Assembly (NCBI GenBank): GCA_016177705.1
Contig: JACOUT010000005.1
Coordinates: 1-30,373, forward strand
Direction: 5' to 3'
DNA length: 30,373 nt
Source: Deltaproteobacteria bacterium
GTDB lineage: Bacteria; Myxococcota; UBA727; VGSZ01
The translations under genes and the position numbers were made by a program. How positions within the stretch are numbered: the stretch's first letter is position 1; each line of letters starts with the position of its first letter. The notes under the pieces were generated by a model. The model had not been told where the DNA came from, made no database searches, and saw nothing but the letters and a program-made list of their open reading frames with translations. Below, piece after piece: positions 1 through 30,373 of the stretch.

Positions 1-885
1 AGGGTCGGCGGCGCCGTCGCCGCCGGGACAGCCGCCCCGGCGGGAGCCGTCGACGACGCCGGCCGCGAGGCCCGCGCCGCCGCCCGCGCCGCCCGTGTCC
101 GGCGCGATGCCGCCTACCCCGCCGTCGAGGCCGTGGGCTCCTCCCCCTCCTCCGCCCGACTCGATCTGGCCGCCGCCGTCGGCACCTTCGAGGCCCACGC
201 CGCCGGCGCCGGCGCCGCACTCACCGGCGCTGCGCGCGCCGGCGCCGGCGCGCGCGCGTCGCGCGCTCGCGTCGAGCATGCCGTCGAGACGCGCGTCGCC
301 GAAGACCGCGATCACCACGGCCGCGCTACCGGTGAACTGCAGCGTCGCGCCTGCAGCGATGTCGAGCGAGTCGAGCGCCAGCACGAGCGCGCCGTCGGGG
401 CCGCGCTGCAGCGCGGATGCGCTGATGCCCACGAGGCAGCCGTCGAGCGTGGGCGCGTCGGTGTCGATGCCGGTGCTGCACACGACCGAGAGCGCGCCGC
501 CGGGAGCGAGCGCGTCGGGATCGAGGCCGAGCGGAGTGAACGGGAAGGTGGCGGGATCGCCCTCGCCCTCGCCCTCACCTTCTCCTTCTCCTTCTCCCTC
601 TCCTTCTCCTTCTCCTTCTCCTTCTCCTTCGCCTTCTCCTTCGCCTTCTCCTTCGCCTTCTCCTTCGCCTTCTCCTTCTCCTTCTCCTTCGCCCTCTCCC
701 TCTCCCTCGCCTTCGCCTTCGCTCGGGGATGCTTCGGCGGCGCAGACGCCCGCGTAGCAGTTGGCGCCCGGTGGGCACTCGTCGTCGGCGGTGCACGCCA
801 ACGCGGCCATGCCGACCAAGCGGCAGGCCGTGACCACGACCAGCAGCGTCACCACCAGCGCCGTCAGGCGCACACGCGAGCCCAC
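1..885 (-). CDS. Secreted lipoprotein, 3'-truncated by the window edge. It has a signal peptide with lipobox, a short Cys motif, an ~28x Glu-Gly acidic linker, then a Gly-rich and beta-strand-rich region.
   Basis: Hand translation of the minus strand in the frame antisense to the listed +133..1008 ORF gives MGSRVRLTALVVTLLVVVTAC-RLVGMAALAC-TADDECPPGANCYAGVCAAEASPS-(EG)n-DPATFPFTPLGLDPDALAPGGALSVVCSTGIDTDAPTLDGCLVG...GGGGGAHGLDGGVGG... The frame is open all the way to position 1, which is why no terminated minus ORF in this frame appears in the track. An in-frame TAG lies just upstream at 895-897. The start is GTG at 885, with an alternative GTG at 873 giving MRLTALVV.... It has a positively charged n-region, a hydrophobic core and a VTAC lipobox. 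Confidence 0.6.
   Translation of the reverse strand, partial: MGSRVRLTALVVTLLVVVTACRLVGMAALACTADDECPPGANCYAGVCAAEASPSEGEGEGEGEGEGEGEGEGEGEGEGEGEGEGEGEGEGEGEGEGEGEGEGEGEGEGDPATFPFTPLGLDPDALAPGGALSVVCSTGIDTDAPTLDGCLVGISASALQRGPDGALVLALDSLDIAAGATLQFTGSAAVVIAVFGDARLDGMLDASARRARAGAGARSAGECGAGAGGVGLEGADGGGQIESGGGGGGAHGLDGGVGGIAPDTGGAGGGAGLAAGVVDGSRRGGCPGGDGAADP
559..722. repeat. Imperfect hexanucleotide tandem repeat (CCTTCT / CCCTCG units on the plus strand, GAGGGC / GAAGGA on the minus strand). It codes the (Glu-Gly)n linker of the 1..885 lipoprotein.
   Basis: Directly visible run ccctcgccctcgccctcaccttctccttctccttctccctctccttctcc.... All three plus-strand frames and the other two minus frames give low-complexity SP, FS and poly-R ORFs in the track, which is typical of a coding microsatellite read in wrong frames. 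Confidence 0.9.
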
Positions 886-1114
886 TCGTTCAGGCTAGCA
901 GGTGCGCACGCCGCACACCGCGCTCCACAGGCCTTGCTCGATGGCGCGTCGACGTCCGAAGACCGCCAAGGCACAGCGCCGCCGCCGCCAGCCGTGTCAG
1001 GAAGTTGAGGCGAGCGGGGTCGCCATGCAGCGCCCGCGGCCGGTGCGGACGCGGCGCGGGCAGTCGGGCGTCGGTGGCACGCGCGGTGCTTCGCTGCGCC
1101 GCGGAGGTCGCACC

Positions 1115-2560
1115 ATGCCACGCACGCTCCTGCTGCTCGTCGTAGCCGCCGCCACCTGCATCGTCGCCGCGTGCAGCGTCGCGGGCCTCACCCCCATACC
1201 CCAGGCCGGGGCCACGCCCGGAGGCGTGCAAGACATGAGGCTCGCGCGCGACCTGATCGCGCACGGCCAGGTGCCGCCGCCGGAGGCGTTCGTCGTCGAG
1301 GGGATGTTCTCCGAGCACGACCTGCCGTTGGCAGGGGCGACGTGCGCGCAGGCCCTGTGCTTGCGGGCAGCGGGCGGCGTCGCGCCAAAGCACGACGGCG
1401 CGGCGCGCGGCTTCGTGCAGATCGGCATGTCGTCCGCCATCGACGCCGGCGCGTGGCAGCCGCCGCCGATGACGCTGGTGCTGACGGTCGACGTCTCGTC
1501 GTCGATGGGCTTCGAACAGGCCGACACCACGCCCGGCGAGATGAGCAGGGTGCTGCTCCGCCGAATCGCCGATCGCCTGCGCGATCAAGACCGCGTCGCC
1601 ATCGTCACCTATGGCACCACCACCACCACGGTGTTGCCCCTCACCAGCGCCACCGAGCGCGCGCGCATCTTGTCGACCATCGACGCGCTCACCACCGACG
1701 GCTCGACCAACATGGAGGCCGGCCTGCGCCTTGCCTATCAGACAGCGCCCAACGACGACGACGGCGACGGGGACGTGCGAGTGCTGCTGTTCACCGACAC
1801 GCAACCAAACGTCGGCGCAACGCAGCCAAGCGACTTCGAGGACATCGTGGCAGCCGGGGCCGCGCGCGGCGTGGGGCTGACCGTGTTCGGCATGGGCGTA
1901 GGCGTCGGCCAGGAGGTGTTCGCGGCCATGGCCAACTTCCGCGGCGGCAACGCGTTCGGCGTCATCGAGCCCGAGGACGTACCGCGCGTGCTCGACGACT
2001 CCTGGCCGTTCTTGCTGTCGCCCATCGCCAACGAGCTCGAGCTGGCGCTCACGCCGGACGGAGCGGCGACGGTCAGCGGCGCCTACGGCTTCCCCGGCAG
2101 CAGCGACGACGGCAGCGCCGGCCTGCGCGTGGAGAGCGTCTTCCTGTCAAAGCGACGCGGCGCGCTGCTGGTCGAGCTGCAGGGGCTCGCGCCCGGCTTC
2201 TCGGCCGCCGGCACGCTCCGCTACACGGTCCCGGGGGAGCCCGCGGAGGTGGAGCAGGGCATCCACGTCGAGCACGACGGCACCGTCGACGAGCGCGGAC
2301 ACGCGTACCAGCAGCCGTCGGTGGCCAAGACCGTGGCGCTGGCGCTCCTGGTCACCGGCATGCGCGAGGCCGCGCAGCGCTACCAGGACGGCGAGGCCGA
2401 CGCTGCCATCGCCGGCATGGAGGTGGTCGCTGCGCGCGTCGCGGAGGACGCCGGCGCCATCGACGACCCGGCGCTGGCGCCCGAGGTGGCGCTCGCTGAG
2501 GCGATGCTCGAGCTGCTGCGCGCCGGCGCGCCGCAGGGCAGCCTCTACGGCGGCTACTGA
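1115..2560 (+). CDS. Von Willebrand factor type A (VWA) domain lipoprotein with an intact MIDAS motif.
   Basis: This is an internal ATG of the listed 902..2560 ORF, preceded by GGAGG 7 nt upstream. The N-terminus MPRTLLLLVVAAATCIVAAC is a signal peptide with an IVAAC lipobox. The MIDAS motif D-x-S-x-S is present in TLVLTVDVSSSMG. Downstream TDG-like motifs occur in TTDGSTNMEAGL and VLLFTDTQPN. The upstream 71 codons of the ORF are Arg/Pro-rich and non-coding in character. Confidence 0.8.
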   Translation: MPRTLLLLVVAAATCIVAACSVAGLTPIPQAGATPGGVQDMRLARDLIAHGQVPPPEAFVVEGMFSEHDLPLAGATCAQALCLRAAGGVAPKHDGAARGFVQIGMSSAIDAGAWQPPPMTLVLTVDVSSSMGFEQADTTPGEMSRVLLRRIADRLRDQDRVAIVTYGTTTTTVLPLTSATERARILSTIDALTTDGSTNMEAGLRLAYQTAPNDDDGDGDVRVLLFTDTQPNVGATQPSDFEDIVAAGAARGVGLTVFGMGVGVGQEVFAAMANFRGGNAFGVIEPEDVPRVLDDSWPFLLSPIANELELALTPDGAATVSGAYGFPGSSDDGSAGLRVESVFLSKRRGALLVELQGLAPGFSAAGTLRYTVPGEPAEVEQGIHVEHDGTVDERGHAYQQPSVAKTVALALLVTGMREAAQRYQDGEADAAIAGMEVVAARVAEDAGAIDDPALAPEVALAEAMLELLRAGAPQGSLYGGY

Positions 2561-2578
2561 TCACGCAGGCGTCCCCGC

Positions 2579-3988
2579 TCACCCGCTGAGCGGCACGCAG
2601 GTGCCGTCTGCGCACACCAGCGGGGCGCAGCAGTCGAGCGACGACGCGCACGCGCCGCATGCGCCGTCGACGCAGGCCTGGTTGCCGCAGTCCTCGCAGC
2701 TCCCGCAGCCGGGGGCCGGCGGCTCACCGTCGTCGCCGCCCGGGTCGCTGCCCGGATCATCGCCGCCGCCGCCGCTCGGATCGCCCGCGGGCTCGCCGTC
2801 GTCGACCGGCATGCCGGTCTCGTCGCAGGAGCCGGCGCCATCTTGCACGCTCTCGTCCCAACCGACGTGAACCACGCCGGCCTCGACCAGCTCGCGCACC
2901 AAGAGCGCGCCTTCGACGTCGAGGGGGCCGGCGGCGATCAGGCGCGCGTTCGGCGCCCACAGGTTGCCTTGAAAGTCGAGATCGCCCGCGAGCAGGATGT
3001 CCTCGGCGCCCGCGACGTAGGTGCGCACCTTGGCGGGCGGCCCGCCCTCCACGCCCATCTCGAAGTCACCGGATACGAGCAGGCTGCCGCCGACGAACAC
3101 GTCCAGCTCACCACCGCCCTGCACGTCGATCTCGAAGACGCTGACGCTCTCGAGGTCGCCGCCGACATAGAGCGCGGTCGGCCCGGTCACCGTCAGCCAC
3201 AGGGGCGCGACCGCGCTGATGCGGTCGACGTAGTAGCGACCGGGAGGCAGCGTCAGCTCCTTCGGCTGCAAGAGGCCGATGAGCGCGTCGCGCGTCAGGC
3301 CGATGGCGTCGTTGTCGTTGTGCTGCTCCGCGTCGGCGATGAAGCCGTTGACGTCGAGCCGATCGCCGGGATCGCACGGGCAGGGCAGGTCCACCGTGAC
3401 CGGCGTGTTGACCACGGTCGCCGCGGTGGTGCCGAGGCCCACCGACGACGAGGCGGGGATGTGCAACGTGCCGACCACGTCGGTGACGAAGCCGCGCAGG
3501 TCGCCGCCGACCCAGGCATCGGCGCCGACGTCGATGTCACCCGCCGAGGTGACGTCGCCCTGGGTGTACAGCTCACCGCCGATCTCGTGATTGCCGATGG
3601 GCAAGGCGCTGCCGCCCACCGCGAGCGAGCCGGCGATGGCACTGTCGCCCGTCGACGTGAAGCTGCCGTTGGTGCCGGCGCTGCCGCCCTCTACCGGCTG
3701 CGAGGGATCGACGCGGAAGGCGTCGACGCGCAGCACCGTCGAGAACGCCAGGTCCTCGCAGGTGCACAGCCCGAAGCGGAAGGTGGTGGCGGCGAGGTCG
3801 GCGCCGCACACGGCGGCGTTCGGCGTCACGCCGACCACGCCGGGCGGGGCGGCGCCGAGGTCGTCGGGCACGTCGCGCGTCGGCGGCGGCACCGCGCCCG
3901 GCGGCGTGCACGCGGCCGCGAACGCGTAGGCCGCGAGCAACGTGGCGTGTGCGGTTCCTGCGATAGGGATGGTGCGGGTGCGCGGCAT
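2579..3988 (-). CDS. Secreted lipoprotein with beta-helix-type G-D-x-x-V/G-G-x-L repeats (bactofilin/DUF4097-like appearance) and a C-terminal cysteine-rich knot.
   Basis: This is an internal ATG of the listed 2579..4021 ORF with the SD-like GAAGAGG upstream. MPRTRTIPIAGTAHATLLAAYAFAAAC is a signal peptide with lipobox. The body contains repeats such as ALYVGGDLESVSVFEIDVQGGGELDVFVGGSLLVSGDFEMGVEGG. The C-terminus is CGSCEDCGNQACVDGACGACASSLDCCAPLVCADGTCVPLSG, with 11 Cys in 40 aa. Its stop is only 18 bp from the VWA gene stop, a convergent arrangement. Confidence 0.75.
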   Translation of the reverse strand: MPRTRTIPIAGTAHATLLAAYAFAAACTPPGAVPPPTRDVPDDLGAAPPGVVGVTPNAAVCGADLAATTFRFGLCTCEDLAFSTVLRVDAFRVDPSQPVEGGSAGTNGSFTSTGDSAIAGSLAVGGSALPIGNHEIGGELYTQGDVTSAGDIDVGADAWVGGDLRGFVTDVVGTLHIPASSSVGLGTTAATVVNTPVTVDLPCPCDPGDRLDVNGFIADAEQHNDNDAIGLTRDALIGLLQPKELTLPPGRYYVDRISAVAPLWLTVTGPTALYVGGDLESVSVFEIDVQGGGELDVFVGGSLLVSGDFEMGVEGGPPAKVRTYVAGAEDILLAGDLDFQGNLWAPNARLIAAGPLDVEGALLVRELVEAGVVHVGWDESVQDGAGSCDETGMPVDDGEPAGDPSGGGGDDPGSDPGGDDGEPPAPGCGSCEDCGNQACVDGACGACASSLDCCAPLVCADGTCVPLSG

Positions 3989-4099
3989 GGTGACCTCTTC
4001 GTCCTCGAGCGCGCACTCCACAGCACTGCGCGTCGCCTGGCGATCGGGCGCTCGTCCCTCGCGTCGCGATCGGACGCGACACGCGCACGCGACGTCGGC

Positions 4100-4816
4100 T
4101 CAACGTCCGATGGGCTCGTCGGCGAAGGCGAAGACGGCGGCCTGCCGCCGCCCCGTCACGCGCCGCCCGGGCGCGGGGCGCACCACCCCGTCGTCGAGCA
4201 AGTGGCGGAAACGGCGCCGGAAATTGCCGGGGTCCGCGGCGCGGCCGCGCACGGCGTCGACCGCGGCGCGCAGCTCGGCGACGCTGAAGGCGGCCGGGAC
4301 CAGCGCGCGCGCCAGCGGGGTCACGTCGACGTCGCGGCGCAGGCGGTCGAGCGCGCAGCGCGCGATCTCGGCGTGATCGAAGGCGAGCGGCACCTCGCGC
4401 AGCTCTGCGACGCGATACCAGGCGACCGCGGCTGCATCGGAGCCGGCGCGCACGAACGCCGCCAGCTCGGGCGGCACCACCGCGAGATAGGCGACCGCGA
4501 TGACGCGCGCGCGCGGGTCTCGATCGGGTGCGCCGAACACGCCCACCTGCACGAGCGGCAACGCGCCCGTCCCCTGTTGCGGCAGCGGCAGGCGGGTCTC
4601 GTCCAAAAGCTCGCGGCGTGCCGCCTGCTCGAGGTCCTCGCCCTGATCGCGCGCGACGTCGCCGCAGCGCACGAAGCCGCCGGGCAACGCGAGCGCGCGC
4701 GGTGGCAGGCCGCGCTGGATCAACAGCACCTTGAGATCGGCGTCGAGCACGGTGAAGGCGGCGACGTCGACGGCCACCAACGGGCGCGGGTACTTGTCGT
4801 CGTTCGTCTCGGCCAC
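4100..4816 (-). CDS. NrtR-like regulator: an N-terminal Nudix-fold domain with a degenerate Nudix box plus a C-terminal winged-helix domain.
   Basis: PGGFVRCGDVARDQGEDLEQAARRELLDETRL resembles the Nudix signature G-x5-E-x7-R-E-U-x-E-E-x-G-U but lacks the Gly and one Glu. The C-terminus FSVAELRAAVDAVRGRAADPGNFRRRFRHLLDDGVV matches the NrtR-type winged-helix motif (...F..L...Y......D..NFRR...). Confidence 0.7.
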   Translation of the reverse strand: MAETNDDKYPRPLVAVDVAAFTVLDADLKVLLIQRGLPPRALALPGGFVRCGDVARDQGEDLEQAARRELLDETRLPLPQQGTGALPLVQVGVFGAPDRDPRARVIAVAYLAVVPPELAAFVRAGSDAAAVAWYRVAELREVPLAFDHAEIARCALDRLRRDVDVTPLARALVPAAFSVAELRAAVDAVRGRAADPGNFRRRFRHLLDDGVVRPAPGRRVTGRRQAAVFAFADEPIGR

Positions 4817-4825
4817 CGGCGCGCT

Positions 4826-5266
4826 CTACGTCGGCGCCGCGGGCGCGGGAAGGGACGCCCGTGCGCGCAGCAACAGCAGCGGCGCCAGCAGCGCGGGCAG
4901 CGCCAACAGATCGGTCGGGTCGACCACGACGTGCGCGGGCGCGAGCGCCGCCCCGCCGTGCAGGAGCGCGCGCACCGGCCACTGCAACAGGCCGAGCGCG
5001 TACCCCCAGGCGAGCGCGGCGGCCGGCAGCGTCTTGGTGGCGGCGAACACGAGCCCGGTGGCGACGACGAACGCGACCGCGCCGCGCCTCCCGATCAGCG
5101 CGCGCGTCACCAGCTCCCAGCCGGCGGCGAGCAGCACCGGGAAGAAGGCGAGCCCGGCCAGGTCCGACAGCTTGCCGGTGACGACGCCGGGCCAAGCAGC
5201 CTTGAGCACGTGGTCGTTGAGGGTGAGCAGCGCGATGGCCAACACCACCCAGCCGGTCAGCACCAC
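4826..5266 (-). CDS. Small polytopic membrane protein, possibly DUF2809-family (motif TGKLSDLAGL). The start is uncertain.
   Basis: This is the C-terminal 146 codons of the listed 4826..5725 ORF: VVLTGWVVLAIALLTLNDHVLKAAWPGVVTGKLSDLAGLAFFPVLLAAGWELV... with 3-4 hydrophobic helices. The upstream part of the ORF is Ser/Arg/Pro-rich junk overlapping the divergent GNAT gene. A GTG start near 5266 is inferred. An ATG at 5356 would overlap the GNAT start. Its stop is 10 bp upstream of the Nudix gene start, so the two are probably co-transcribed. Confidence 0.5.
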   Translation of the reverse strand: MVLTGWVVLAIALLTLNDHVLKAAWPGVVTGKLSDLAGLAFFPVLLAAGWELVTRALIGRRGAVAFVVATGLVFAATKTLPAAALAWGYALGLLQWPVRALLHGGAALAPAHVVVDPTDLLALPALLAPLLLLRARASLPAPAAPT

Positions 5267-5333
5267 GTCGCCGGGGCGGGGCGGTCTGGTCGGGTTCCTG
5301 CGCGCCGGCACCGGCCGATGGTAGCGTTCGGGC

Positions 5334-6257
5334 GTGAACAAGCGGCAGTGGACCATTCGGGCCTTCGAGCCCGCGCAGGATCGCCCCGGCGTGCAAAAGC
5401 TGTGGGCCGGCGTGTGCTCCTTCGACGGCAGCGTGCCCACCCGCACCACCGCGGAGATCGACGCGCGCCTCAAGCACCCGGCGCACGAGGGCGGCGCGCA
5501 CTGGCGCGTGGTCATTGCGGGCAACGGCGCCATCGTCGGCGCGCTCGAGGTCGGCTTCATCGGCACCGTGCGCACCGAGGTGCTGTGCGCGGTCAACGCC
5601 GCGTGGCGTCGGCAGGGCATCGGGCGCGCGCTGCTCCAGGCGGCGCCGCGTGAGCGCCGCCTGCTCGTGACCTCGCGCGCGAGCGTGACCGGTGCAGCCG
5701 AGCTGCTGACGTCGGAGGGCTTCACCGAGCGCTATCGCGAGGCGCGCATGCGCCGGAAGTCGAAGGGCCTCGACCCACTCGAGATCCCGGACGGCGCCGT
5801 GGTCGCCGTCGACACCGAGCGCGACGTCGAGCGCTGCCTCGCCTCGCTGCTCGAGGTGTTCGGCGACGACGCCGAGCAGGACGCCGGCCTGGTCACCGCG
5901 TGGCTGCGGCGCCCGGATTGCCGCGTGCTCTACCTCAAGGTGGGCAGCAGGGACGTCGGCATCTGCATCATCGCCGGCAGCGAGCACGCCAAGCGCAGCG
6001 AGCGCAAGCCGGACGGCGCAAGCACCATTGGCGTCGTCGAGCAGGTCGGCCTCACCAAGCAGGTGCGCGGCAAGGGCATGTCGCGACCGCTGGTGCGCGC
6101 CGGCCTGGTGGAGCTGGCCAAGATGGGCTTCGCCGACCTCGAGGTGCTGGCCGATCGACGTCGCGCCAGCGCCGCCGAGCTGTACGAGGCCGAGGGGTTC
6201 GCCGTCGTCGACGACGAGGTCCACTGGATCAAGCGCGAGCCGTGGGCCAAGGAGTGA
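5334..6257 (+). CDS. Tandem-GNAT N-acetyltransferase with an MshD-like two-domain architecture.
   Basis: There are two acetyl-CoA-binding motifs: RRQGIGRALLQAA in the first half and VRGKGMSRPLVRAGLVELAKMGF in the second half. The length of ~307 aa fits two GNAT folds. The start is GTG. Confidence 0.8.
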   Translation: MNKRQWTIRAFEPAQDRPGVQKLWAGVCSFDGSVPTRTTAEIDARLKHPAHEGGAHWRVVIAGNGAIVGALEVGFIGTVRTEVLCAVNAAWRRQGIGRALLQAAPRERRLLVTSRASVTGAAELLTSEGFTERYREARMRRKSKGLDPLEIPDGAVVAVDTERDVERCLASLLEVFGDDAEQDAGLVTAWLRRPDCRVLYLKVGSRDVGICIIAGSEHAKRSERKPDGASTIGVVEQVGLTKQVRGKGMSRPLVRAGLVELAKMGFADLEVLADRRRASAAELYEAEGFAVVDDEVHWIKREPWAKE

Positions 6258-6261
6258 AATC

Positions 6262-6630
6262 ATGACCAGCCGACGAGCGGCACCGGCAAGTTCTCTGCTG
6301 GCGACGGCCGCGCTGGCGACGCTCGGCGCGCTGGCGCTCGCGTGCCCGGTCGGCGAGGTGCGCGTGCCGGGCGGCCAGGACATGGGCGAGGAGTGCTTCG
6401 ACGACGAGGAGTGCGACGATCCGGGCACCTGCCTGAACGGCGTGTGCTCGGGCTATCCGTGCGACGAGGGCGGTGGCTGCAAGAACGACCTGGTGTGCGA
6501 GCCGGTAAGCGACCAGGCGAGCTGTGTCATGCCCTGCTCGGACACCGACGACTGCCTGGCGCGCCAGGAGTGCGTCGAGGTGCCGCGCTCGTCGGGAAAT
6601 CCGGACGACACCATTACGGTCTGCTTGTAG
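6262..6630 (+). CDS. Small cysteine-rich lipoprotein of 122 aa with 12 Cys in the mature part. Resembles the Myxococcus cysteine-rich repeat (EECDDG core).
   Basis: The ATG at 6262 lies 4 nt after the GNAT stop, with a strong SD AAGGAGTG 6 nt upstream. MTSRRAAPASSLLATAALATLGALALAC is a signal peptide with lipobox. It is followed by CFDDEECDDPGTCLNGVCSGYPCDEGGGCKNDLVCEPVSDQASCVMPCSDTDDCLARQECVEV. This is the in-frame tail of the listed 6028..6630 ORF. Confidence 0.7.
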   Translation: MTSRRAAPASSLLATAALATLGALALACPVGEVRVPGGQDMGEECFDDEECDDPGTCLNGVCSGYPCDEGGGCKNDLVCEPVSDQASCVMPCSDTDDCLARQECVEVPRSSGNPDDTITVCL

Positions 6631-6671
6631 CGCGGTGCCTGGACCGCGGCGCCTGGAGCGGGCCTGCGCGC

Positions 6672-7742
6672 TCACGAGAGCGGCGGCAGCGCGATCACCA
6701 GCAGCTCGGCGGGTGCAGCCGGGTCGTCGCGGTCGACGACGACGTAGGCCTTGCCCGGCTGCGTCTCATCGAGCGCGATGCCCTCGACCTTGTCGGTGAG
6801 CGGCCGGCCGCGCTCGTCGAGGATGGGCACCAGCACGCGGCTGCCGTCGGGCCGGAGCAGGCCGACGGCGGTGCCCTTGACCTCACCGTCGTCGATGGCG
6901 TTGGGGCTCGCCTCGGCCGCAGCGAGGAAGACGAGCCCGAGCGGCGAGGCGGTGGCGTCGGTGAAGGTCAGGCGCGTGCCGTCGACCTCGCCGAGCTGAT
7001 GGGCCACGACGTTCTTGGGGGCGGGCGCCGTGTGCGCGAGCGGCTCGCGCAGGTGGTCGAGTAGCGCCGCCAGTGGCAGGTCGCAGGTGGCGTCGACGGC
7101 GGGGCCGGTCGCATCGGCAGCGCCGTTGCCGCGGTTGAACAGCCGCAGCGTGCCGCCCGGCGCGCCGCCGTGCGCCTCGTCGACGATGGCCATGCCTTCG
7201 ACGTTCAGCTCGCTGCCGGCGAAGGCGCGCGTCGTGCGCAGGCGGGAGAACAGCGCGTGGGCAGGCAGCTCCTCGAGGATGGGGCCGTCCTTGGTGAAGC
7301 GCGTCAGCACCAGCACCTCGCGCGGCGCCGCCGAGCCGGAGCCGATGGCGAGCAGCGCGGGCGCGCCGTCGACGGTGAGCGCGCACACCGCCTCCAGATC
7401 GAGCTTGTCCATCTTGTTGCCGCGCTGCTTGTCGAACTGGCGCACGCCGCCCTTGCCCGGTGGCAGGTCGAGCGCGTCGACGCGCTGGCCCTTCACGTCG
7501 ACGAGCGCGATGAAGCGCGCGTCGTCCTGCACCACCGCCAGGCGCCGGCCGACGCCCGGCACGTCGACGAAGGCGCAGCCCGAGCCCGAGCGCACGTGCG
7601 CGGGTCGGTCGCGCGCGGCGTCGGCGCCGTCGCTGTAACGCAGCTTCCTGCGCGACAGCACGCGCGCGGTCGCGGTCGCGCCGATCGCCTGCGCGCCACG
7701 CGTCGGGGGTAGGGTGCCCGCGCTCCGGGGATCGAGCTTCAT
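6672..7742 (-). CDS. Hypothetical protein, possibly a beta-propeller or phytase-like fold. Function unknown.
   Basis: This is the only frame in this interval with balanced amino-acid composition (K, D, E, F present). The competing ORFs 6883..7779(-) and 7015..7638(+) are Arg- and Ser-rich. It has recurring motifs EGMAIVDE...GG and KVEGIALDE...YVVVDRDD. It lies 64 bp downstream of mltF on the same strand. Confidence 0.55.
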   Translation of the reverse strand: MKLDPRSAGTLPPTRGAQAIGATATARVLSRRKLRYSDGADAARDRPAHVRSGSGCAFVDVPGVGRRLAVVQDDARFIALVDVKGQRVDALDLPPGKGGVRQFDKQRGNKMDKLDLEAVCALTVDGAPALLAIGSGSAAPREVLVLTRFTKDGPILEELPAHALFSRLRTTRAFAGSELNVEGMAIVDEAHGGAPGGTLRLFNRGNGAADATGPAVDATCDLPLAALLDHLREPLAHTAPAPKNVVAHQLGEVDGTRLTFTDATASPLGLVFLAAAEASPNAIDDGEVKGTAVGLLRPDGSRVLVPILDERGRPLTDKVEGIALDETQPGKAYVVVDRDDPAAPAELLVIALPPLS

Positions 7743-7806
7743 GGTCGCCCACGGTAGCCGGCCCAGGCGCCTCGCTCAATCGCCGAGCGGCGAGGTCACT
7801 GCGCCG

Positions 7807-9282
7807 TCATTGTGGGAGCGGGAACACCGAGGCCCAGTTGTCGTAGCGCGACTGGATGTCGCTCACGTACTTGACCGGCTCGCTGCCGCGGCAATAGCCG
7901 TGCGGCATGCGGCGCGCGACCTTGGGATCCTCGAGGCGCAGCATCGCCTTCTCGACGTTGCCGAACCACTTGTTCGGGTCGAGGCCCATCTCCTTCGCGA
8001 GCGCGCGCGCGTCGGCGACGTGGTGCGGGCCGGCGTTGTAGGAGGCGAGCGCGAAGCGCACGCGGTGCTTGAAGGGCAGCTCCGGCTCGAAGCCGGCGAT
8101 GAGCTGCGCCATGTACTTGATGCCGGCGTGCACGTTCTTCTCGGGGGGCCGCACGTCGTGAAAGCCGAGCGCGCGCCCGGTCTTGGGCATCACCTGGAAC
8201 AAGCCGAGCGCGCCGCACCAGCTCTCGGCGTGCTCGTCGAAGAAGCTCTCCTGGTAGGCCTGCGCGGCCATCAGGCGCCAGTCGATGCCGTAGCGCGCCG
8301 CGTACTTCTTGATGAGCGGATCCCACTTGGAGATGGCGCCGGTGGCGCGCACGTCGTGCTGCGCGGGCGCGTTCTTGCTGGGGCGCGCGAAGTACTTCCG
8401 GTGCAGGCGCGCGATGGTGCCCGGGTTCGAGCGAACGAAGGCATCGAGCGCGGCGCGCAGCTCGGGGTTGCTCGGCCGTGTCGCGCAGGCGACCGGCACG
8501 GCGCGCTCGAGCACCAGCGTGGCGACGGCGCCCTTGGTGGCGGCCAGCTCGACGGCGGCGATGGTGCTGTCGGCGACGGTGAGCGGGATGGCGCCGCTCG
8601 CCACCTGCGCGATCAGCTCCTCGGTCTCCACGTCCTCGGGGGCGTCGACCAGCGTGAACCCATGCTGCGCCGCCAGCGGCTCGAGCCGTGCGCGGTACGA
8701 CGACGAGCGGCGCACGTGGACGCTCCGCCCGGCCAGCTCGGCGACGGTGCGCACCGGCGGCTGCCCGGCGGGCTGCACCAGCACCTCGTCGACGGCGAGG
8801 TAGGGCTTGGAGAACGCGACGCGCGCGCTGCGCTCCGGTGTCACGCTCATGCCGGCCGCGATGACGTCGGCGCGACCCTCGAGCAGCCACGGGATGAGGT
8901 CGCTCGCCTGCTCGGGCACCACGGTGTCGACGCGCAGCTTGTGCTTGGCGGCGAAGGCCTTGATGACCTCGAAGTCGAAGCCCTGCTGGACGCCCTTGTA
9001 GAGGAAGAAGCTGGTGGCGTTGTTGCGCACGAGCACGCGGATCGAGCCGCGGCGCTTGAGGTCGGCCAGGTCGCCCGTCGACAGCTCGTCCTTGTGGGCG
9101 GTGAGCGCCGCCTCCATGGCGCCGGCCTCGTCCTCGATGGCGACCTGCGCTTCGGGCGGCGCCGTTGGAGCCACCTGCGCGATCTCGGGATCCGAAGGCT
9201 CGGCGGCGCTCGCGGCAGTGGCCAGGCAGGCGCCGAACAGCGCCCACGACGAAAGCGGCGATTGCCGGCGGCGCGTTCTCAT
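7807..9282 (-). CDS. mltF: Membrane-bound lytic murein transglycosylase F. It has an N-terminal family-3 solute-binding-like domain and a C-terminal SLT lysozyme-like domain.
   Basis: This is an internal ATG of the listed 7807..9405 ORF giving MRTRRRQSPLSSWALFGACLATAASAAEP as signal peptide. The SBP_bac_3-like region is LKRRGSIRVLVRNNATSFFLYKGVQQGFDFEVIKAFAAKHKLRVDTV. The SLT catalytic region is AYQESFFDEHAESWCGALGLFQVMPKTG...YNAG. Confidence 0.85.
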   Translation of the reverse strand: MRTRRRQSPLSSWALFGACLATAASAAEPSDPEIAQVAPTAPPEAQVAIEDEAGAMEAALTAHKDELSTGDLADLKRRGSIRVLVRNNATSFFLYKGVQQGFDFEVIKAFAAKHKLRVDTVVPEQASDLIPWLLEGRADVIAAGMSVTPERSARVAFSKPYLAVDEVLVQPAGQPPVRTVAELAGRSVHVRRSSSYRARLEPLAAQHGFTLVDAPEDVETEELIAQVASGAIPLTVADSTIAAVELAATKGAVATLVLERAVPVACATRPSNPELRAALDAFVRSNPGTIARLHRKYFARPSKNAPAQHDVRATGAISKWDPLIKKYAARYGIDWRLMAAQAYQESFFDEHAESWCGALGLFQVMPKTGRALGFHDVRPPEKNVHAGIKYMAQLIAGFEPELPFKHRVRFALASYNAGPHHVADARALAKEMGLDPNKWFGNVEKAMLRLEDPKVARRMPHGYCRGSEPVKYVSDIQSRYDNWASVFPLPQ

Positions 9283-9389
9283 GGCGCGCAGTCTAGCGCG
9301 GGTCCGCCTCCGCGCCCTGCGAGACCGCACCGGCGTTCCGGCCTCCGCCGCGCCGACAGGATTGGCGGCATGGCTGCTACCGTAGCCGG

Positions 9390-9848
9390 ATGGGCGGTGC
9401 CGCAAAGCCCGGCGACCAGGACGCGCTCGTGACGCGGGAGCCGACGCAGCCCGCAGGGACGGGCCGCGCCGTGACCGCGCGGCGTGGCCGCACCGCCGAT
9501 CAGCTCGACGTCGACGACATCTTGGACGTGCTGCGGCGCCGCAGCCGGCTGTATTTGTACGTCACGCTCGGCAGCGCGCCGCTCGCCGCGGGCCTCGCCG
9601 CCACGCTGTTTCTCGCCGGCATCGACGGCTATCGCGTGGTCGTCGCCGTGGTCGGTGTGCTTCTGGGCACCTACGCGGTCGCGCGCGCGAGCCGGCGCCG
9701 CATGATGCTCGAGCTCGACGTCGATGAAGGTGTGCTCGCGCTCATCGAGCGGGCCGAGCGTGCCCTCAACACGCGCCGCATGCGGCGCATCGATCGCGCC
9801 TATGCAGAAGAAGTGCTCGCTCGCGTGCGAGAGTCGTGGCGCACCTGA
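9390..9848 (+). CDS. Hypothetical small membrane protein with two predicted TM helices.
   Basis: It has high GC3, a hydrophobic stretch LYLYVTLGSAPLAAGLAATLFLAGIDGYRVVVAVVGVLLGTYAV, and a charged C-terminus. It is divergent from mltF with a ~107 bp spacer. There is no recognisable family. Confidence 0.45.
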   Translation: MGGAAKPGDQDALVTREPTQPAGTGRAVTARRGRTADQLDVDDILDVLRRRSRLYLYVTLGSAPLAAGLAATLFLAGIDGYRVVVAVVGVLLGTYAVARASRRRMMLELDVDEGVLALIERAERALNTRRMRRIDRAYAEEVLARVRESWRT

Positions 9849-9869
9849 TCTGCAGCATGAGGACCAAGT

Positions 9870-11453
9870 TCACGGCGCTCGATCGGTGGCGCTGAGGGGC
9901 TGACCGAGCGCTGCGGGCGGCGTCAGCGCCGCCAACGCGCGCAACGCCTCGACCAACGCCGGCGCCATCCCCGGCCCTATCGAGTTCTGCTCACCGTACT
10001 GGCCCTCCGGGTCGTAGGCGAACGGCTCGTCGACGTCCCACTGGGGCGCCGGGATGATGTAGCCGAGCGCGTCGCCGGCGTTGTTCAGCACCACGCGCAC
10101 CGGTGCTTCGCGCACCAGGCCGGAGTAGGCGGGCTCGGGCTCGGCGTCGGGAAGATCGCCACCCTCGGGGCGCTCGACGAAGGACGTGCCGTCCTCCTTG
10201 GCCAGCCACAGCTCGCTGTACAGCTCGCCCGGCATGCCGGTCAGCTCGACGTCGCCGAGCGAGAGCGACGACACCTCGCTGCCGATGCGGATCTTGCCCG
10301 CGATGACGTCGTCGATGGAGAGGAACTCGAGCTGGTCGTCGGGGATGCGCTCGCCCTGCTCGTCCCAGACCGCGCGTCGGATCATGCCGAGCTGGAAGGC
10401 GAGCGCCAGCGGCGTGTTGGTCGGCGTCAGGAAGGTGCCGAGGCGGCGGAAGGCGAGCGCGCCGTCGACGAGGGGCGCGTCCAGCACCGACTCGGCAGCG
10501 ATCTGCCCCACCTCGCGGCCGATGCGCTCGGCGCGCTCGAAGGTCCCCTGGGGACAGGTCTCTGCGCCGGCGTCGTCGGGGCACACGGTCAACCCGATGG
10601 TGGTGGTGAGGCCGCCGAGCAGTCCGGGCGCGAAGATGGCGACGGTGCCCGGCAGGCGCGCCTCCACCTCCTCGCGCAGGAAGTGCGGGTAGTCGCTGGT
10701 CAAAAGCGTGTTGTCGGAGCCGAGCGCCTCGGGGTGGTTGCCCCACACGACCAGCGTGGCGCGCGAGCCGCCCTGCTCGTCGACGAAGTCGAGCGCGGTC
10801 ACGGTCGGATCGAGCACGATCGGTTGGCGGCTGTCGCGCACCCAGGGCGAAGCGTCGCCGCGCCCGACCCGCAGCGACACCGGCACCAGCGCCGCGCGCG
10901 CCTCGGCCAGCGCCGCCACCGACTCGTCGACCAGGCGCTGCATGTAGGTGGGGTCGATGCCGGTTGCGCCCACGCTCGAGCCCCACATGCCCATGGTGTC
11001 CTTGGCCTCGTGCACGTGCGTGGTGGCGACGACGATGGTGTCGAGCTCGAGGCCGGCGTCGAGCGTGGCGCTGCGGAGCCGCTGCACCTCGTCGTGAAAC
11101 AGCCCGACCAGATCGAGCACCACCAGGCCGACGGCGGTGTCGCCGCGCTCGAGAACGAGCGCGCGCGCCCATTGGTCGTCGTGCACGCCGGTCGCTTGGC
11201 GGCCGATGTCGAAGCCGGCCATCCACACCGGCGGGTCGTTCTCGCCGACCGGCGGCGTGATGGTGCGGGCGGCGGCGCCGGCCAGGAGCAGGCCGTCGGC
11301 GTGCGCGCAGCCGACGGCGCCCGGGCACACCAGCGCCGTTGTCAGGCCACGCGCATCGACGATCACCGAGGTGTCCATCACGGCCGGCGGCGGCTGGCTC
11401 TCGGGGCAGCCCGCGACGACGACGGCGGTGACGGCGATCGATAGCAGGCGCAT
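9870..11453 (-). CDS. Lipoprotein resembling the neutral/alkaline ceramidase N-terminal domain family.
   Basis: This is an internal ATG of the listed 9870..11558 ORF. MRLLSIAVTAVVVAGC is a signal peptide with lipobox. ARTITPPVGENDPPVWMAGFDIGRQATGVHDDQWARALVLERGDTAVGLVVLDLVG and TTHVHEAKDT follow the pattern of ceramidase-N-like hydrolases. The family call is from memory of the motif pattern only. Confidence 0.6.
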   Translation of the reverse strand: MRLLSIAVTAVVVAGCPESQPPPAVMDTSVIVDARGLTTALVCPGAVGCAHADGLLLAGAAARTITPPVGENDPPVWMAGFDIGRQATGVHDDQWARALVLERGDTAVGLVVLDLVGLFHDEVQRLRSATLDAGLELDTIVVATTHVHEAKDTMGMWGSSVGATGIDPTYMQRLVDESVAALAEARAALVPVSLRVGRGDASPWVRDSRQPIVLDPTVTALDFVDEQGGSRATLVVWGNHPEALGSDNTLLTSDYPHFLREEVEARLPGTVAIFAPGLLGGLTTTIGLTVCPDDAGAETCPQGTFERAERIGREVGQIAAESVLDAPLVDGALAFRRLGTFLTPTNTPLALAFQLGMIRRAVWDEQGERIPDDQLEFLSIDDVIAGKIRIGSEVSSLSLGDVELTGMPGELYSELWLAKEDGTSFVERPEGGDLPDAEPEPAYSGLVREAPVRVVLNNAGDALGYIIPAPQWDVDEPFAYDPEGQYGEQNSIGPGMAPALVEALRALAALTPPAALGQPLSATDRAP

Positions 11454-11499
11454 CGCGCCCAGGATGCCGCAGCGTGTGCGGTGTGCAAGGCGGTGCGAC

Positions 11500-12969
11500 T
11501 CACCACTGCGGCGTCGGCACCTCGTCGACGCAGCCGAGTTCGAGCACCGCAGGGTCATGGTCGCCGAGCAGGAACTGCTCGATCAGCTCGGCGCCGCAGG
11601 GCGTGATCATCACGCTATGCGTCGCGTGCGGCAGCACCACGTGGCGAGCGTTCGCCAGCGTCTCGAGGGCGTGCTCCGCCATCTCGGGCGGCGTCTGGAT
11701 GTCGGCGGCGCCGCTCAACAACAAGGTGGGGACGTCGCTGACCACGGGCGCGCGCAGCGCGGCATCGAGCGGCGGCGCGTCGAGCGCCGCACAGGCCTCG
11801 GCGATCTCGAGCAGGTGGCCGTCACCCCAGGAGAGTCCATCGGCGAGGTCGCGCAGCGCATCGAGGCCGCCCGCGTTCGGCAGCGACTCGGTGCAGGTGA
11901 CGTACAGGTACAAGCCCGGCGCGACGTAGGAGGCGTTCAAGTCCGCGCGGTCGCTGATGGTGACGCCGAACAGGTCGCCGAGCAGCGCGTTCCAACCGTC
12001 GTTGTCTCCGCTCACGGCGGCATGCACGGCCCGCGGTACGTCGGAGCGCCAGTAGGAGTCTTCCACCAGATACGACAGCGCCAGCACGAACAGCGCGTCG
12101 TCCTCGACGTCGGGCGCGCCGCCGGCGGTGATACGCCGTGGCTCCTCGGCGAGCGCGGCGCGGCGGGCCTCGAGATCGGCGCGCAGGTCGGGGCTGACCG
12201 CGACGCACGCAGGGTCGGCGGCGCAGTCATCGATCAACAGCTCGATGCCGACGTCGGCCTTGCCGAGCGTCCAGCCAAAGAAGTCGGCGTCCGGCGGATC
12301 GACGCCGTCGAGCACGGCCGCCTCCACCACGGCGCCGTGTTGCCGCAGCACCTCGAGGCCGACGCGGGTGCCGTAGGAGCCGCCGCGTAACGCGATGGTC
12401 GGGTAGCCGAGCGCGCGGCGAACCCGGTCGACGTCGTGCGCGGCCTCGACGCTGCCGAGCCCGCGCACGTCACCGAGCGCGCGAAGGCAGGCTTCGTTGC
12501 CGGCGCGATCCTGCGGGAAGTCGCCGTCGGGGCAATCGAGGTAGCCGGAGAAGCCGGTCCCTCGTTGGTCGACGTAGACCAGATCGAGATCGTCGCGCAG
12601 CCCGCCGAGCAACTGCGGCACCAGGCCGCTCTGTGTCACCGCCGAGCCACCCGGCCCGCCGGCGAGCTGGAACACCGCGCGGCCGGTGGGGAAGGCGCGC
12701 GAGCGCTGGCGAGCGACGAAGATGGTGGTGGTGCCCGCGTCGGGATCGCCGAGCACGCGTTGCACCTCGAGCGTGCCGCACTCGAGGTCCGAGGGTGGGT
12801 TCGGCATGGCGCTCGGCCACGCGGCGAAGTCGCAGGCGCCGAGCGCCAGCTCGCCGATCGGATCTGCGACATCGTCACTACCCTCGTCGATGGGGTCGGG
12901 CGGCGCGGCGCTCGGTAGGCACGAGAGCGCGTACAGAGGTGTTAGGGCAGCGAACAACGTTGAGCGCAT
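11500..12969 (-). CDS. Alpha/beta-hydrolase lipoprotein, S33 prolyl or tripeptidyl aminopeptidase-like.
   Basis: The nucleophile elbow is GGSYG in IALRGGSYGTRVGLE. LAGGPGGS is upstream. The signal peptide MRSTLFAALTPLYALSC has an LSC lipobox, with an alternative ATG 7 codons upstream at 12990. It lies 46 bp upstream of the ceramidase-like gene on the same strand. Confidence 0.75.
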   Translation of the reverse strand: MRSTLFAALTPLYALSCLPSAAPPDPIDEGSDDVADPIGELALGACDFAAWPSAMPNPPSDLECGTLEVQRVLGDPDAGTTTIFVARQRSRAFPTGRAVFQLAGGPGGSAVTQSGLVPQLLGGLRDDLDLVYVDQRGTGFSGYLDCPDGDFPQDRAGNEACLRALGDVRGLGSVEAAHDVDRVRRALGYPTIALRGGSYGTRVGLEVLRQHGAVVEAAVLDGVDPPDADFFGWTLGKADVGIELLIDDCAADPACVAVSPDLRADLEARRAALAEEPRRITAGGAPDVEDDALFVLALSYLVEDSYWRSDVPRAVHAAVSGDNDGWNALLGDLFGVTISDRADLNASYVAPGLYLYVTCTESLPNAGGLDALRDLADGLSWGDGHLLEIAEACAALDAPPLDAALRAPVVSDVPTLLLSGAADIQTPPEMAEHALETLANARHVVLPHATHSVMITPCGAELIEQFLLGDHDPAVLELGCVDEVPTPQW

Positions 12970-13106
12970 GAGGGAGCCGCACAGCAGCATTCGCGCCAGG
13001 TGGAGGCGTCAGACGCACATGTCAGGTGCCCCCGGCGCTGCGCCTCTCCACCCGTGGACCGGAGGGCAGGGCGCGCTTGGCCCGGTACCATGGACCAAGG
13101 AGCCCG

Positions 13107-13775
13107 ATGTCCGACGAGCCGCCTCCGGCCAAGACTCCGGCGACCTTCCCGCTGGGCGCGCGTGTGCGCTCGATCGACGACGCCGTGGCGCGCGAGCTGC
13201 TCGCCAACGCGCGCGACGAGCTGGTTCGCGATGGCGGGCTCGGCCTCGGACTGGTGGTCGGTGTCACGGCGAGCGCGTTCCTGCTCGGCGGCGTCGGCGT
13301 CGGCGTCGCGGCGCTGGCGCTCTCTCCCATCGGCGCGCTCGAGCTGGCGCGGCGCTTCGCCATCCGCCGCCGCCGCCGCCGCTGCAAGGAGCTGGGCGTC
13401 GACGCGCACGAGGCCGATCGCCTGTTTGCGCGCGTCGACCTGTTACGGCACGTCGCGCTCTTTCACTCGCTGACGTCGGCCGAACAGGCCGCGCTGGTGG
13501 CGCGCATCGTCGCCGGCGACCTACGCGACACCGGCACGCACGGCGCCATCGCCTCGTCGAAGGAGCCGTGCCCCAAGTGCGGCGAGCCCGGCATCGAGGT
13601 GGTGCGGTTGCTCACCTGGACCAGCAGGGACGAGGACGGCACGCGCACGCGCGGCGCGACGTCGTACGCGCGTTGCACGCTGTGCACGGCGCGCCTCAAG
13701 ATGGAGATCGGCTGGCCCTGGGAGGTGGTGTCGCACGCCGAGTGGGAGCAGCGCGCGCGTTCGAGCGAAGAGTAA
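13107..13775 (+). CDS. Hypothetical membrane-associated protein with a C-terminal CxxC...CxxC zinc-ribbon.
   Basis: This is an internal ATG of the listed 13026..13775 ORF, with SD AAGGAG 4 nt upstream. A TM segment GGLGLGLVVGVTASAFLLGGVGVGVAALAL is followed by CPKCGE...CTLCTA. The segment LLRHVALFHSLTSAEQAALVARI resembles the start of a cNMP-binding domain, but the domain is not complete. Confidence 0.55.
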   Translation: MSDEPPPAKTPATFPLGARVRSIDDAVARELLANARDELVRDGGLGLGLVVGVTASAFLLGGVGVGVAALALSPIGALELARRFAIRRRRRRCKELGVDAHEADRLFARVDLLRHVALFHSLTSAEQAALVARIVAGDLRDTGTHGAIASSKEPCPKCGEPGIEVVRLLTWTSRDEDGTRTRGATSYARCTLCTARLKMEIGWPWEVVSHAEWEQRARSSEE

Positions 13776-13784
13776 CGGCATGCG

Positions 13785-14321
13785 TCAGCGCAGGAGCCGG
13801 TGCACGTGCTCCTCGAGCAGCCGGTGATCCGCCAGGGCGAAACCCTCGTTGCGCTGCACGATGAAGCCCTCGGCGTCGAACAGCATGGTGGTGGGTAGGC
13901 CCTGCAGCTTGAAGCGCGCGCGCACCGCGCCGCTCTTGTCCCACGCCACCTTGAAGTGCGGCCGCATCGACGCCCAGAAGCGCCGCGCCGCCACCGGGTC
14001 GTCGTCGACCGAGACCGCGATGACGTCGAGGCCGTCGCCCTGATAGGTGCGAAAGAGCTGATCGAGGTGCGGGAACGCCATGCGACAGGGCGCGCACCAG
14101 GAGGCCCAGAAGTCGATGAGCGTGACGCTGCCGAGCATCGGCGGCGTCGGCACCGGCGCGCCGGCGAAGTCGACCAGCCCCGCGAGCGGGTGGACGTTGT
14201 CGGCGACGGGAAGCTGCTCGGGCGCGGAGGCGCAGGCCGCGAGCGCGCCGGCGCCGCCGACCAGCAAGGCGCGGCGCGACAGCAGGGTCGCGCGCGGGGT
14301 CTTTGCTCGCGGCGTGGTCAC
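13785..14321 (-). CDS. TlpA/ResA-like thiol:disulfide oxidoreductase lipoprotein (thioredoxin fold, CxxC).
   Basis: WASWCAPC is the active site. The N-terminus VTTPRAKTPRATLLSRRALLVGGAGALAAC is a signal with lipobox and an RR motif. It is the last 178 codons of the listed 13785..15641 ORF. The remaining 440 codons overlap mpl out of frame and are Arg-rich. The GTG start overlaps the mpl TGA stop (GTGA). Confidence 0.75.
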   Translation of the reverse strand: MTTPRAKTPRATLLSRRALLVGGAGALAACASAPEQLPVADNVHPLAGLVDFAGAPVPTPPMLGSVTLIDFWASWCAPCRMAFPHLDQLFRTYQGDGLDVIAVSVDDDPVAARRFWASMRPHFKVAWDKSGAVRARFKLQGLPTTMLFDAEGFIVQRNEGFALADHRLLEEHVHRLLR

Positions 14322-15772
14322 GCGCGGCTCCGCGCTCGTTCGCCGAGCGCGCTCAAGAGCTTGTCGTGAATGCCGCCAAAGCCGCCATTCGACATGCACA
14401 GCAACACCGCGCCGCGCGGCGCCTCCTTCACCACGTGGCGTACCAGCTCCTCGATGGACGCGCAGGCGGTGGCGGGACGCCCGCGCATGCCGACGTCGGC
14501 GGCCAGCTTGGCGACGTCGAGCGCGACGGTCGGGTCGAGCTGCCGCCCCGAGGGCGCCAGCAGCACGCGATCGGCCGCGTCGAAGGCGCGCGCGTAGTCG
14601 TCCTGAAAGATCTTGCGGCAGCTCGTCGCCGAGCGCGGTTCGAACAGCGCCCACAAGGGCCGCCCGGCGAAGCGCTTCTTGGCGCCCTCGAGCGTGCTGC
14701 GCACCGCGGTGGGGTGGTGCGCGAAGTCGTCGACCACCAGGCAGGCGTCCGCCTCGCCGCGCTGCTCGAGGCGACGCTTGACGCCGGGGAAGCTCTCGAA
14801 GCCGAGCGCGATCTCGTCGTGCGTCAGCCCGAGGCCGGCGAGCACCGCGTAGGCGCCGAGCGCGTTCAGCAGGTTGTGGCGGCCCGACAGCGGCAGGAAG
14901 ATCTCGCCCTCGTCGCCGCCCATGGCCGACATCACGCCGGTGGTGTGCGCGCCGAACGACACCACGAAGCGCAGCCCGCGCTCGTCTTCCACGACGTCGT
15001 GCGCGTCGTAGCTGCCGCCCGCGCCGTAGCTGGTGACGCGCGCCTTGACCGAGGCCTGCGCGCGCGCCTTCATCAGGTTGCGCTCCTCGGCGCACAAGAC
15101 GATGTGTCCGTCCGCCGGCACCAGGCTCAACAGCTCGGCGAAGCGGGCGATGATGGCGTCGACGCTCGGGTAGATGTCGGCGTGGTCGTACTCGAGCGAG
15201 GTGCACAGGAGCGAGCGCGGTCGGTAGTGGAGGAACTTCGGTCCCTTGTCGAAGTAGGCGGTGTCGTACTCGTCGCCCTCGACGACGAAGGGCGAGCGCT
15301 TGCCGGGCGCGCCCAGCCGAAACGACTCGCCGCCCGAGCCGTCGGCGTTGAGCGGGATGCCGCCGACCAGGAAGCCCGGATCGCGCTTGGTCTTCATCAG
15401 CGTGTGCGCGATCAACGTCGCCGTGGTGGTCTTGCCGTGCGTGCCGGCCACCACCACGCTGTTGCGCTCGGCCAAAAACAGCTTGCCGAGCGTCTCGGGG
15501 AACGAGGCTTGCGCCAGGCCCCGCTCGCGCGCGGCGGTCGCCTCCGGGTTGTCCCTCCGGATCACGTTGCCGACGACGGTCAAGTCGGGCGCCGGCTCGA
15601 GGTTGGTTGCAGCGTAGGGCGTCTTCGCGTCGATGCCCCACTCGCGCAGCTTGTCGCTCATCGGCGGATAGACGTTCTCGTCCGAGCCGCCGACCTGGTA
15701 GCCGGCCTGCCGCAACAGCCCGGCAAAGGCGCCCATGCCGGTCCCGGCCACGCCGATCAGATGGATGCGCAT
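14318..15772 (-). CDS. mpl: UDP-N-acetylmuramate:L-alanyl-gamma-D-glutamyl-meso-diaminopimelate ligase (murein peptide ligase).
   Basis: It is collinear with E. coli Mpl along its length: MRIHLIGVAGTGMGAFAGLL, YPPMSDKL, VVAGTHGKTTT (P-loop), VVEGDEYDTAYFDKGPKF, LEYDHADI, DDFAHHPTA, MSNGGFGGIHDKLL. Confidence 0.85.
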   Translation of the reverse strand: MRIHLIGVAGTGMGAFAGLLRQAGYQVGGSDENVYPPMSDKLREWGIDAKTPYAATNLEPAPDLTVVGNVIRRDNPEATAARERGLAQASFPETLGKLFLAERNSVVVAGTHGKTTTATLIAHTLMKTKRDPGFLVGGIPLNADGSGGESFRLGAPGKRSPFVVEGDEYDTAYFDKGPKFLHYRPRSLLCTSLEYDHADIYPSVDAIIARFAELLSLVPADGHIVLCAEERNLMKARAQASVKARVTSYGAGGSYDAHDVVEDERGLRFVVSFGAHTTGVMSAMGGDEGEIFLPLSGRHNLLNALGAYAVLAGLGLTHDEIALGFESFPGVKRRLEQRGEADACLVVDDFAHHPTAVRSTLEGAKKRFAGRPLWALFEPRSATSCRKIFQDDYARAFDAADRVLLAPSGRQLDPTVALDVAKLAADVGMRGRPATACASIEELVRHVVKEAPRGAVLLCMSNGGFGGIHDKLLSALGERARSRA

Positions 15773-15785
15773 GGCGCCAGATACC

Positions 15786-16283
15786 TCAGCGCCGGCTCGC
15801 CTTGAACTGCCCGTCGGTGAACGAGAGGTTCCCCGAGCCGTCGCTCAGATCGACCGCGAAGCGCCCGAGCAGCACGCCCCCCTGCTCGTCGATGATGGCG
15901 ACGGCGCCCGTGTGATCGGCGTTCGACTGGAAGGCGCCGCCGTTCAAAAGCGCGCTGCCGCGGGTCTCGCTGCGCTCCGCGAGCCTGACGCAGATTGGGA
16001 AAGCGCCGTCGGCGATGAGCTGCTCGGTGTCGGTGCCGGTCTCATCCTTGGCGATGATCATGTCGAGCAGCCCGATGGTGACGCTGCCGCTCGAGCCCGG
16101 CGCCCAGGAGGCGTCCTGCCCCGTGAAGTCGTCGCCGTCGGAGCGCGTCGCCTCGCCGGTTCCGTCGGCGACGTCGGGCGCGGCGGTCGAGATGCCGCAC
16201 ACCTCGCTCGGGAACACGGGGCAGCCCGCCGCCCCGACCAGGGCGGCGAGCGGGGCGATGGCCGTCATCCATGGGCTATGCAT
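15786..16283 (-). CDS. Small hypothetical lipoprotein of ~160 aa.
   Basis: MHSPWMTAIAPLAALVGAAGC has an AAGC lipobox. It has high GC3 and balanced composition (D, E, K, F, I). There is an alternative ATG at 16268. It lies 14 bp upstream of the mpl start on the same strand. Confidence 0.55.
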   Translation of the reverse strand: MHSPWMTAIAPLAALVGAAGCPVFPSEVCGISTAAPDVADGTGEATRSDGDDFTGQDASWAPGSSGSVTIGLLDMIIAKDETGTDTEQLIADGAFPICVRLAERSETRGSALLNGGAFQSNADHTGAVAIIDEQGGVLLGRFAVDLSDGSGNLSFTDGQFKASRR

Positions 16284-16377
16284 CGGCGCAGTCTGGTGAG
16301 AATCCCGCCGACGTCAAGCCCCGGAAGATCCGCGGGGCGCCTTGACGACCACCCCCCAAGTGACGACAACCACGCTG

Positions 16378-16674
16378 ATGGTCTCGCTGCTGCTCCTGTT
16401 GTGCGCCGCCGCCCCCGATTGGGCGGCGTGGCTCGAGGACGCCGCGGCCACCATCGCCCCCCTCGAGGACGTCGATGCGGCCGCCAGCGAAGCGACCGCG
16501 GTGGCACAGCGGGCCGGCACCAGCGCCGCCGCCGTTCTGCCACCGGTCGGTCGGCTCCGGCCGCCGGCGCCGCGCGTCTGCGAGGTGCCGTCCGTCCAGC
16601 CGACCGACGTGCCGCGCCCGCCGACGGTGCTGGGCGAGGGCGGGGCGACGGCGCGCGGCCCACCGCGCCGCTAG
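16378..16674 (+). CDS. Possible small secreted or leader ORF upstream of secA (speculative).
   Basis: This is an internal ATG of the listed 16342..16674 ORF giving MVSLLLLLCAAAPDWAAWLEDAAATIAPLEDVDAAASEATAVAQRAG.... It has a hydrophobic N-terminus and high GC3. There is no family support, and it could be a chance ORF in the GC-rich divergent promoter region. Confidence 0.25.
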   Translation: MVSLLLLLCAAAPDWAAWLEDAAATIAPLEDVDAAASEATAVAQRAGTSAAAVLPPVGRLRPPAPRVCEVPSVQPTDVPRPPTVLGEGGATARGPPRR

Positions 16675-16754
16675 CGCCGCTCCCTTCGCCGGCGCGCACC
16701 GTTCGTGCGCCGCGCGCACATCCCGCCCTCCCCCTCTCGAGCAGCGAGCTCCCC

Positions 16755-19943
<3,189 letters not shown>

Positions 19944-20148
19944 CGCGGCGCGGGCCTTCACTAGTAATTGCGGTGTGGTGTCCTGCCCGGTGGCGCTCCG
20001 GCGGACACACGCTCACCCCCGGCCCTTCATGCTTGGTTGCGGGCGTTCATCGAGAAGCTCACGGCGGCGCGTGCGATCCTCGACCACCTTGGCCTACCCT
20101 CGTCGAAGGGGCCGGCCGGTGAAGCGCGTGGCCACTTGAGCGCACAGC

Positions 20149-23238
<3,090 letters not shown>

Positions 23239-23239
23239 C

Positions 23240-24490
23240 TCAGCGCCCCTCGCGCTGCTGGCCGGCGTCCGGCTCGTCGGTGCCGGCGCCGGCGTCCCTG
23301 GGAGCTCCACCCTGCGGCACCGCCGCCGGCGCCTCCTTGGGGATGATCGGGCTGCCGTCGCGCAGCATCTGCAGCGACGAGACCGCGATGCGGTCGCCCG
23401 CGGACAGGCCGCGCTCGACGACGAAGCCGTCGGCGCCGAGGCGGCCGAGCGTCACCGGACGGCGCGTGACCACGGTTCGCGCGGGCCCGCCCGCCCCCTC
23501 GCCGGGCCGTTGCTCCGTGACGACGAAGACGAACGGTGTGCCACTCTGGCGCGTCACGGCGGTCGCCGGGATCAAGAGCGCCGCGCCGCTGCCGAAGATG
23601 ACGCGCACGCGCACCAGCTCGCTCGGTCGCAAACCGGTCACGTTGGGGAACGCCGCCTTGATGTCCACCAGCTGCGTGCGCGCGTCCGCGTGCGGCGCGA
23701 CGTAGAACACGGGCGCGCTCGCGGCGGTGGCGCCGTGCGCGTCGAGCACCTCGACGGTGGTCAGCTCGCCGAGCGCGCGCGCCCGCTCGGCGGGGATCGC
23801 CACCGTCACCTCGACGGCGGCCGCGGCGCGAGCTGCGCCCTGGTCGACCGCTCGCCCGGCGCCGATCGCGCCGTCGACGTCCGGCGCGATCGTCGTGATC
23901 TGGGTTTGTGGGGTGACCGCGTCGCCGATGCGGACCAGCACATCGCCGAGCGTGCCGCCGACCGCGGCGCGCACCGTGTGGAAGTCGACGCGCACCTCGC
24001 GCAACGCGACGCCCGCGCTCGCCGCCTGTGCGGCCGCGTCGGCGGCGGCGACCGCGGCCCGCGCCTGGTCGACCTCCTGCGCGGGCGCGAGCCCCTCGGT
24101 CAAGAGCTTCTCGGCGCGCTCGAGGTTGGTGCGCGCAAGCGAGTGGCGGGCCTCGGCGGCGGCGACGTCGGCGCGCGCGCTCAACAGCGCGGCGTTCTCG
24201 CCGCGCGCGTCGATGTCGACGAGCTGGTCGCCAGCCGCCACCGTCGCGCCCGGCTTGACGTGAATGCGGCGTACGTAACCGCCCACCTGCGGATACACGT
24301 CGATGCTCGCGCGCGACGACAGCGTGCCGAGGTAGTCGGCGGTGTCGCGTACCGTGGCGGGCGCGATCGTGAGCACCTCGACCTCGCGCGGCGCCGGCGC
24401 CTTGGCGGCCGGCTGCGGGGCGCACCCCGGCGCGGCGAGCATGGACGCGAACGACAACGCGACGATGAAGGACTTGGTCATGCTGGGCAC
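23240..24490 (-). CDS. RND efflux periplasmic adaptor subunit (membrane fusion protein) lipoprotein.
   Basis: MPSMTKSFIVALSFASMLAAPGC is a signal with lipobox. It has the coiled-coil hairpin and beta-barrel regions typical of the HlyD/AcrA family. Its ATG lies inside the last codons of the upstream OMF gene, a 13-nt overlap. Confidence 0.85.
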   Translation of the reverse strand: MPSMTKSFIVALSFASMLAAPGCAPQPAAKAPAPREVEVLTIAPATVRDTADYLGTLSSRASIDVYPQVGGYVRRIHVKPGATVAAGDQLVDIDARGENAALLSARADVAAAEARHSLARTNLERAEKLLTEGLAPAQEVDQARAAVAAADAAAQAASAGVALREVRVDFHTVRAAVGGTLGDVLVRIGDAVTPQTQITTIAPDVDGAIGAGRAVDQGAARAAAAVEVTVAIPAERARALGELTTVEVLDAHGATAASAPVFYVAPHADARTQLVDIKAAFPNVTGLRPSELVRVRVIFGSGAALLIPATAVTRQSGTPFVFVVTEQRPGEGAGGPARTVVTRRPVTLGRLGADGFVVERGLSAGDRIAVSSLQMLRDGSPIIPKEAPAAVPQGGAPRDAGAGTDEPDAGQQREGR

Positions 24491-25860
24491 CGAGCGAGCG
24501 TGAAGAAGGCGTCGAGGCGAGCGCGCAGCCAGTCGGCTTCGCGCAGCGCCAGCTCGAGCTGCGCCTGGCGGAGCACGACGCCGCTCTGCACCAAGTCGAA
24601 GCTGTCCGCGCGGCCGAGCTCGAAGGCGCGGCGCGTGAGCCGATCGAGCTCGAGCGCGAGCCCGTGCGCCTCGCGCGCCGAGTCGACCAACGCCGCGGCA
24701 GCGCGTTCGGCGCTCGCGGCGCGACGGTGCTCGAGCAGCGCGTCGCGCCGCGCGACCGCGAGCGCGGCGTCGGCGCCGAGGACGGCGCCGCTCCGTTCGG
24801 CGACCAGACCTTCACGGAAGCCGCCCTCCCAGAGCGGCACGGCGATCACGGCGGCGATCGTCCAGCTCGCGAAGCGACCTGGTCCCGGGTCGCTGGTGTA
24901 CGCGCCGACGTTGCTCGCGAGGCCGAGGGTCGGCAGGTAGCCGGTCCACGCAGCGCGGCGCGCGGCTTCGGCCGCGTCGCGGCGGGCGCGCGCCGACGTG
25001 ACGTCGGCGCGGTCGTCGACGTGCTCGCGATCGAGCGCCTGGCATGGGGCTGCCGCGTCGGCGATCAGGCCGTCGAGCGCGAATGCCGGCGAGACCGACA
25101 CCGGCTCGGCGAGGCCGAGCGCGGCGCCAAGCGCCTCGCGGGCGGTGCGCAGCGCCTCGTCGACCGTGGTAAGCGCGGTACGCGCGACCGCGACGTCCTG
25201 CTGCACGCGAACCACATCGAGCTGCGAGGCGGCCCCGAGCGCCACCAGGCGCTCGGTGAGCGCGGCGCGTTCGAGCGCCTGGCGAAGGCCGGTGCGGCCG
25301 ATCTCGGCGATGCGCTCCGAGGACGCGGCAGTGGCGACCGCGCGAGCGAGCACCCTCGTTTGGCGGCGACGCACGTCCTCGACGCTCGCCTCGGCGGCTC
25401 GCGTCGCGGCGTCGGCCACGTCGAGGGCGCTCCAGGCCGACAGGTCGACGACGGACTGCCGCAGCGTTGCGCCTGCGGAGCCGAGCGGCGCGGTGGGGGC
25501 GGGCGCAGCCGAGCCGGAGAACAGCGCGTTGCCGAGGTTGACGCCGCCCGCCGGCACCGGGCTCGCCGGGTTGAGCACGTCGTAGCCGACGCCGGCGGTG
25601 AGGGCCGCGTGCGGCAACAAACTCGACAACGATTGACGCCACCGACCCTGCGCCTGGACAACGGCGGCCTCAGCAGCGCGGAGGTCGAGCGAGCCCTCGT
25701 CGAGCAGCCCTCGCGCTTCGCTCCACGTCGACAGCGTGATCAGGGCGGGCGGCACGGGCGCGAGCTGCGGGTCGTCGGCGTGCCCGGCCGCAGCGGCGAC
25801 CAGCGGGCAGATCATCAGTGCTGCGATTCGGTGCGCGGGCATGCTGTGGTGTTCTTGCAT
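24478..25860 (-). CDS. TolC-family outer membrane efflux factor.
   Basis: It has two tandem OEP-type repeats, a Leu/Ala/Arg-rich coiled-coil composition and a signal peptide MPAHRIAALMICPLVAAAAGHA. The start is chosen as the ATG at 25860, with an alternative at 25842. The listed ORF extends spuriously to 25968. Confidence 0.8.
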   Translation of the reverse strand: MQEHHSMPAHRIAALMICPLVAAAAGHADDPQLAPVPPALITLSTWSEARGLLDEGSLDLRAAEAAVVQAQGRWRQSLSSLLPHAALTAGVGYDVLNPASPVPAGGVNLGNALFSGSAAPAPTAPLGSAGATLRQSVVDLSAWSALDVADAATRAAEASVEDVRRRQTRVLARAVATAASSERIAEIGRTGLRQALERAALTERLVALGAASQLDVVRVQQDVAVARTALTTVDEALRTAREALGAALGLAEPVSVSPAFALDGLIADAAAPCQALDREHVDDRADVTSARARRDAAEAARRAAWTGYLPTLGLASNVGAYTSDPGPGRFASWTIAAVIAVPLWEGGFREGLVAERSGAVLGADAALAVARRDALLEHRRAASAERAAAALVDSAREAHGLALELDRLTRRAFELGRADSFDLVQSGVVLRQAQLELALREADWLRARLDAFFTLARCPA

Positions 25861-25936
25861 ATTGACGACCCGAGCACTGCTTGGATGTGGGCGGCGGCTC
25901 TCGGTTGCGCCGGCGGCGTTCGGTTGTGGCAACGAG

Positions 25937-26020
25937 GTATCCGTCGGGCCAACCCCGTCCGGCGACAACCACTACCGCGACATGTGGTTCACCGTCGGAC
26001 GGGGTTGGCCGGACGGATAC
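25937..26020. promoter_or_regulatory. Nested dyad-symmetry element: 28-bp arms GTATCCGTCGGGCCAACCCCGTCCGGCG / CGTCGGACGGGGTTGGCCGGACGGATAC with 2 mismatches, flanking a 28-bp spacer that itself contains the AACCAC...GTGGTT palindrome. Candidate regulatory or structured element upstream of the efflux operon.
   Basis: Read directly from the sequence. The arm motif CCGGACGGATAC occurs a third time at 26361..26372. The element sits 77 bp upstream of the TolC-like start, where one would expect a TetR-type or similar operator, but no adjacent regulator gene is present. Confidence 0.4.
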
Positions 26021-26042
26021 TGACAGCGGCCGCGTTGACAAG

Positions 26043-26319
26043 GTGAAACGTGCCGATGCGTCGCGGCCGATCCTTGCGTGCGATTTTTCTTGGGCAAGGC
26101 ACGAGTTCCGGGACACCGAGACGGGCACGAAGATCGACGAGGCCCTTGGCTACCTCGTGCGTCAGCGCCTCCCGCTCCGGCGGTTCCTCGAGGACGCGAT
26201 GCTTCGCTTGGACAACAAAGCTCGCCCCGACGAACTGGAGCGAGACCCTCGCCAAGCCGGCAACCCAGGCGCTCCTCGATGAGCTGAGGCTGCTCCGCGA
26301 CGAGGACGCCTCGGCGTAG
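26043..26319 (+). pseudogene. Possible frameshifted small ORF in a locally lower-GC patch. Identity unknown.
   Basis: Frame A (GTG 26043) reads ...ILACDFSWARHEFRDTETGTKIDEALGYLVRQRLPLRRFLEDAMLRLDNKARPDELE with good GC3, then decays. Frame +1 takes over near 26225-26235, around an AAA run, with high GC3: ...WSETLAKPATQALLDELRLLRDEDASA*. Neither frame alone gives a convincing gene. The region is visibly less GC-rich than its flanks. Confidence 0.25.
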
Positions 26320-26416
26320 TCAGCGTGCGCGACCGAGCAGCCCTCGTCCTGACGCGGTTCCCCGGACGGATACACGCAACTGGATCAGCTCCCAACCAAG
26401 GCGGATCCGTGCCCGC

Positions 26417-26445
26417 TTGCATCGCGAAGGCGCGTTCACTAATAC
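26417..26445 (+). promoter_or_regulatory. Candidate sigma70-type promoter for arsR: TTGCAT, 17 bp, TAATAC. It would give a leaderless or near-leaderless transcript.
   Basis: The hexamers are at 26417-26422 and 26440-26445. The arsR ATG at 26454 has no SD sequence. The -10 element overlaps the operator palindrome. Confidence 0.3.
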
Positions 26446-26465
26446 AGAACCATATGGTTCAGTAT
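26442..26465. promoter_or_regulatory. 24-bp near-perfect palindrome ATACAGAACCAT|ATGGTTCAGTAT centred exactly on the arsR start codon. Putative ArsR/SmtB-type autoregulatory operator.
   Basis: 11 of 12 base pairs are symmetric. It contains a TGAAC half-site as in SmtB/CzrA-type operators. It overlaps the putative -10 element and the translation start. Confidence 0.5.
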
Positions 26466-26813
26466 CGCGGCGCCCGCCTCGATCTCTCGTTCGCCGCGCT
26501 CTCGGACGCGACCCGCCGCGGGATCCTCGAGCAGCTCGGGCGCGCAGACGCGTCGATCACGGATCTCGCGGAGCGATTCGCGATGAGCCTCACGGGCATG
26601 AAGAAGCACGTCCGCGTTCTTGAGGAGGCGGGCCTCGTCGCGACGAAGAAGGTCGGGCGCGTGCGCACGTGCAAGCTCGGCCCGCGCCAACTGCAAGAAG
26701 AGACGGCGTGGCTCGAACGACACCGCGCGACGTGGGCCGCGCGCTTCGACGACCTCGACAAGGTGGTCGCAGAGATGAAACAGAGGGAGACGACCCATGG
26801 ACGCAAGAAGTGA
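26454..26813 (+). CDS. ArsR/SmtB-family winged-helix transcriptional regulator.
   Basis: It is 119 aa. The HTH ITDLAERFAMSLTGMKKHVRVLEEAGLV matches the ArsR recognition helix pattern. It is an internal ATG of the listed 26325..26813 ORF. It overlaps the downstream AHSA1 gene by 17 nt. Confidence 0.85.
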   Translation: MVQYRGARLDLSFAALSDATRRGILEQLGRADASITDLAERFAMSLTGMKKHVRVLEEAGLVATKKVGRVRTCKLGPRQLQEETAWLERHRATWAARFDDLDKVVAEMKQRETTHGRKK

Positions 26814-27300
26814 AACCGTGAAGAACCCGACGACTTCGGAGCGCAAGTCCGACCGCGAGATCGTTGTCACGCGCACCGTTGATGCGCCTGCGCGCGTCGT
26901 GTTCGAGGCGTGGACCAAGCCCGAGCTGCTCAGGCGCTGGTGGGCGCCGAAGTCGATCGGGATCTCGTTCGTGTCGTGCGAGGCCGACGTACGCGTCGGC
27001 GGGAAGTACCGCTTCGTCTTCAGCCACCCTGCGTCGGAGCAGCCGGCGGCGTTCTTTGGCAGGTACCTCGAAGTCAAGCCGTACGTGCGCCTCGTGTGGA
27101 CGAATGAAGAAGCGGGTGACGCGGGTCAGGTCACCACCGTCACGTTCGACGAGCAGAACGGCAAGACGCGCGTCGTCGTGCACGATCTCTACTCGTCGAA
27201 GCAAGCGCTCGACGACGCCATCGCGTCCGGCAGCACGATGGGGATGGACGAGATGTTCGTGCAGCTCGACGCGCTGCTCGTGGCCCTCGGTGTGAGCTAG
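26797..27300 (+). CDS. SRPBCC-superfamily protein, AHSA1 (activator of Hsp90 ATPase homolog)-like domain.
   Basis: VVTRTVDAPARVVFEAWTKPELLRRWWAPKS...VGGKYRFVF...YLEVKPYVRLVWT is typical of the AHSA1 family. SD AGGGAGA lies 7 nt upstream. The ArsR + AHSA1 pairing is common. Confidence 0.85.
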   Translation: MDARSETVKNPTTSERKSDREIVVTRTVDAPARVVFEAWTKPELLRRWWAPKSIGISFVSCEADVRVGGKYRFVFSHPASEQPAAFFGRYLEVKPYVRLVWTNEEAGDAGQVTTVTFDEQNGKTRVVVHDLYSSKQALDDAIASGSTMGMDEMFVQLDALLVALGVS

Positions 27301-27325
27301 CAGGCCGTTGAATAACGGACTGCTG
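27300..27325 (+). terminator. Weak candidate hairpin after the AHSA1 gene (CAGGCCGTTG-AA-TAACGGACTG). There is no U-tract.
   Basis: Imperfect 8-9 bp stem read by eye. High-GC organisms often lack canonical intrinsic terminators, so this is tentative. Confidence 0.2.
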
Positions 27326-27328
27326 AAC

Positions 27329-27358
27329 GTGCCCGTGCCCGTGCCCGTGCCCGTGCCC
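27329..27358. repeat. (GTGCCC)5 perfect hexanucleotide microsatellite in the intergenic region upstream of the large lipoprotein gene.
   Basis: Directly visible as gtgcccgtgcccgtgcccgtgcccgtgccc. It is non-coding here. A hairpin GAGGCGGG-CT-CCCGCCTC at about 27552-27569 overlaps the GGAGG SD of the downstream gene. Confidence 0.9.
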
Positions 27359-27579
27359 GAGCGCCGGTCGAGTCGCTCAGGGCACCCGCGAGCGCGAGCC
27401 AGCGGTGCCTTGCCAGGTCAGCGCCTCGGCGAGCACGAGAGGTGTCAACGAAAGCAGGTCACCTGCACCTGCACGACGGCACCCCTCACGTGCTTTCTTG
27501 AGAGATGCCACGGCGTGGCACCAACCGGTTCGCATTTCTAGGATGCGGAGGAGGCGGGCTCCCGCCTCGGGGGGGCTTC

Positions 27580-30373
27580 ATGCGCGGGCCATTGCTGCTC
27601 ACGGCCTTCATGTTCGTGTTGGCTTGTCCGGCCCTGTTGGACGGCGGGGGCGAGGAGGGCGAGGGCGAAACAAGCGAGGGTGAGGGAGAGGGCGAGGGCG
27701 AGGGAGAGGGTGAGGGTGAGGGAGAGGGTGAGGGAGAGGGTGAGGGTGAGGGCCTACGCTTCGGCGGCATCGCGCACGTCGTCGCGGATGGCACCGGCGC
27801 AGTGGTCGTGACCTGGCTCGAGGCGGTCGACGACGTCACCGCGCACGCGCAGATGAGCTACCACCTGTACCGCGACGACAGCGAGGCCGCCGTGATCGCG
27901 CAGGTCGACGGCGGTGGAGCGCCCGTTGCCACATTCACGGGTGTCACGCAGAGCACGATCACGGGCCTGAGCGCGGGCCAGACGATCTGGCTGTTGGTCG
28001 TCGCCCAGGACGGCGATGGCAACACCAGCAGCGACCGGCGCGCGGTCCCCGCCACCACGGCATCTGTTCCGCTGGTCTTGCGCGCCCCCGTGACCGACCT
28101 GTCGACCCTCGACGTCGCCGTGACCGAACACGGCGTGGACGCGTTCACGGTCGTCGGTCCTGACGCTGCTGCGCTCGCGGTCGGCGACCTCATCATCGTA
28201 GACAACACGTTTGGTCGAACGCTGCGCCGGATCATCGCCTACGCCGGCAGCGGACCTGACTTCGCGATGACAACCGAGAAAGCCGACCTGATGGCCGCGA
28301 TCCAGTCGGGCGAGGTGCGCGCGTCCGCTGTGATGGTGTCCCCCGAGACCAGCGGGCTGTCGGGCCAGGCCGCCGGACACTGGTCGCGCCGCTACCACGA
28401 TGACAGCACGGGCTTGTCCATCACCGAGAGCGGCACGCGCCGCGTCGACTTCCTTGAGACCGACGGCGTCGCGCCATTGGCGGTCGATGACCTCGAAGAC
28501 GGCATCACGCTCGAATACGAGATGGGTTTCGAGCCGAGCTTCGAAGCGATCGTGCGCTTCAGCGACAGCTTCGTCGACACTCCGGAGTCGATCCGCATGA
28601 CGGCTACCGGGGCGTTCACGGTGCACGGCCTCGCTGCGTTCCAGACCTCGGGCGAGCTCGAAGTGGAGAAGGAGAAGGAGCTGCTCTCGCGCACGTTCCG
28701 CATGGTCTACGCGGTGGGCGGAGTTCCCGTGTACCAGGAAGTCATCCTCACGTTGATGGGAGCCGTGGAGCTCAACGCCGCCAGCAGCTTCGTCGCCGCC
28801 ATGGAGGTCGACGCGGAGAAGACCTTCACGTTCGGCTTTCAGTGGAATGAAGCGAGCGGTGCGCAGCTGATCCGCGAAGACGGCTTCACCCAGGAGACCA
28901 CCTTCACGCTCACCAGCGACGCGGAGGCCTCCGTCACGCTCAAGGTCTATCCGGTCATCAAGACGCGCTTCTACAAGGTCGCATCGGCGTCGCTCGAGGT
29001 GGTACCGCAGCTCACCGCGGAGGCACGAGCGCGCTTCCTGCCGCTGCCCGTGGAGCTCGAGAAGGCCGACGTCGACTTCGTCGTCGACGCCGGTGTGGAG
29101 CTCGACCTGTCGATCTTCTCGAAGAACCTGTGGAAGTGGGAGAGCCCGCGCGTGGAGCTGTACCGCGTGCCAATACACAGCCAACCCGAGATCAAAGCGA
29201 TGGCGACCACGACCACCGGCAACACGTGTCACCCGTTGTCGTTCTTCCTCGGCATCCAGGATGGGTACCTGAACAAGGTGCTACCGGAGAACATCGGGCT
29301 CGCTGTCTCGCCGCCAGGCCCGGTGCTGTCCATCATCGGCGTCCGCGGCGAGATCGAATCGAGCATGCCCGGCACCTTCGAGGTGCAGGTGAGCGCGTAC
29401 GGTGACGGCGTGCTCGGTCCCATCGGCGCGCGCCACACGACATTCGAGGTGACGTTCGAGGACGCGGGTCTGCCCTGCGATCAGGTGCCGCCGCCGGGCG
29501 CCGGCCGCGCGCTCAGCTGCCTTCTGGACGTCGAGAGCGGGCTGATCGCGCCGCCATATTTCTCGCAGGATCGGATCGAAACGCCGATGCCCACGCTGGT
29601 CGCCGGCGGCCCCTGGTTGATGCTGCCGATGCGCATGGTGCGACCCATGACGCTCTCTTTGCTCATCTACTACGACGACCAGGGAGGCGCTTGGGAGAGC
29701 GGCGGCGGAGGACCCATCGGCCTCTTCGAGCCGATGCCATTCGAGGGCGTCATCCAAGTCCCGTTCATCCTCGAGAACGGCTTCACGACCTATAACGCCC
29801 CGCCGCGCGTGTACCGGCCGGCCATGTGGCTCGATGACTGCGAGACGCCGTCACCGTATGTGCTCTGCGAGAGCACGCAGTGGTGGTTCCTCACGCCCGG
29901 CACCTCCGGTGGCTTGCCGTTCCCTGACACGTACGATGTGACCACCGGCCGGCTCGGTGACGACGTCACCTCCAGTGCTGACGACGAGGCCTGCTACAAC
30001 CAGCCCACCGGGATCCCGATCCCCACCTTCGAGCTGGTGGGGCCGCGCGCGATCGCCGACCGCGACGACACTCCAGCGGGCGCCACCAGCCTTCAGCAGT
30101 TCGTGCGCGTGCGCAAGAGCGGCGGCGGCAGCGACGACGACTTCTTCCGCTTCGACCCGGCCGAGAACACACCGGGTGGGCCCGTTGTGTTCGATCAGAC
30201 TCCACCCGCGCCGCTCGAGGAGGGCTGCATGGTGGTCGTGCGCGCGGCGCTGGAGGCAGGCGGCACAGCGCCGCACCTCAAGGTGCACGACGGCGAGGCG
30301 GGCGCCGCGGCCGACAACGCGATCGTCGCCGAGGGCGACGGCGAGGTGTCGTTCCTGCCGAACCCCACGCACG
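27580..30373 (+). CDS. Large secreted lipoprotein (>930 aa, 3' end beyond the window). It has a signal peptide with lipobox, an ~17x Glu-Gly linker, an FN3-like domain, then a large beta-rich region.
   Basis: MRGPLLLTAFMFVLAC has an LAC lipobox. It is followed by PALLDGGGEEGEGETSEGEGEGEGEG...LRFGGIAHVVADGTGAVVVTWLEAVDDVTAHAQMSYHLYRDD...ITGLSAGQTIWLLVVAQDGDGNTS, an FN3-like W/Y/ITGL/GN.S pattern. The frame stays open to position 30373 with strong GC3 bias. The track shows no terminated plus ORF in this frame because it runs off the window. The listed 27754..29232(-) 492-aa ORF is its antisense shadow. Confidence 0.7.
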   Translation, partial: MRGPLLLTAFMFVLACPALLDGGGEEGEGETSEGEGEGEGEGEGEGEGEGEGEGEGEGLRFGGIAHVVADGTGAVVVTWLEAVDDVTAHAQMSYHLYRDDSEAAVIAQVDGGGAPVATFTGVTQSTITGLSAGQTIWLLVVAQDGDGNTSSDRRAVPATTASVPLVLRAPVTDLSTLDVAVTEHGVDAFTVVGPDAAALAVGDLIIVDNTFGRTLRRIIAYAGSGPDFAMTTEKADLMAAIQSGEVRASAVMVSPETSGLSGQAAGHWSRRYHDDSTGLSITESGTRRVDFLETDGVAPLAVDDLEDGITLEYEMGFEPSFEAIVRFSDSFVDTPESIRMTATGAFTVHGLAAFQTSGELEVEKEKELLSRTFRMVYAVGGVPVYQEVILTLMGAVELNAASSFVAAMEVDAEKTFTFGFQWNEASGAQLIREDGFTQETTFTLTSDAEASVTLKVYPVIKTRFYKVASASLEVVPQLTAEARARFLPLPVELEKADVDFVVDAGVELDLSIFSKNLWKWESPRVELYRVPIHSQPEIKAMATTTTGNTCHPLSFFLGIQDGYLNKVLPENIGLAVSPPGPVLSIIGVRGEIESSMPGTFEVQVSAYGDGVLGPIGARHTTFEVTFEDAGLPCDQVPPPGAGRALSCLLDVESGLIAPPYFSQDRIETPMPTLVAGGPWLMLPMRMVRPMTLSLLIYYDDQGGAWESGGGGPIGLFEPMPFEGVIQVPFILENGFTTYNAPPRVYRPAMWLDDCETPSPYVLCESTQWWFLTPGTSGGLPFPDTYDVTTGRLGDDVTSSADDEACYNQPTGIPIPTFELVGPRAIADRDDTPAGATSLQQFVRVRKSGGGSDDDFFRFDPAENTPGGPVVFDQTPPAPLEEGCMVVVRAALEAGGTAPHLKVHDGEAGAAADNAIVAEGDGEVSFLPNPTH
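27652..27753. repeat. GAGGGY / GAGGGA hexamer repeat encoding the (Glu-Gly)n linker of the 27580 lipoprotein.
   Basis: Directly visible as gagggcgagggcgagggagagggtgagggtgagggagagggtgag.... The same repeat class, on the opposite strand and in a different gene, occurs at 559..722. Confidence 0.9.

What the first reader, a model, noticed from the sequence alone, without database searches (positions are those of the whole stretch)
1..3988. Three-gene cluster of surface/secreted lipoproteins (EG-linker Gly-rich protein, VWA MIDAS lipoprotein, beta-helix lipoprotein with Cys knot): a candidate uncharacterised adhesion or surface complex
Three consecutive genes each encode a lipobox lipoprotein with an interaction-type domain. 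The first (1..885, -) has an acidic (EG)28 spacer plus a Gly-rich beta region. The second (1115..2560, +) is a VWA domain with a complete D-x-S-x-S MIDAS motif, i.e. a metal-dependent ligand-binding site. The third (2579..3988, -) is a beta-helix repeat protein ending in an 11-Cys, 40-aa knot. A VWA lipoprotein flanked by repeat/beta-helix lipoproteins is reminiscent of myxobacterial surface adhesin modules such as the VWA adhesin lipoprotein used in gliding. None of the three has an obvious enzymatic signature. The divergent gene pair shares a 229-bp regulatory region (886..1114), and the convergent pair has stops only 18 bp apart.
Basis: partly seen in the sequence, partly recalled or inferred. 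Interest (0 to 1): 0.55.

Follow-up and report, generated by a model that had tools for sequence, protein, structure and literature searches.

The report
Three unlinked lipoprotein genes, side by side
Three neighbouring genes in an uncultured myxobacterium do encode adhesin-like surface lipoproteins, but they belong to three unrelated families that are not found together in other genomes, so they look like chance neighbours rather than a new surface complex.

Summary
The sequence features are real. Three adjacent ORFs carry lipobox signal peptides. One has an (EG)27 spacer plus a Gly-rich domain. One is a VWA protein with a complete, family-invariant MIDAS motif. One is a beta-helix protein ending in a 10-Cys module.

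- Family profiles searched against 41 independent loci of the VWA family found no gene-1 or gene-3 relative nearby. The VWA family has no conserved neighbour at all.
- Five distant gene-3 loci lack a VWA gene.
- Among ~80%-identical relatives, one of three keeps VWA next to gene 3, and none of the three shows gene 1.
- Seven of about 21 genes in the window carry a lipobox, so three in a row is not remarkable.

Gene 2 is a YfbK-like VWA lipoprotein with a VWA trunk, beta-sandwich and helical bundle (hhalign 99.5% to E. coli YfbK). It differs from CglB in architecture.

Gene 1 belongs to a large unnamed Gly-rich family.

One new point: a sigma-54-type promoter sits 40 nt upstream of the VWA start, and similar elements recur across the family. 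Overall these are ordinary new members of known but uncharacterised families.

The parts
1..885 (-). Gene 1, 5' part only (295 codons; the CDS continues beyond the left edge of the window). Lipoprotein of a large unnamed Gly-rich family.
   Evidence: Translation. The start is GTG 885, four codons after an in-frame stop. A family HMM built from 149 relatives hits this ORF at E 1.9e-62. There are 294 relatives at E<=1e-3 among 1.84 billion cluster representatives, about 40% identical over residues 5-184 of the query. No real match was found in Pfam, NCBIfam, PHROGs or the PDB.
823..885 (-). Gene 1 signal peptide and lipobox (VVTA-C21)
   Evidence: PS51257-like pattern and strict [LVI][ASTVI][GAS]C match.
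742..795 (-). Gene 1 small 4-Cys module (C31, C37, C43, C48)
   Evidence: Cys positions. Only sub-threshold Pfam hints (Dickkopf_N, EB module), not significant. The same motif occurs in the relative P0164.
559..720 (-). Gene 1 (EG)27 acidic spacer
   Evidence: Regex on the translation. TRF finds period 6/12 at 557-720. The Pfam TrAA12, PARP and PHROG hits fall only on this low-complexity run.
1..558 (-). Gene 1 Gly-rich family domain (N-terminal about 186 residues of a domain that is about 330-350 residues in full-length relatives)
   Evidence: phmmer alignments cover query residues 5-184. The A3 consensus shows the domain continuing about 170 residues further in relatives.
1075..1090 (+). Sigma-54-type -24/-12 promoter element TGGCACGCGCGGTGCT (GG-N10-GC), 40 nt upstream of the gene 2 ATG
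   Evidence: It is the only match in the 30-kb window on either strand (0.13 expected). It is identical in the 80% relative L002, inside a conserved block of about 45 bp within an otherwise diverged intergenic region. Ten of 41 family loci carry TGGCAY-N5-NTGCH within about 500 nt around the VWA ORF start, against a background of 0.01 per 500 nt. In 7 loci it lies 40-66 nt upstream of the assigned start codon.
1115..2560 (+). Gene 2: YfbK-like VWA lipoprotein, 481 aa
   Evidence: Pfam VWA_2 and VWA. More than 500 full-length homologues at about 50% identity. hhalign to E. coli YfbK gives probability 99.5%, E 2.8e-22, columns 49-328. AlphaFold2 pLDDT 90.2, pTM 0.87. Near-full-length Foldseek matches (373-429 alignment columns) to 4fx5, ArnA/ArnB (8s05), ITIH1 (6fpy) and Sec23/24.
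1115..1174 (+). Gene 2 signal peptide and lipobox (IVAA-C20)
   Evidence: Pattern match. C20 is invariant in 48 homologues. Residues 18-25 are disordered in the model.
1469..2014 (+). Gene 2 VWA domain (residues about 119-300), including MIDAS DVSSS at 1490-1504
   Evidence: Pfam coordinates 121-273. Secondary structure. D126, S128, S130, T198 and D228 are invariant.
2021..2521 (+). Gene 2 C-terminal beta-sandwich (residues about 303-387) and three-helix bundle (residues about 401-469)
   Evidence: DSSP on the AlphaFold2 model. Foldseek alignments to ArnA/ArnB (8s05), ITIH1 and Sec23/24 span the trunk plus these domains.
2579..3988 (-). Gene 3: DUF7305 beta-helix lipoprotein, 469 aa
   Evidence: Pfam DUF7305 at E 4.8e-17, 62.9 bits against a cut-off of 27. 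42 homologues; every source name given is Myxococcota or 'Deltaproteobacteria'. AlphaFold2 pLDDT 84.
3908..3988 (-). Gene 3 signal peptide and lipobox (FAAA-C27)
   Evidence: PS51257-like pattern met, strict lipobox not met. An N-terminal Cys occupies the same alignment region in most homologues.
3407..3769 (-). Gene 3 N-terminal beta-helix segment (residues about 74-194)
2843..3352 (-). Gene 3 DUF7305 domain (residues 213-382), an ice-binding-protein-like beta-solenoid
2597..2707 (-). Gene 3 C-terminal 10-Cys module (residues 428-464), preceded by an acidic, Gly-rich and Pro-rich linker
   Evidence: Cys count. The motif CxxCxDCGNQACxxGxCGxCxxxxDCCAPLxCxxGxC is conserved in the family. There are only non-significant sequence hints to knottin peptides, E 0.09-0.8.

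Best explanation
The region holds three adjacent genes for exported lipoproteins of an uncultured Myxococcota bacterium. They are evolutionarily independent and most likely functionally independent. Their adjacency is lineage-specific, not a conserved module.

Gene 2:
- It is a stand-alone YfbK-like VWA lipoprotein.
- Inferred steps: it is exported by Sec, lipidated at Cys20, and, lacking a +2 Lys, sorted to the outer membrane.
- It hangs on a short disordered tether and presents a VWA trunk packed against a beta-sandwich and a three-helix bundle.
- Inferred: its invariant MIDAS holds a divalent cation whose coordination is completed by an acidic side chain of a still unknown ligand.
- It appears to be transcribed on its own from a sigma-54-type promoter, which would place it under an enhancer-binding protein.

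Gene 3:
- It is a Myxococcota-restricted DUF7305 lipoprotein.
- It has a bactofilin-like beta-helix, an ice-binding-protein/ComZ/tapirin-like beta-solenoid, an acidic linker and a disulfide-rich end module.
- This is a surface binding scaffold with no catalytic signature.
- It belongs to the conserved NUDIX-acetyltransferase-DUF6929 backbone of this lineage.

Gene 1:
- It is a lipoprotein whose Gly-rich domain is held away from the membrane by an (EG)27 spacer.
- This organism also uses such a spacer on another, unrelated lipoprotein.

Shown: the domain assignments, the family memberships, the lack of conserved linkage and the conserved promoter motif. Inferred: localisation, metal-dependent ligand binding and sigma-54 dependence.
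For: No linkage:
- HMMs of the three families were searched against six-frame ORFs of all fetched loci. The gene-1 family was found only in the window. The gene-3 family was found only in the window, its Logan duplicate and the 80% relative, among 41 independent VWA loci with about 6 kb flanks.
- Neighbour clustering around VWA genes gives no family shared by more than 3 of about 41 loci, even at E 1e-4.
- Distant gene-3 loci L006, L007, L008, L051 and L052 have no VWA gene within 8 kb.
- The about 80% relatives L049 and L050 keep NUDIX next to gene 3 but have a sulfatase or a TPMT gene in place of VWA.
- L002 keeps the VWA-gene 3 pair but has MerR upstream, and no gene-1 homologue anywhere in the 17.7-kb locus L002.
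- The gene-1 and gene-3 families are unrelated (hhalign probability 2.5%).
- The lipobox pattern is present in 7 of about 21 window genes.
- A second lipobox-plus-(EG)n protein starts at 27580.

Gene 2 identity: (E. coli YfbK scores E 8e-35 against the family HMM).

Promoter.

Gene 3 fold.

Sorting residues: +2 is R, S and T in genes 1, 2 and 3. Lys at +2 marks inner-membrane lipoproteins in M. xanthus (PMC3222651).
Against: - Absence of conserved synteny does not prove absence of interaction. A complex assembled recently in one lineage would look the same.
- The VWA-gene 3 pair is retained in one 80% relative, with stop codons only 18 bp apart here.
- Only neighbourhoods were tested, not whole-genome co-presence of the three families.
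- The gene-1 side could not be tested from its own relatives. The word-index search was swamped by Gly-rich words, and the metagenome scan returned nothing.
- Lipoprotein status rests on a pattern match and conservation, not on a trained predictor.
- The sigma-54 element has GTGCT rather than TTGCA/T at -12 and is untested.
- No ligand is known for any YfbK-like protein.
Confidence: 0.75

Rival explanations
1. A lineage-specific surface complex. The three lipoproteins were brought together recently and do work together. For example, the VWA MIDAS might bind an acidic segment of a neighbour, such as the (EG)27 spacer of gene 1 or the Asp/Glu-rich linker before the Cys module of gene 3.
For: All three are predicted to be exported and non-enzymatic, with binding-type folds. 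MIDAS sites bind carboxylates (general VWA knowledge; PMC9946355). Both neighbours carry long acidic linkers. The VWA-gene 3 pair is retained in L002.
Against: There is no co-occurrence outside one close relative. Gene 1 is absent from L002. The EG spacer also occurs on an unrelated lipoprotein 27 kb away, so it is a generic tether. The three genes lie on alternating strands and cannot form an operon. Only gene 2 has the sigma-54 element. The VWA family is conserved at about 50% identity across phyla that lack the other two families.
Confidence: 0.12
2. Gene 2 is a CglB-like gliding-motility adhesin that couples an Agl-Glt focal-adhesion machine to the substratum.
For: Like CglB, it is a lipoprotein with Cys20 in the lipobox, a VWA domain and a complete MIDAS, and it comes from Myxococcota (PMC9946355).
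Against: CglB is 416 aa with MIDAS at D56/S58/S60, a beta-jellyroll domain and 17 Cys. Gene 2 has MIDAS at D126, only 4 Cys, and a beta-sandwich plus helical bundle of the YfbK/ITIH/ArnB/Sec23-24 type. The family is equally conserved in contigs from MAGs labelled Planctomycetota, Trueperaceae, Krumholzibacteriia and Fibrobacteraceae. No glt or agl-like genes are in the window. No CglB sequence was available for a direct comparison.
Confidence: 0.03
3. Gene 2 is the VWA partner of a multi-gene system of the BatA-D or MoxR AAA+/VWA type, and the flanking genes are its accessory components.
For: PDB sequence hits include BatB and an aerotolerance-related VWA protein (3ibs, 4jdu), and cobalt/magnesium chelatase VWA subunits score weakly.
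Against: Those hits cover only the generic VWA core at E 1e-5 or worse. There is no AAA+ or MoxR, DUF58 or other Bat gene next to it here or in 41 other loci, and the family has no conserved neighbour.
Confidence: 0.03

Closest known systems
E. coli YfbK / KEGG K07114 'Ca-activated chloride channel homolog' VWA proteins (IPR002035 + DUF3520)
   Same: Profile-profile homology of 99.5% probability over 270 columns. This covers the pre-VWA segment (ARDLIAHGQVPPPEAFVVEGMF aligned with vrrflnqgllpppdavrveeivnyf), the whole VWA domain and the start of the following beta-sandwich. E. coli YfbK scores E 8e-35 with the family HMM. JGI labels many family members K07114-style.
   Different: It is shorter (481 against 575 aa). 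Pfam vWF_A (PF12450) and DUF3520 (PF12034) are not detected at E<=0.1. The C-terminal three-helix bundle is not aligned to YfbK. YfbK itself has no established function: a literature search listed 29 papers, and none of the 15 listed titles is a functional study of YfbK; the papers were not read.
Sec23/24 trunk-type VWA assemblies: archaeal ArnA/ArnB (PDB 8s05) and the ArnB paralog VWA2 (5a8j), human ITIH1 (6fpy), Catenulispora VWA protein (4fx5)
   Same: Near-full-length Foldseek alignments (373-429 columns, E 1e-12 to 3e-15). The shared layout is a VWA trunk plus beta-sandwich plus helical domain.
   Different: Sequence identity is only 11-15% and TM scores are 0.4-0.5. ArnA/ArnB and Sec23/24 are cytoplasmic, whereas this protein is a lipoprotein. 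ITIH proteins carry a VIT domain that is absent here.
CglB, the M. xanthus VWA gliding adhesin (PMC9946355)
   Same: Outer-membrane lipoprotein with lipobox Cys20, a VWA domain and a DxSxS...T...D MIDAS.
   Different: Different domain layout and Cys content (4 against 17). The taxonomic range goes far beyond gliding Myxococcota. There is no Glt context.
Ice-binding-protein (DUF3494) fold as used in adhesin-type proteins: IBPs (7bwx, 5uyt, 3wp9), Thermus ComZ (6qvi), Caldicellulosiruptor tapirins (6n2b, 4wa0); Pfam pAdhesive_15
   Different: Sequence identity is 11-18%. Foldseek E-values are only 7e-3 or worse. Gene 3 adds a lipobox, a bactofilin-like N-terminal beta-helix and a 10-Cys C-terminal module, and it has no pilin domain.

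Membership tests
VWA domain (PF00092 / PF13519) - gene 2 | Pfam score above the gathering threshold | tested here: met
   VWA_2 scores 55.1 bits (cut-off 27). VWA scores 53.4 bits (cut-off 23.8).
VWA domain (PF00092 / PF13519) - gene 2 | Complete MIDAS DxSxS...T...D | tested here: met
   D126, S128, S130, T198 and D228 are invariant in 48 sequences.
VWA domain (PF00092 / PF13519) - gene 2 | Alpha/beta Rossmann-like VWA fold | tested here: met
   AlphaFold2 pLDDT 90. Foldseek matches to many solved VWA structures at probability 1.00.
YfbK-like / K07114 - gene 2 | Homology to E. coli YfbK beyond the VWA core | tested here: met
   hhalign probability 99.5%, E 2.8e-22. Query columns 49-328 include the pre-VWA segment and the start of the post-VWA domain. 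YfbK scores E 8e-35 against the family HMM.
YfbK-like / K07114 - gene 2 | Pfam vWF_A (PF12450) and DUF3520 (PF12034) domains | tested here: not met
   Neither is listed at E<=0.1 in the Pfam scan or in the precomputed Pfam of 120 homologues. This points to a divergent subfamily.
CglB gliding adhesin - gene 2 | Cys-rich (17 Cys) VWA plus beta-jellyroll architecture, MIDAS near residue 56 | tested here: not met
   There are 4 Cys and MIDAS is at residue 126. The extra domains are a beta-sandwich and a helical bundle.
CglB gliding adhesin - gene 2 | Co-occurrence with the Agl-Glt machinery | tested here: inconclusive
   No glt or agl-like Pfam domains are in the window or in L002, L003 or L005. 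The family occurs in non-myxobacterial phyla. Whole genomes were not examined.
CglB gliding adhesin - gene 2 | Direct sequence similarity to M. xanthus CglB | not tested
DUF7305 (PF23981) - gene 3 | Pfam score above the gathering threshold | tested here: met
   62.9 bits against a cut-off of 27, residues 213-382. All 42 homologues carry it.
pAdhesive_15 ice-binding-like adhesive domain (PF20597) - gene 3 | Pfam match and IBP-like beta-solenoid fold | tested here: inconclusive
Bacterial lipoprotein - all three genes | Signal peptide ending in a lipobox Cys (PROSITE PS51257 pattern) | tested here: met
   Pattern matches at C21, C20 and C27. The Cys is invariant in the VWA family.
Bacterial lipoprotein - all three genes | Formal SignalP or LipoP prediction, or experimental lipidation | not testable with these tools
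Conserved gene cluster or operon - the trio | Co-occurrence of the three families in related and unrelated genomes | tested here: not met

The most novel reading that the evidence does not exclude
The YfbK-like VWA lipoprotein family may be a stand-alone cell-surface receptor that is switched on by a sigma-54 enhancer-binding protein in Myxococcota and Bdellovibrionota-like lineages. It would reuse the Sec23/24-ArnB-type trunk, beta-sandwich and helical architecture outside the cytoplasm. In this lineage it may have recruited the two flanking acidic-linker lipoproteins as MIDAS ligands. That would give the first functional and regulatory handle on the uncharacterised YfbK family.
Probability: 0.07. 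Interest if true: 0.5.

Novelty: new member of a known kind. Interest (0 to 1): 0.2.

Why it matters
There is little at stake for the cluster itself, because it is not a new system.

The useful outcomes are:
- The CglB-like-module idea can be dropped for this locus.
- Gene 2 is placed in the broad, uncharacterised YfbK-like VWA lipoprotein family. That family has a confident model, invariant MIDAS and lipobox residues, and no conserved genomic partner.
- A recurrent sigma-54-type promoter in front of family members gives a concrete regulatory hypothesis that could be tested in a cultivable myxobacterium.
- DUF7305 is tied structurally to the ice-binding-protein/ComZ/tapirin adhesin fold.
- A large unnamed Gly-rich lipoprotein family (gene 1) is flagged as lacking any profile in Pfam or NCBIfam.

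Tried and rejected
- The word-index homologue search with the gene 1 C-terminal part returned nothing. The 8000 candidates were saturated by Gly-rich words. The exhaustive phmmer search solved this.
- A metagenome scan with the gene-1 family alignment used only a poly-Gly pattern and confirmed nothing. Neighbourhoods of gene-1 relatives therefore could not be examined.
- The afdb50 fold library was unavailable.
- The Pfam TrAA12, PARP and NCBIfam 'serine-rich' hits, and the PHROG hits of gene 1, all fall on the EG repeat. I rejected them as low-complexity artefacts.
- The Dickkopf_N and EB-module hints for the 4-Cys motif are below threshold.
- The knottin hints for the gene 3 Cys module are non-significant, E 0.09-0.8.
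- Gene 1 and gene 3 as distant paralogues was rejected (hhalign probability 2.5%).
- No sigma-70 promoter-like site was found in 700-4300. The two terminator-like hits there (0.7 expected) lie inside genes 2 and 3, and none lies in the 18-bp convergent gap.
- An apparent 344-residue N-terminal extension of SecA is an ORF-calling artefact. GC3 is about 0.65 before 16755 and at least 0.89 after it, and the real start is MSIFAKIFG at 16755.
- Literature searches found nothing for DUF7305 and turned up no paper focused on YfbK function among the titles listed.


Full report
**Observation**

The window is about 72% G+C. The same genes occur on a 7.9-kb Logan contig from run SRR12113422, so the source is metagenomic. 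The nearest named relative is 'Deltaproteobacteria bacterium RBG_16_71_12'.

- **Gene 1 (1..885, minus strand)** is cut by the window edge, so only 295 residues are seen. Its GTG start lies four codons after an in-frame stop. It encodes a signal peptide with lipobox VVTA-C21, a 4-Cys motif, an uninterrupted (EG)27 run and a tail that is 26% Gly.
- **Gene 2 (1115..2560, plus strand)** has lipobox IVAA-C20 and a VWA domain. Its MIDAS residues are D126, S128, S130, T198 and D228.
- **Gene 3 (2579..3988, minus strand)** has lipobox FAAA-C27 and 17 Cys in total. Ten of them lie in the last 42 residues.

The gaps of 229 bp and 18 bp are correct. The numerical slips (27 rather than 28 EG units, 10 rather than 11 Cys) are trivial.

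**Is a run of three lipoprotein genes remarkable?**

No. Applying the same PS51257-like pattern to the likely genes of the window finds a lipobox in 7 of about 21. These include an SLT/SBP_bac_3 protein, a ceramidase-like protein, a 122-aa protein, and a large protein starting at 27580. That last protein also has a lipobox (VLAC) followed by an (EG)n spacer. The EG spacer is therefore a general tether used by this organism's lipoproteins. A gene-1 relative, P0164, also has one. It is not a mark of a special complex.

**Gene 2**

More than 500 full-length homologues at about 50% identity exist. They come from contigs of MAGs labelled Myxococcota or 'Deltaproteobacteria', and also Phycisphaerae/Planctomycetota, Trueperaceae, Krumholzibacteriia, Fibrobacteraceae, Eiseniibacteriota and Bdellovibrionales. 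In an alignment of 48, the lipobox Cys20, the five MIDAS residues and a Cys77/Cys82 pair are invariant.

The AlphaFold2 model is confident (pLDDT 90.2, pTM 0.87). It shows these elements in order:
- a disordered tether after Cys20;
- an N-terminal strand-rich segment;
- the VWA domain;
- a beta-sandwich (residues about 303-387);
- a three-helix bundle (residues about 401-469).

Foldseek aligns nearly the whole chain to the Catenulispora VWA protein 4fx5, archaeal ArnA/ArnB (8s05, described as a Sec23/24 core orthologue), ITIH1 and Sec23/24. Profile-profile comparison with E. coli YfbK gives 99.5% probability over 270 columns, including the characteristic pre-VWA segment. YfbK scores E 8e-35 against the family HMM. 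Pfam vWF_A and DUF3520 are nevertheless not detected. I therefore treat it as a divergent YfbK-like subfamily. A literature search listed 29 papers mentioning YfbK, and none of the 15 listed titles is a functional study of it; the papers were not read.

Gene 2 differs on each point that I could test.

**Gene 3**

Pfam DUF7305 is met clearly. The 42 homologues are all from Myxococcota-type MAGs wherever a source name is given. They share the N-terminal Cys and the C-terminal motif CxxCxDCGNQACxxGxCGxCxxxxDCCAPLxCxxGxC.

**Gene 1**

The visible domain has 294 relatives at E<=1e-3 in the exhaustive search, about 40% identical across residues 5-184. Full-length relatives are 350-800 aa. The domain continues about 170 residues past the point where the window ends. 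Some relatives have the same lipobox, Cys motif and EG-linker layout.

No Pfam, NCBIfam, PHROG or PDB sequence match exists apart from low-complexity artefacts. The family is not related to the gene-3 family.

**Are the three genes a module?**

- *From the VWA side.* 39 genome loci plus those from look-ups, 41 independent in all, with about 6-10 kb flanks, were translated in six frames and searched with HMMs of the three families. The gene-1 family hit only the window. The gene-3 family hit only the window, its Logan duplicate and L002.
- *Neighbour clustering.* All ORFs within 4 kb of VWA genes were clustered. No family is shared by more than 3 loci, even at E 1e-4. The VWA gene is a solo gene.
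- *From the gene-3 side.* Relatives at 56%, 49%, 44%, 36% and about 34% identity have no VWA gene within 8 kb.
- *Among close relatives.* The neighbouring genes in L049 follow the window's gene order (NUDIX, acetyltransferase, DUF6929, SLT, ceramidase). L050, cut by its contig end, retains NUDIX. Both have a sulfatase or a TPMT gene where the VWA gene sits here. L002 keeps the VWA-gene 3 pair but has MerR instead of gene 1, and no gene-1 homologue anywhere in the 17.7-kb locus L002.

Gene 3 therefore belongs to the conserved backbone. The gene 3/VWA junction is a synteny breakpoint, and gene 1 is unique to this contig. The three genes lie on alternating strands, so they cannot be one operon.

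**An extra finding**

The about 45 bp immediately upstream of the gene 2 ATG are almost identical between the window and L002, although the rest of the intergenic region has diverged. This block contains TGGCACGCGCGGTGCT (1075-1090). That is a GG-N10-GC sigma-54-type -24/-12 element, 40 nt before the ATG and followed by GGAGG.

- It is the only match to TGGCAC-N6-TGCW in the window on either strand, with 0.13 expected.
- Across 41 family loci, 10 carry TGGYAY-N5-NTGCH around the start of the VWA ORF, against a background of 0.01 per 500 nt.
- Where a start codon could be assigned, the element lies 40-66 nt upstream. Most are canonical TTGCT and the spacers all differ.
- All of these loci are of the 'delta'/Myxococcota/Bdellovibrionales type.

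This supports independent, enhancer-binding-protein-dependent transcription of the VWA gene. Neither neighbour has such an element.

**Mechanism, with status**

Shown by computation:
- the domain composition and predicted folds;
- the invariant MIDAS and lipobox;
- homology to YfbK;
- the lack of conserved partners;
- the conserved promoter motif.

Inferred from established knowledge:
- Sec/Lgt/LspA processing at the lipobox Cys.
- Outer-membrane sorting, because +2 is S, T or R rather than Lys. Lys at +2 characterises M. xanthus inner-membrane lipoproteins (PMC3222651). Gene 1 has Ala at +7, the position linked there to matrix export, but that is weak evidence.
- Binding of a ligand carboxylate through the MIDAS cation, by analogy with integrin I-domains and the CglB D56A result.
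- Sigma-54 dependence.

Unknown: the ligands and biological roles of all three proteins.

**Verdict**

The three-gene surface complex is not supported. These are new members of three separate, uncharacterised but already catalogued or widespread families that happen to be adjacent in one lineage. Interest is low (0.2). The sigma-54 link of the YfbK-like family and the unnamed Gly-rich family are the only leads worth keeping.

Noticed in passing
window 1075-1090 (+): A sigma-54-type -24/-12 element, TGGCACGCGCGGTGCT, lies 40 nt upstream of the VWA start codon. It is identical in the 80% relative L002. Similar elements lie 40-66 nt upstream of VWA-family genes in several other Myxococcota- and Bdellovibrionales-type loci (L010, L020, L021, L023, L040).
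   Followed up: yes
window 27580-30373 (+): A second lipoprotein (lipobox VLAC) carries an (EG)n spacer right after the lipidated Cys. It is followed by more than 900 residues with no Pfam match, and the gene runs off the right edge of the window. This shows that the EG spacer is a generic tether in this organism.
   Followed up: partly
window, whole: Seven of about 21 likely genes carry a PS51257-like lipobox. Besides the three genes of the finding, these are 6262-6630, the SLT/SBP_bac_3 protein at 7807-9405, the ceramidase-like protein at 9870-11558, and the protein starting at 27580.
   Followed up: partly
L049 8001-11819 and L050 955-3234: In about 80%-identical relatives of gene 3, NUDIX stays next to gene 3, and L049 keeps the longer NUDIX-acetyltransferase-DUF6929 run. 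The VWA position is occupied by a sulfatase (L049) or a TPMT gene (L050). The gene 3/VWA junction is a synteny breakpoint.
   Followed up: yes
L008 6440-9527 and L052 6428-9374: In two loci (L052 labelled Sandaracinus sp., L008 Myxococcales), the DUF7305 gene is directly preceded on the same strand by an ECF sigma factor gene and a TPR protein gene. This suggests a possible ECF-controlled operon in that lineage.
   Followed up: no
window 15735-19943 (+): The longest SecA ORF has a 340-residue N-terminal extension that is not coding. GC3 is about 0.65 there, against at least 0.89 after 16755. The real SecA start is ATG 16755 (MSIFAKIFG...). The P-loop domain carries an insertion of about 100 residues relative to the Pfam model.
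   Followed up: partly
window 20149-25968 (-): An RND efflux set: an AcrB-type pump at 20152-23310 and an OEP outer-membrane factor at 24481-25968. The gap between them presumably encodes the membrane-fusion protein.
   Followed up: no
L002 4245-5540 (-): An ORF not called in the public annotation of the RBG_16_71_12 contig gives a weak hit to the VWA-family HMM (E 1e-10). It lies just beyond the MerR gene upstream of the VWA gene and may be a second, divergent VWA gene.
   Followed up: no
window 2579-3988 (-), residues 389-427: Gene 3 has an Asp/Gly/Pro-rich acidic linker (low pLDDT) between the beta-solenoid and the Cys module. Several distant homologues instead carry extra Cys-rich repeats at the N- or C-terminus (P0151, P0156, P0159, P0160).
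   Followed up: no

What the first reader, a model, noticed from the sequence alone, without database searches (positions are those of the whole stretch)
6262..6630. Recurrent short cysteine-rich module (C-x2-[PG]-x2-C-x2-G-x-C, core EECDDG) in four different secreted proteins of this window
The same type of small disulfide module appears in four places. The first is the 122-aa mini-lipoprotein (CFDDEECDDPGTCLNGVCSGYPCDEGGGC...). The second is the N-terminus of the 1..885 lipoprotein (CTADDECPPGANCYAGVC). The third is the C-terminus of the beta-helix lipoprotein (CEDCGNQACVDGACGAC...CCAPLVCADGTCVP). The mini-lipoprotein also has internal repeats. The EECDDG core resembles the Myxococcus cysteine-rich repeat. 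This points to taxonomic origin and to a shared, probably extracellular, structural or binding function. A free-standing 12-Cys lipoprotein made of this module alone is unusual.
Basis: partly seen in the sequence, partly recalled or inferred. Interest (0 to 1): 0.5.

Follow-up and report, generated by a model that had tools for sequence, protein, structure and literature searches.

The report
Twelve-cysteine mini-lipoprotein partnered with VWA lipoprotein

Summary
Window 6262..6630 (+) is a real gene: GC3 is 0.89, an AAGGAG ribosome-binding site sits 8 nt upstream, and other assemblies call the identical product. It encodes a 122-aa lipoprotein with a lipobox Cys28 and 12 further Cys.

About 0.03 are expected by chance.

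No protein hits TIGR02232 or DUF4215. There are only sub-threshold hits to EB, DUF7107 and Dickkopf_N.

About 40 homologues exist. All are free-standing proteins of 81-126 aa from uncultured Myxococcota-type bacteria, and all are labelled hypothetical. All 12 Cys are invariant down to 30% identity, and every protein ends C-[LMIFY].

The protein is three tandem C-x5-C-x5-C-xn-C units, each ending in a beta-hairpin (AlphaFold2 pLDDT 88). No solved structure matches it.

The new result concerns gene context. In 8 of 8 members outside the window's own clade, the gene lies immediately downstream of an orthologous VWA lipoprotein gene with an intact metal-binding (MIDAS) site, often overlapping it. 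In the window that VWA gene is 3.7 kb upstream (1115..2560), and the mini gene sits 4 nt behind a GNAT gene instead.

Best reading: a disulfide-rich partner or ligand of the VWA lipoprotein. Interest is modest.

The parts
6262..6630 (+). Gene for the 122-aa, 12-Cys mini-lipoprotein (stop codon TAG at 6628-6630)
   Evidence: Translation. GC3 is 0.89 and a Shine-Dalgarno sequence is present. The identical product is called in other assemblies. There are 13 close and about 27 distant homologues.
6249..6254 (+). AAGGAG ribosome-binding site, lying inside the last codons of the upstream GNAT gene. The GNAT stop TGA is at 6255-6257, 4 nt before the ATG.
   Evidence: Read directly from the sequence. 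The same 3-4 nt GNAT-to-mini spacing is seen in L001-L005 and L007.
6262..6345 (+). Signal peptide with a lipobox-type end (LALA-C28)
   Evidence: R4 and R5 are followed by an uncharged hydrophobic stretch ending in [AG]-C. This Cys is conserved in at least 90% of the 26 aligned members. AlphaFold2 models residues 10-26 as a helix.
6394..6447 (+). Unit 1: CFDDEECDDPGTCLNGVC (C45-x5-C51-x5-C57-x4-C62). It ends in a beta-hairpin at residues 56-63.
   Evidence: The block M41-C67 is invariant in the window clade apart from one D/E site. Nine of its 27 codons vary, eight of them only synonymously.
6460..6525 (+). Unit 2: C67-x5-C73-x5-C79-x8-C88, with a hairpin at residues 78-89
   Evidence: hhalign of unit 2 against unit 3 gives probability 91%.
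6535..6624 (+). Unit 3: C92-x5-C98-x5-C104-x16-C121. It forms a long hairpin (residues 104-121) with an acidic tip. One hydrophobic residue (L122) follows, then the stop.
   Evidence: Every family member ends C-[LMIFY].
1115..2560 (+). VWA lipoprotein gene (481 aa, lipobox IVAAC20, MIDAS D126-x-S128-x-S130 ... T198 ... D228). It is the orthologue of the gene that directly precedes the mini gene in all other lineages.
   Evidence: Pfam VWA and VWA_2. Full-length similarity to the upstream neighbours of distant mini genes, E 1e-18 to 1e-64. Alignment A3.
5334..6257 (+). Two-domain GNAT acetyltransferase gene. In this clade only, it lies immediately upstream of the mini gene.
   Evidence: Pfam Acetyltransf_7/_1/_10. 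MshD-like over its full length but below the cut-off. Synteny.
2597..2650 (-). Second copy of the 4-Cys spacing: CASSLDCCAPLVCADGTC, in the C-terminal tail of the DUF7305/pAdhesive_15 lipoprotein (gene 2579..3988)
   Evidence: The tail is conserved in the RBG_16_71_12 orthologue. hhalign against the unit-1 profile gives probability 83%.
742..795 (-). Third copy: CTADDECPPGANCYAGVC, 9 residues after the lipobox Cys of the partial lipoprotein 1..885 and followed by a (GE)n linker
   Evidence: Sub-threshold Pfam hits to Dickkopf_N, EB and DUF7107 at this spot. Family HMM E 7e-4 among the 352 ORFs of the window. hhalign probability 95%.

Best explanation
The gene encodes a member of an unannotated family of small lipoproteins (81-126 aa), so far found only in uncultured Myxococcota-type bacteria.

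After a Sec/lipobox signal and a short tether, the mature protein is one compact domain of about 80 residues. It is built from three tandem units, C-x5-C-x5-C-xn-C, each ending in a beta-hairpin. The domain is presumably locked by six disulfides made in the periplasm.

The usual place of this gene is directly downstream of the gene for a lipoprotein of about 480-500 aa that carries a VWA domain with a complete MIDAS metal site. The two genes often overlap. I therefore propose that the mini-lipoprotein is the dedicated binding partner (ligand, cap or adaptor) of that VWA lipoprotein in the cell envelope. An acidic group of the mini protein would complete the MIDAS metal coordination, much as small disulfide-rich disintegrins engage integrin I-like domains. 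Candidate acidic groups are the acidic tip of hairpin 3 or the invariant free C-terminus.

In the lineage of this window the pair has been pulled apart. The VWA gene is 3.7 kb upstream, and the mini gene is now expressed behind a GNAT gene.

Shown: the gene, the family, the Cys pattern, the triplication, the confident fold model, the lipoboxes, the gene adjacency and the intact MIDAS site.
Inferred: the disulfide bonding, the physical interaction and the MIDAS mechanism.
For: Gene reality.

Family: 13 close homologues (61-76% identity) plus about 27 distant ones. All are free-standing, and the 12 mature Cys are invariant in a 26-sequence alignment at 30-74% identity. Every member ends C-[LMIFY].

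Purifying selection: 8 of the 9 variable codons in the M41-C67 block are synonymous only.

Fold: AlphaFold2 mean pLDDT 87.7, above 92 for residues 41-122, with three hairpins.

Triplication: hhalign.

Gene pairing: in L010, L012/13, L014/15, L016, L017/18, L019, L020 and L103/104 the gene directly upstream on the same strand is a VWA protein. Spacing runs from a 19-nt overlap to a 93-nt gap. For P0014 the upstream gene encodes 511 aa, but no DNA was available. These neighbours are full-length homologues of window 1115..2560, and all carry a lipobox and DxSxS...T...D. No other neighbouring gene is shared among those loci.

In the window and in L005 the VWA orthologue lies on the same strand, 3.7 kb upstream.
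Against: Seen from the VWA side the link is loose. None of 80 metagenome loci holding VWA relatives has a family member within 2.5 kb, including L036, whose VWA is 51% identical to a mini-linked one.

Within the window's own clade, L001-L004 and L009 have no VWA gene within 8 kb upstream. There the conserved neighbours are GNAT and DUF6929.

No acidic residue is invariant across the whole family, so the MIDAS ligand is a guess.

Gene adjacency among uncultured relatives could partly reflect shared ancestry. However, the surrounding genes differ completely between loci.
Confidence: 0.45

Rival explanations
1. A stand-alone extracellular adhesion or structural module. The same Cys unit would be used as a generic surface-binding piece in several lipoproteins, and the mini protein would simply be that unit on its own, with no specific protein partner.
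For: The same 4-Cys unit decorates two other lipoproteins in the window, one of which has an adhesin-type beta-helix (DUF7305/pAdhesive_15). In the window's own clade the VWA gene is not always nearby.
Against: A generic module would not be expected to keep one specific neighbour, yet 8 of 8 members outside the window clade follow the same VWA orthologue while all other neighbours differ. The invariance of a 27-residue block and of the exact C-terminus points to a specific interface.
Confidence: 0.2
2. A periplasmic or surface protease inhibitor of the small disulfide-rich type (WAP, squash or carboxypeptidase-inhibitor-like). It might be carried by the VWA protein in the way bikunin is carried by inter-alpha-inhibitor heavy chains.
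For: Members give weak Pfam hits to WAP (14 of 26), CarbpepA_inh (2) and Squash (2). Foldseek's local matches include the squash trypsin inhibitor MCTI-A over 22 residues at rmsd 0.9. The closest solved relatives of the VWA partner by sequence are inter-alpha-trypsin-inhibitor heavy chains H4 and H1.
Confidence: 0.1
3. A metal-binding protein: either a metallothionein-like thiolate protein or a Ca2+ buffer. The 12 Cys and the many Asp/Glu would bind metal ions rather than form disulfides.
For: The protein is very rich in Cys and in acidic residues. D-x-D-C motifs recur before the second Cys of units 2 and 3.
Against: An even number of invariant Cys, export to the oxidising envelope and a confident beta-hairpin fold fit disulfides. 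Cys-x-Cys and Cys-Cys clusters typical of metallothioneins are absent.
Confidence: 0.05
4. A member of the Myxococcus cysteine-rich repeat family (TIGR02232 / DUF4215), as suggested by the EECDD core.
For: Only the short string EECDD(P)G, which resembles the family's consensus as recalled from memory.
Against: No hit to TIGR02232 or PF13948 for any of the three proteins at E <= 10, and none among the 26 family members scanned against Pfam. The EECDD string is specific to the window clade and is not conserved in the wider family.
Confidence: 0.02
5. Precursor of a secreted Cys-rich peptide natural product or bacteriocin, modified by neighbouring enzymes (GNAT here, radical SAM elsewhere).
For: In this clade the gene lies 4 nt behind a GNAT gene. 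Radical SAM genes occur near the pair in L012 and L016.
Against: The protein has a Sec signal with an invariant lipobox Cys, which RiPP precursors lack. The GNAT and radical SAM neighbours are not shared among lineages. The whole 80-residue domain is conserved and folds confidently.
Confidence: 0.03

Closest known systems
EB module (PF01683), DUF7107 (PF23416) and the Dickkopf N-terminal Cys-rich region (PF04706)
   Same: Small extracellular disulfide units with a ...C-x2-G-x-C... hairpin. These are the Pfam models that unit 1 of the mini protein and the N-terminal module of the 1..885 protein both touch. Of the 26 family members, 25, 24 and 16 respectively match them at E <= 1.
   Different: Every hit of the window protein is below the curated cut-off and covers only about half of the model. 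The known families are eukaryotic domains or domains inside larger proteins. This one is a free-standing bacterial lipoprotein made of three units with its own invariant 12-Cys pattern and a fixed C-terminus.
Myxococcus cysteine-rich repeat (TIGR02232 / DUF4215)
   Same: Cys-rich, acidic, and from Myxococcota secreted proteins. It shares a short EECDDG-like string.
   Different: No HMM match. The Cys spacing differs, and the string is not conserved in the mini-protein family.
Disintegrins binding integrin I-like (VWA-fold) domains: an analogy for the mechanism only
   Same: A small, disulfide-rich protein rich in hairpin loops would present an acidic residue to the MIDAS metal of a VWA-fold domain. 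Here the two components are encoded side by side, and the MIDAS site is intact.
   Different: There is no sequence or fold match and no invariant RGD-like motif. The interaction itself is untested.
Inter-alpha-trypsin inhibitor: heavy chains (VIT-VWA) carrying the small Kunitz protein bikunin. An analogy only.
   Same: The heavy chains are the closest solved sequence relatives of the VWA partner (E 2e-18). A large VWA protein is paired with a small disulfide-rich protein.
   Different: The mini protein is not a Kunitz domain. The ITI linkage is through chondroitin sulfate. There is no evidence of protease inhibition here.

Membership tests
Myxococcus cysteine-rich repeat (TIGR02232; Pfam DUF4215/PF13948) | Match to the family HMM at or above its curated score | tested here: not met
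   The family does not appear for the mini protein, the DUF7305 protein or the 1..885 protein in NCBIfam or Pfam at E <= 10. It is also absent among the 26 family members scanned against Pfam. HMMER filters may hide matches with E above about 0.1.
EB module (PF01683) | Score at least the gathering threshold (24.3 bits) over the 52-position, 8-Cys model | tested here: not met
   15.7 bits, E 0.016, and only model positions 17-40 are matched. One distant member (P0037) carries a precomputed PF01683 hit. 24 of 26 members match at E <= 1, best 4e-4.
DUF7107 (PF23416) | Score at least the gathering threshold (24.6 bits) | tested here: inconclusive
   The window protein scores 13.3 bits, E 0.11. However, 25 of 26 members match at E <= 1, best 2.7e-5. 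A distant relationship of the unit to this model is possible, but it could not be tested profile against profile.
Dickkopf_N (PF04706) | Score at least the gathering threshold (25 bits) | tested here: not met
   The model is not hit by the window mini protein. The N-terminus of the 1..885 protein scores 16.2 bits. 16 of 26 family members match at E <= 1. DKK4 appears in the PDB search only at E 0.57.
Bacterial lipoprotein (lipobox, signal peptidase II substrate) | Positively charged n-region, an uncharged hydrophobic stretch, and [LVI..][ASTG..][GAS]-Cys within the first 15-35 residues or so | tested here: met
   R4 and R5, then an uncharged hydrophobic stretch, then A-L-A-C28. This Cys is conserved in at least 90% of members, with typical L-[AS]-[GA]-C boxes in most. 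This was judged by inspection against the pattern as I know it. No dedicated predictor was available, and lipidation is not shown.
The 12-Cys mini-lipoprotein family defined here (alignment A2) | M-G-x2-C-x5-C-x4-5-C-x4-C-S-G-Y-x-C-x4-5-C-x5-C-x8-C-x3-C-x5-8-C-x5-C-xn-C-[LMIFY]-end | tested here: met
   All 12 Cys are invariant, G60 is invariant, and G55 and Y65 are conserved in at least 90% of members. The family HMM scores the window ORF at E 1.4e-30.
The 12-Cys mini-lipoprotein family defined here (alignment A2) | Gene lies directly downstream of the orthologous VWA lipoprotein gene | tested here: not met
   This holds in 8 of 8 members outside the window clade. In the window the VWA gene is 3.7 kb upstream, with four genes in between.
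VWA domain with MIDAS (the partner protein, 1115..2560) | Pfam VWA match plus D-x-S-x-S, a Thr and an Asp forming the metal site | tested here: met
   VWA at 53.4 bits and VWA_2 at 55.1 bits. D126, S128, S130 and T198 are invariant. D228 is conserved in 6 of 7 and is Glu in L014.

The most novel reading that the evidence does not exclude
A two-lipoprotein envelope module specific to Myxococcota. A MIDAS-bearing VWA lipoprotein would be regulated or capped by a translationally coupled, triple-hairpin, six-disulfide mini-lipoprotein with a fold not yet seen in solved structures. This would be a bacterial counterpart of the integrin-disintegrin type of recognition. The invariant C-terminus, or the acidic tip of hairpin 3, would serve as the MIDAS ligand.
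Probability: 0.15. Interest if true: 0.55.

Novelty: new variant of a known kind. Interest (0 to 1): 0.3.

Why it matters
Small disulfide-rich modules are common decorations of myxobacterial secreted proteins, so the recurrence itself is ordinary. Two things are new at a modest level.

First, the free-standing protein belongs to a coherent family that no curated library names. It has an invariant 12-Cys signature and a confidently predicted fold that matches no solved structure.

Second, outside this lineage the family is always encoded right behind one particular VWA lipoprotein.

Bacterial VWA lipoproteins are numerous and mostly have no known ligand. A genetically assigned small partner would give a concrete, testable pair for learning what such envelope VWA proteins bind. 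If the pairing proves to be only positional, the finding reduces to one more hypothetical Cys-rich lipoprotein.

Tried and rejected
1. TIGR02232/DUF4215 membership: no hit. Rejected.

2. Fold assignment:
- Foldseek against PDB gave nothing below E 3.9.
- A profile search of PDB sequences gave nothing below E 0.15; scytovirin, THSD7A and DKK4 appear only at E 0.3-0.6.
- The AFDB library was not available.

3. Disulfide connectivity could not be derived, because model coordinates are not exposed to scripts.

5. A genome-collection scan with the broad alignment A2 failed for lack of a conserved stretch. With the close alignment A1 it found only two species representatives.

6. Testing the pairing from the VWA side: 80 metagenome loci with VWA relatives contain no family member within 2.5 kb. 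The mini protein is therefore an accessory of a small subset of this VWA family, not a universal partner.

7. The two giant hits P0015 and P0030 in the exhaustive search are Cys-rich or repetitive proteins without the pattern. They were discarded as spurious.

8. GNAT as functional partner: the 4-nt coupling is conserved only inside the window's clade, where whole-region synteny is conserved anyway. It is absent from all distant members. Judged positional.

9. A fourth protein carrying the module was searched for in all six frames. None was found.

10. Literature searches for the repeat family, DUF7107, YfbK-type VWA proteins, and VWA plus cysteine-rich lipoprotein in myxobacteria returned nothing relevant.

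Full report
**What is at the coordinates**

Window 6262..6630 (+) is an ATG-to-TAG ORF of 122 codons. It shows the codon-position GC pattern of real genes in this 72% GC window: 0.67/0.54/0.89. An AAGGAG ribosome-binding site at 6249-6254 lies inside the end of the upstream gene. Exactly this product is called as a gene in independent public assemblies.

The protein starts with a signal peptide (R4 and R5, then a hydrophobic stretch) ending in A-L-A-C28. That is a lipobox-type end. Twelve further Cys lie in the remaining 94 residues.

**Is the recurrence real?**

All three matches are in the true coding frame of a predicted lipoprotein:
- 6412-6447 (+), the mini protein
- 2597-2632 (-), the C-terminal tail of a DUF7305/pAdhesive_15 beta-helix lipoprotein (gene 2579..3988)
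- 742-777 (-), nine residues after the lipobox Cys of the partial lipoprotein 1..885

The complete spacing C-x5-C-x5-C-x4-C likewise occurs once in each of these three proteins. Two hundred dinucleotide-preserving shuffles gave means of 0.01 and 0.035 matches and never more than one.

No fourth exists.

The similarity goes beyond the Cys residues. The unit-1 profile of the mini-protein family aligns to the 1..885 N-terminus with hhalign probability 95%, and to the second module of the DUF7305 tail with 83%. The plain family HMM finds the former only marginally (E 7e-4 among 352 ORFs) and does not find the latter. Because these segments were picked by the regex first, the figures are indicative only.

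**What the module is not**

None of the three proteins matches TIGR02232 or its Pfam counterpart DUF4215, even at E <= 10. The same is true of the 26 family members. The EECDD string that prompted the idea is confined to the window's own clade.

The only Pfam contacts are sub-threshold:
- EB: 15.7 bits against a cut-off of 24.3
- DUF7107: 13.3 bits against 24.6
- Dickkopf_N: 16.2 bits, for the 1..885 protein

Across the family, DUF7107, EB, Dickkopf_N and WAP are touched by 25, 24, 16 and 14 of 26 members at E <= 1. So the unit is of the generic small-disulfide-hairpin kind. It is not a demonstrable member of any curated family.

**The family**

A word-indexed search found 13 close homologues (61-76% identity, 113-120 aa). 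An exhaustive HMMER scan of 1.8 billion cluster representatives and a profile search added about 27 more distant ones of 81-126 aa. All are free-standing. All are labelled hypothetical where any name exists.

The record titles are uncultured Myxococcales, Deltaproteobacteria RBG_16_71_12, Nannocystaceae and 'Proteobacteria' MAGs. Two giant hits were spurious.

In a 26-sequence alignment spanning 30-74% identity:
- All 12 mature Cys and G60 are invariant.
- The lipobox Cys, G55 and Y65 are conserved in at least 90%.
- Every member stops exactly one hydrophobic residue after the last Cys.

Within the window clade the block M41-C67 is invariant apart from one D/E site. Nine of its 27 codons vary, eight of them only synonymously.

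**Architecture**

The Cys pattern resolves into three tandem units:
- Unit 1: C45-x5-C51-x5-C57-x4-C62
- Unit 2: C67-x5-C73-x5-C79-x8-C88
- Unit 3: C92-x5-C98-x5-C104-x16-C121

Profile-profile comparison supports a triplication. Unit 2 against unit 3 gives probability 91% (P 1e-6). Unit 1 against the other two gives 45-49%.

AlphaFold2 with the family alignment gives mean pLDDT 87.7, above 92 for residues 41-122. Three beta-hairpins hold the third and fourth Cys of each unit, and they grow longer from unit 1 to unit 3.

**Genomic partners**

In the window's own clade the order NUDIX, small membrane protein, GNAT, mini, then a convergent DUF6929/DUF6910 gene is conserved. The mini ATG lies 3-4 nt after the GNAT stop. 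This comes with overall synteny of close relatives.

The informative result comes from the distant members. In all eight lineages with readable upstream DNA, the gene directly upstream on the same strand encodes a VWA protein of 476-504 aa. These lineages are L010, L012/13, L014/15, L016, L017/18, L019, L020 and L103/104. Spacing runs from a 19-nt overlap to a 93-nt gap, and every other neighbour differs. A ninth member, P0014, has a 511-aa gene upstream, but no DNA was available.

These VWA proteins are full-length homologues of one another and of window gene 1115..2560 (E 1e-18 to 1e-64). All have a lipobox and a complete MIDAS motif: D126, S128, S130, T198 and D228.

In the window and in RBG_16_71_12 the VWA orthologue lies on the same strand, 3.7 kb upstream. 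The DUF7305, NUDIX, membrane-protein and GNAT genes lie in between. In L001-L004 and L009 no VWA gene lies within 8 kb upstream.

The link does not hold in the other direction. Eighty metagenome loci holding VWA relatives contain no family member within 2.5 kb. The mini protein therefore accompanies only a small subset of a much larger VWA family.

Two of those loci show other Cys-rich lipoproteins in the same position. One is an unrelated 8-Cys, 100-aa ORF overlapping the VWA stop in L041. The other is an 814-aa, 97-Cys protein in L022.

**Mechanism proposed**

The facts that point to a physical partnership are:
- Both proteins are lipoproteins of the same compartment.
- The genes are adjacent or overlapping in every lineage outside the window clade.
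- The VWA protein keeps a ligand-binding MIDAS site.
- The mini protein is a rigid, acidic, hairpin-rich domain with a highly constrained face and a fixed C-terminus.

I therefore think the most likely role is a dedicated binding partner (ligand, cap or adaptor) of the VWA lipoprotein. An acidic group, either the generally acidic tip of hairpin 3 or the free C-terminal carboxylate, may complete the MIDAS coordination.

This works like disintegrin-integrin recognition, and C3b's C-terminus binding the factor B MIDAS is a precedent (both comparisons are from my own knowledge). There is no homology to either. The interaction and the MIDAS step are inference, and no invariant acidic residue exists across the family.

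Rivals are a partner-less adhesion module, a protease inhibitor (only weak, generic hits), a metal binder and a peptide precursor. The evidence for and against each is in the Rival explanations section of this report.

**Verdict**

The interpretation as a Myxococcus Cys-rich repeat is not supported.

The free-standing protein is a member of a small, unnamed but well-defined lipoprotein family whose usual genomic partner is a VWA lipoprotein. This is a new variant of a familiar kind of protein. Interest is modest unless the VWA partnership is shown experimentally.

Noticed in passing
window about 549-714 (-) and about 27650-27760 (+): Two predicted lipoproteins (1..885 on the minus strand, and 27580..30372+ running off the window end) carry long perfect (Gly-Glu)n runs of about 17 to about 28 repeats just after the lipobox or N-terminal module, presumably as extended acidic tethers. 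These runs cause spurious Pfam hits to TrAA12 and Trypan_PARP.
   Followed up: no
window 5334-6257 (+): The GNAT gene upstream of the mini gene is a two-domain acetyltransferase. It aligns over its full length to mycothiol synthase MshD (TIGR03448, E 7e-14, 51.9 bits against a cut-off of 163). It is more conserved in the clade (86-90% identity) than the mini protein (65-72%). Its substrate is unknown.
   Followed up: partly
L041 3874-4173 (+); L022 3930-6371 (+): Other VWA relatives have different Cys-rich lipoproteins in the same downstream position. L041 has a 100-aa ORF with a lipobox and 8 further Cys that overlaps the VWA stop by 4 nt and is not detected by the family HMM. L022 has a lipoprotein of at least 814 aa with 97 Cys. 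This hints at a wider theme of VWA lipoprotein plus Cys-rich partner.
   Followed up: partly
window 2579-3988 (-): A DUF7305 / pAdhesive_15 (ice-binding-like adhesin) lipoprotein lies between the VWA and mini genes. It has a Gly/Asp/Pro-rich linker and a 13-Cys C-terminal tail, and is conserved in RBG_16_71_12 and SJ783 relatives at 79-84% identity.
   Followed up: partly
window 6672-7742 (-): A convergent DUF6929/DUF6910 protein (356 aa, no evident signal peptide) is the constant downstream neighbour of the mini gene throughout the window clade. It is absent next to distant members.
   Followed up: no
window 1115-2560 (+), compared with L010, L012, L016 and L017: The mini-adjacent VWA proteins have a Cys pair in the C-terminal helical region and tail (ADFC... 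and ...G-x-C near the end). This pair is missing from the window-clade VWA proteins, whose genes are no longer adjacent to the mini gene.
   Followed up: no
window 14318-25968: The surrounding genes are ordinary chromosomal ones: an Mpl-type Mur ligase (14318-15772, -), SecA (to 19943, +), and an RND efflux operon of AcrB-type pump, membrane-fusion protein and outer-membrane factor (20149-25968, -). An MltF-like SLT/SBP_bac_3 protein, a ceramidase-like protein and a TAP-like hydrolase lie at 7807-12969.
   Followed up: no

What the first reader, a model, noticed from the sequence alone, without database searches (positions are those of the whole stretch)
25937..26372. Nested 84-bp dyad-symmetry element plus a third copy of its arm motif CCGGACGGATAC between the efflux operon and arsR
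Two 28-bp inverted arms with 2 mismatches enclose a 28-bp spacer that itself carries the AACCAC/GTGGTT palindrome. This gives a potential cruciform or long RNA hairpin. The arm core CCGGACGGATAC recurs at 26361..26372, downstream of a GTT(GG)CC prefix like the others. The element lies 77 bp upstream of the TolC-MFP-RND operon start. No TetR-family or other regulator is encoded next to the operon. The element could be the operator of a trans-encoded regulator, a small structured RNA, or a miniature repeat element. The 300 bp following it have locally reduced GC and contain the apparently frameshifted ORF.
Basis: seen in the sequence. Interest (0 to 1): 0.5.

Follow-up and report, generated by a model that had tools for sequence, protein, structure and literature searches.

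The report
Decayed IS66-family insertion sequence remnant
The dyad element, its third arm copy and the frameshifted ORF are the wreck of one IS66-family insertion sequence lying between the efflux operon and arsR, so the feature is ordinary transposon debris and not a regulatory site.

Summary
The arms 25937-25964 and 25993-26020 pair at 26 of 28 positions. A third copy ends at 26373, one base right of the stated coordinates.

All of 25937-26373 is mobile-element debris. A scan of reference genomes found a 2499-bp contig (L005) that is one complete IS66-family element, with tnpA, tnpB, tnpC and terminal inverted repeats. The window matches it in four pieces:
- 25937-25964 matches IS positions 1-28, the left-end repeat (26/28).
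- 25958-26020 matches IS positions 63 to 1, the left end inverted (62/63).
- 26021-26218 matches IS positions 1949-2146 (93%).
- 26219-26373 matches IS positions 2344-2498 (96%), ending in the right-end repeat.

So the dyad is two left ends placed head to head. The AACCAC/GTGGTT palindrome is native subterminal IS sequence. The "frameshifted ORF" is a tnpC pseudogene carrying a 197-bp deletion. The lower GC (66.6% against 71.2% for the window) equals that of the IS.

The end motif GTATCCGTCCGG marks IS66-type ends in 65 metagenome loci, and none of them repeats the 84-bp unit. The nearest relatives of tolC and of arsR lack the element.

The operator and small-RNA readings are not supported, and the MITE reading is unsupported. 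Interest is low.

The parts
25937..26020 (.). The 84-bp palindrome, made of two left-end (IRL-type) termini of the IS placed head to head.
   Evidence: Inverted repeat I1, 26/28 complementary. The fold energy is -68.2 kcal/mol, z = -8.9. BLASTN places it on IS positions 1-28 (+) and 63 to 1 (-).
25937..25961 (+). Outer IRL-type terminus, IS positions 1-25, with one mismatch (C10G). Its tip is at 25937 and it is read here as the left end of the original + oriented copy.
   Evidence: It matches IS 1-28 at 26/28. The second mismatch, at position 26, is explained if the junction lies in the TCCG shared by IS 22-25 and the reverse complement of IS 63-60.
25958..26020 (-). Inverted IS left end, IS positions 63 to 1, with its tip at 26020. 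It contains the native subterminal AACCAC/GTGGTT palindrome, which lies upstream of tnpA in the intact IS.
   Evidence: 62/63 identical to L005, E = 8e-26. Its terminal 30 nt are identical to the L005 IRL.
26021..26218 (+). Internal tnpC fragment, IS positions 1949-2146, joined directly to the tip of the inverted left end.
   Evidence: BLASTN gives 93.4% over 198 bp, E = 8e-83. TBLASTN matches TnpC residues 374-443 at 89% identity, E = 2e-32. Pfam DDE_Tnp_IS66 scores E = 7.8e-5 and NCBIfam IS66 transposase E = 7e-4.
26219..26373 (+). The 3' end of tnpC (stop codon at 26317-26319), the subterminal region and the right-end repeat (IRR), IS positions 2344-2498. A 197-bp deletion (IS 2147-2343) at the 26218/26219 boundary shifts the frame.
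   Evidence: BLASTN gives 96.1% over 155 bp, E = 3e-69. TnpC residues 504-538 match at 86% in a different frame. The deletion junction sequences are shown.
26348..26373 (+). IRR, the right terminal inverted repeat.
   Evidence: Its terminal 30 nt are identical to the L005 IRR. It is 81% complementary to 25937-25962 (I3), which is the usual degree of IRL/IRR imperfection.
25861..25936 (-). Host DNA upstream of tolC. It is conserved with the closest relative only up to about 25915.
   Evidence: Window 22036-25915 aligns to L007 at 88%. Homology stops about 22 bp before the IS end.
26374..26453 (+). Host DNA upstream of arsR. Its promoter-like region and the palindromic operator candidate (26442-26465) are conserved in relatives.
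   Evidence: In the alignment with L013, L016 and L017, homology resumes at about 26395, roughly 22 bp right of the IS end. The palindrome is I11.

Best explanation
Window 25937-26373 is a non-functional, internally deleted remnant of an IS66-family insertion sequence. The intact form is about 2.5 kb, carries tnpA-tnpB-tnpC, and has 26-28-bp terminal inverted repeats beginning GTATCCGTCCGG.

Shown directly:
- The three 'arm' copies are IS termini: two of the left-end type and one of the right-end type.
- The spacer is native subterminal IS sequence.
- The broken ORF is the 3' part of the DDE transposase gene tnpC with a 197-bp deletion.

Inferred history:
1. A copy in + orientation (left end at 25937, right end at 26373) received a second copy, or its own end, in inverted orientation at tnpC position 1949.
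2. This created a long inverted repeat with arms of about 1.9 kb, which is expected to be unstable.
3. That repeat collapsed by a deletion of about 4.4 kb between the 4-bp direct repeat TCCG (IS 22-25 and the reverse complement of IS 63-60). The outermost 25 and 59 bp survived as the 84-bp palindrome.
4. A separate 197-bp deletion removed tnpC codons of about 444-503.

No transposase, tnpA or tnpB survives, so the remnant cannot move on its own. No regulatory role needs to be invoked. Any effect on the tolC operon or on arsR would be incidental.
For: - A scan of GTDB genomes with the 20-mer arm found L005, a 2499-bp contig that is a complete IS. It has a TnpC of 537 aa (Pfam DDE_Tnp_IS66 1e-61, plus the IS66_C, LZ and zf-IS66 domains), a TnpB_IS66 (2.5e-22), an upstream tnpA-like ORF, and inverted repeats at both contig ends.
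- BLASTN of the window against this IS gives 26021-26218 = IS 1949-2146 (93%, 8e-83), 26219-26373 = IS 2344-2498 (96%, 3e-69), 26020-25958 = IS 1-63 (98%, 8e-26) and 25937-25964 = IS 1-28 (26/28).
- TBLASTN matches TnpC residues 374-443 at 89% (2e-32) and 504-538 at 86%, in two different frames. The fragment alone hits IS66 models in Pfam and NCBIfam.
- GC of the remnant is 66.6% and of the IS 67.4%, against 71.2% for the window.
- The terminal 12 bp GTATCCGTCCGG are invariant at both ends of the relatives L011 (83.6% identical over 2498 bp) and L012.
- The pattern GTATCCGTCCGGNNAACCNCGTC hits 65 metagenome loci. Of these, 34 carry IS66 tnpA/B/C. Eight are full-length elements of 2.45-2.8 kb with both ends in the contig, and two more are longer (5.0 and 9.6 kb). 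L079 has an 8-bp target duplication.
- The element is absent upstream of the closest tolC (L007, 88% DNA identity up to 22 bp from the IS end) and upstream of arsR in relatives at 90-91% protein identity.
Against: - The remnant has no 8-bp target-site duplication. The flanks are GCAACGAG and ACGCAACT, so a simple single insertion is not demonstrated.
- The order of events (nested insertion followed by collapse of a long palindrome) is inferred from the junction sequences only.
- The source genome could not be searched, so neither the presence of intact copies in the same organism nor an exact empty site was shown.
- The window comes from a metagenome-assembled contig, so the junctions have not been checked against reads.
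- The taxonomic label of L005 (Rhodocyclales bin) may be a binning accident, because that contig consists of the IS alone.
Confidence: 0.92

Rival explanations
1. The 84-bp unit is a true MITE. On this reading it is a short non-autonomous element with two IS termini, moved in trans by a full-length IS66 relative, which landed next to or inside an older IS remnant.
For: Both arms are near-perfect IS termini with their tips facing outward, as a transposase substrate requires. A possible 157-bp MITE-like element with the same 12-bp tips and a 6/8 matching flank exists in L003, so small derivatives of this IS group may occur.
Against: - The 84-bp unit has no target-site duplication. Its flanks are GCAACGAG and TGACAGCG, and the right flank is internal IS sequence.
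- An exact scan for the 25-mer arm in JGI metagenomes found nothing.
- The 20-mer scan of 185,579 species genomes found only L005 as a true IS end.
- None of the 65 loci with related termini carries a short + then - end pair.
- Both arms are of the left-end type, which fits two copies of one end better than a left-end/right-end mini-element.
Confidence: 0.04
2. The dyad is the operator of a trans-encoded regulator that controls the TolC-MFP-RND operon or arsR.
For: It is a long dyad lying 77 bp upstream of the operon start, with no adjacent TetR-type regulator. The spacer half-sites AACCA/TGGTT weakly resemble the arsR palindrome GAACCATATGGTTC (D3, 71% over 24 nt).
Against: - The whole dyad is IS sequence, 62/63 and 26/28 identical to an IS in another bin.
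- The closest tolC operon (L007) keeps the proximal 55 bp of upstream DNA but has no dyad.
- 28-bp arms are far longer than typical operator half-sites.
- The arsR promoter and operator are conserved separately at about 26400-26465 in relatives that lack the IS.
Confidence: 0.02
3. The 84-nt hairpin is a structured small RNA or a transcription attenuator or terminator.
For: The predicted hairpin is very stable, at -68.2 kcal/mol and z = -8.9.
Against: - Rfam returns only sub-gathering matches to eukaryotic miRNA hairpin models on both strands, which is a generic long-hairpin artefact.
- No U-tract follows the stem on either strand, and the terminator scan does not flag it.
- No sigma-70-like promoter was found in 25700-26600.
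- The stem exists only because one IS end is duplicated in inverted orientation.
- In the IS relative L011, 3 of the 6 inner AACCAC/GTGGTT pairs are broken without compensation.
Confidence: 0.02
4. The arrangement, or part of it, is an assembly artefact. This could apply to the head-to-head ends, or to the join between the tolC block and the arsR block, which might have been made through a repeated IS in a metagenome-assembled genome.
For: - The ArsR protein is 100% identical to a protein of a Deltaproteobacteria MAG, on a 362-kb contig.
- Synteny with the nearest relatives breaks on both sides within about 22 bp of the IS ends.
- Repeats are classic points of mis-joining.
Against: - The remnant has its own private features: the C10G change in the outer arm, 4-7% divergence from L005, and a unique 197-bp deletion.
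- Its junctions share only 4 bp of microhomology, far below any assembler k-mer, so reads must span them.
- At 437 bp the remnant is short enough to be bridged by read pairs.
Confidence: 0.04

Closest known systems
IS66-family insertion sequences (IS66 of Agrobacterium, IS679, ISRm14 and relatives; three-ORF tnpA-tnpB-tnpC type)
   Same: The intact reference copy (L005) is 2498 bp. It has three consecutive ORFs, with Pfam matches for TnpB_IS66 and for DDE_Tnp_IS66, IS66_C, LZ and zf-IS66 in TnpC. It has imperfect terminal inverted repeats of 26-28 bp. A relative (L079) has an 8-bp target duplication. The 8-bp duplication of IS66, and unmatched flanks as a sign of recombination between IS copies, are described in PMC6778807.
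   Different: The window copy keeps only about 17% of the element: two left ends, 353 bp of the right part, no intact gene and no target duplication. The tips read GTATCC. From my own memory of Han et al. 2001 and Gourbeyre et al. 2010, which I could not read here, many named IS66 members have GTAAGCG-type tips. No near-identical named IS was found among plasmid records; the only hits were distant IS66 transposases at 71-78% over about 100 bp.
MITEs (miniature inverted-repeat transposable elements derived from IS ends)
   Same: The unit is short and non-coding, and is bounded by outward-facing IS termini that can form a long hairpin.
   Different: It has no target-site duplication and no other copy was found. 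Both arms are the same (left) end. It is physically joined to further debris of the same IS.
Residual short palindromes left after long inverted repeats collapse in bacteria (slipped-mispairing deletion between short direct repeats at the base of a hairpin). This rests on established knowledge, for example Leach 1994, recalled from memory.
   Same: The deletion junction lies in a 4-bp direct repeat (TCCG) near the outer ends of what would have been an inverted repeat with 1.9-kb arms. A shorter palindrome remains.
   Different: The precursor (one IS nested inside another in inverted orientation) is inferred and was not observed.
REP/BIME-type intergenic palindromic repeats
   Same: A GC-rich intergenic palindrome lying between divergent transcription units.
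   Different: REPs are 20-40 bp, occur in hundreds of copies per genome, and are linked to RAYT transposases. Here the 30-kb window holds a single locus, and the sequence is demonstrably IS66 termini.

Membership tests
IS66 family insertion sequence | It encodes a DDE transposase TnpC (Pfam PF03050). | tested here: met
   The window fragment scores 22.7 bits on PF03050 (E = 7.8e-5), just below the gathering score of 23.1, and E = 7e-4 on NCBIfam IS66. It is 86-89% identical in protein to L005 TnpC, which hits PF03050 at 1e-61. In the window the gene is a pseudogene.
IS66 family insertion sequence | It has the tnpA-tnpB-tnpC three-ORF organisation with TnpB_IS66 (PF05717). | tested here: not met
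   The organisation is present in the reference copy L005. It is absent from the window: TBLASTN with TnpA and TnpB finds nothing. The window therefore holds a remnant and not a complete member.
IS66 family insertion sequence | It has imperfect terminal inverted repeats of about 20-30 bp at both ends. | tested here: met
   The left-end type tip is at 25937 and the right end at 26373, 81% complementary over 26 nt. They match the L005 left-end repeat at 26/28 and its right-end repeat at 30/30. The 12-bp tips are invariant in L011, L012 and the full-length metagenome copies.
IS66 family insertion sequence | It is flanked by an 8-bp target-site duplication. | tested here: not met
   The window flanks are GCAACGAG and ACGCAACT. 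The relative L079 does have an 8-bp duplication, AGAATTTC. Unmatched flanks are expected after recombination between IS copies (PMC6778807) or after decay.
IS66 family insertion sequence | It occurs in several dispersed copies in the host genome. | not testable with these tools
   The source genome is not in the searchable collections. It is a MAG encoding MBI1945988.1, and neither the 20-mer scan of GTDB representatives nor the exact protein look-ups returned it. There is only one locus in the 30-kb window.
MITE | It is a short non-coding unit bounded by terminal inverted repeats of an autonomous IS. | tested here: met
   The unit is 84 bp and both arms are left-end type termini.
MITE | It is flanked by a target-site duplication. 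| tested here: not met
   The flanks are GCAACGAG and TGACAGCG, and the right flank is IS position 1949 onward.
MITE | It occurs in multiple copies at unrelated sites. | tested here: not met
   The exact 25-mer arm gave 0 hits in JGI metagenomes. None of the 65 loci with related ends has a short end pair. The host genome itself could not be tested.
Transcription-factor operator of the efflux operon | It is conserved at the orthologous promoter in related genomes. | tested here: not met
   L007 (TolC 86% identical, DNA 88%) shares the proximal 55 bp of upstream DNA but has no dyad.
Structured non-coding RNA | It matches a known family, or its pairs are maintained by compensatory changes. | tested here: not met
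   There is no Rfam match at gathering score. In L011 the inner palindrome loses 3 of 6 pairs without compensation.

The most novel reading that the evidence does not exclude
The most novel reading not excluded is that the left-end tip joined to the element's own tnpC at position 1949 records a self-targeted (intramolecular) transposition event of an IS66-family element, and not a nested insertion from a second copy. On that reading the residual 84-bp palindrome is a natural product of how such events are resolved. The transposition chemistry of IS66 is poorly characterised, so a set of such junctions could inform it. A weaker variant is that the 84-bp unit is still mobilisable in trans as a MITE.
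Probability: 0.12. Interest if true: 0.3.

Novelty: new member of a known kind. Interest (0 to 1): 0.1.

Why it matters
The practical value is for annotation. The 437 bp between the efflux operon and arsR should be labelled as an IS66-family remnant (a tnpC pseudogene plus termini), and not as a regulatory dyad, a small RNA or a hypothetical ORF.

It also marks a likely rearrangement or insertion point. Synteny with the nearest relatives of both flanking gene blocks ends within about 22 bp of the IS ends.

The terminal motif GTATCCGTCCGG(N2)AACC(N)CGTC is a handy signature for a widespread environmental IS66 subgroup, with 65 metagenome loci found here. None of this changes current understanding of efflux regulation or of IS biology.

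Tried and rejected
- **Rfam.** The scan of 25700-26600 gave only sub-threshold miRNA-hairpin matches on both strands, which I rejected as a generic long-hairpin artefact. An Rfam scan of the five non-IS 20-mer loci found nothing.
- **Promoters and terminators.** No sigma-70-like promoter was found, and the dyad is not terminator-like.
- **Exact protein look-ups.** Look-ups of the window's ArsR, intended to fetch the source contig, failed twice.
- **Plasmid search.** Searching plasmid records with the full IS for a named element gave only distant IS66 transposase hits.
- **Empty site.** The closest TolC (L007, L008) and ArsR (L013-L017) relatives do not have the two gene blocks adjacent. This shows only that the IS is absent there, and it does not define a precise empty site.
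- **First metagenome scan.** The exact 25-mer arm returned no hits.
- **Target-site duplication.** None was found. A shared GCAAC lies 3 bp outside the left tip and 2 bp outside the right tip. I judged it unconvincing, because the tips of L005, L011 and L012 show no extra conserved bases.
- **Resemblance to the arsR operator.** The 71% similarity between the dyad spacer and the arsR operator (D3) was rejected as chance, because the spacer is native IS sequence.
- **Literature.** Han et al. 2001 (PMC95320) is not held in the library.

Full report
**1. The observation**

The arms 25937-25964 and 25993-26020 are 28 nt long and 26/28 complementary, with a 28-nt spacer. The spacer contains AACCAC (25967-25972) and GTGGTT (25984-25989), concentric with the arms.

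The 12-mer CCGGACGGATAC occurs at 26009-26020 and at 26362-26373, which is one base to the right of the coordinates given. A one-mismatch copy lies on the minus strand at 25937-25948. That is 3 matches against 0.08 expected by chance. The third copy is similar over 23-26 nt. As RNA the 84-nt unit folds at -68.2 kcal/mol, z = -8.9.

**2. What it is**

Reading the 330 bp between the second and third arm copies in three frames gave a peptide (...ILACDFSWARHEFRD...IDEALGYLVRQRLPLRRFLEDAMLRLDNK) that looked like an IS66 transposase. Pfam DDE_Tnp_IS66 (E = 7.8e-5, 22.7 bits) and NCBIfam IS66 transposase (E = 7e-4) agreed.

A scan of one genome per species (185,579 species) with the 20-mer arm GGGGTTGGCCSGACGGATAC returned six loci. 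One of them, L005, is a 2499-bp contig from a groundwater MAG binned as Rhodocyclales, and it is a complete insertion sequence:
- a TnpC of 537 aa (PF03050 at 1e-61, plus the IS66_C, leucine-zipper and zinc-finger domains);
- a TnpB_IS66 of 130 aa (2.5e-22);
- an upstream tnpA-like ORF of 121 aa;
- inverted repeats at the two contig ends.

Taking the IS in its tnpA-to-tnpC orientation, BLASTN maps the window onto it as follows:

| Window | IS positions | Strand | Identity |
|---|---|---|---|
| 25937-25964 | 1-28 | + | 26/28 |
| 25958-26020 | 63 to 1 | - | 62/63 |
| 26021-26218 | 1949-2146 | + | 93.4%, E = 8e-83 |
| 26219-26373 | 2344-2498 | + | 96.1%, E = 3e-69 |

TBLASTN matches TnpC residues 374-443 (89%, E = 2e-32) and 504-538 (86%) in different frames. 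The "frameshift" is therefore a 197-bp deletion (IS 2147-2343).

The three arm copies are IS termini. The copy at 26020 is identical to the L005 left-end repeat (IRL) over its terminal 30 nt. The copy at 26373 is identical to the L005 right-end repeat (IRR) over its terminal 30 nt. The copy at 25937 is of the left-end type with one private change, C10G.

The AACCAC/GTGGTT palindrome is native IS sequence (IS 32-37 and 49-54), lying between the left-end repeat and tnpA. The locally lower GC (66.6% against 71.2% for the window) equals that of the IS (67.4%).

**3. Relatives**

The closest TnpC relatives are at 88% and 81% identity, followed by many at about 50-64%. Most sit on contigs of about 2-3 kb, as expected when a repeat assembles on its own.

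L011 is 83.6% identical to L005 over all 2498 bp, and L012 is about 67% identical. In both, the terminal 12 bp GTATCCGTCCGG are invariant at both ends.

A metagenome scan with GTATCCGTCCGGNNAACCNCGTC found 65 loci:
- 34 carry IS66 tnpA/B/C;
- most of the others have the motif at a contig edge;
- eight are complete elements of 2.45-2.8 kb, and two more are longer (5.0 and 9.6 kb);
- L079 shows an 8-bp target duplication, AGAATTTC. This matches the 8 bp reported for IS66 (PMC6778807).

None of the 65 loci has a short pair of inward-facing ends or a head-to-head pair like the one in the window. The exact 25-mer of the window's arm is absent from the JGI metagenomes.

In L011, three of the six AACCAC/GTGGTT pairs are broken without compensation. 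The inner palindrome is therefore not a conserved structure.

**4. Host context**

The window's neighbours are a TolC-MFP-RND operon on the minus strand and an arsR-AHSA1 pair on the plus strand.

On the tolC side, the closest TolC (86% identical, L007) shares 88% DNA identity with window 22036-25915. Homology stops about 22 bp before the IS end. The upstream gene there is a polyketide-cyclase-like gene, and there is no IS and no arsR.

On the arsR side, ArsR relatives at 90-91% identity keep arsR-AHSA1 and a conserved promoter and operator region. Their upstream genes differ (a beta-lactamase-family gene or DUF6178), and they have no IS. Homology with the window resumes at about 26395, roughly 22 bp right of the IS end.

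So the remnant sits exactly at a synteny junction. It has no 8-bp duplication (GCAACGAG against ACGCAACT). Unmatched flanks are what recombination between IS copies leaves behind (PMC6778807), but decay or an imperfect comparison set would give the same picture. This step is inference.

**5. How the dyad arose (inference)**

The 84-bp unit equals IS 1-25 followed by the reverse complement of IS 1-59. The junction lies in a TCCG shared by IS 22-25 and the reverse complement of IS 63-60. The tip of the inverted end abuts tnpC position 1949.

The simplest history is:
1. A + oriented copy spanned 25937 to 26373.
2. A second copy, or the element's own end, inserted in inverted orientation at position 1949. 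This gave an inverted repeat with arms of about 1.9 kb.
3. A deletion of about 4.4 kb between the TCCG direct repeats left only the outermost parts of the two left ends.
4. A separate 197-bp deletion occurred in tnpC.

Long inverted repeats are known to be unstable in bacteria and to collapse by such deletions. That is established knowledge recalled from memory and was not tested here.

**6. Function**

Nothing suggests a function. There is no intact gene. No Rfam family reaches threshold. The dyad has no promoter-like or terminator-like features. It is not conserved at orthologous promoters. The arsR operator candidate (26442-26465) and the proximal 55 bp upstream of tolC are conserved independently of the remnant.

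**7. Caveats**

- The window derives from a MAG. Its ArsR is 100% identical to MBI1945988.1, from a Deltaproteobacteria bacterium, on a 362-kb contig. The junctions have not been checked against reads, and the host genome could not be searched for further copies.
- L005 consists only of the IS, so its taxonomic bin is unreliable. From the accession series it may come from the same groundwater study. That is my inference and is unverified.

**8. Verdict**

The feature is an ordinary remnant of an unnamed IS66-family element, a new member of a known kind. Interest is low.

Noticed in passing
window 26442-26465: A near-perfect 24-bp palindrome, ATACAGAACCAT|ATGGTTCAGTAT, overlaps the arsR start codon (ATG at 26454). 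An upstream CTTGCAT...TAATAC promoter-like pair accompanies it. The whole block is conserved in ArsR relatives at 90-91% identity (L013, L016, L017). It is a likely autoregulatory ArsR operator.
   Followed up: partly
L003 5619-5775: In a Bacteroidetes MAG, a 157-bp element is bounded by GTATCCATCCGG ... CCGGACGGATAC, the same tips as this IS66 subgroup. Its flanks are CATAACAA and CATAAATA (6/8 identical). It is a possible MITE-like derivative. No IS66 gene lies nearby.
   Followed up: partly
L001, L002, L004, L006 (positions): Exact matches of 20-25 nt to the IS arm occur in unrelated genomes (Planctomycetota, Bacteroides, Solibacteraceae). They have no IS66 genes nearby and no extended similarity. 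They may be solo end relics or chance; naive expectation is about 2 hits.
   Followed up: partly
L064 1-22: An IS66-type right-end tip (GGATAC) lies only 6 bp (TGCTAC) from the left-end tip (GTATCC) of a full-length copy. This could be tandem copies or an end-to-end junction, and it may bear on the transposition mechanism.
   Followed up: no
L023 126-9683 and L079 1407-6403: Elements of 9.6 kb and 5.0 kb are bounded by the same termini. L079 has a clean 8-bp duplication (AGAATTTC), with tnpC and tnpB separated by about 3 kb of extra DNA. L023 has TACATTTG on both sides, offset 4 bp outside the GTATCC tips. They may be IS66 derivatives carrying passenger or inserted DNA.
   Followed up: no
window 15735-19943 (+): In the SecA ORF as listed (1402 aa), the SecA_DEAD domain starts only at residue 345. 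Either the ORF has a long N-terminal extension or it is an over-extended ORF call in high-GC DNA.
   Followed up: no
window 27754-29232 (-): A 492-aa ORF downstream of the arsR-AHSA1 pair has no Pfam match at E <= 1.
   Followed up: no
window 25861-25915 and L007 9927-10000: About 55 bp upstream of tolC are conserved at roughly 88% with the closest relative. This is probably the operon's promoter region, and it lies intact to the left of the IS remnant. The TolC start codon is ambiguous: ATG at 25860, or at 25842 as called in L007.
   Followed up: partly

What the first reader, a model, noticed from the sequence alone, without database searches (positions are those of the whole stretch)
26442..26465. 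24-bp palindrome centred exactly on the arsR start codon (CAT|ATG): autoregulatory operator on a leaderless promoter
ATACAGAACCAT|ATGGTTCAGTAT is symmetric at 11 of 12 positions, and its centre is the first base of the ArsR ORF. A plausible TTGCAT-17-TAATAC promoter ends 8 bp upstream, implying a leaderless mRNA. No SD is present. The operator therefore overlaps the -10 element, the +1 site and the start codon at once. A bound ArsR dimer would occlude both RNA polymerase and the ribosome. This is a compact example of ArsR/SmtB autorepression, and the half-site (TGAAC) could be used to find the rest of the regulon.
Basis: seen in the sequence. Interest (0 to 1): 0.5.

Follow-up and report, generated by a model that had tools for sequence, protein, structure and literature searches.

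The report
Self-repression site straddling arsR start codon
A 24-base mirror-image DNA site sits exactly on the start codon of a small ArsR-type regulator gene and is kept almost letter for letter in at least 80 species from many phyla, so it is very probably the regulator's own binding site on a promoter whose mRNA has almost no leader.

Summary
The palindrome is real: 26442..26465, ATACAGAACCAT|ATGGTTCAGTAT, 11 of 12 positions symmetric. It is the only A/T-rich palindrome of this quality in a 71% G+C window.

In 80 related genomic loci the consensus is a perfect 10-4-10 repeat, ATACTGAACC-N4-GGTTCAGTAT. The start codon lies in the 4-bp spacer. The window's single mismatch (A at 26446) is unique to this copy.

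Several results point to a DNA site read by the cis-encoded ArsR:
- The right arm forces rare codons (GTT, TAT).
- Arm changes are never compensatory.
- The recognition-helix motif M(S/T)LTGxxKH(V/I) co-occurs with the site down to about 40% protein identity.

A leaderless or near-leaderless mRNA is predicted:
- A conserved TTGC box lies 29-34 nt upstream.
- No Shine-Dalgarno motif precedes arsR in any of 81 loci, while 68 of 70 downstream AHSA1 genes have one.
- Relatives with GTG starts show TTGnnn-N17-nATACT.

The gene pair is the known ArsR-COG3832 (AHSA1) module. Its closest studied relative is M. tuberculosis Rv2034, with an 8-4-8 operator just upstream of the start codon.

Three side claims fail or lack support: ribosome occlusion, metal sensing and a wider regulon. 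Binding and the transcription start are untested.

The parts
26417..26422 (+). -35-like box TTGCAT
   Evidence: A TTGC box (TTGCAT in 48 loci) lies 29-34 nt (mode 32) upstream of the start codon in 80 of 81 loci. It matches only 3 of 6 positions of the E. coli TTGACA and is not called by the promoter scan.
26440..26446 (+). -10 region: TAATAC (26440..26445, 17-nt spacer) or AATACA (26441..26446, 18-nt spacer), overlapping the left operator arm
   Evidence: Relatives with GTG starts show TTGnnn-N17-nATACT, often with TGn in front, and three loci carry a perfect TTGACA. Any candidate hexamer places the start between -4 and +1 of the ATG. This step is inferred.
26442..26451 (.). left operator arm ATACAGAACC (consensus ATACTGAACC)
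   Evidence: Information content is 1.5-1.9 bits at -12..-3 and falls to 0.11 at -13. The A at 26446 occurs in 1 of 81 loci; 79 have T.
26452..26455 (.). 4-bp spacer (ATAT) holding the first two bases of the start codon
   Evidence: Positions -2 and -1 are free to vary, at 0.70 and 0.37 bits. In metagenome loci the spacer instead carries the first two bases (GT, TT or CT) of GTG, TTG or CTG start codons.
26456..26465 (.). right operator arm GGTTCAGTAT, which is the G of ATG plus codons 2-4 (Val-Gln-Tyr)
   Evidence: Information content is 1.4-1.9 bits at +3..+12 and falls to 0.23 at +13. Codon 2 is GTT in 77 of 81 loci, against 20% of Val codons elsewhere. Codon 4 is TAT in 69 loci, against a TAC:TAT ratio of 62:3 elsewhere.
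26454..26813 (+). arsR: 119-aa ArsR/SmtB-family winged-helix regulator without metal-site motifs
   Evidence: Pfam HTH_20 7e-12 and HTH_5 above its cut-off. NCBIfam NF033788 scores 56.7 against a cut-off of 55. The AF2 model shows a wHTH fold whose best PDB matches are ArsR-family chains. The protein is 100% identical to P0001, a 119-aa MAG Deltaproteobacteria entry.
26783..26789 (+). Shine-Dalgarno GAGGGAG for the second gene, inside the 3' end of arsR
   Evidence: An SD-like 4-mer lies in front of the AHSA1 start in 68 of 70 loci, against 0 of 81 in front of arsR.
26797..27300 (+). AHSA1/SRPBCC (COG3832) partner gene, overlapping arsR by 17 nt
   Evidence: Pfam AHSA1 1.2e-21. A homologue lies immediately downstream, usually overlapping, in 78 of 80 loci; the other two are cut by contig ends.

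Best explanation
The 24-bp element is the operator of the ArsR-type repressor that starts at its centre.

Proposed mechanism (inferred): a winged-helix homodimer reads the two arms ATACTGAACC and GGTTCAGTAT. The TGAAC and GTTCA cores are 11 bp apart centre to centre, about one helical turn, which suits two recognition helices in successive major grooves. The A/T-rich ends are available to the wings.

Promoter and transcript (inferred): the left arm doubles as the -10 region of a promoter whose -35-like box lies 29-34 nt upstream of the start codon. Transcription therefore starts within the 4-bp spacer or at the start codon. The resulting arsR-AHSA1 mRNA has a 0-4 nt leader and is translated without a Shine-Dalgarno sequence. 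The second gene uses an SD inside the arsR 3' end and overlaps arsR.

Regulation (inferred): the bound repressor covers -12..+12 and blocks RNA polymerase, giving negative autoregulation of a self-contained two-gene module. Because the right arm is also codons 1-4, the operator fixes the N-terminal peptide M-V-Q-Y.

What is shown here: the conservation pattern, the codon bias, the lack of covariation, the protein/site co-occurrence and the gene pairing. What is not shown: physical binding, the transcription start, and the inducing signal. The inducer is unknown and is probably not a metal.

The window's copy carries a unique T-to-A change at -8 (26446). This should weaken both the left arm and the nATACT hexamer.
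For: Position and conservation:
- All 80 species-level loci, with 70-84% identical ArsR and record titles spanning Myxococcota, Chloroflexia, Alpha- and Gammaproteobacteria, Acidobacteriota, Gemmatimonadota, Planctomycetota, Propionibacteriaceae and Eisenbacteria, carry the site on the start codon. The 16-base core is exact in 58 of them.
- The information profile is symmetric, with sharp edges at -12 and +12 and a free centre.

DNA-level constraint:
- Synonymous-site constraint acts on codons 2-4. The T at +12 is kept in 80 of 81 loci even when residue 4 changes to Phe, His, Ser or Cys.
- Residues 1-7 have pLDDT below 50.

Site read as DNA, not RNA:
- No pair shows a change on both sides. There are 27 broken cells, and the shuffles equal the observed values.

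Start codon and spacer:
- In metagenomes the same arms flank GTG (59), TTG (4) and CTG (3) start codons of arsR homologues at roughly 50-85% identity.
- In 31 of 81 loci the centre ATG is the first possible start after an in-frame stop.
- GenBank annotation of R. etli pRetIE4803a starts at the centre ATG.

Link to the cis-encoded protein:
- A clade at about 40% identity has the site 0-10 nt upstream of the start and still keeps M(S/T)LTGxxKH(V/I). Paralogues without the site and PDB relatives differ in this motif.

Promoter and leader:
- The TTGC box is conserved and no SD is present in any of 81 loci.
- TTGnnn-N17-nATACT occurs in 20 of 35 distant-clade promoters, and TGn in 21 of 50.
- L133 shows the same operator/-10 in front of a normal SD-led AHSA1 gene.

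Precedents:
- Rv2034 footprints on CCGTAAGT-N4-ACTTACGG at -30..+3 and autorepresses Rv2034-Rv2035 (PMC3338718).
- Leaderless arsR mRNA has been mapped in C. metallidurans (PMC7563307).
- The half-site resembles the 12-2-12 example AATACCTGAACA (PMC8790569).
Against: - There are no binding data and no TSS data for any member of this clade.
- The window's hexamers match the E. coli consensus at only 6 of 12 positions, and the scan calls no promoter.
- In the ATG clade the commonest spacing from the TTGC box to nATACT is 19 nt. A different hexamer (TAnATA, 17 nt) must then be assumed.
- Taxon labels of most loci come from MAG record titles and may be wrong.
- One of the six peptide patterns used to fetch loci was the N-terminus. 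Residues 5-8 differ in nearly all loci, so most were probably found through other patterns.
- The covariation test has little power because the arms hardly vary.
Confidence: 0.8

Rival explanations
1. The site is a real ArsR operator, but the mRNA is not leaderless. Transcription starts further upstream from another promoter, and arsR is translated by some other SD-independent route. The operator would then act as a roadblock or as a distal repression site.
For: The window's promoter hexamers are weak and the scan finds nothing. The spacing from the TTGC box to nATACT is 19 nt in most ATG-clade loci. In the window the arsR frame stays open upstream to a GTG at 26325.
Against: The TTGC box is conserved at a fixed distance in 80 of 81 loci. 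Cross-locus sequence similarity stops about 45-70 nt upstream of the ATG in most loci, so little else is shared that could serve as a promoter. TTGnnn-N17-nATACT, with TTGACA in some loci, appears in relatives. In R. etli the whole intergenic gap is 61 bp. SD-like motifs are absent from all 81 arsR upstream regions but present in front of 68 of 70 AHSA1 genes.
Confidence: 0.12
2. The palindrome acts as an RNA hairpin in a longer transcript. The hairpin would hide the start codon in its loop and stem and so control translation, for example as a thermometer or an RNase III site.
For: The RNA would fold. The window's hairpin is -8.6 kcal/mol (z -3.2), and the perfect version in L034 is -19.1 kcal/mol (z -7.9).
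Against: No compensatory change occurs in 78 distinct sequences. The 27 broken cells are tolerated, and the covariation score equals the shuffles. The conserved sequence is the specific half-site, not merely pairing. A promoter placed immediately upstream would leave the left arm untranscribed. The site tracks a protein recognition-helix motif. The half-site resembles known ArsR/SmtB operators.
Confidence: 0.04
3. The palindrome is a recombination or mobile-element site, such as a transposon end or att-like site, linked to the horizontal spread of the arsR-AHSA1 module.
For: The module is found in many phyla and on 137 plasmid records. A sub-threshold IS66 transposase remnant lies directly upstream in the window. 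A subset of loci share a further non-coding element, and in L067 that element follows a tRNA-3'-like sequence.
Against: Cross-locus similarity starts about 45-140 nt upstream of the palindrome, so the site is inside the conserved unit rather than at its edge. No second copy flanks the module. None of the 9 viral-contig matches is near arsR or AHSA1.
Confidence: 0.03
4. The palindrome is a chance or codon-driven coincidence with no function.
For: None beyond the fact that short palindromes occur by chance. The window holds three others, all G/C-only.
Against: None of 300 simulations gave an A/T-rich palindrome of this quality. The site is near-invariant in 80 loci, including its non-coding arm and the synonymous sites of its coding arm.
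Confidence: 0.01

Closest known systems
Rv2034 (ArsR-like) with Rv2035 of Mycobacterium tuberculosis; operator CCGTAAGT-N4-ACTTACGG (Gao et al. 2012, PMC3338718)
   Same: The regulator is ArsR-family, lacks a classical metal-sensing role, and is followed by an overlapping SRPBCC/AHSA1-type gene. The operator has the same 8-4-8 inverted-repeat geometry. It lies on the gene's own promoter, and the footprint reaches the start codon (-30..+3). Autorepression was shown experimentally.
   Different: The half-site sequence is different. The Rv2034 operator ends 3 nt before the GTG start, with its centre about 13 nt upstream, so no part of it is coding. Here the start codon sits in the spacer and the right arm is codons 1-4. 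Rv2034 also has reported trans targets (phoP, dosR); none was found here.
ArsR-COG3832 (Aha1/AHSA1) two-gene modules, proposed TA-like mobile stress modules (Makarova, Wolf and Koonin 2009, PMC2701414)
   Same: The gene pair and order are the same, metal motifs are absent, and the distribution is patchy and multi-phylum. The pair is mostly chromosomal with some plasmid copies.
   Different: That work described the gene pair only. It defined no operator, promoter or leaderless architecture. Toxin/antitoxin activity is unproven there and untested here.
SmtB/CzrA/AztR-type 12-2-12 operators, for example AATACCTGAACA-GA-TGTTCAAGTATT (PMC8790569)
   Same: The arms are built from ATAC...TGAAC and its complement, the total span is about 24-26 bp, and the site overlaps the promoter or start region of the repressed operon.
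   Different: The TGAAC and GTTCA cores are separated by 6 bp here, against 4 bp in that example, and ATAC abuts TGAAC directly. Those regulators sense metals through alpha3N or alpha5 sites that this protein lacks.
Leaderless mRNAs of autoregulated transcription factors: arsR, ohrR and others in C. metallidurans CH34 (PMC7563307); lambda cI from PRM and C.PvuII (my own knowledge, not checked here)
   Same: A regulator gene is transcribed with a 5' UTR shorter than 5 nt, with its control sites on top of the start.
   Different: I am not aware that those cases have a single dyad operator centred on the start codon with one arm serving as the first four codons. I did not verify this.

Membership tests
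ArsR/SmtB family transcription factor (protein) | Sequence match to family models above the curated cut-off | tested here: met
   NCBIfam NF033788 scores 56.7 bits against a cut-off of 55. Pfam HTH_5 scores 24.4 against 22, and HTH_20 has E 7e-12. PDB 3f6o, an ArsR-family chain, matches at E 2.4e-19.
ArsR/SmtB family transcription factor (protein) | Winged-helix fold a1-a2-a3-aR-b1-b2-a5 | tested here: met
   The AF2 model (mean pLDDT 76.5) has helices 5-15, 18-30, 35-41 and 46-58, strands 62-67 and 70-75, and a helix 77-118. The top Foldseek PDB hits are 3f6o, 3f6v, 2oqg, HlyU, CadC, CzrA and SmtB.
ArsR/SmtB family transcription factor (protein) | Homodimer that binds an inverted repeat overlapping its own promoter | not testable with these tools
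   A conserved dyad is present at the promoter and start. Dimerisation and binding need experiments.
Metal-sensing ArsR/SmtB subgroup | alpha3 ELCV(C/G)D or alpha5 Asp/His metal ligands (motifs as quoted in bioRxiv 10.1101/2022.05.14.491971) | tested here: not met
   Read from the sequence. The alpha3 region is ASITDLA with no Cys. The alpha5 region has a single His. The only Cys (C73) lies in the wing, and the ~40% identity clade that shares the operator has no Cys at that wing position. Makarova 2009 reports the same for this subfamily.
ArsR-COG3832 (AHSA1) two-gene module | arsR immediately followed on the same strand by an AHSA1/SRPBCC gene | tested here: met
   Pfam AHSA1 1.2e-21 for 26797..27300, which overlaps arsR by 17 nt. 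The same arrangement holds in 78 of 80 loci.
ArsR-COG3832 (AHSA1) two-gene module | Toxin-antitoxin behaviour (toxicity of AHSA1, neutralisation by ArsR) | not testable with these tools
   This was only predicted in the literature. PADLOC gives no specific hit.
Rv2034-type operator | 8-bp arms separated by 4 bp on the regulator's own promoter and start | tested here: met
   ACTGAACC-N4-GGTTCAGT, compared with CCGTAAGT-N4-ACTTACGG.
Rv2034-type operator | Half-site sequence CCGTAAGT | tested here: not met
   The half-site here is ACTGAACC. It is a different specificity class.
SmtB/CzrA 12-2-12 operator | 12-2-12 spacing of ATAxxTGAACA arms | tested here: not met
   The arm content is similar, but the cores are 6 bp apart instead of 4 bp, and ATAC directly abuts TGAAC.
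Leaderless mRNA | Primary 5' end at or within a few nt of the start codon | not testable with these tools
   This is predicted from the positions of the -35 and -10 elements. No TSS data were found for this clade.
Leaderless mRNA | No Shine-Dalgarno sequence; ATG or GTG start | tested here: met
   No SD-like 4-mer occurs in -18..-4 in any of 81 loci. The start is ATG in 81 loci, and GTG, TTG or CTG in 66 metagenome loci.

The most novel reading that the evidence does not exclude
Promoter -10, transcription start, operator and start codon are fused into one 24-bp element. This would make the arsR-AHSA1 pair a host-independent, self-limiting expression cassette. It needs no host-specific Shine-Dalgarno pairing because leaderless translation works across bacteria, and it brings its own repressor. 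That design would explain why the module, including its non-coding control region, is found nearly unchanged in many phyla and on plasmids. On this reading the invariant N-terminal MVQY is an operator-encoded peptide with no protein function of its own.
Probability: 0.3. Interest if true: 0.6.

Novelty: new member of a known kind. Interest (0 to 1): 0.45.

Why it matters
- It gives a concrete, testable operator (ATACTGAACC-N4-GGTTCAGTAT) and a matching recognition-helix motif (M(S/T)LTGxxKH(V/I)). These apply to a very large, uncharacterised clade of ArsR-AHSA1 modules common in soil bacteria and metagenomes; the protein search hit its 8000-candidate limit.
- It is a clean natural example of a DNA-binding site dictating the first four codons of the protein that binds it, with the start codon placed in the operator's spacer.
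- It corrects automatic naming. These proteins are annotated as metalloregulators, yet they lack the metal sites.
- It helps start-codon annotation. Several database entries carry upstream extensions that read through the left arm (..ILNHMVQY..).
- If the portability idea holds, the element is a compact, broad-host, self-limiting expression unit.

Tried and rejected
- Sigma-54 reading of the conserved cTTGCAt box as a -12 element. By reading the sequences, the upstream GG is poorly conserved, is one base out of register, and is absent from the window. Rejected.
- RNA hairpin. It folds well but shows no covariation. Rejected as the main function.
- Regulon search. There is no second site in the window at up to 4 mismatches. 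Only 9 weak extra matches occur in 377 kb of related loci. The metagenome scan was designed to exclude ATG-centred sites. It returned 66 arsR genes with other start codons at the centre, about 20 more distant arsR genes with the site at or just upstream of the start, one orphan AHSA1 gene (L133), a few sites cut at contig ends, and about a dozen A/T-rich or terminator-like palindromes with no arsR nearby.
- Phage carriage. The 9 viral-contig matches have no arsR or AHSA1 nearby.
- Literature search for the motif string, for ArsR with SRPBCC, and for ArsR with Hsp90-ATPase activator and leaderless. Nothing relevant was found. The Brucella ArsR6 paper prints no site sequence in its text.
- Published TSS data for a carrier of this clade. 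I considered the rhizobial plasmid copies but did not pursue them further.
- PADLOC (generic wHTH hits only) and Rfam (no hits).
- Conserved neighbours. Six-frame ORF clustering of the flanks shows that only arsR and AHSA1 are shared by all loci.

Full report
**1. The observation**

Window 26442..26465 reads ATACAGAACCAT|ATGGTTCAGTAT. Eleven of twelve positions are symmetric. The exception is A26446 opposite A26461, and the symmetry stops at 12 bp per arm. The centre falls immediately before the A of the ATG at 26454.

That ATG opens a 119-aa ORF (26454..26813) with ArsR-type winged-helix domains: HTH_20 at E 7e-12, HTH_5 above its cut-off, and NCBIfam NF033788 above its cut-off.

The window is 71% G+C. 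Its three other palindromes of this quality are pure G/C runs. In 300 Markov simulations none produced an A/T-rich palindrome of this quality. The conserved core with up to 3 mismatches occurs once in the window, against 0.05 expected.

They match the E. coli consensus at only 6 of 12 positions, and the promoter scan calls nothing.

**2. What surrounds it**

The next ORF (26797..27300) overlaps arsR by 17 nt. It is an AHSA1/SRPBCC protein (Pfam E 1.2e-21) and is preceded by GAGGGAG at 26783..26789.

Upstream lie a weak, sub-threshold IS66 transposase remnant (25881..26282 region, 21.6 bits against a cut-off of 23.1) and a minus-strand RND efflux operon.

The ArsR protein is identical to a 119-aa entry from a Deltaproteobacteria MAG. 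It has thousands of relatives; the search hit its 8000-candidate limit, and the best 120 are 76-100% identical and mostly 119-121 aa.

These relatives begin MVQ(Y/H). Entries with longer called ORFs read ..ILNHMVQY.., which is the translated left arm.

**3. Comparative test**

A scan of one genome per species returned 80 loci with 70-84% identical ArsR. By record title they come from Myxococcota, Chloroflexia, Alpha- and Gammaproteobacteria, Acidobacteriota, Gemmatimonadota, Planctomycetota, Propionibacteriaceae and Eisenbacteria, plus isolates of Sorangium, Caulobacter and Mesorhizobium.

Every locus has the site on the start codon. The 16-base core is exact in 58.

The information profile is symmetric:
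- 1.4-2.0 bits at -12..-3 and +1..+12.
- 0.70 and 0.37 bits at -2 and -1.
- 0.11 and 0.23 bits at -13 and +13.

The consensus is therefore a perfect 10-4-10 repeat, ATACTGAACC-N4-GGTTCAGTAT. The window's A at -8 (26446) is unique: 1 of 81 loci has A and 79 have T.

**4. The constraint is on DNA**

- Codon 2 is GTT in 77 of 81 loci, whereas GTT is 20% of Val codons in the rest of these genes.
- Codon 4 is TAT in 69 loci, whereas Tyr elsewhere is TAC 62 to TAT 3. Mean GC3 is 82%.
- When residue 4 changes (Phe, His, Ser, Cys), the T at +12 is kept.
- Residues 5-8 are hypervariable, and the AF2 model gives pLDDT below 50 for residues 1-7.

The first four codons thus look like an operator arm that happens to be translated.

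**5. DNA site or RNA hairpin**

The RNA would fold (-8.6 kcal/mol in the window, -19.1 for the consensus form). However, among 78 distinct sequences no pair has a change on both sides, 27 cells are simply broken, and shuffled controls equal the observed scores. Each arm is conserved as a sequence, which is what protein recognition predicts. The test has limited power because variation is scarce.

**6. Link to the cis-encoded protein**

I scanned metagenome contigs with a pattern that excludes ATG-centred sites (TACTGAACCBNBNGGTTCAGTA). The 103 loci sorted as follows:
- 66 have the site centred on a GTG (59), TTG (4) or CTG (3) start codon of an arsR homologue at roughly 50-85% identity.
- About 20 belong to a clade at about 38-52% identity (mostly 38-46%), where the same site lies 0-10 nt upstream of the start or the codon at the centre is not a start codon. 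In one of these (L155) the site appears instead to belong to a GTG-start arsR that runs off the contig edge.
- The remaining 17 have no arsR called next to the site. Most are A/T-rich or terminator-like palindromes. A few are cut at contig ends. One is L133, described in section 7.

All clades that carry the site keep M(S/T)LTGxxKH(V/I) at the start of the recognition helix. Second arsR paralogues in the same contigs that lack the site differ there (LSRFGVMKH, ITKQAVSKH). So do the nearest PDB relatives (MALPSFMKH, VSRQAIAKH, MSFAAVQKH). This co-occurrence is the best available computational evidence that the adjacent ArsR is the binder.

**7. Promoter and leader**

- A TTGC box (TTGCAT in 48 loci) lies 29-34 nt (mode 32) before the start codon in 80 of 81 loci. 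No SD-like 4-mer lies at -18..-4 in any of the 81.
- By contrast, 68 of 70 downstream AHSA1 genes have AAGGAG- or AGGGAG-type motifs.
- In 31 of 81 loci the centre ATG is the first possible start after an in-frame stop. In 22 of them that stop is a TAA or TAG at -15..-13.
- In the more distant GTG clade the promoter is clearer. TTGnnn-N17-nATACT occurs in 20 of 35 unique sequences, three loci have a perfect TTGACA, and TGn precedes the hexamer in 21 of all 50 unique alternative-start promoters. There the -10 hexamer is the outer part of the left arm.
- L133 shows the same arrangement: TTGTGCAATACT and the operator drive an orphan AHSA1 gene that has a normal AAGGAG leader.
- In the ATG clade the modal spacing fits TAnATA (17 nt) better than nATACT (19 nt). 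In the window the options are TAATAC (17 nt) or AATACA (18 nt).

Every option puts the start between -4 and +1, so a 0-4 nt leader is the expected outcome. This step is inference. I found no TSS data for the clade. Leaderless arsR and other regulator mRNAs have been mapped in C. metallidurans.

**8. Mechanism**

The TGAAC and GTTCA cores are centred 11 bp apart, which suits a winged-helix dimer on one face of the DNA. The ATA and TAT ends are candidates for wing contacts. This follows from the established geometry of ArsR/SmtB and NolR complexes and is not tested here.

A dimer on -12..+12 would exclude RNA polymerase and give negative autoregulation of the two-gene operon. It would not occlude the ribosome. 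The ribosome meets mRNA, and a leaderless mRNA carries only the right arm.

The effector is unknown. The protein has no ELCVC-type alpha3 site and no alpha5 His/Asp site. Its single Cys (C73, in the wing) is invariant in the close clade, but the ~40% clade that shares the operator has no Cys at that wing position. Makarova et al. likewise note that the COG3832-linked ArsR subfamily lacks metal motifs. The SRPBCC partner may be the sensor or a co-regulator; this is speculation.

**9. Comparison with what is known**

The gene pair is the ArsR-COG3832 module that Makarova et al. (2009) proposed as a TA-like or mobile stress module.

The only studied relative I found is M. tuberculosis Rv2034-Rv2035. 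Its DNase I footprint covers -30..+3, its operator is CCGTAAGT-N4-ACTTACGG, and it autorepresses. The 8-4-8 geometry is the same. The half-site differs, and that operator ends 3 nt before the start codon instead of straddling it.

The arms also resemble the SmtB-type 12-2-12 example AATACCTGAACA-GA-TGTTCAAGTATT, but with 6 bp rather than 4 bp between the cores.

I found no paper that holds this motif.

I file the finding as a new member of a known kind, an ArsR autorepressor operator, with an unusual register.

**10. Distribution**

Only arsR and AHSA1 are shared by all loci. Non-coding similarity begins about 45-70 nt upstream of the start, and at about -140 in a subset that shares a further 95-nt element across phyla. 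The module is also on 137 plasmid or chromid records, mostly rhizobial. It is not on the viral contigs that match the core. This fits horizontal spread of a unit that includes its own control region. MAG labels are a caveat.

**11. Verdict**

- The main interpretation is supported by comparative evidence, at about 0.9 for the operator and about 0.75 for the leaderless or near-leaderless transcript.
- The side claims on the ribosome, metals and a regulon are not supported.
- The window's own copy deviates at -8 and has lost the upstream element to an IS66 remnant, so it may be less tightly repressed than the consensus.

Noticed in passing
window 25881..26319: A frameshifted C-terminal remnant of an IS66-family transposase lies directly upstream of the arsR promoter. 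The Pfam DDE_Tnp_IS66 match is weak (21.6 bits, just under the 23.1 cut-off). It occupies the place where related loci carry a conserved non-coding element.
   Followed up: partly
L010, L040, L017, L067, L057, L072, L034, L006, L066, L069, about -140..-45 relative to the arsR start (for example L067 2366..2460): A roughly 95-nt non-coding element is 80-93% identical between loci labelled as different phyla: GGGGATCGCCGAGTCGATCGAATCTGCATCGAAATGAGGTCGATTTGGGAGTGAAGGCGGCCGGCAACGCAGCGCGCGCTCGGCC. It contains three TCGA(A/T)(A/T)T repeats. It has no Rfam hit and is absent from the window.
   Followed up: partly
L067 2330..2365: The sequence GGTCGCTGGTTCAAGTCCAGTCGCCCCGACCA looks like a tRNA 3' end and lies immediately before the conserved upstream element. 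ARAGORN and Rfam call nothing there. It may be an island or att junction.
   Followed up: no
L133 1096..671 (minus strand) and 1118..1137: An orphan AHSA1 gene has no adjacent arsR but has the same operator 22 nt upstream of its ATG, ahead of a normal AAGGAG Shine-Dalgarno sequence. The operator is preceded by TTGTGCAATACT. This is the only non-arsR target found.
   Followed up: partly
L101, L145, L157 (metagenome loci): CTG sits at the start-codon position inside the operator spacer of arsR homologues with intact 5' portions (76-85% identical). CTG is an unusual start codon for a presumed leaderless mRNA.
   Followed up: no
window 27502..30373 (+ strand, runs off the window end): A long ORF encodes a lipoprotein-like signal (..FMFVLAC..) followed by a (GE)n repeat. 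The repeat is coded by a 6/18-nt tandem repeat at 27676..27752. A (CGTGCC)5 repeat lies at 27328..27359. I scanned only the antisense ORFs of this region against Pfam, and they gave no match.
   Followed up: no
window 20149..25968 (minus strand): An RND efflux operon lies here, made of an outer-membrane factor (24478..25968), a membrane-fusion protein (23240..24490) and an AcrB-type pump (20149..23310). It is divergent from arsR, has no operator copy, and is separated from arsR by the IS66 remnant.
   Followed up: partly
L059 1308, L068 400 and seven other weak matches in related loci: These are degenerate operator-like sequences (3-4 mismatches). Some have an ATG in the same register, for example ACTGGAACAGATGGTTCGGC. 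They may mark diverged paralogous modules.
   Followed up: no
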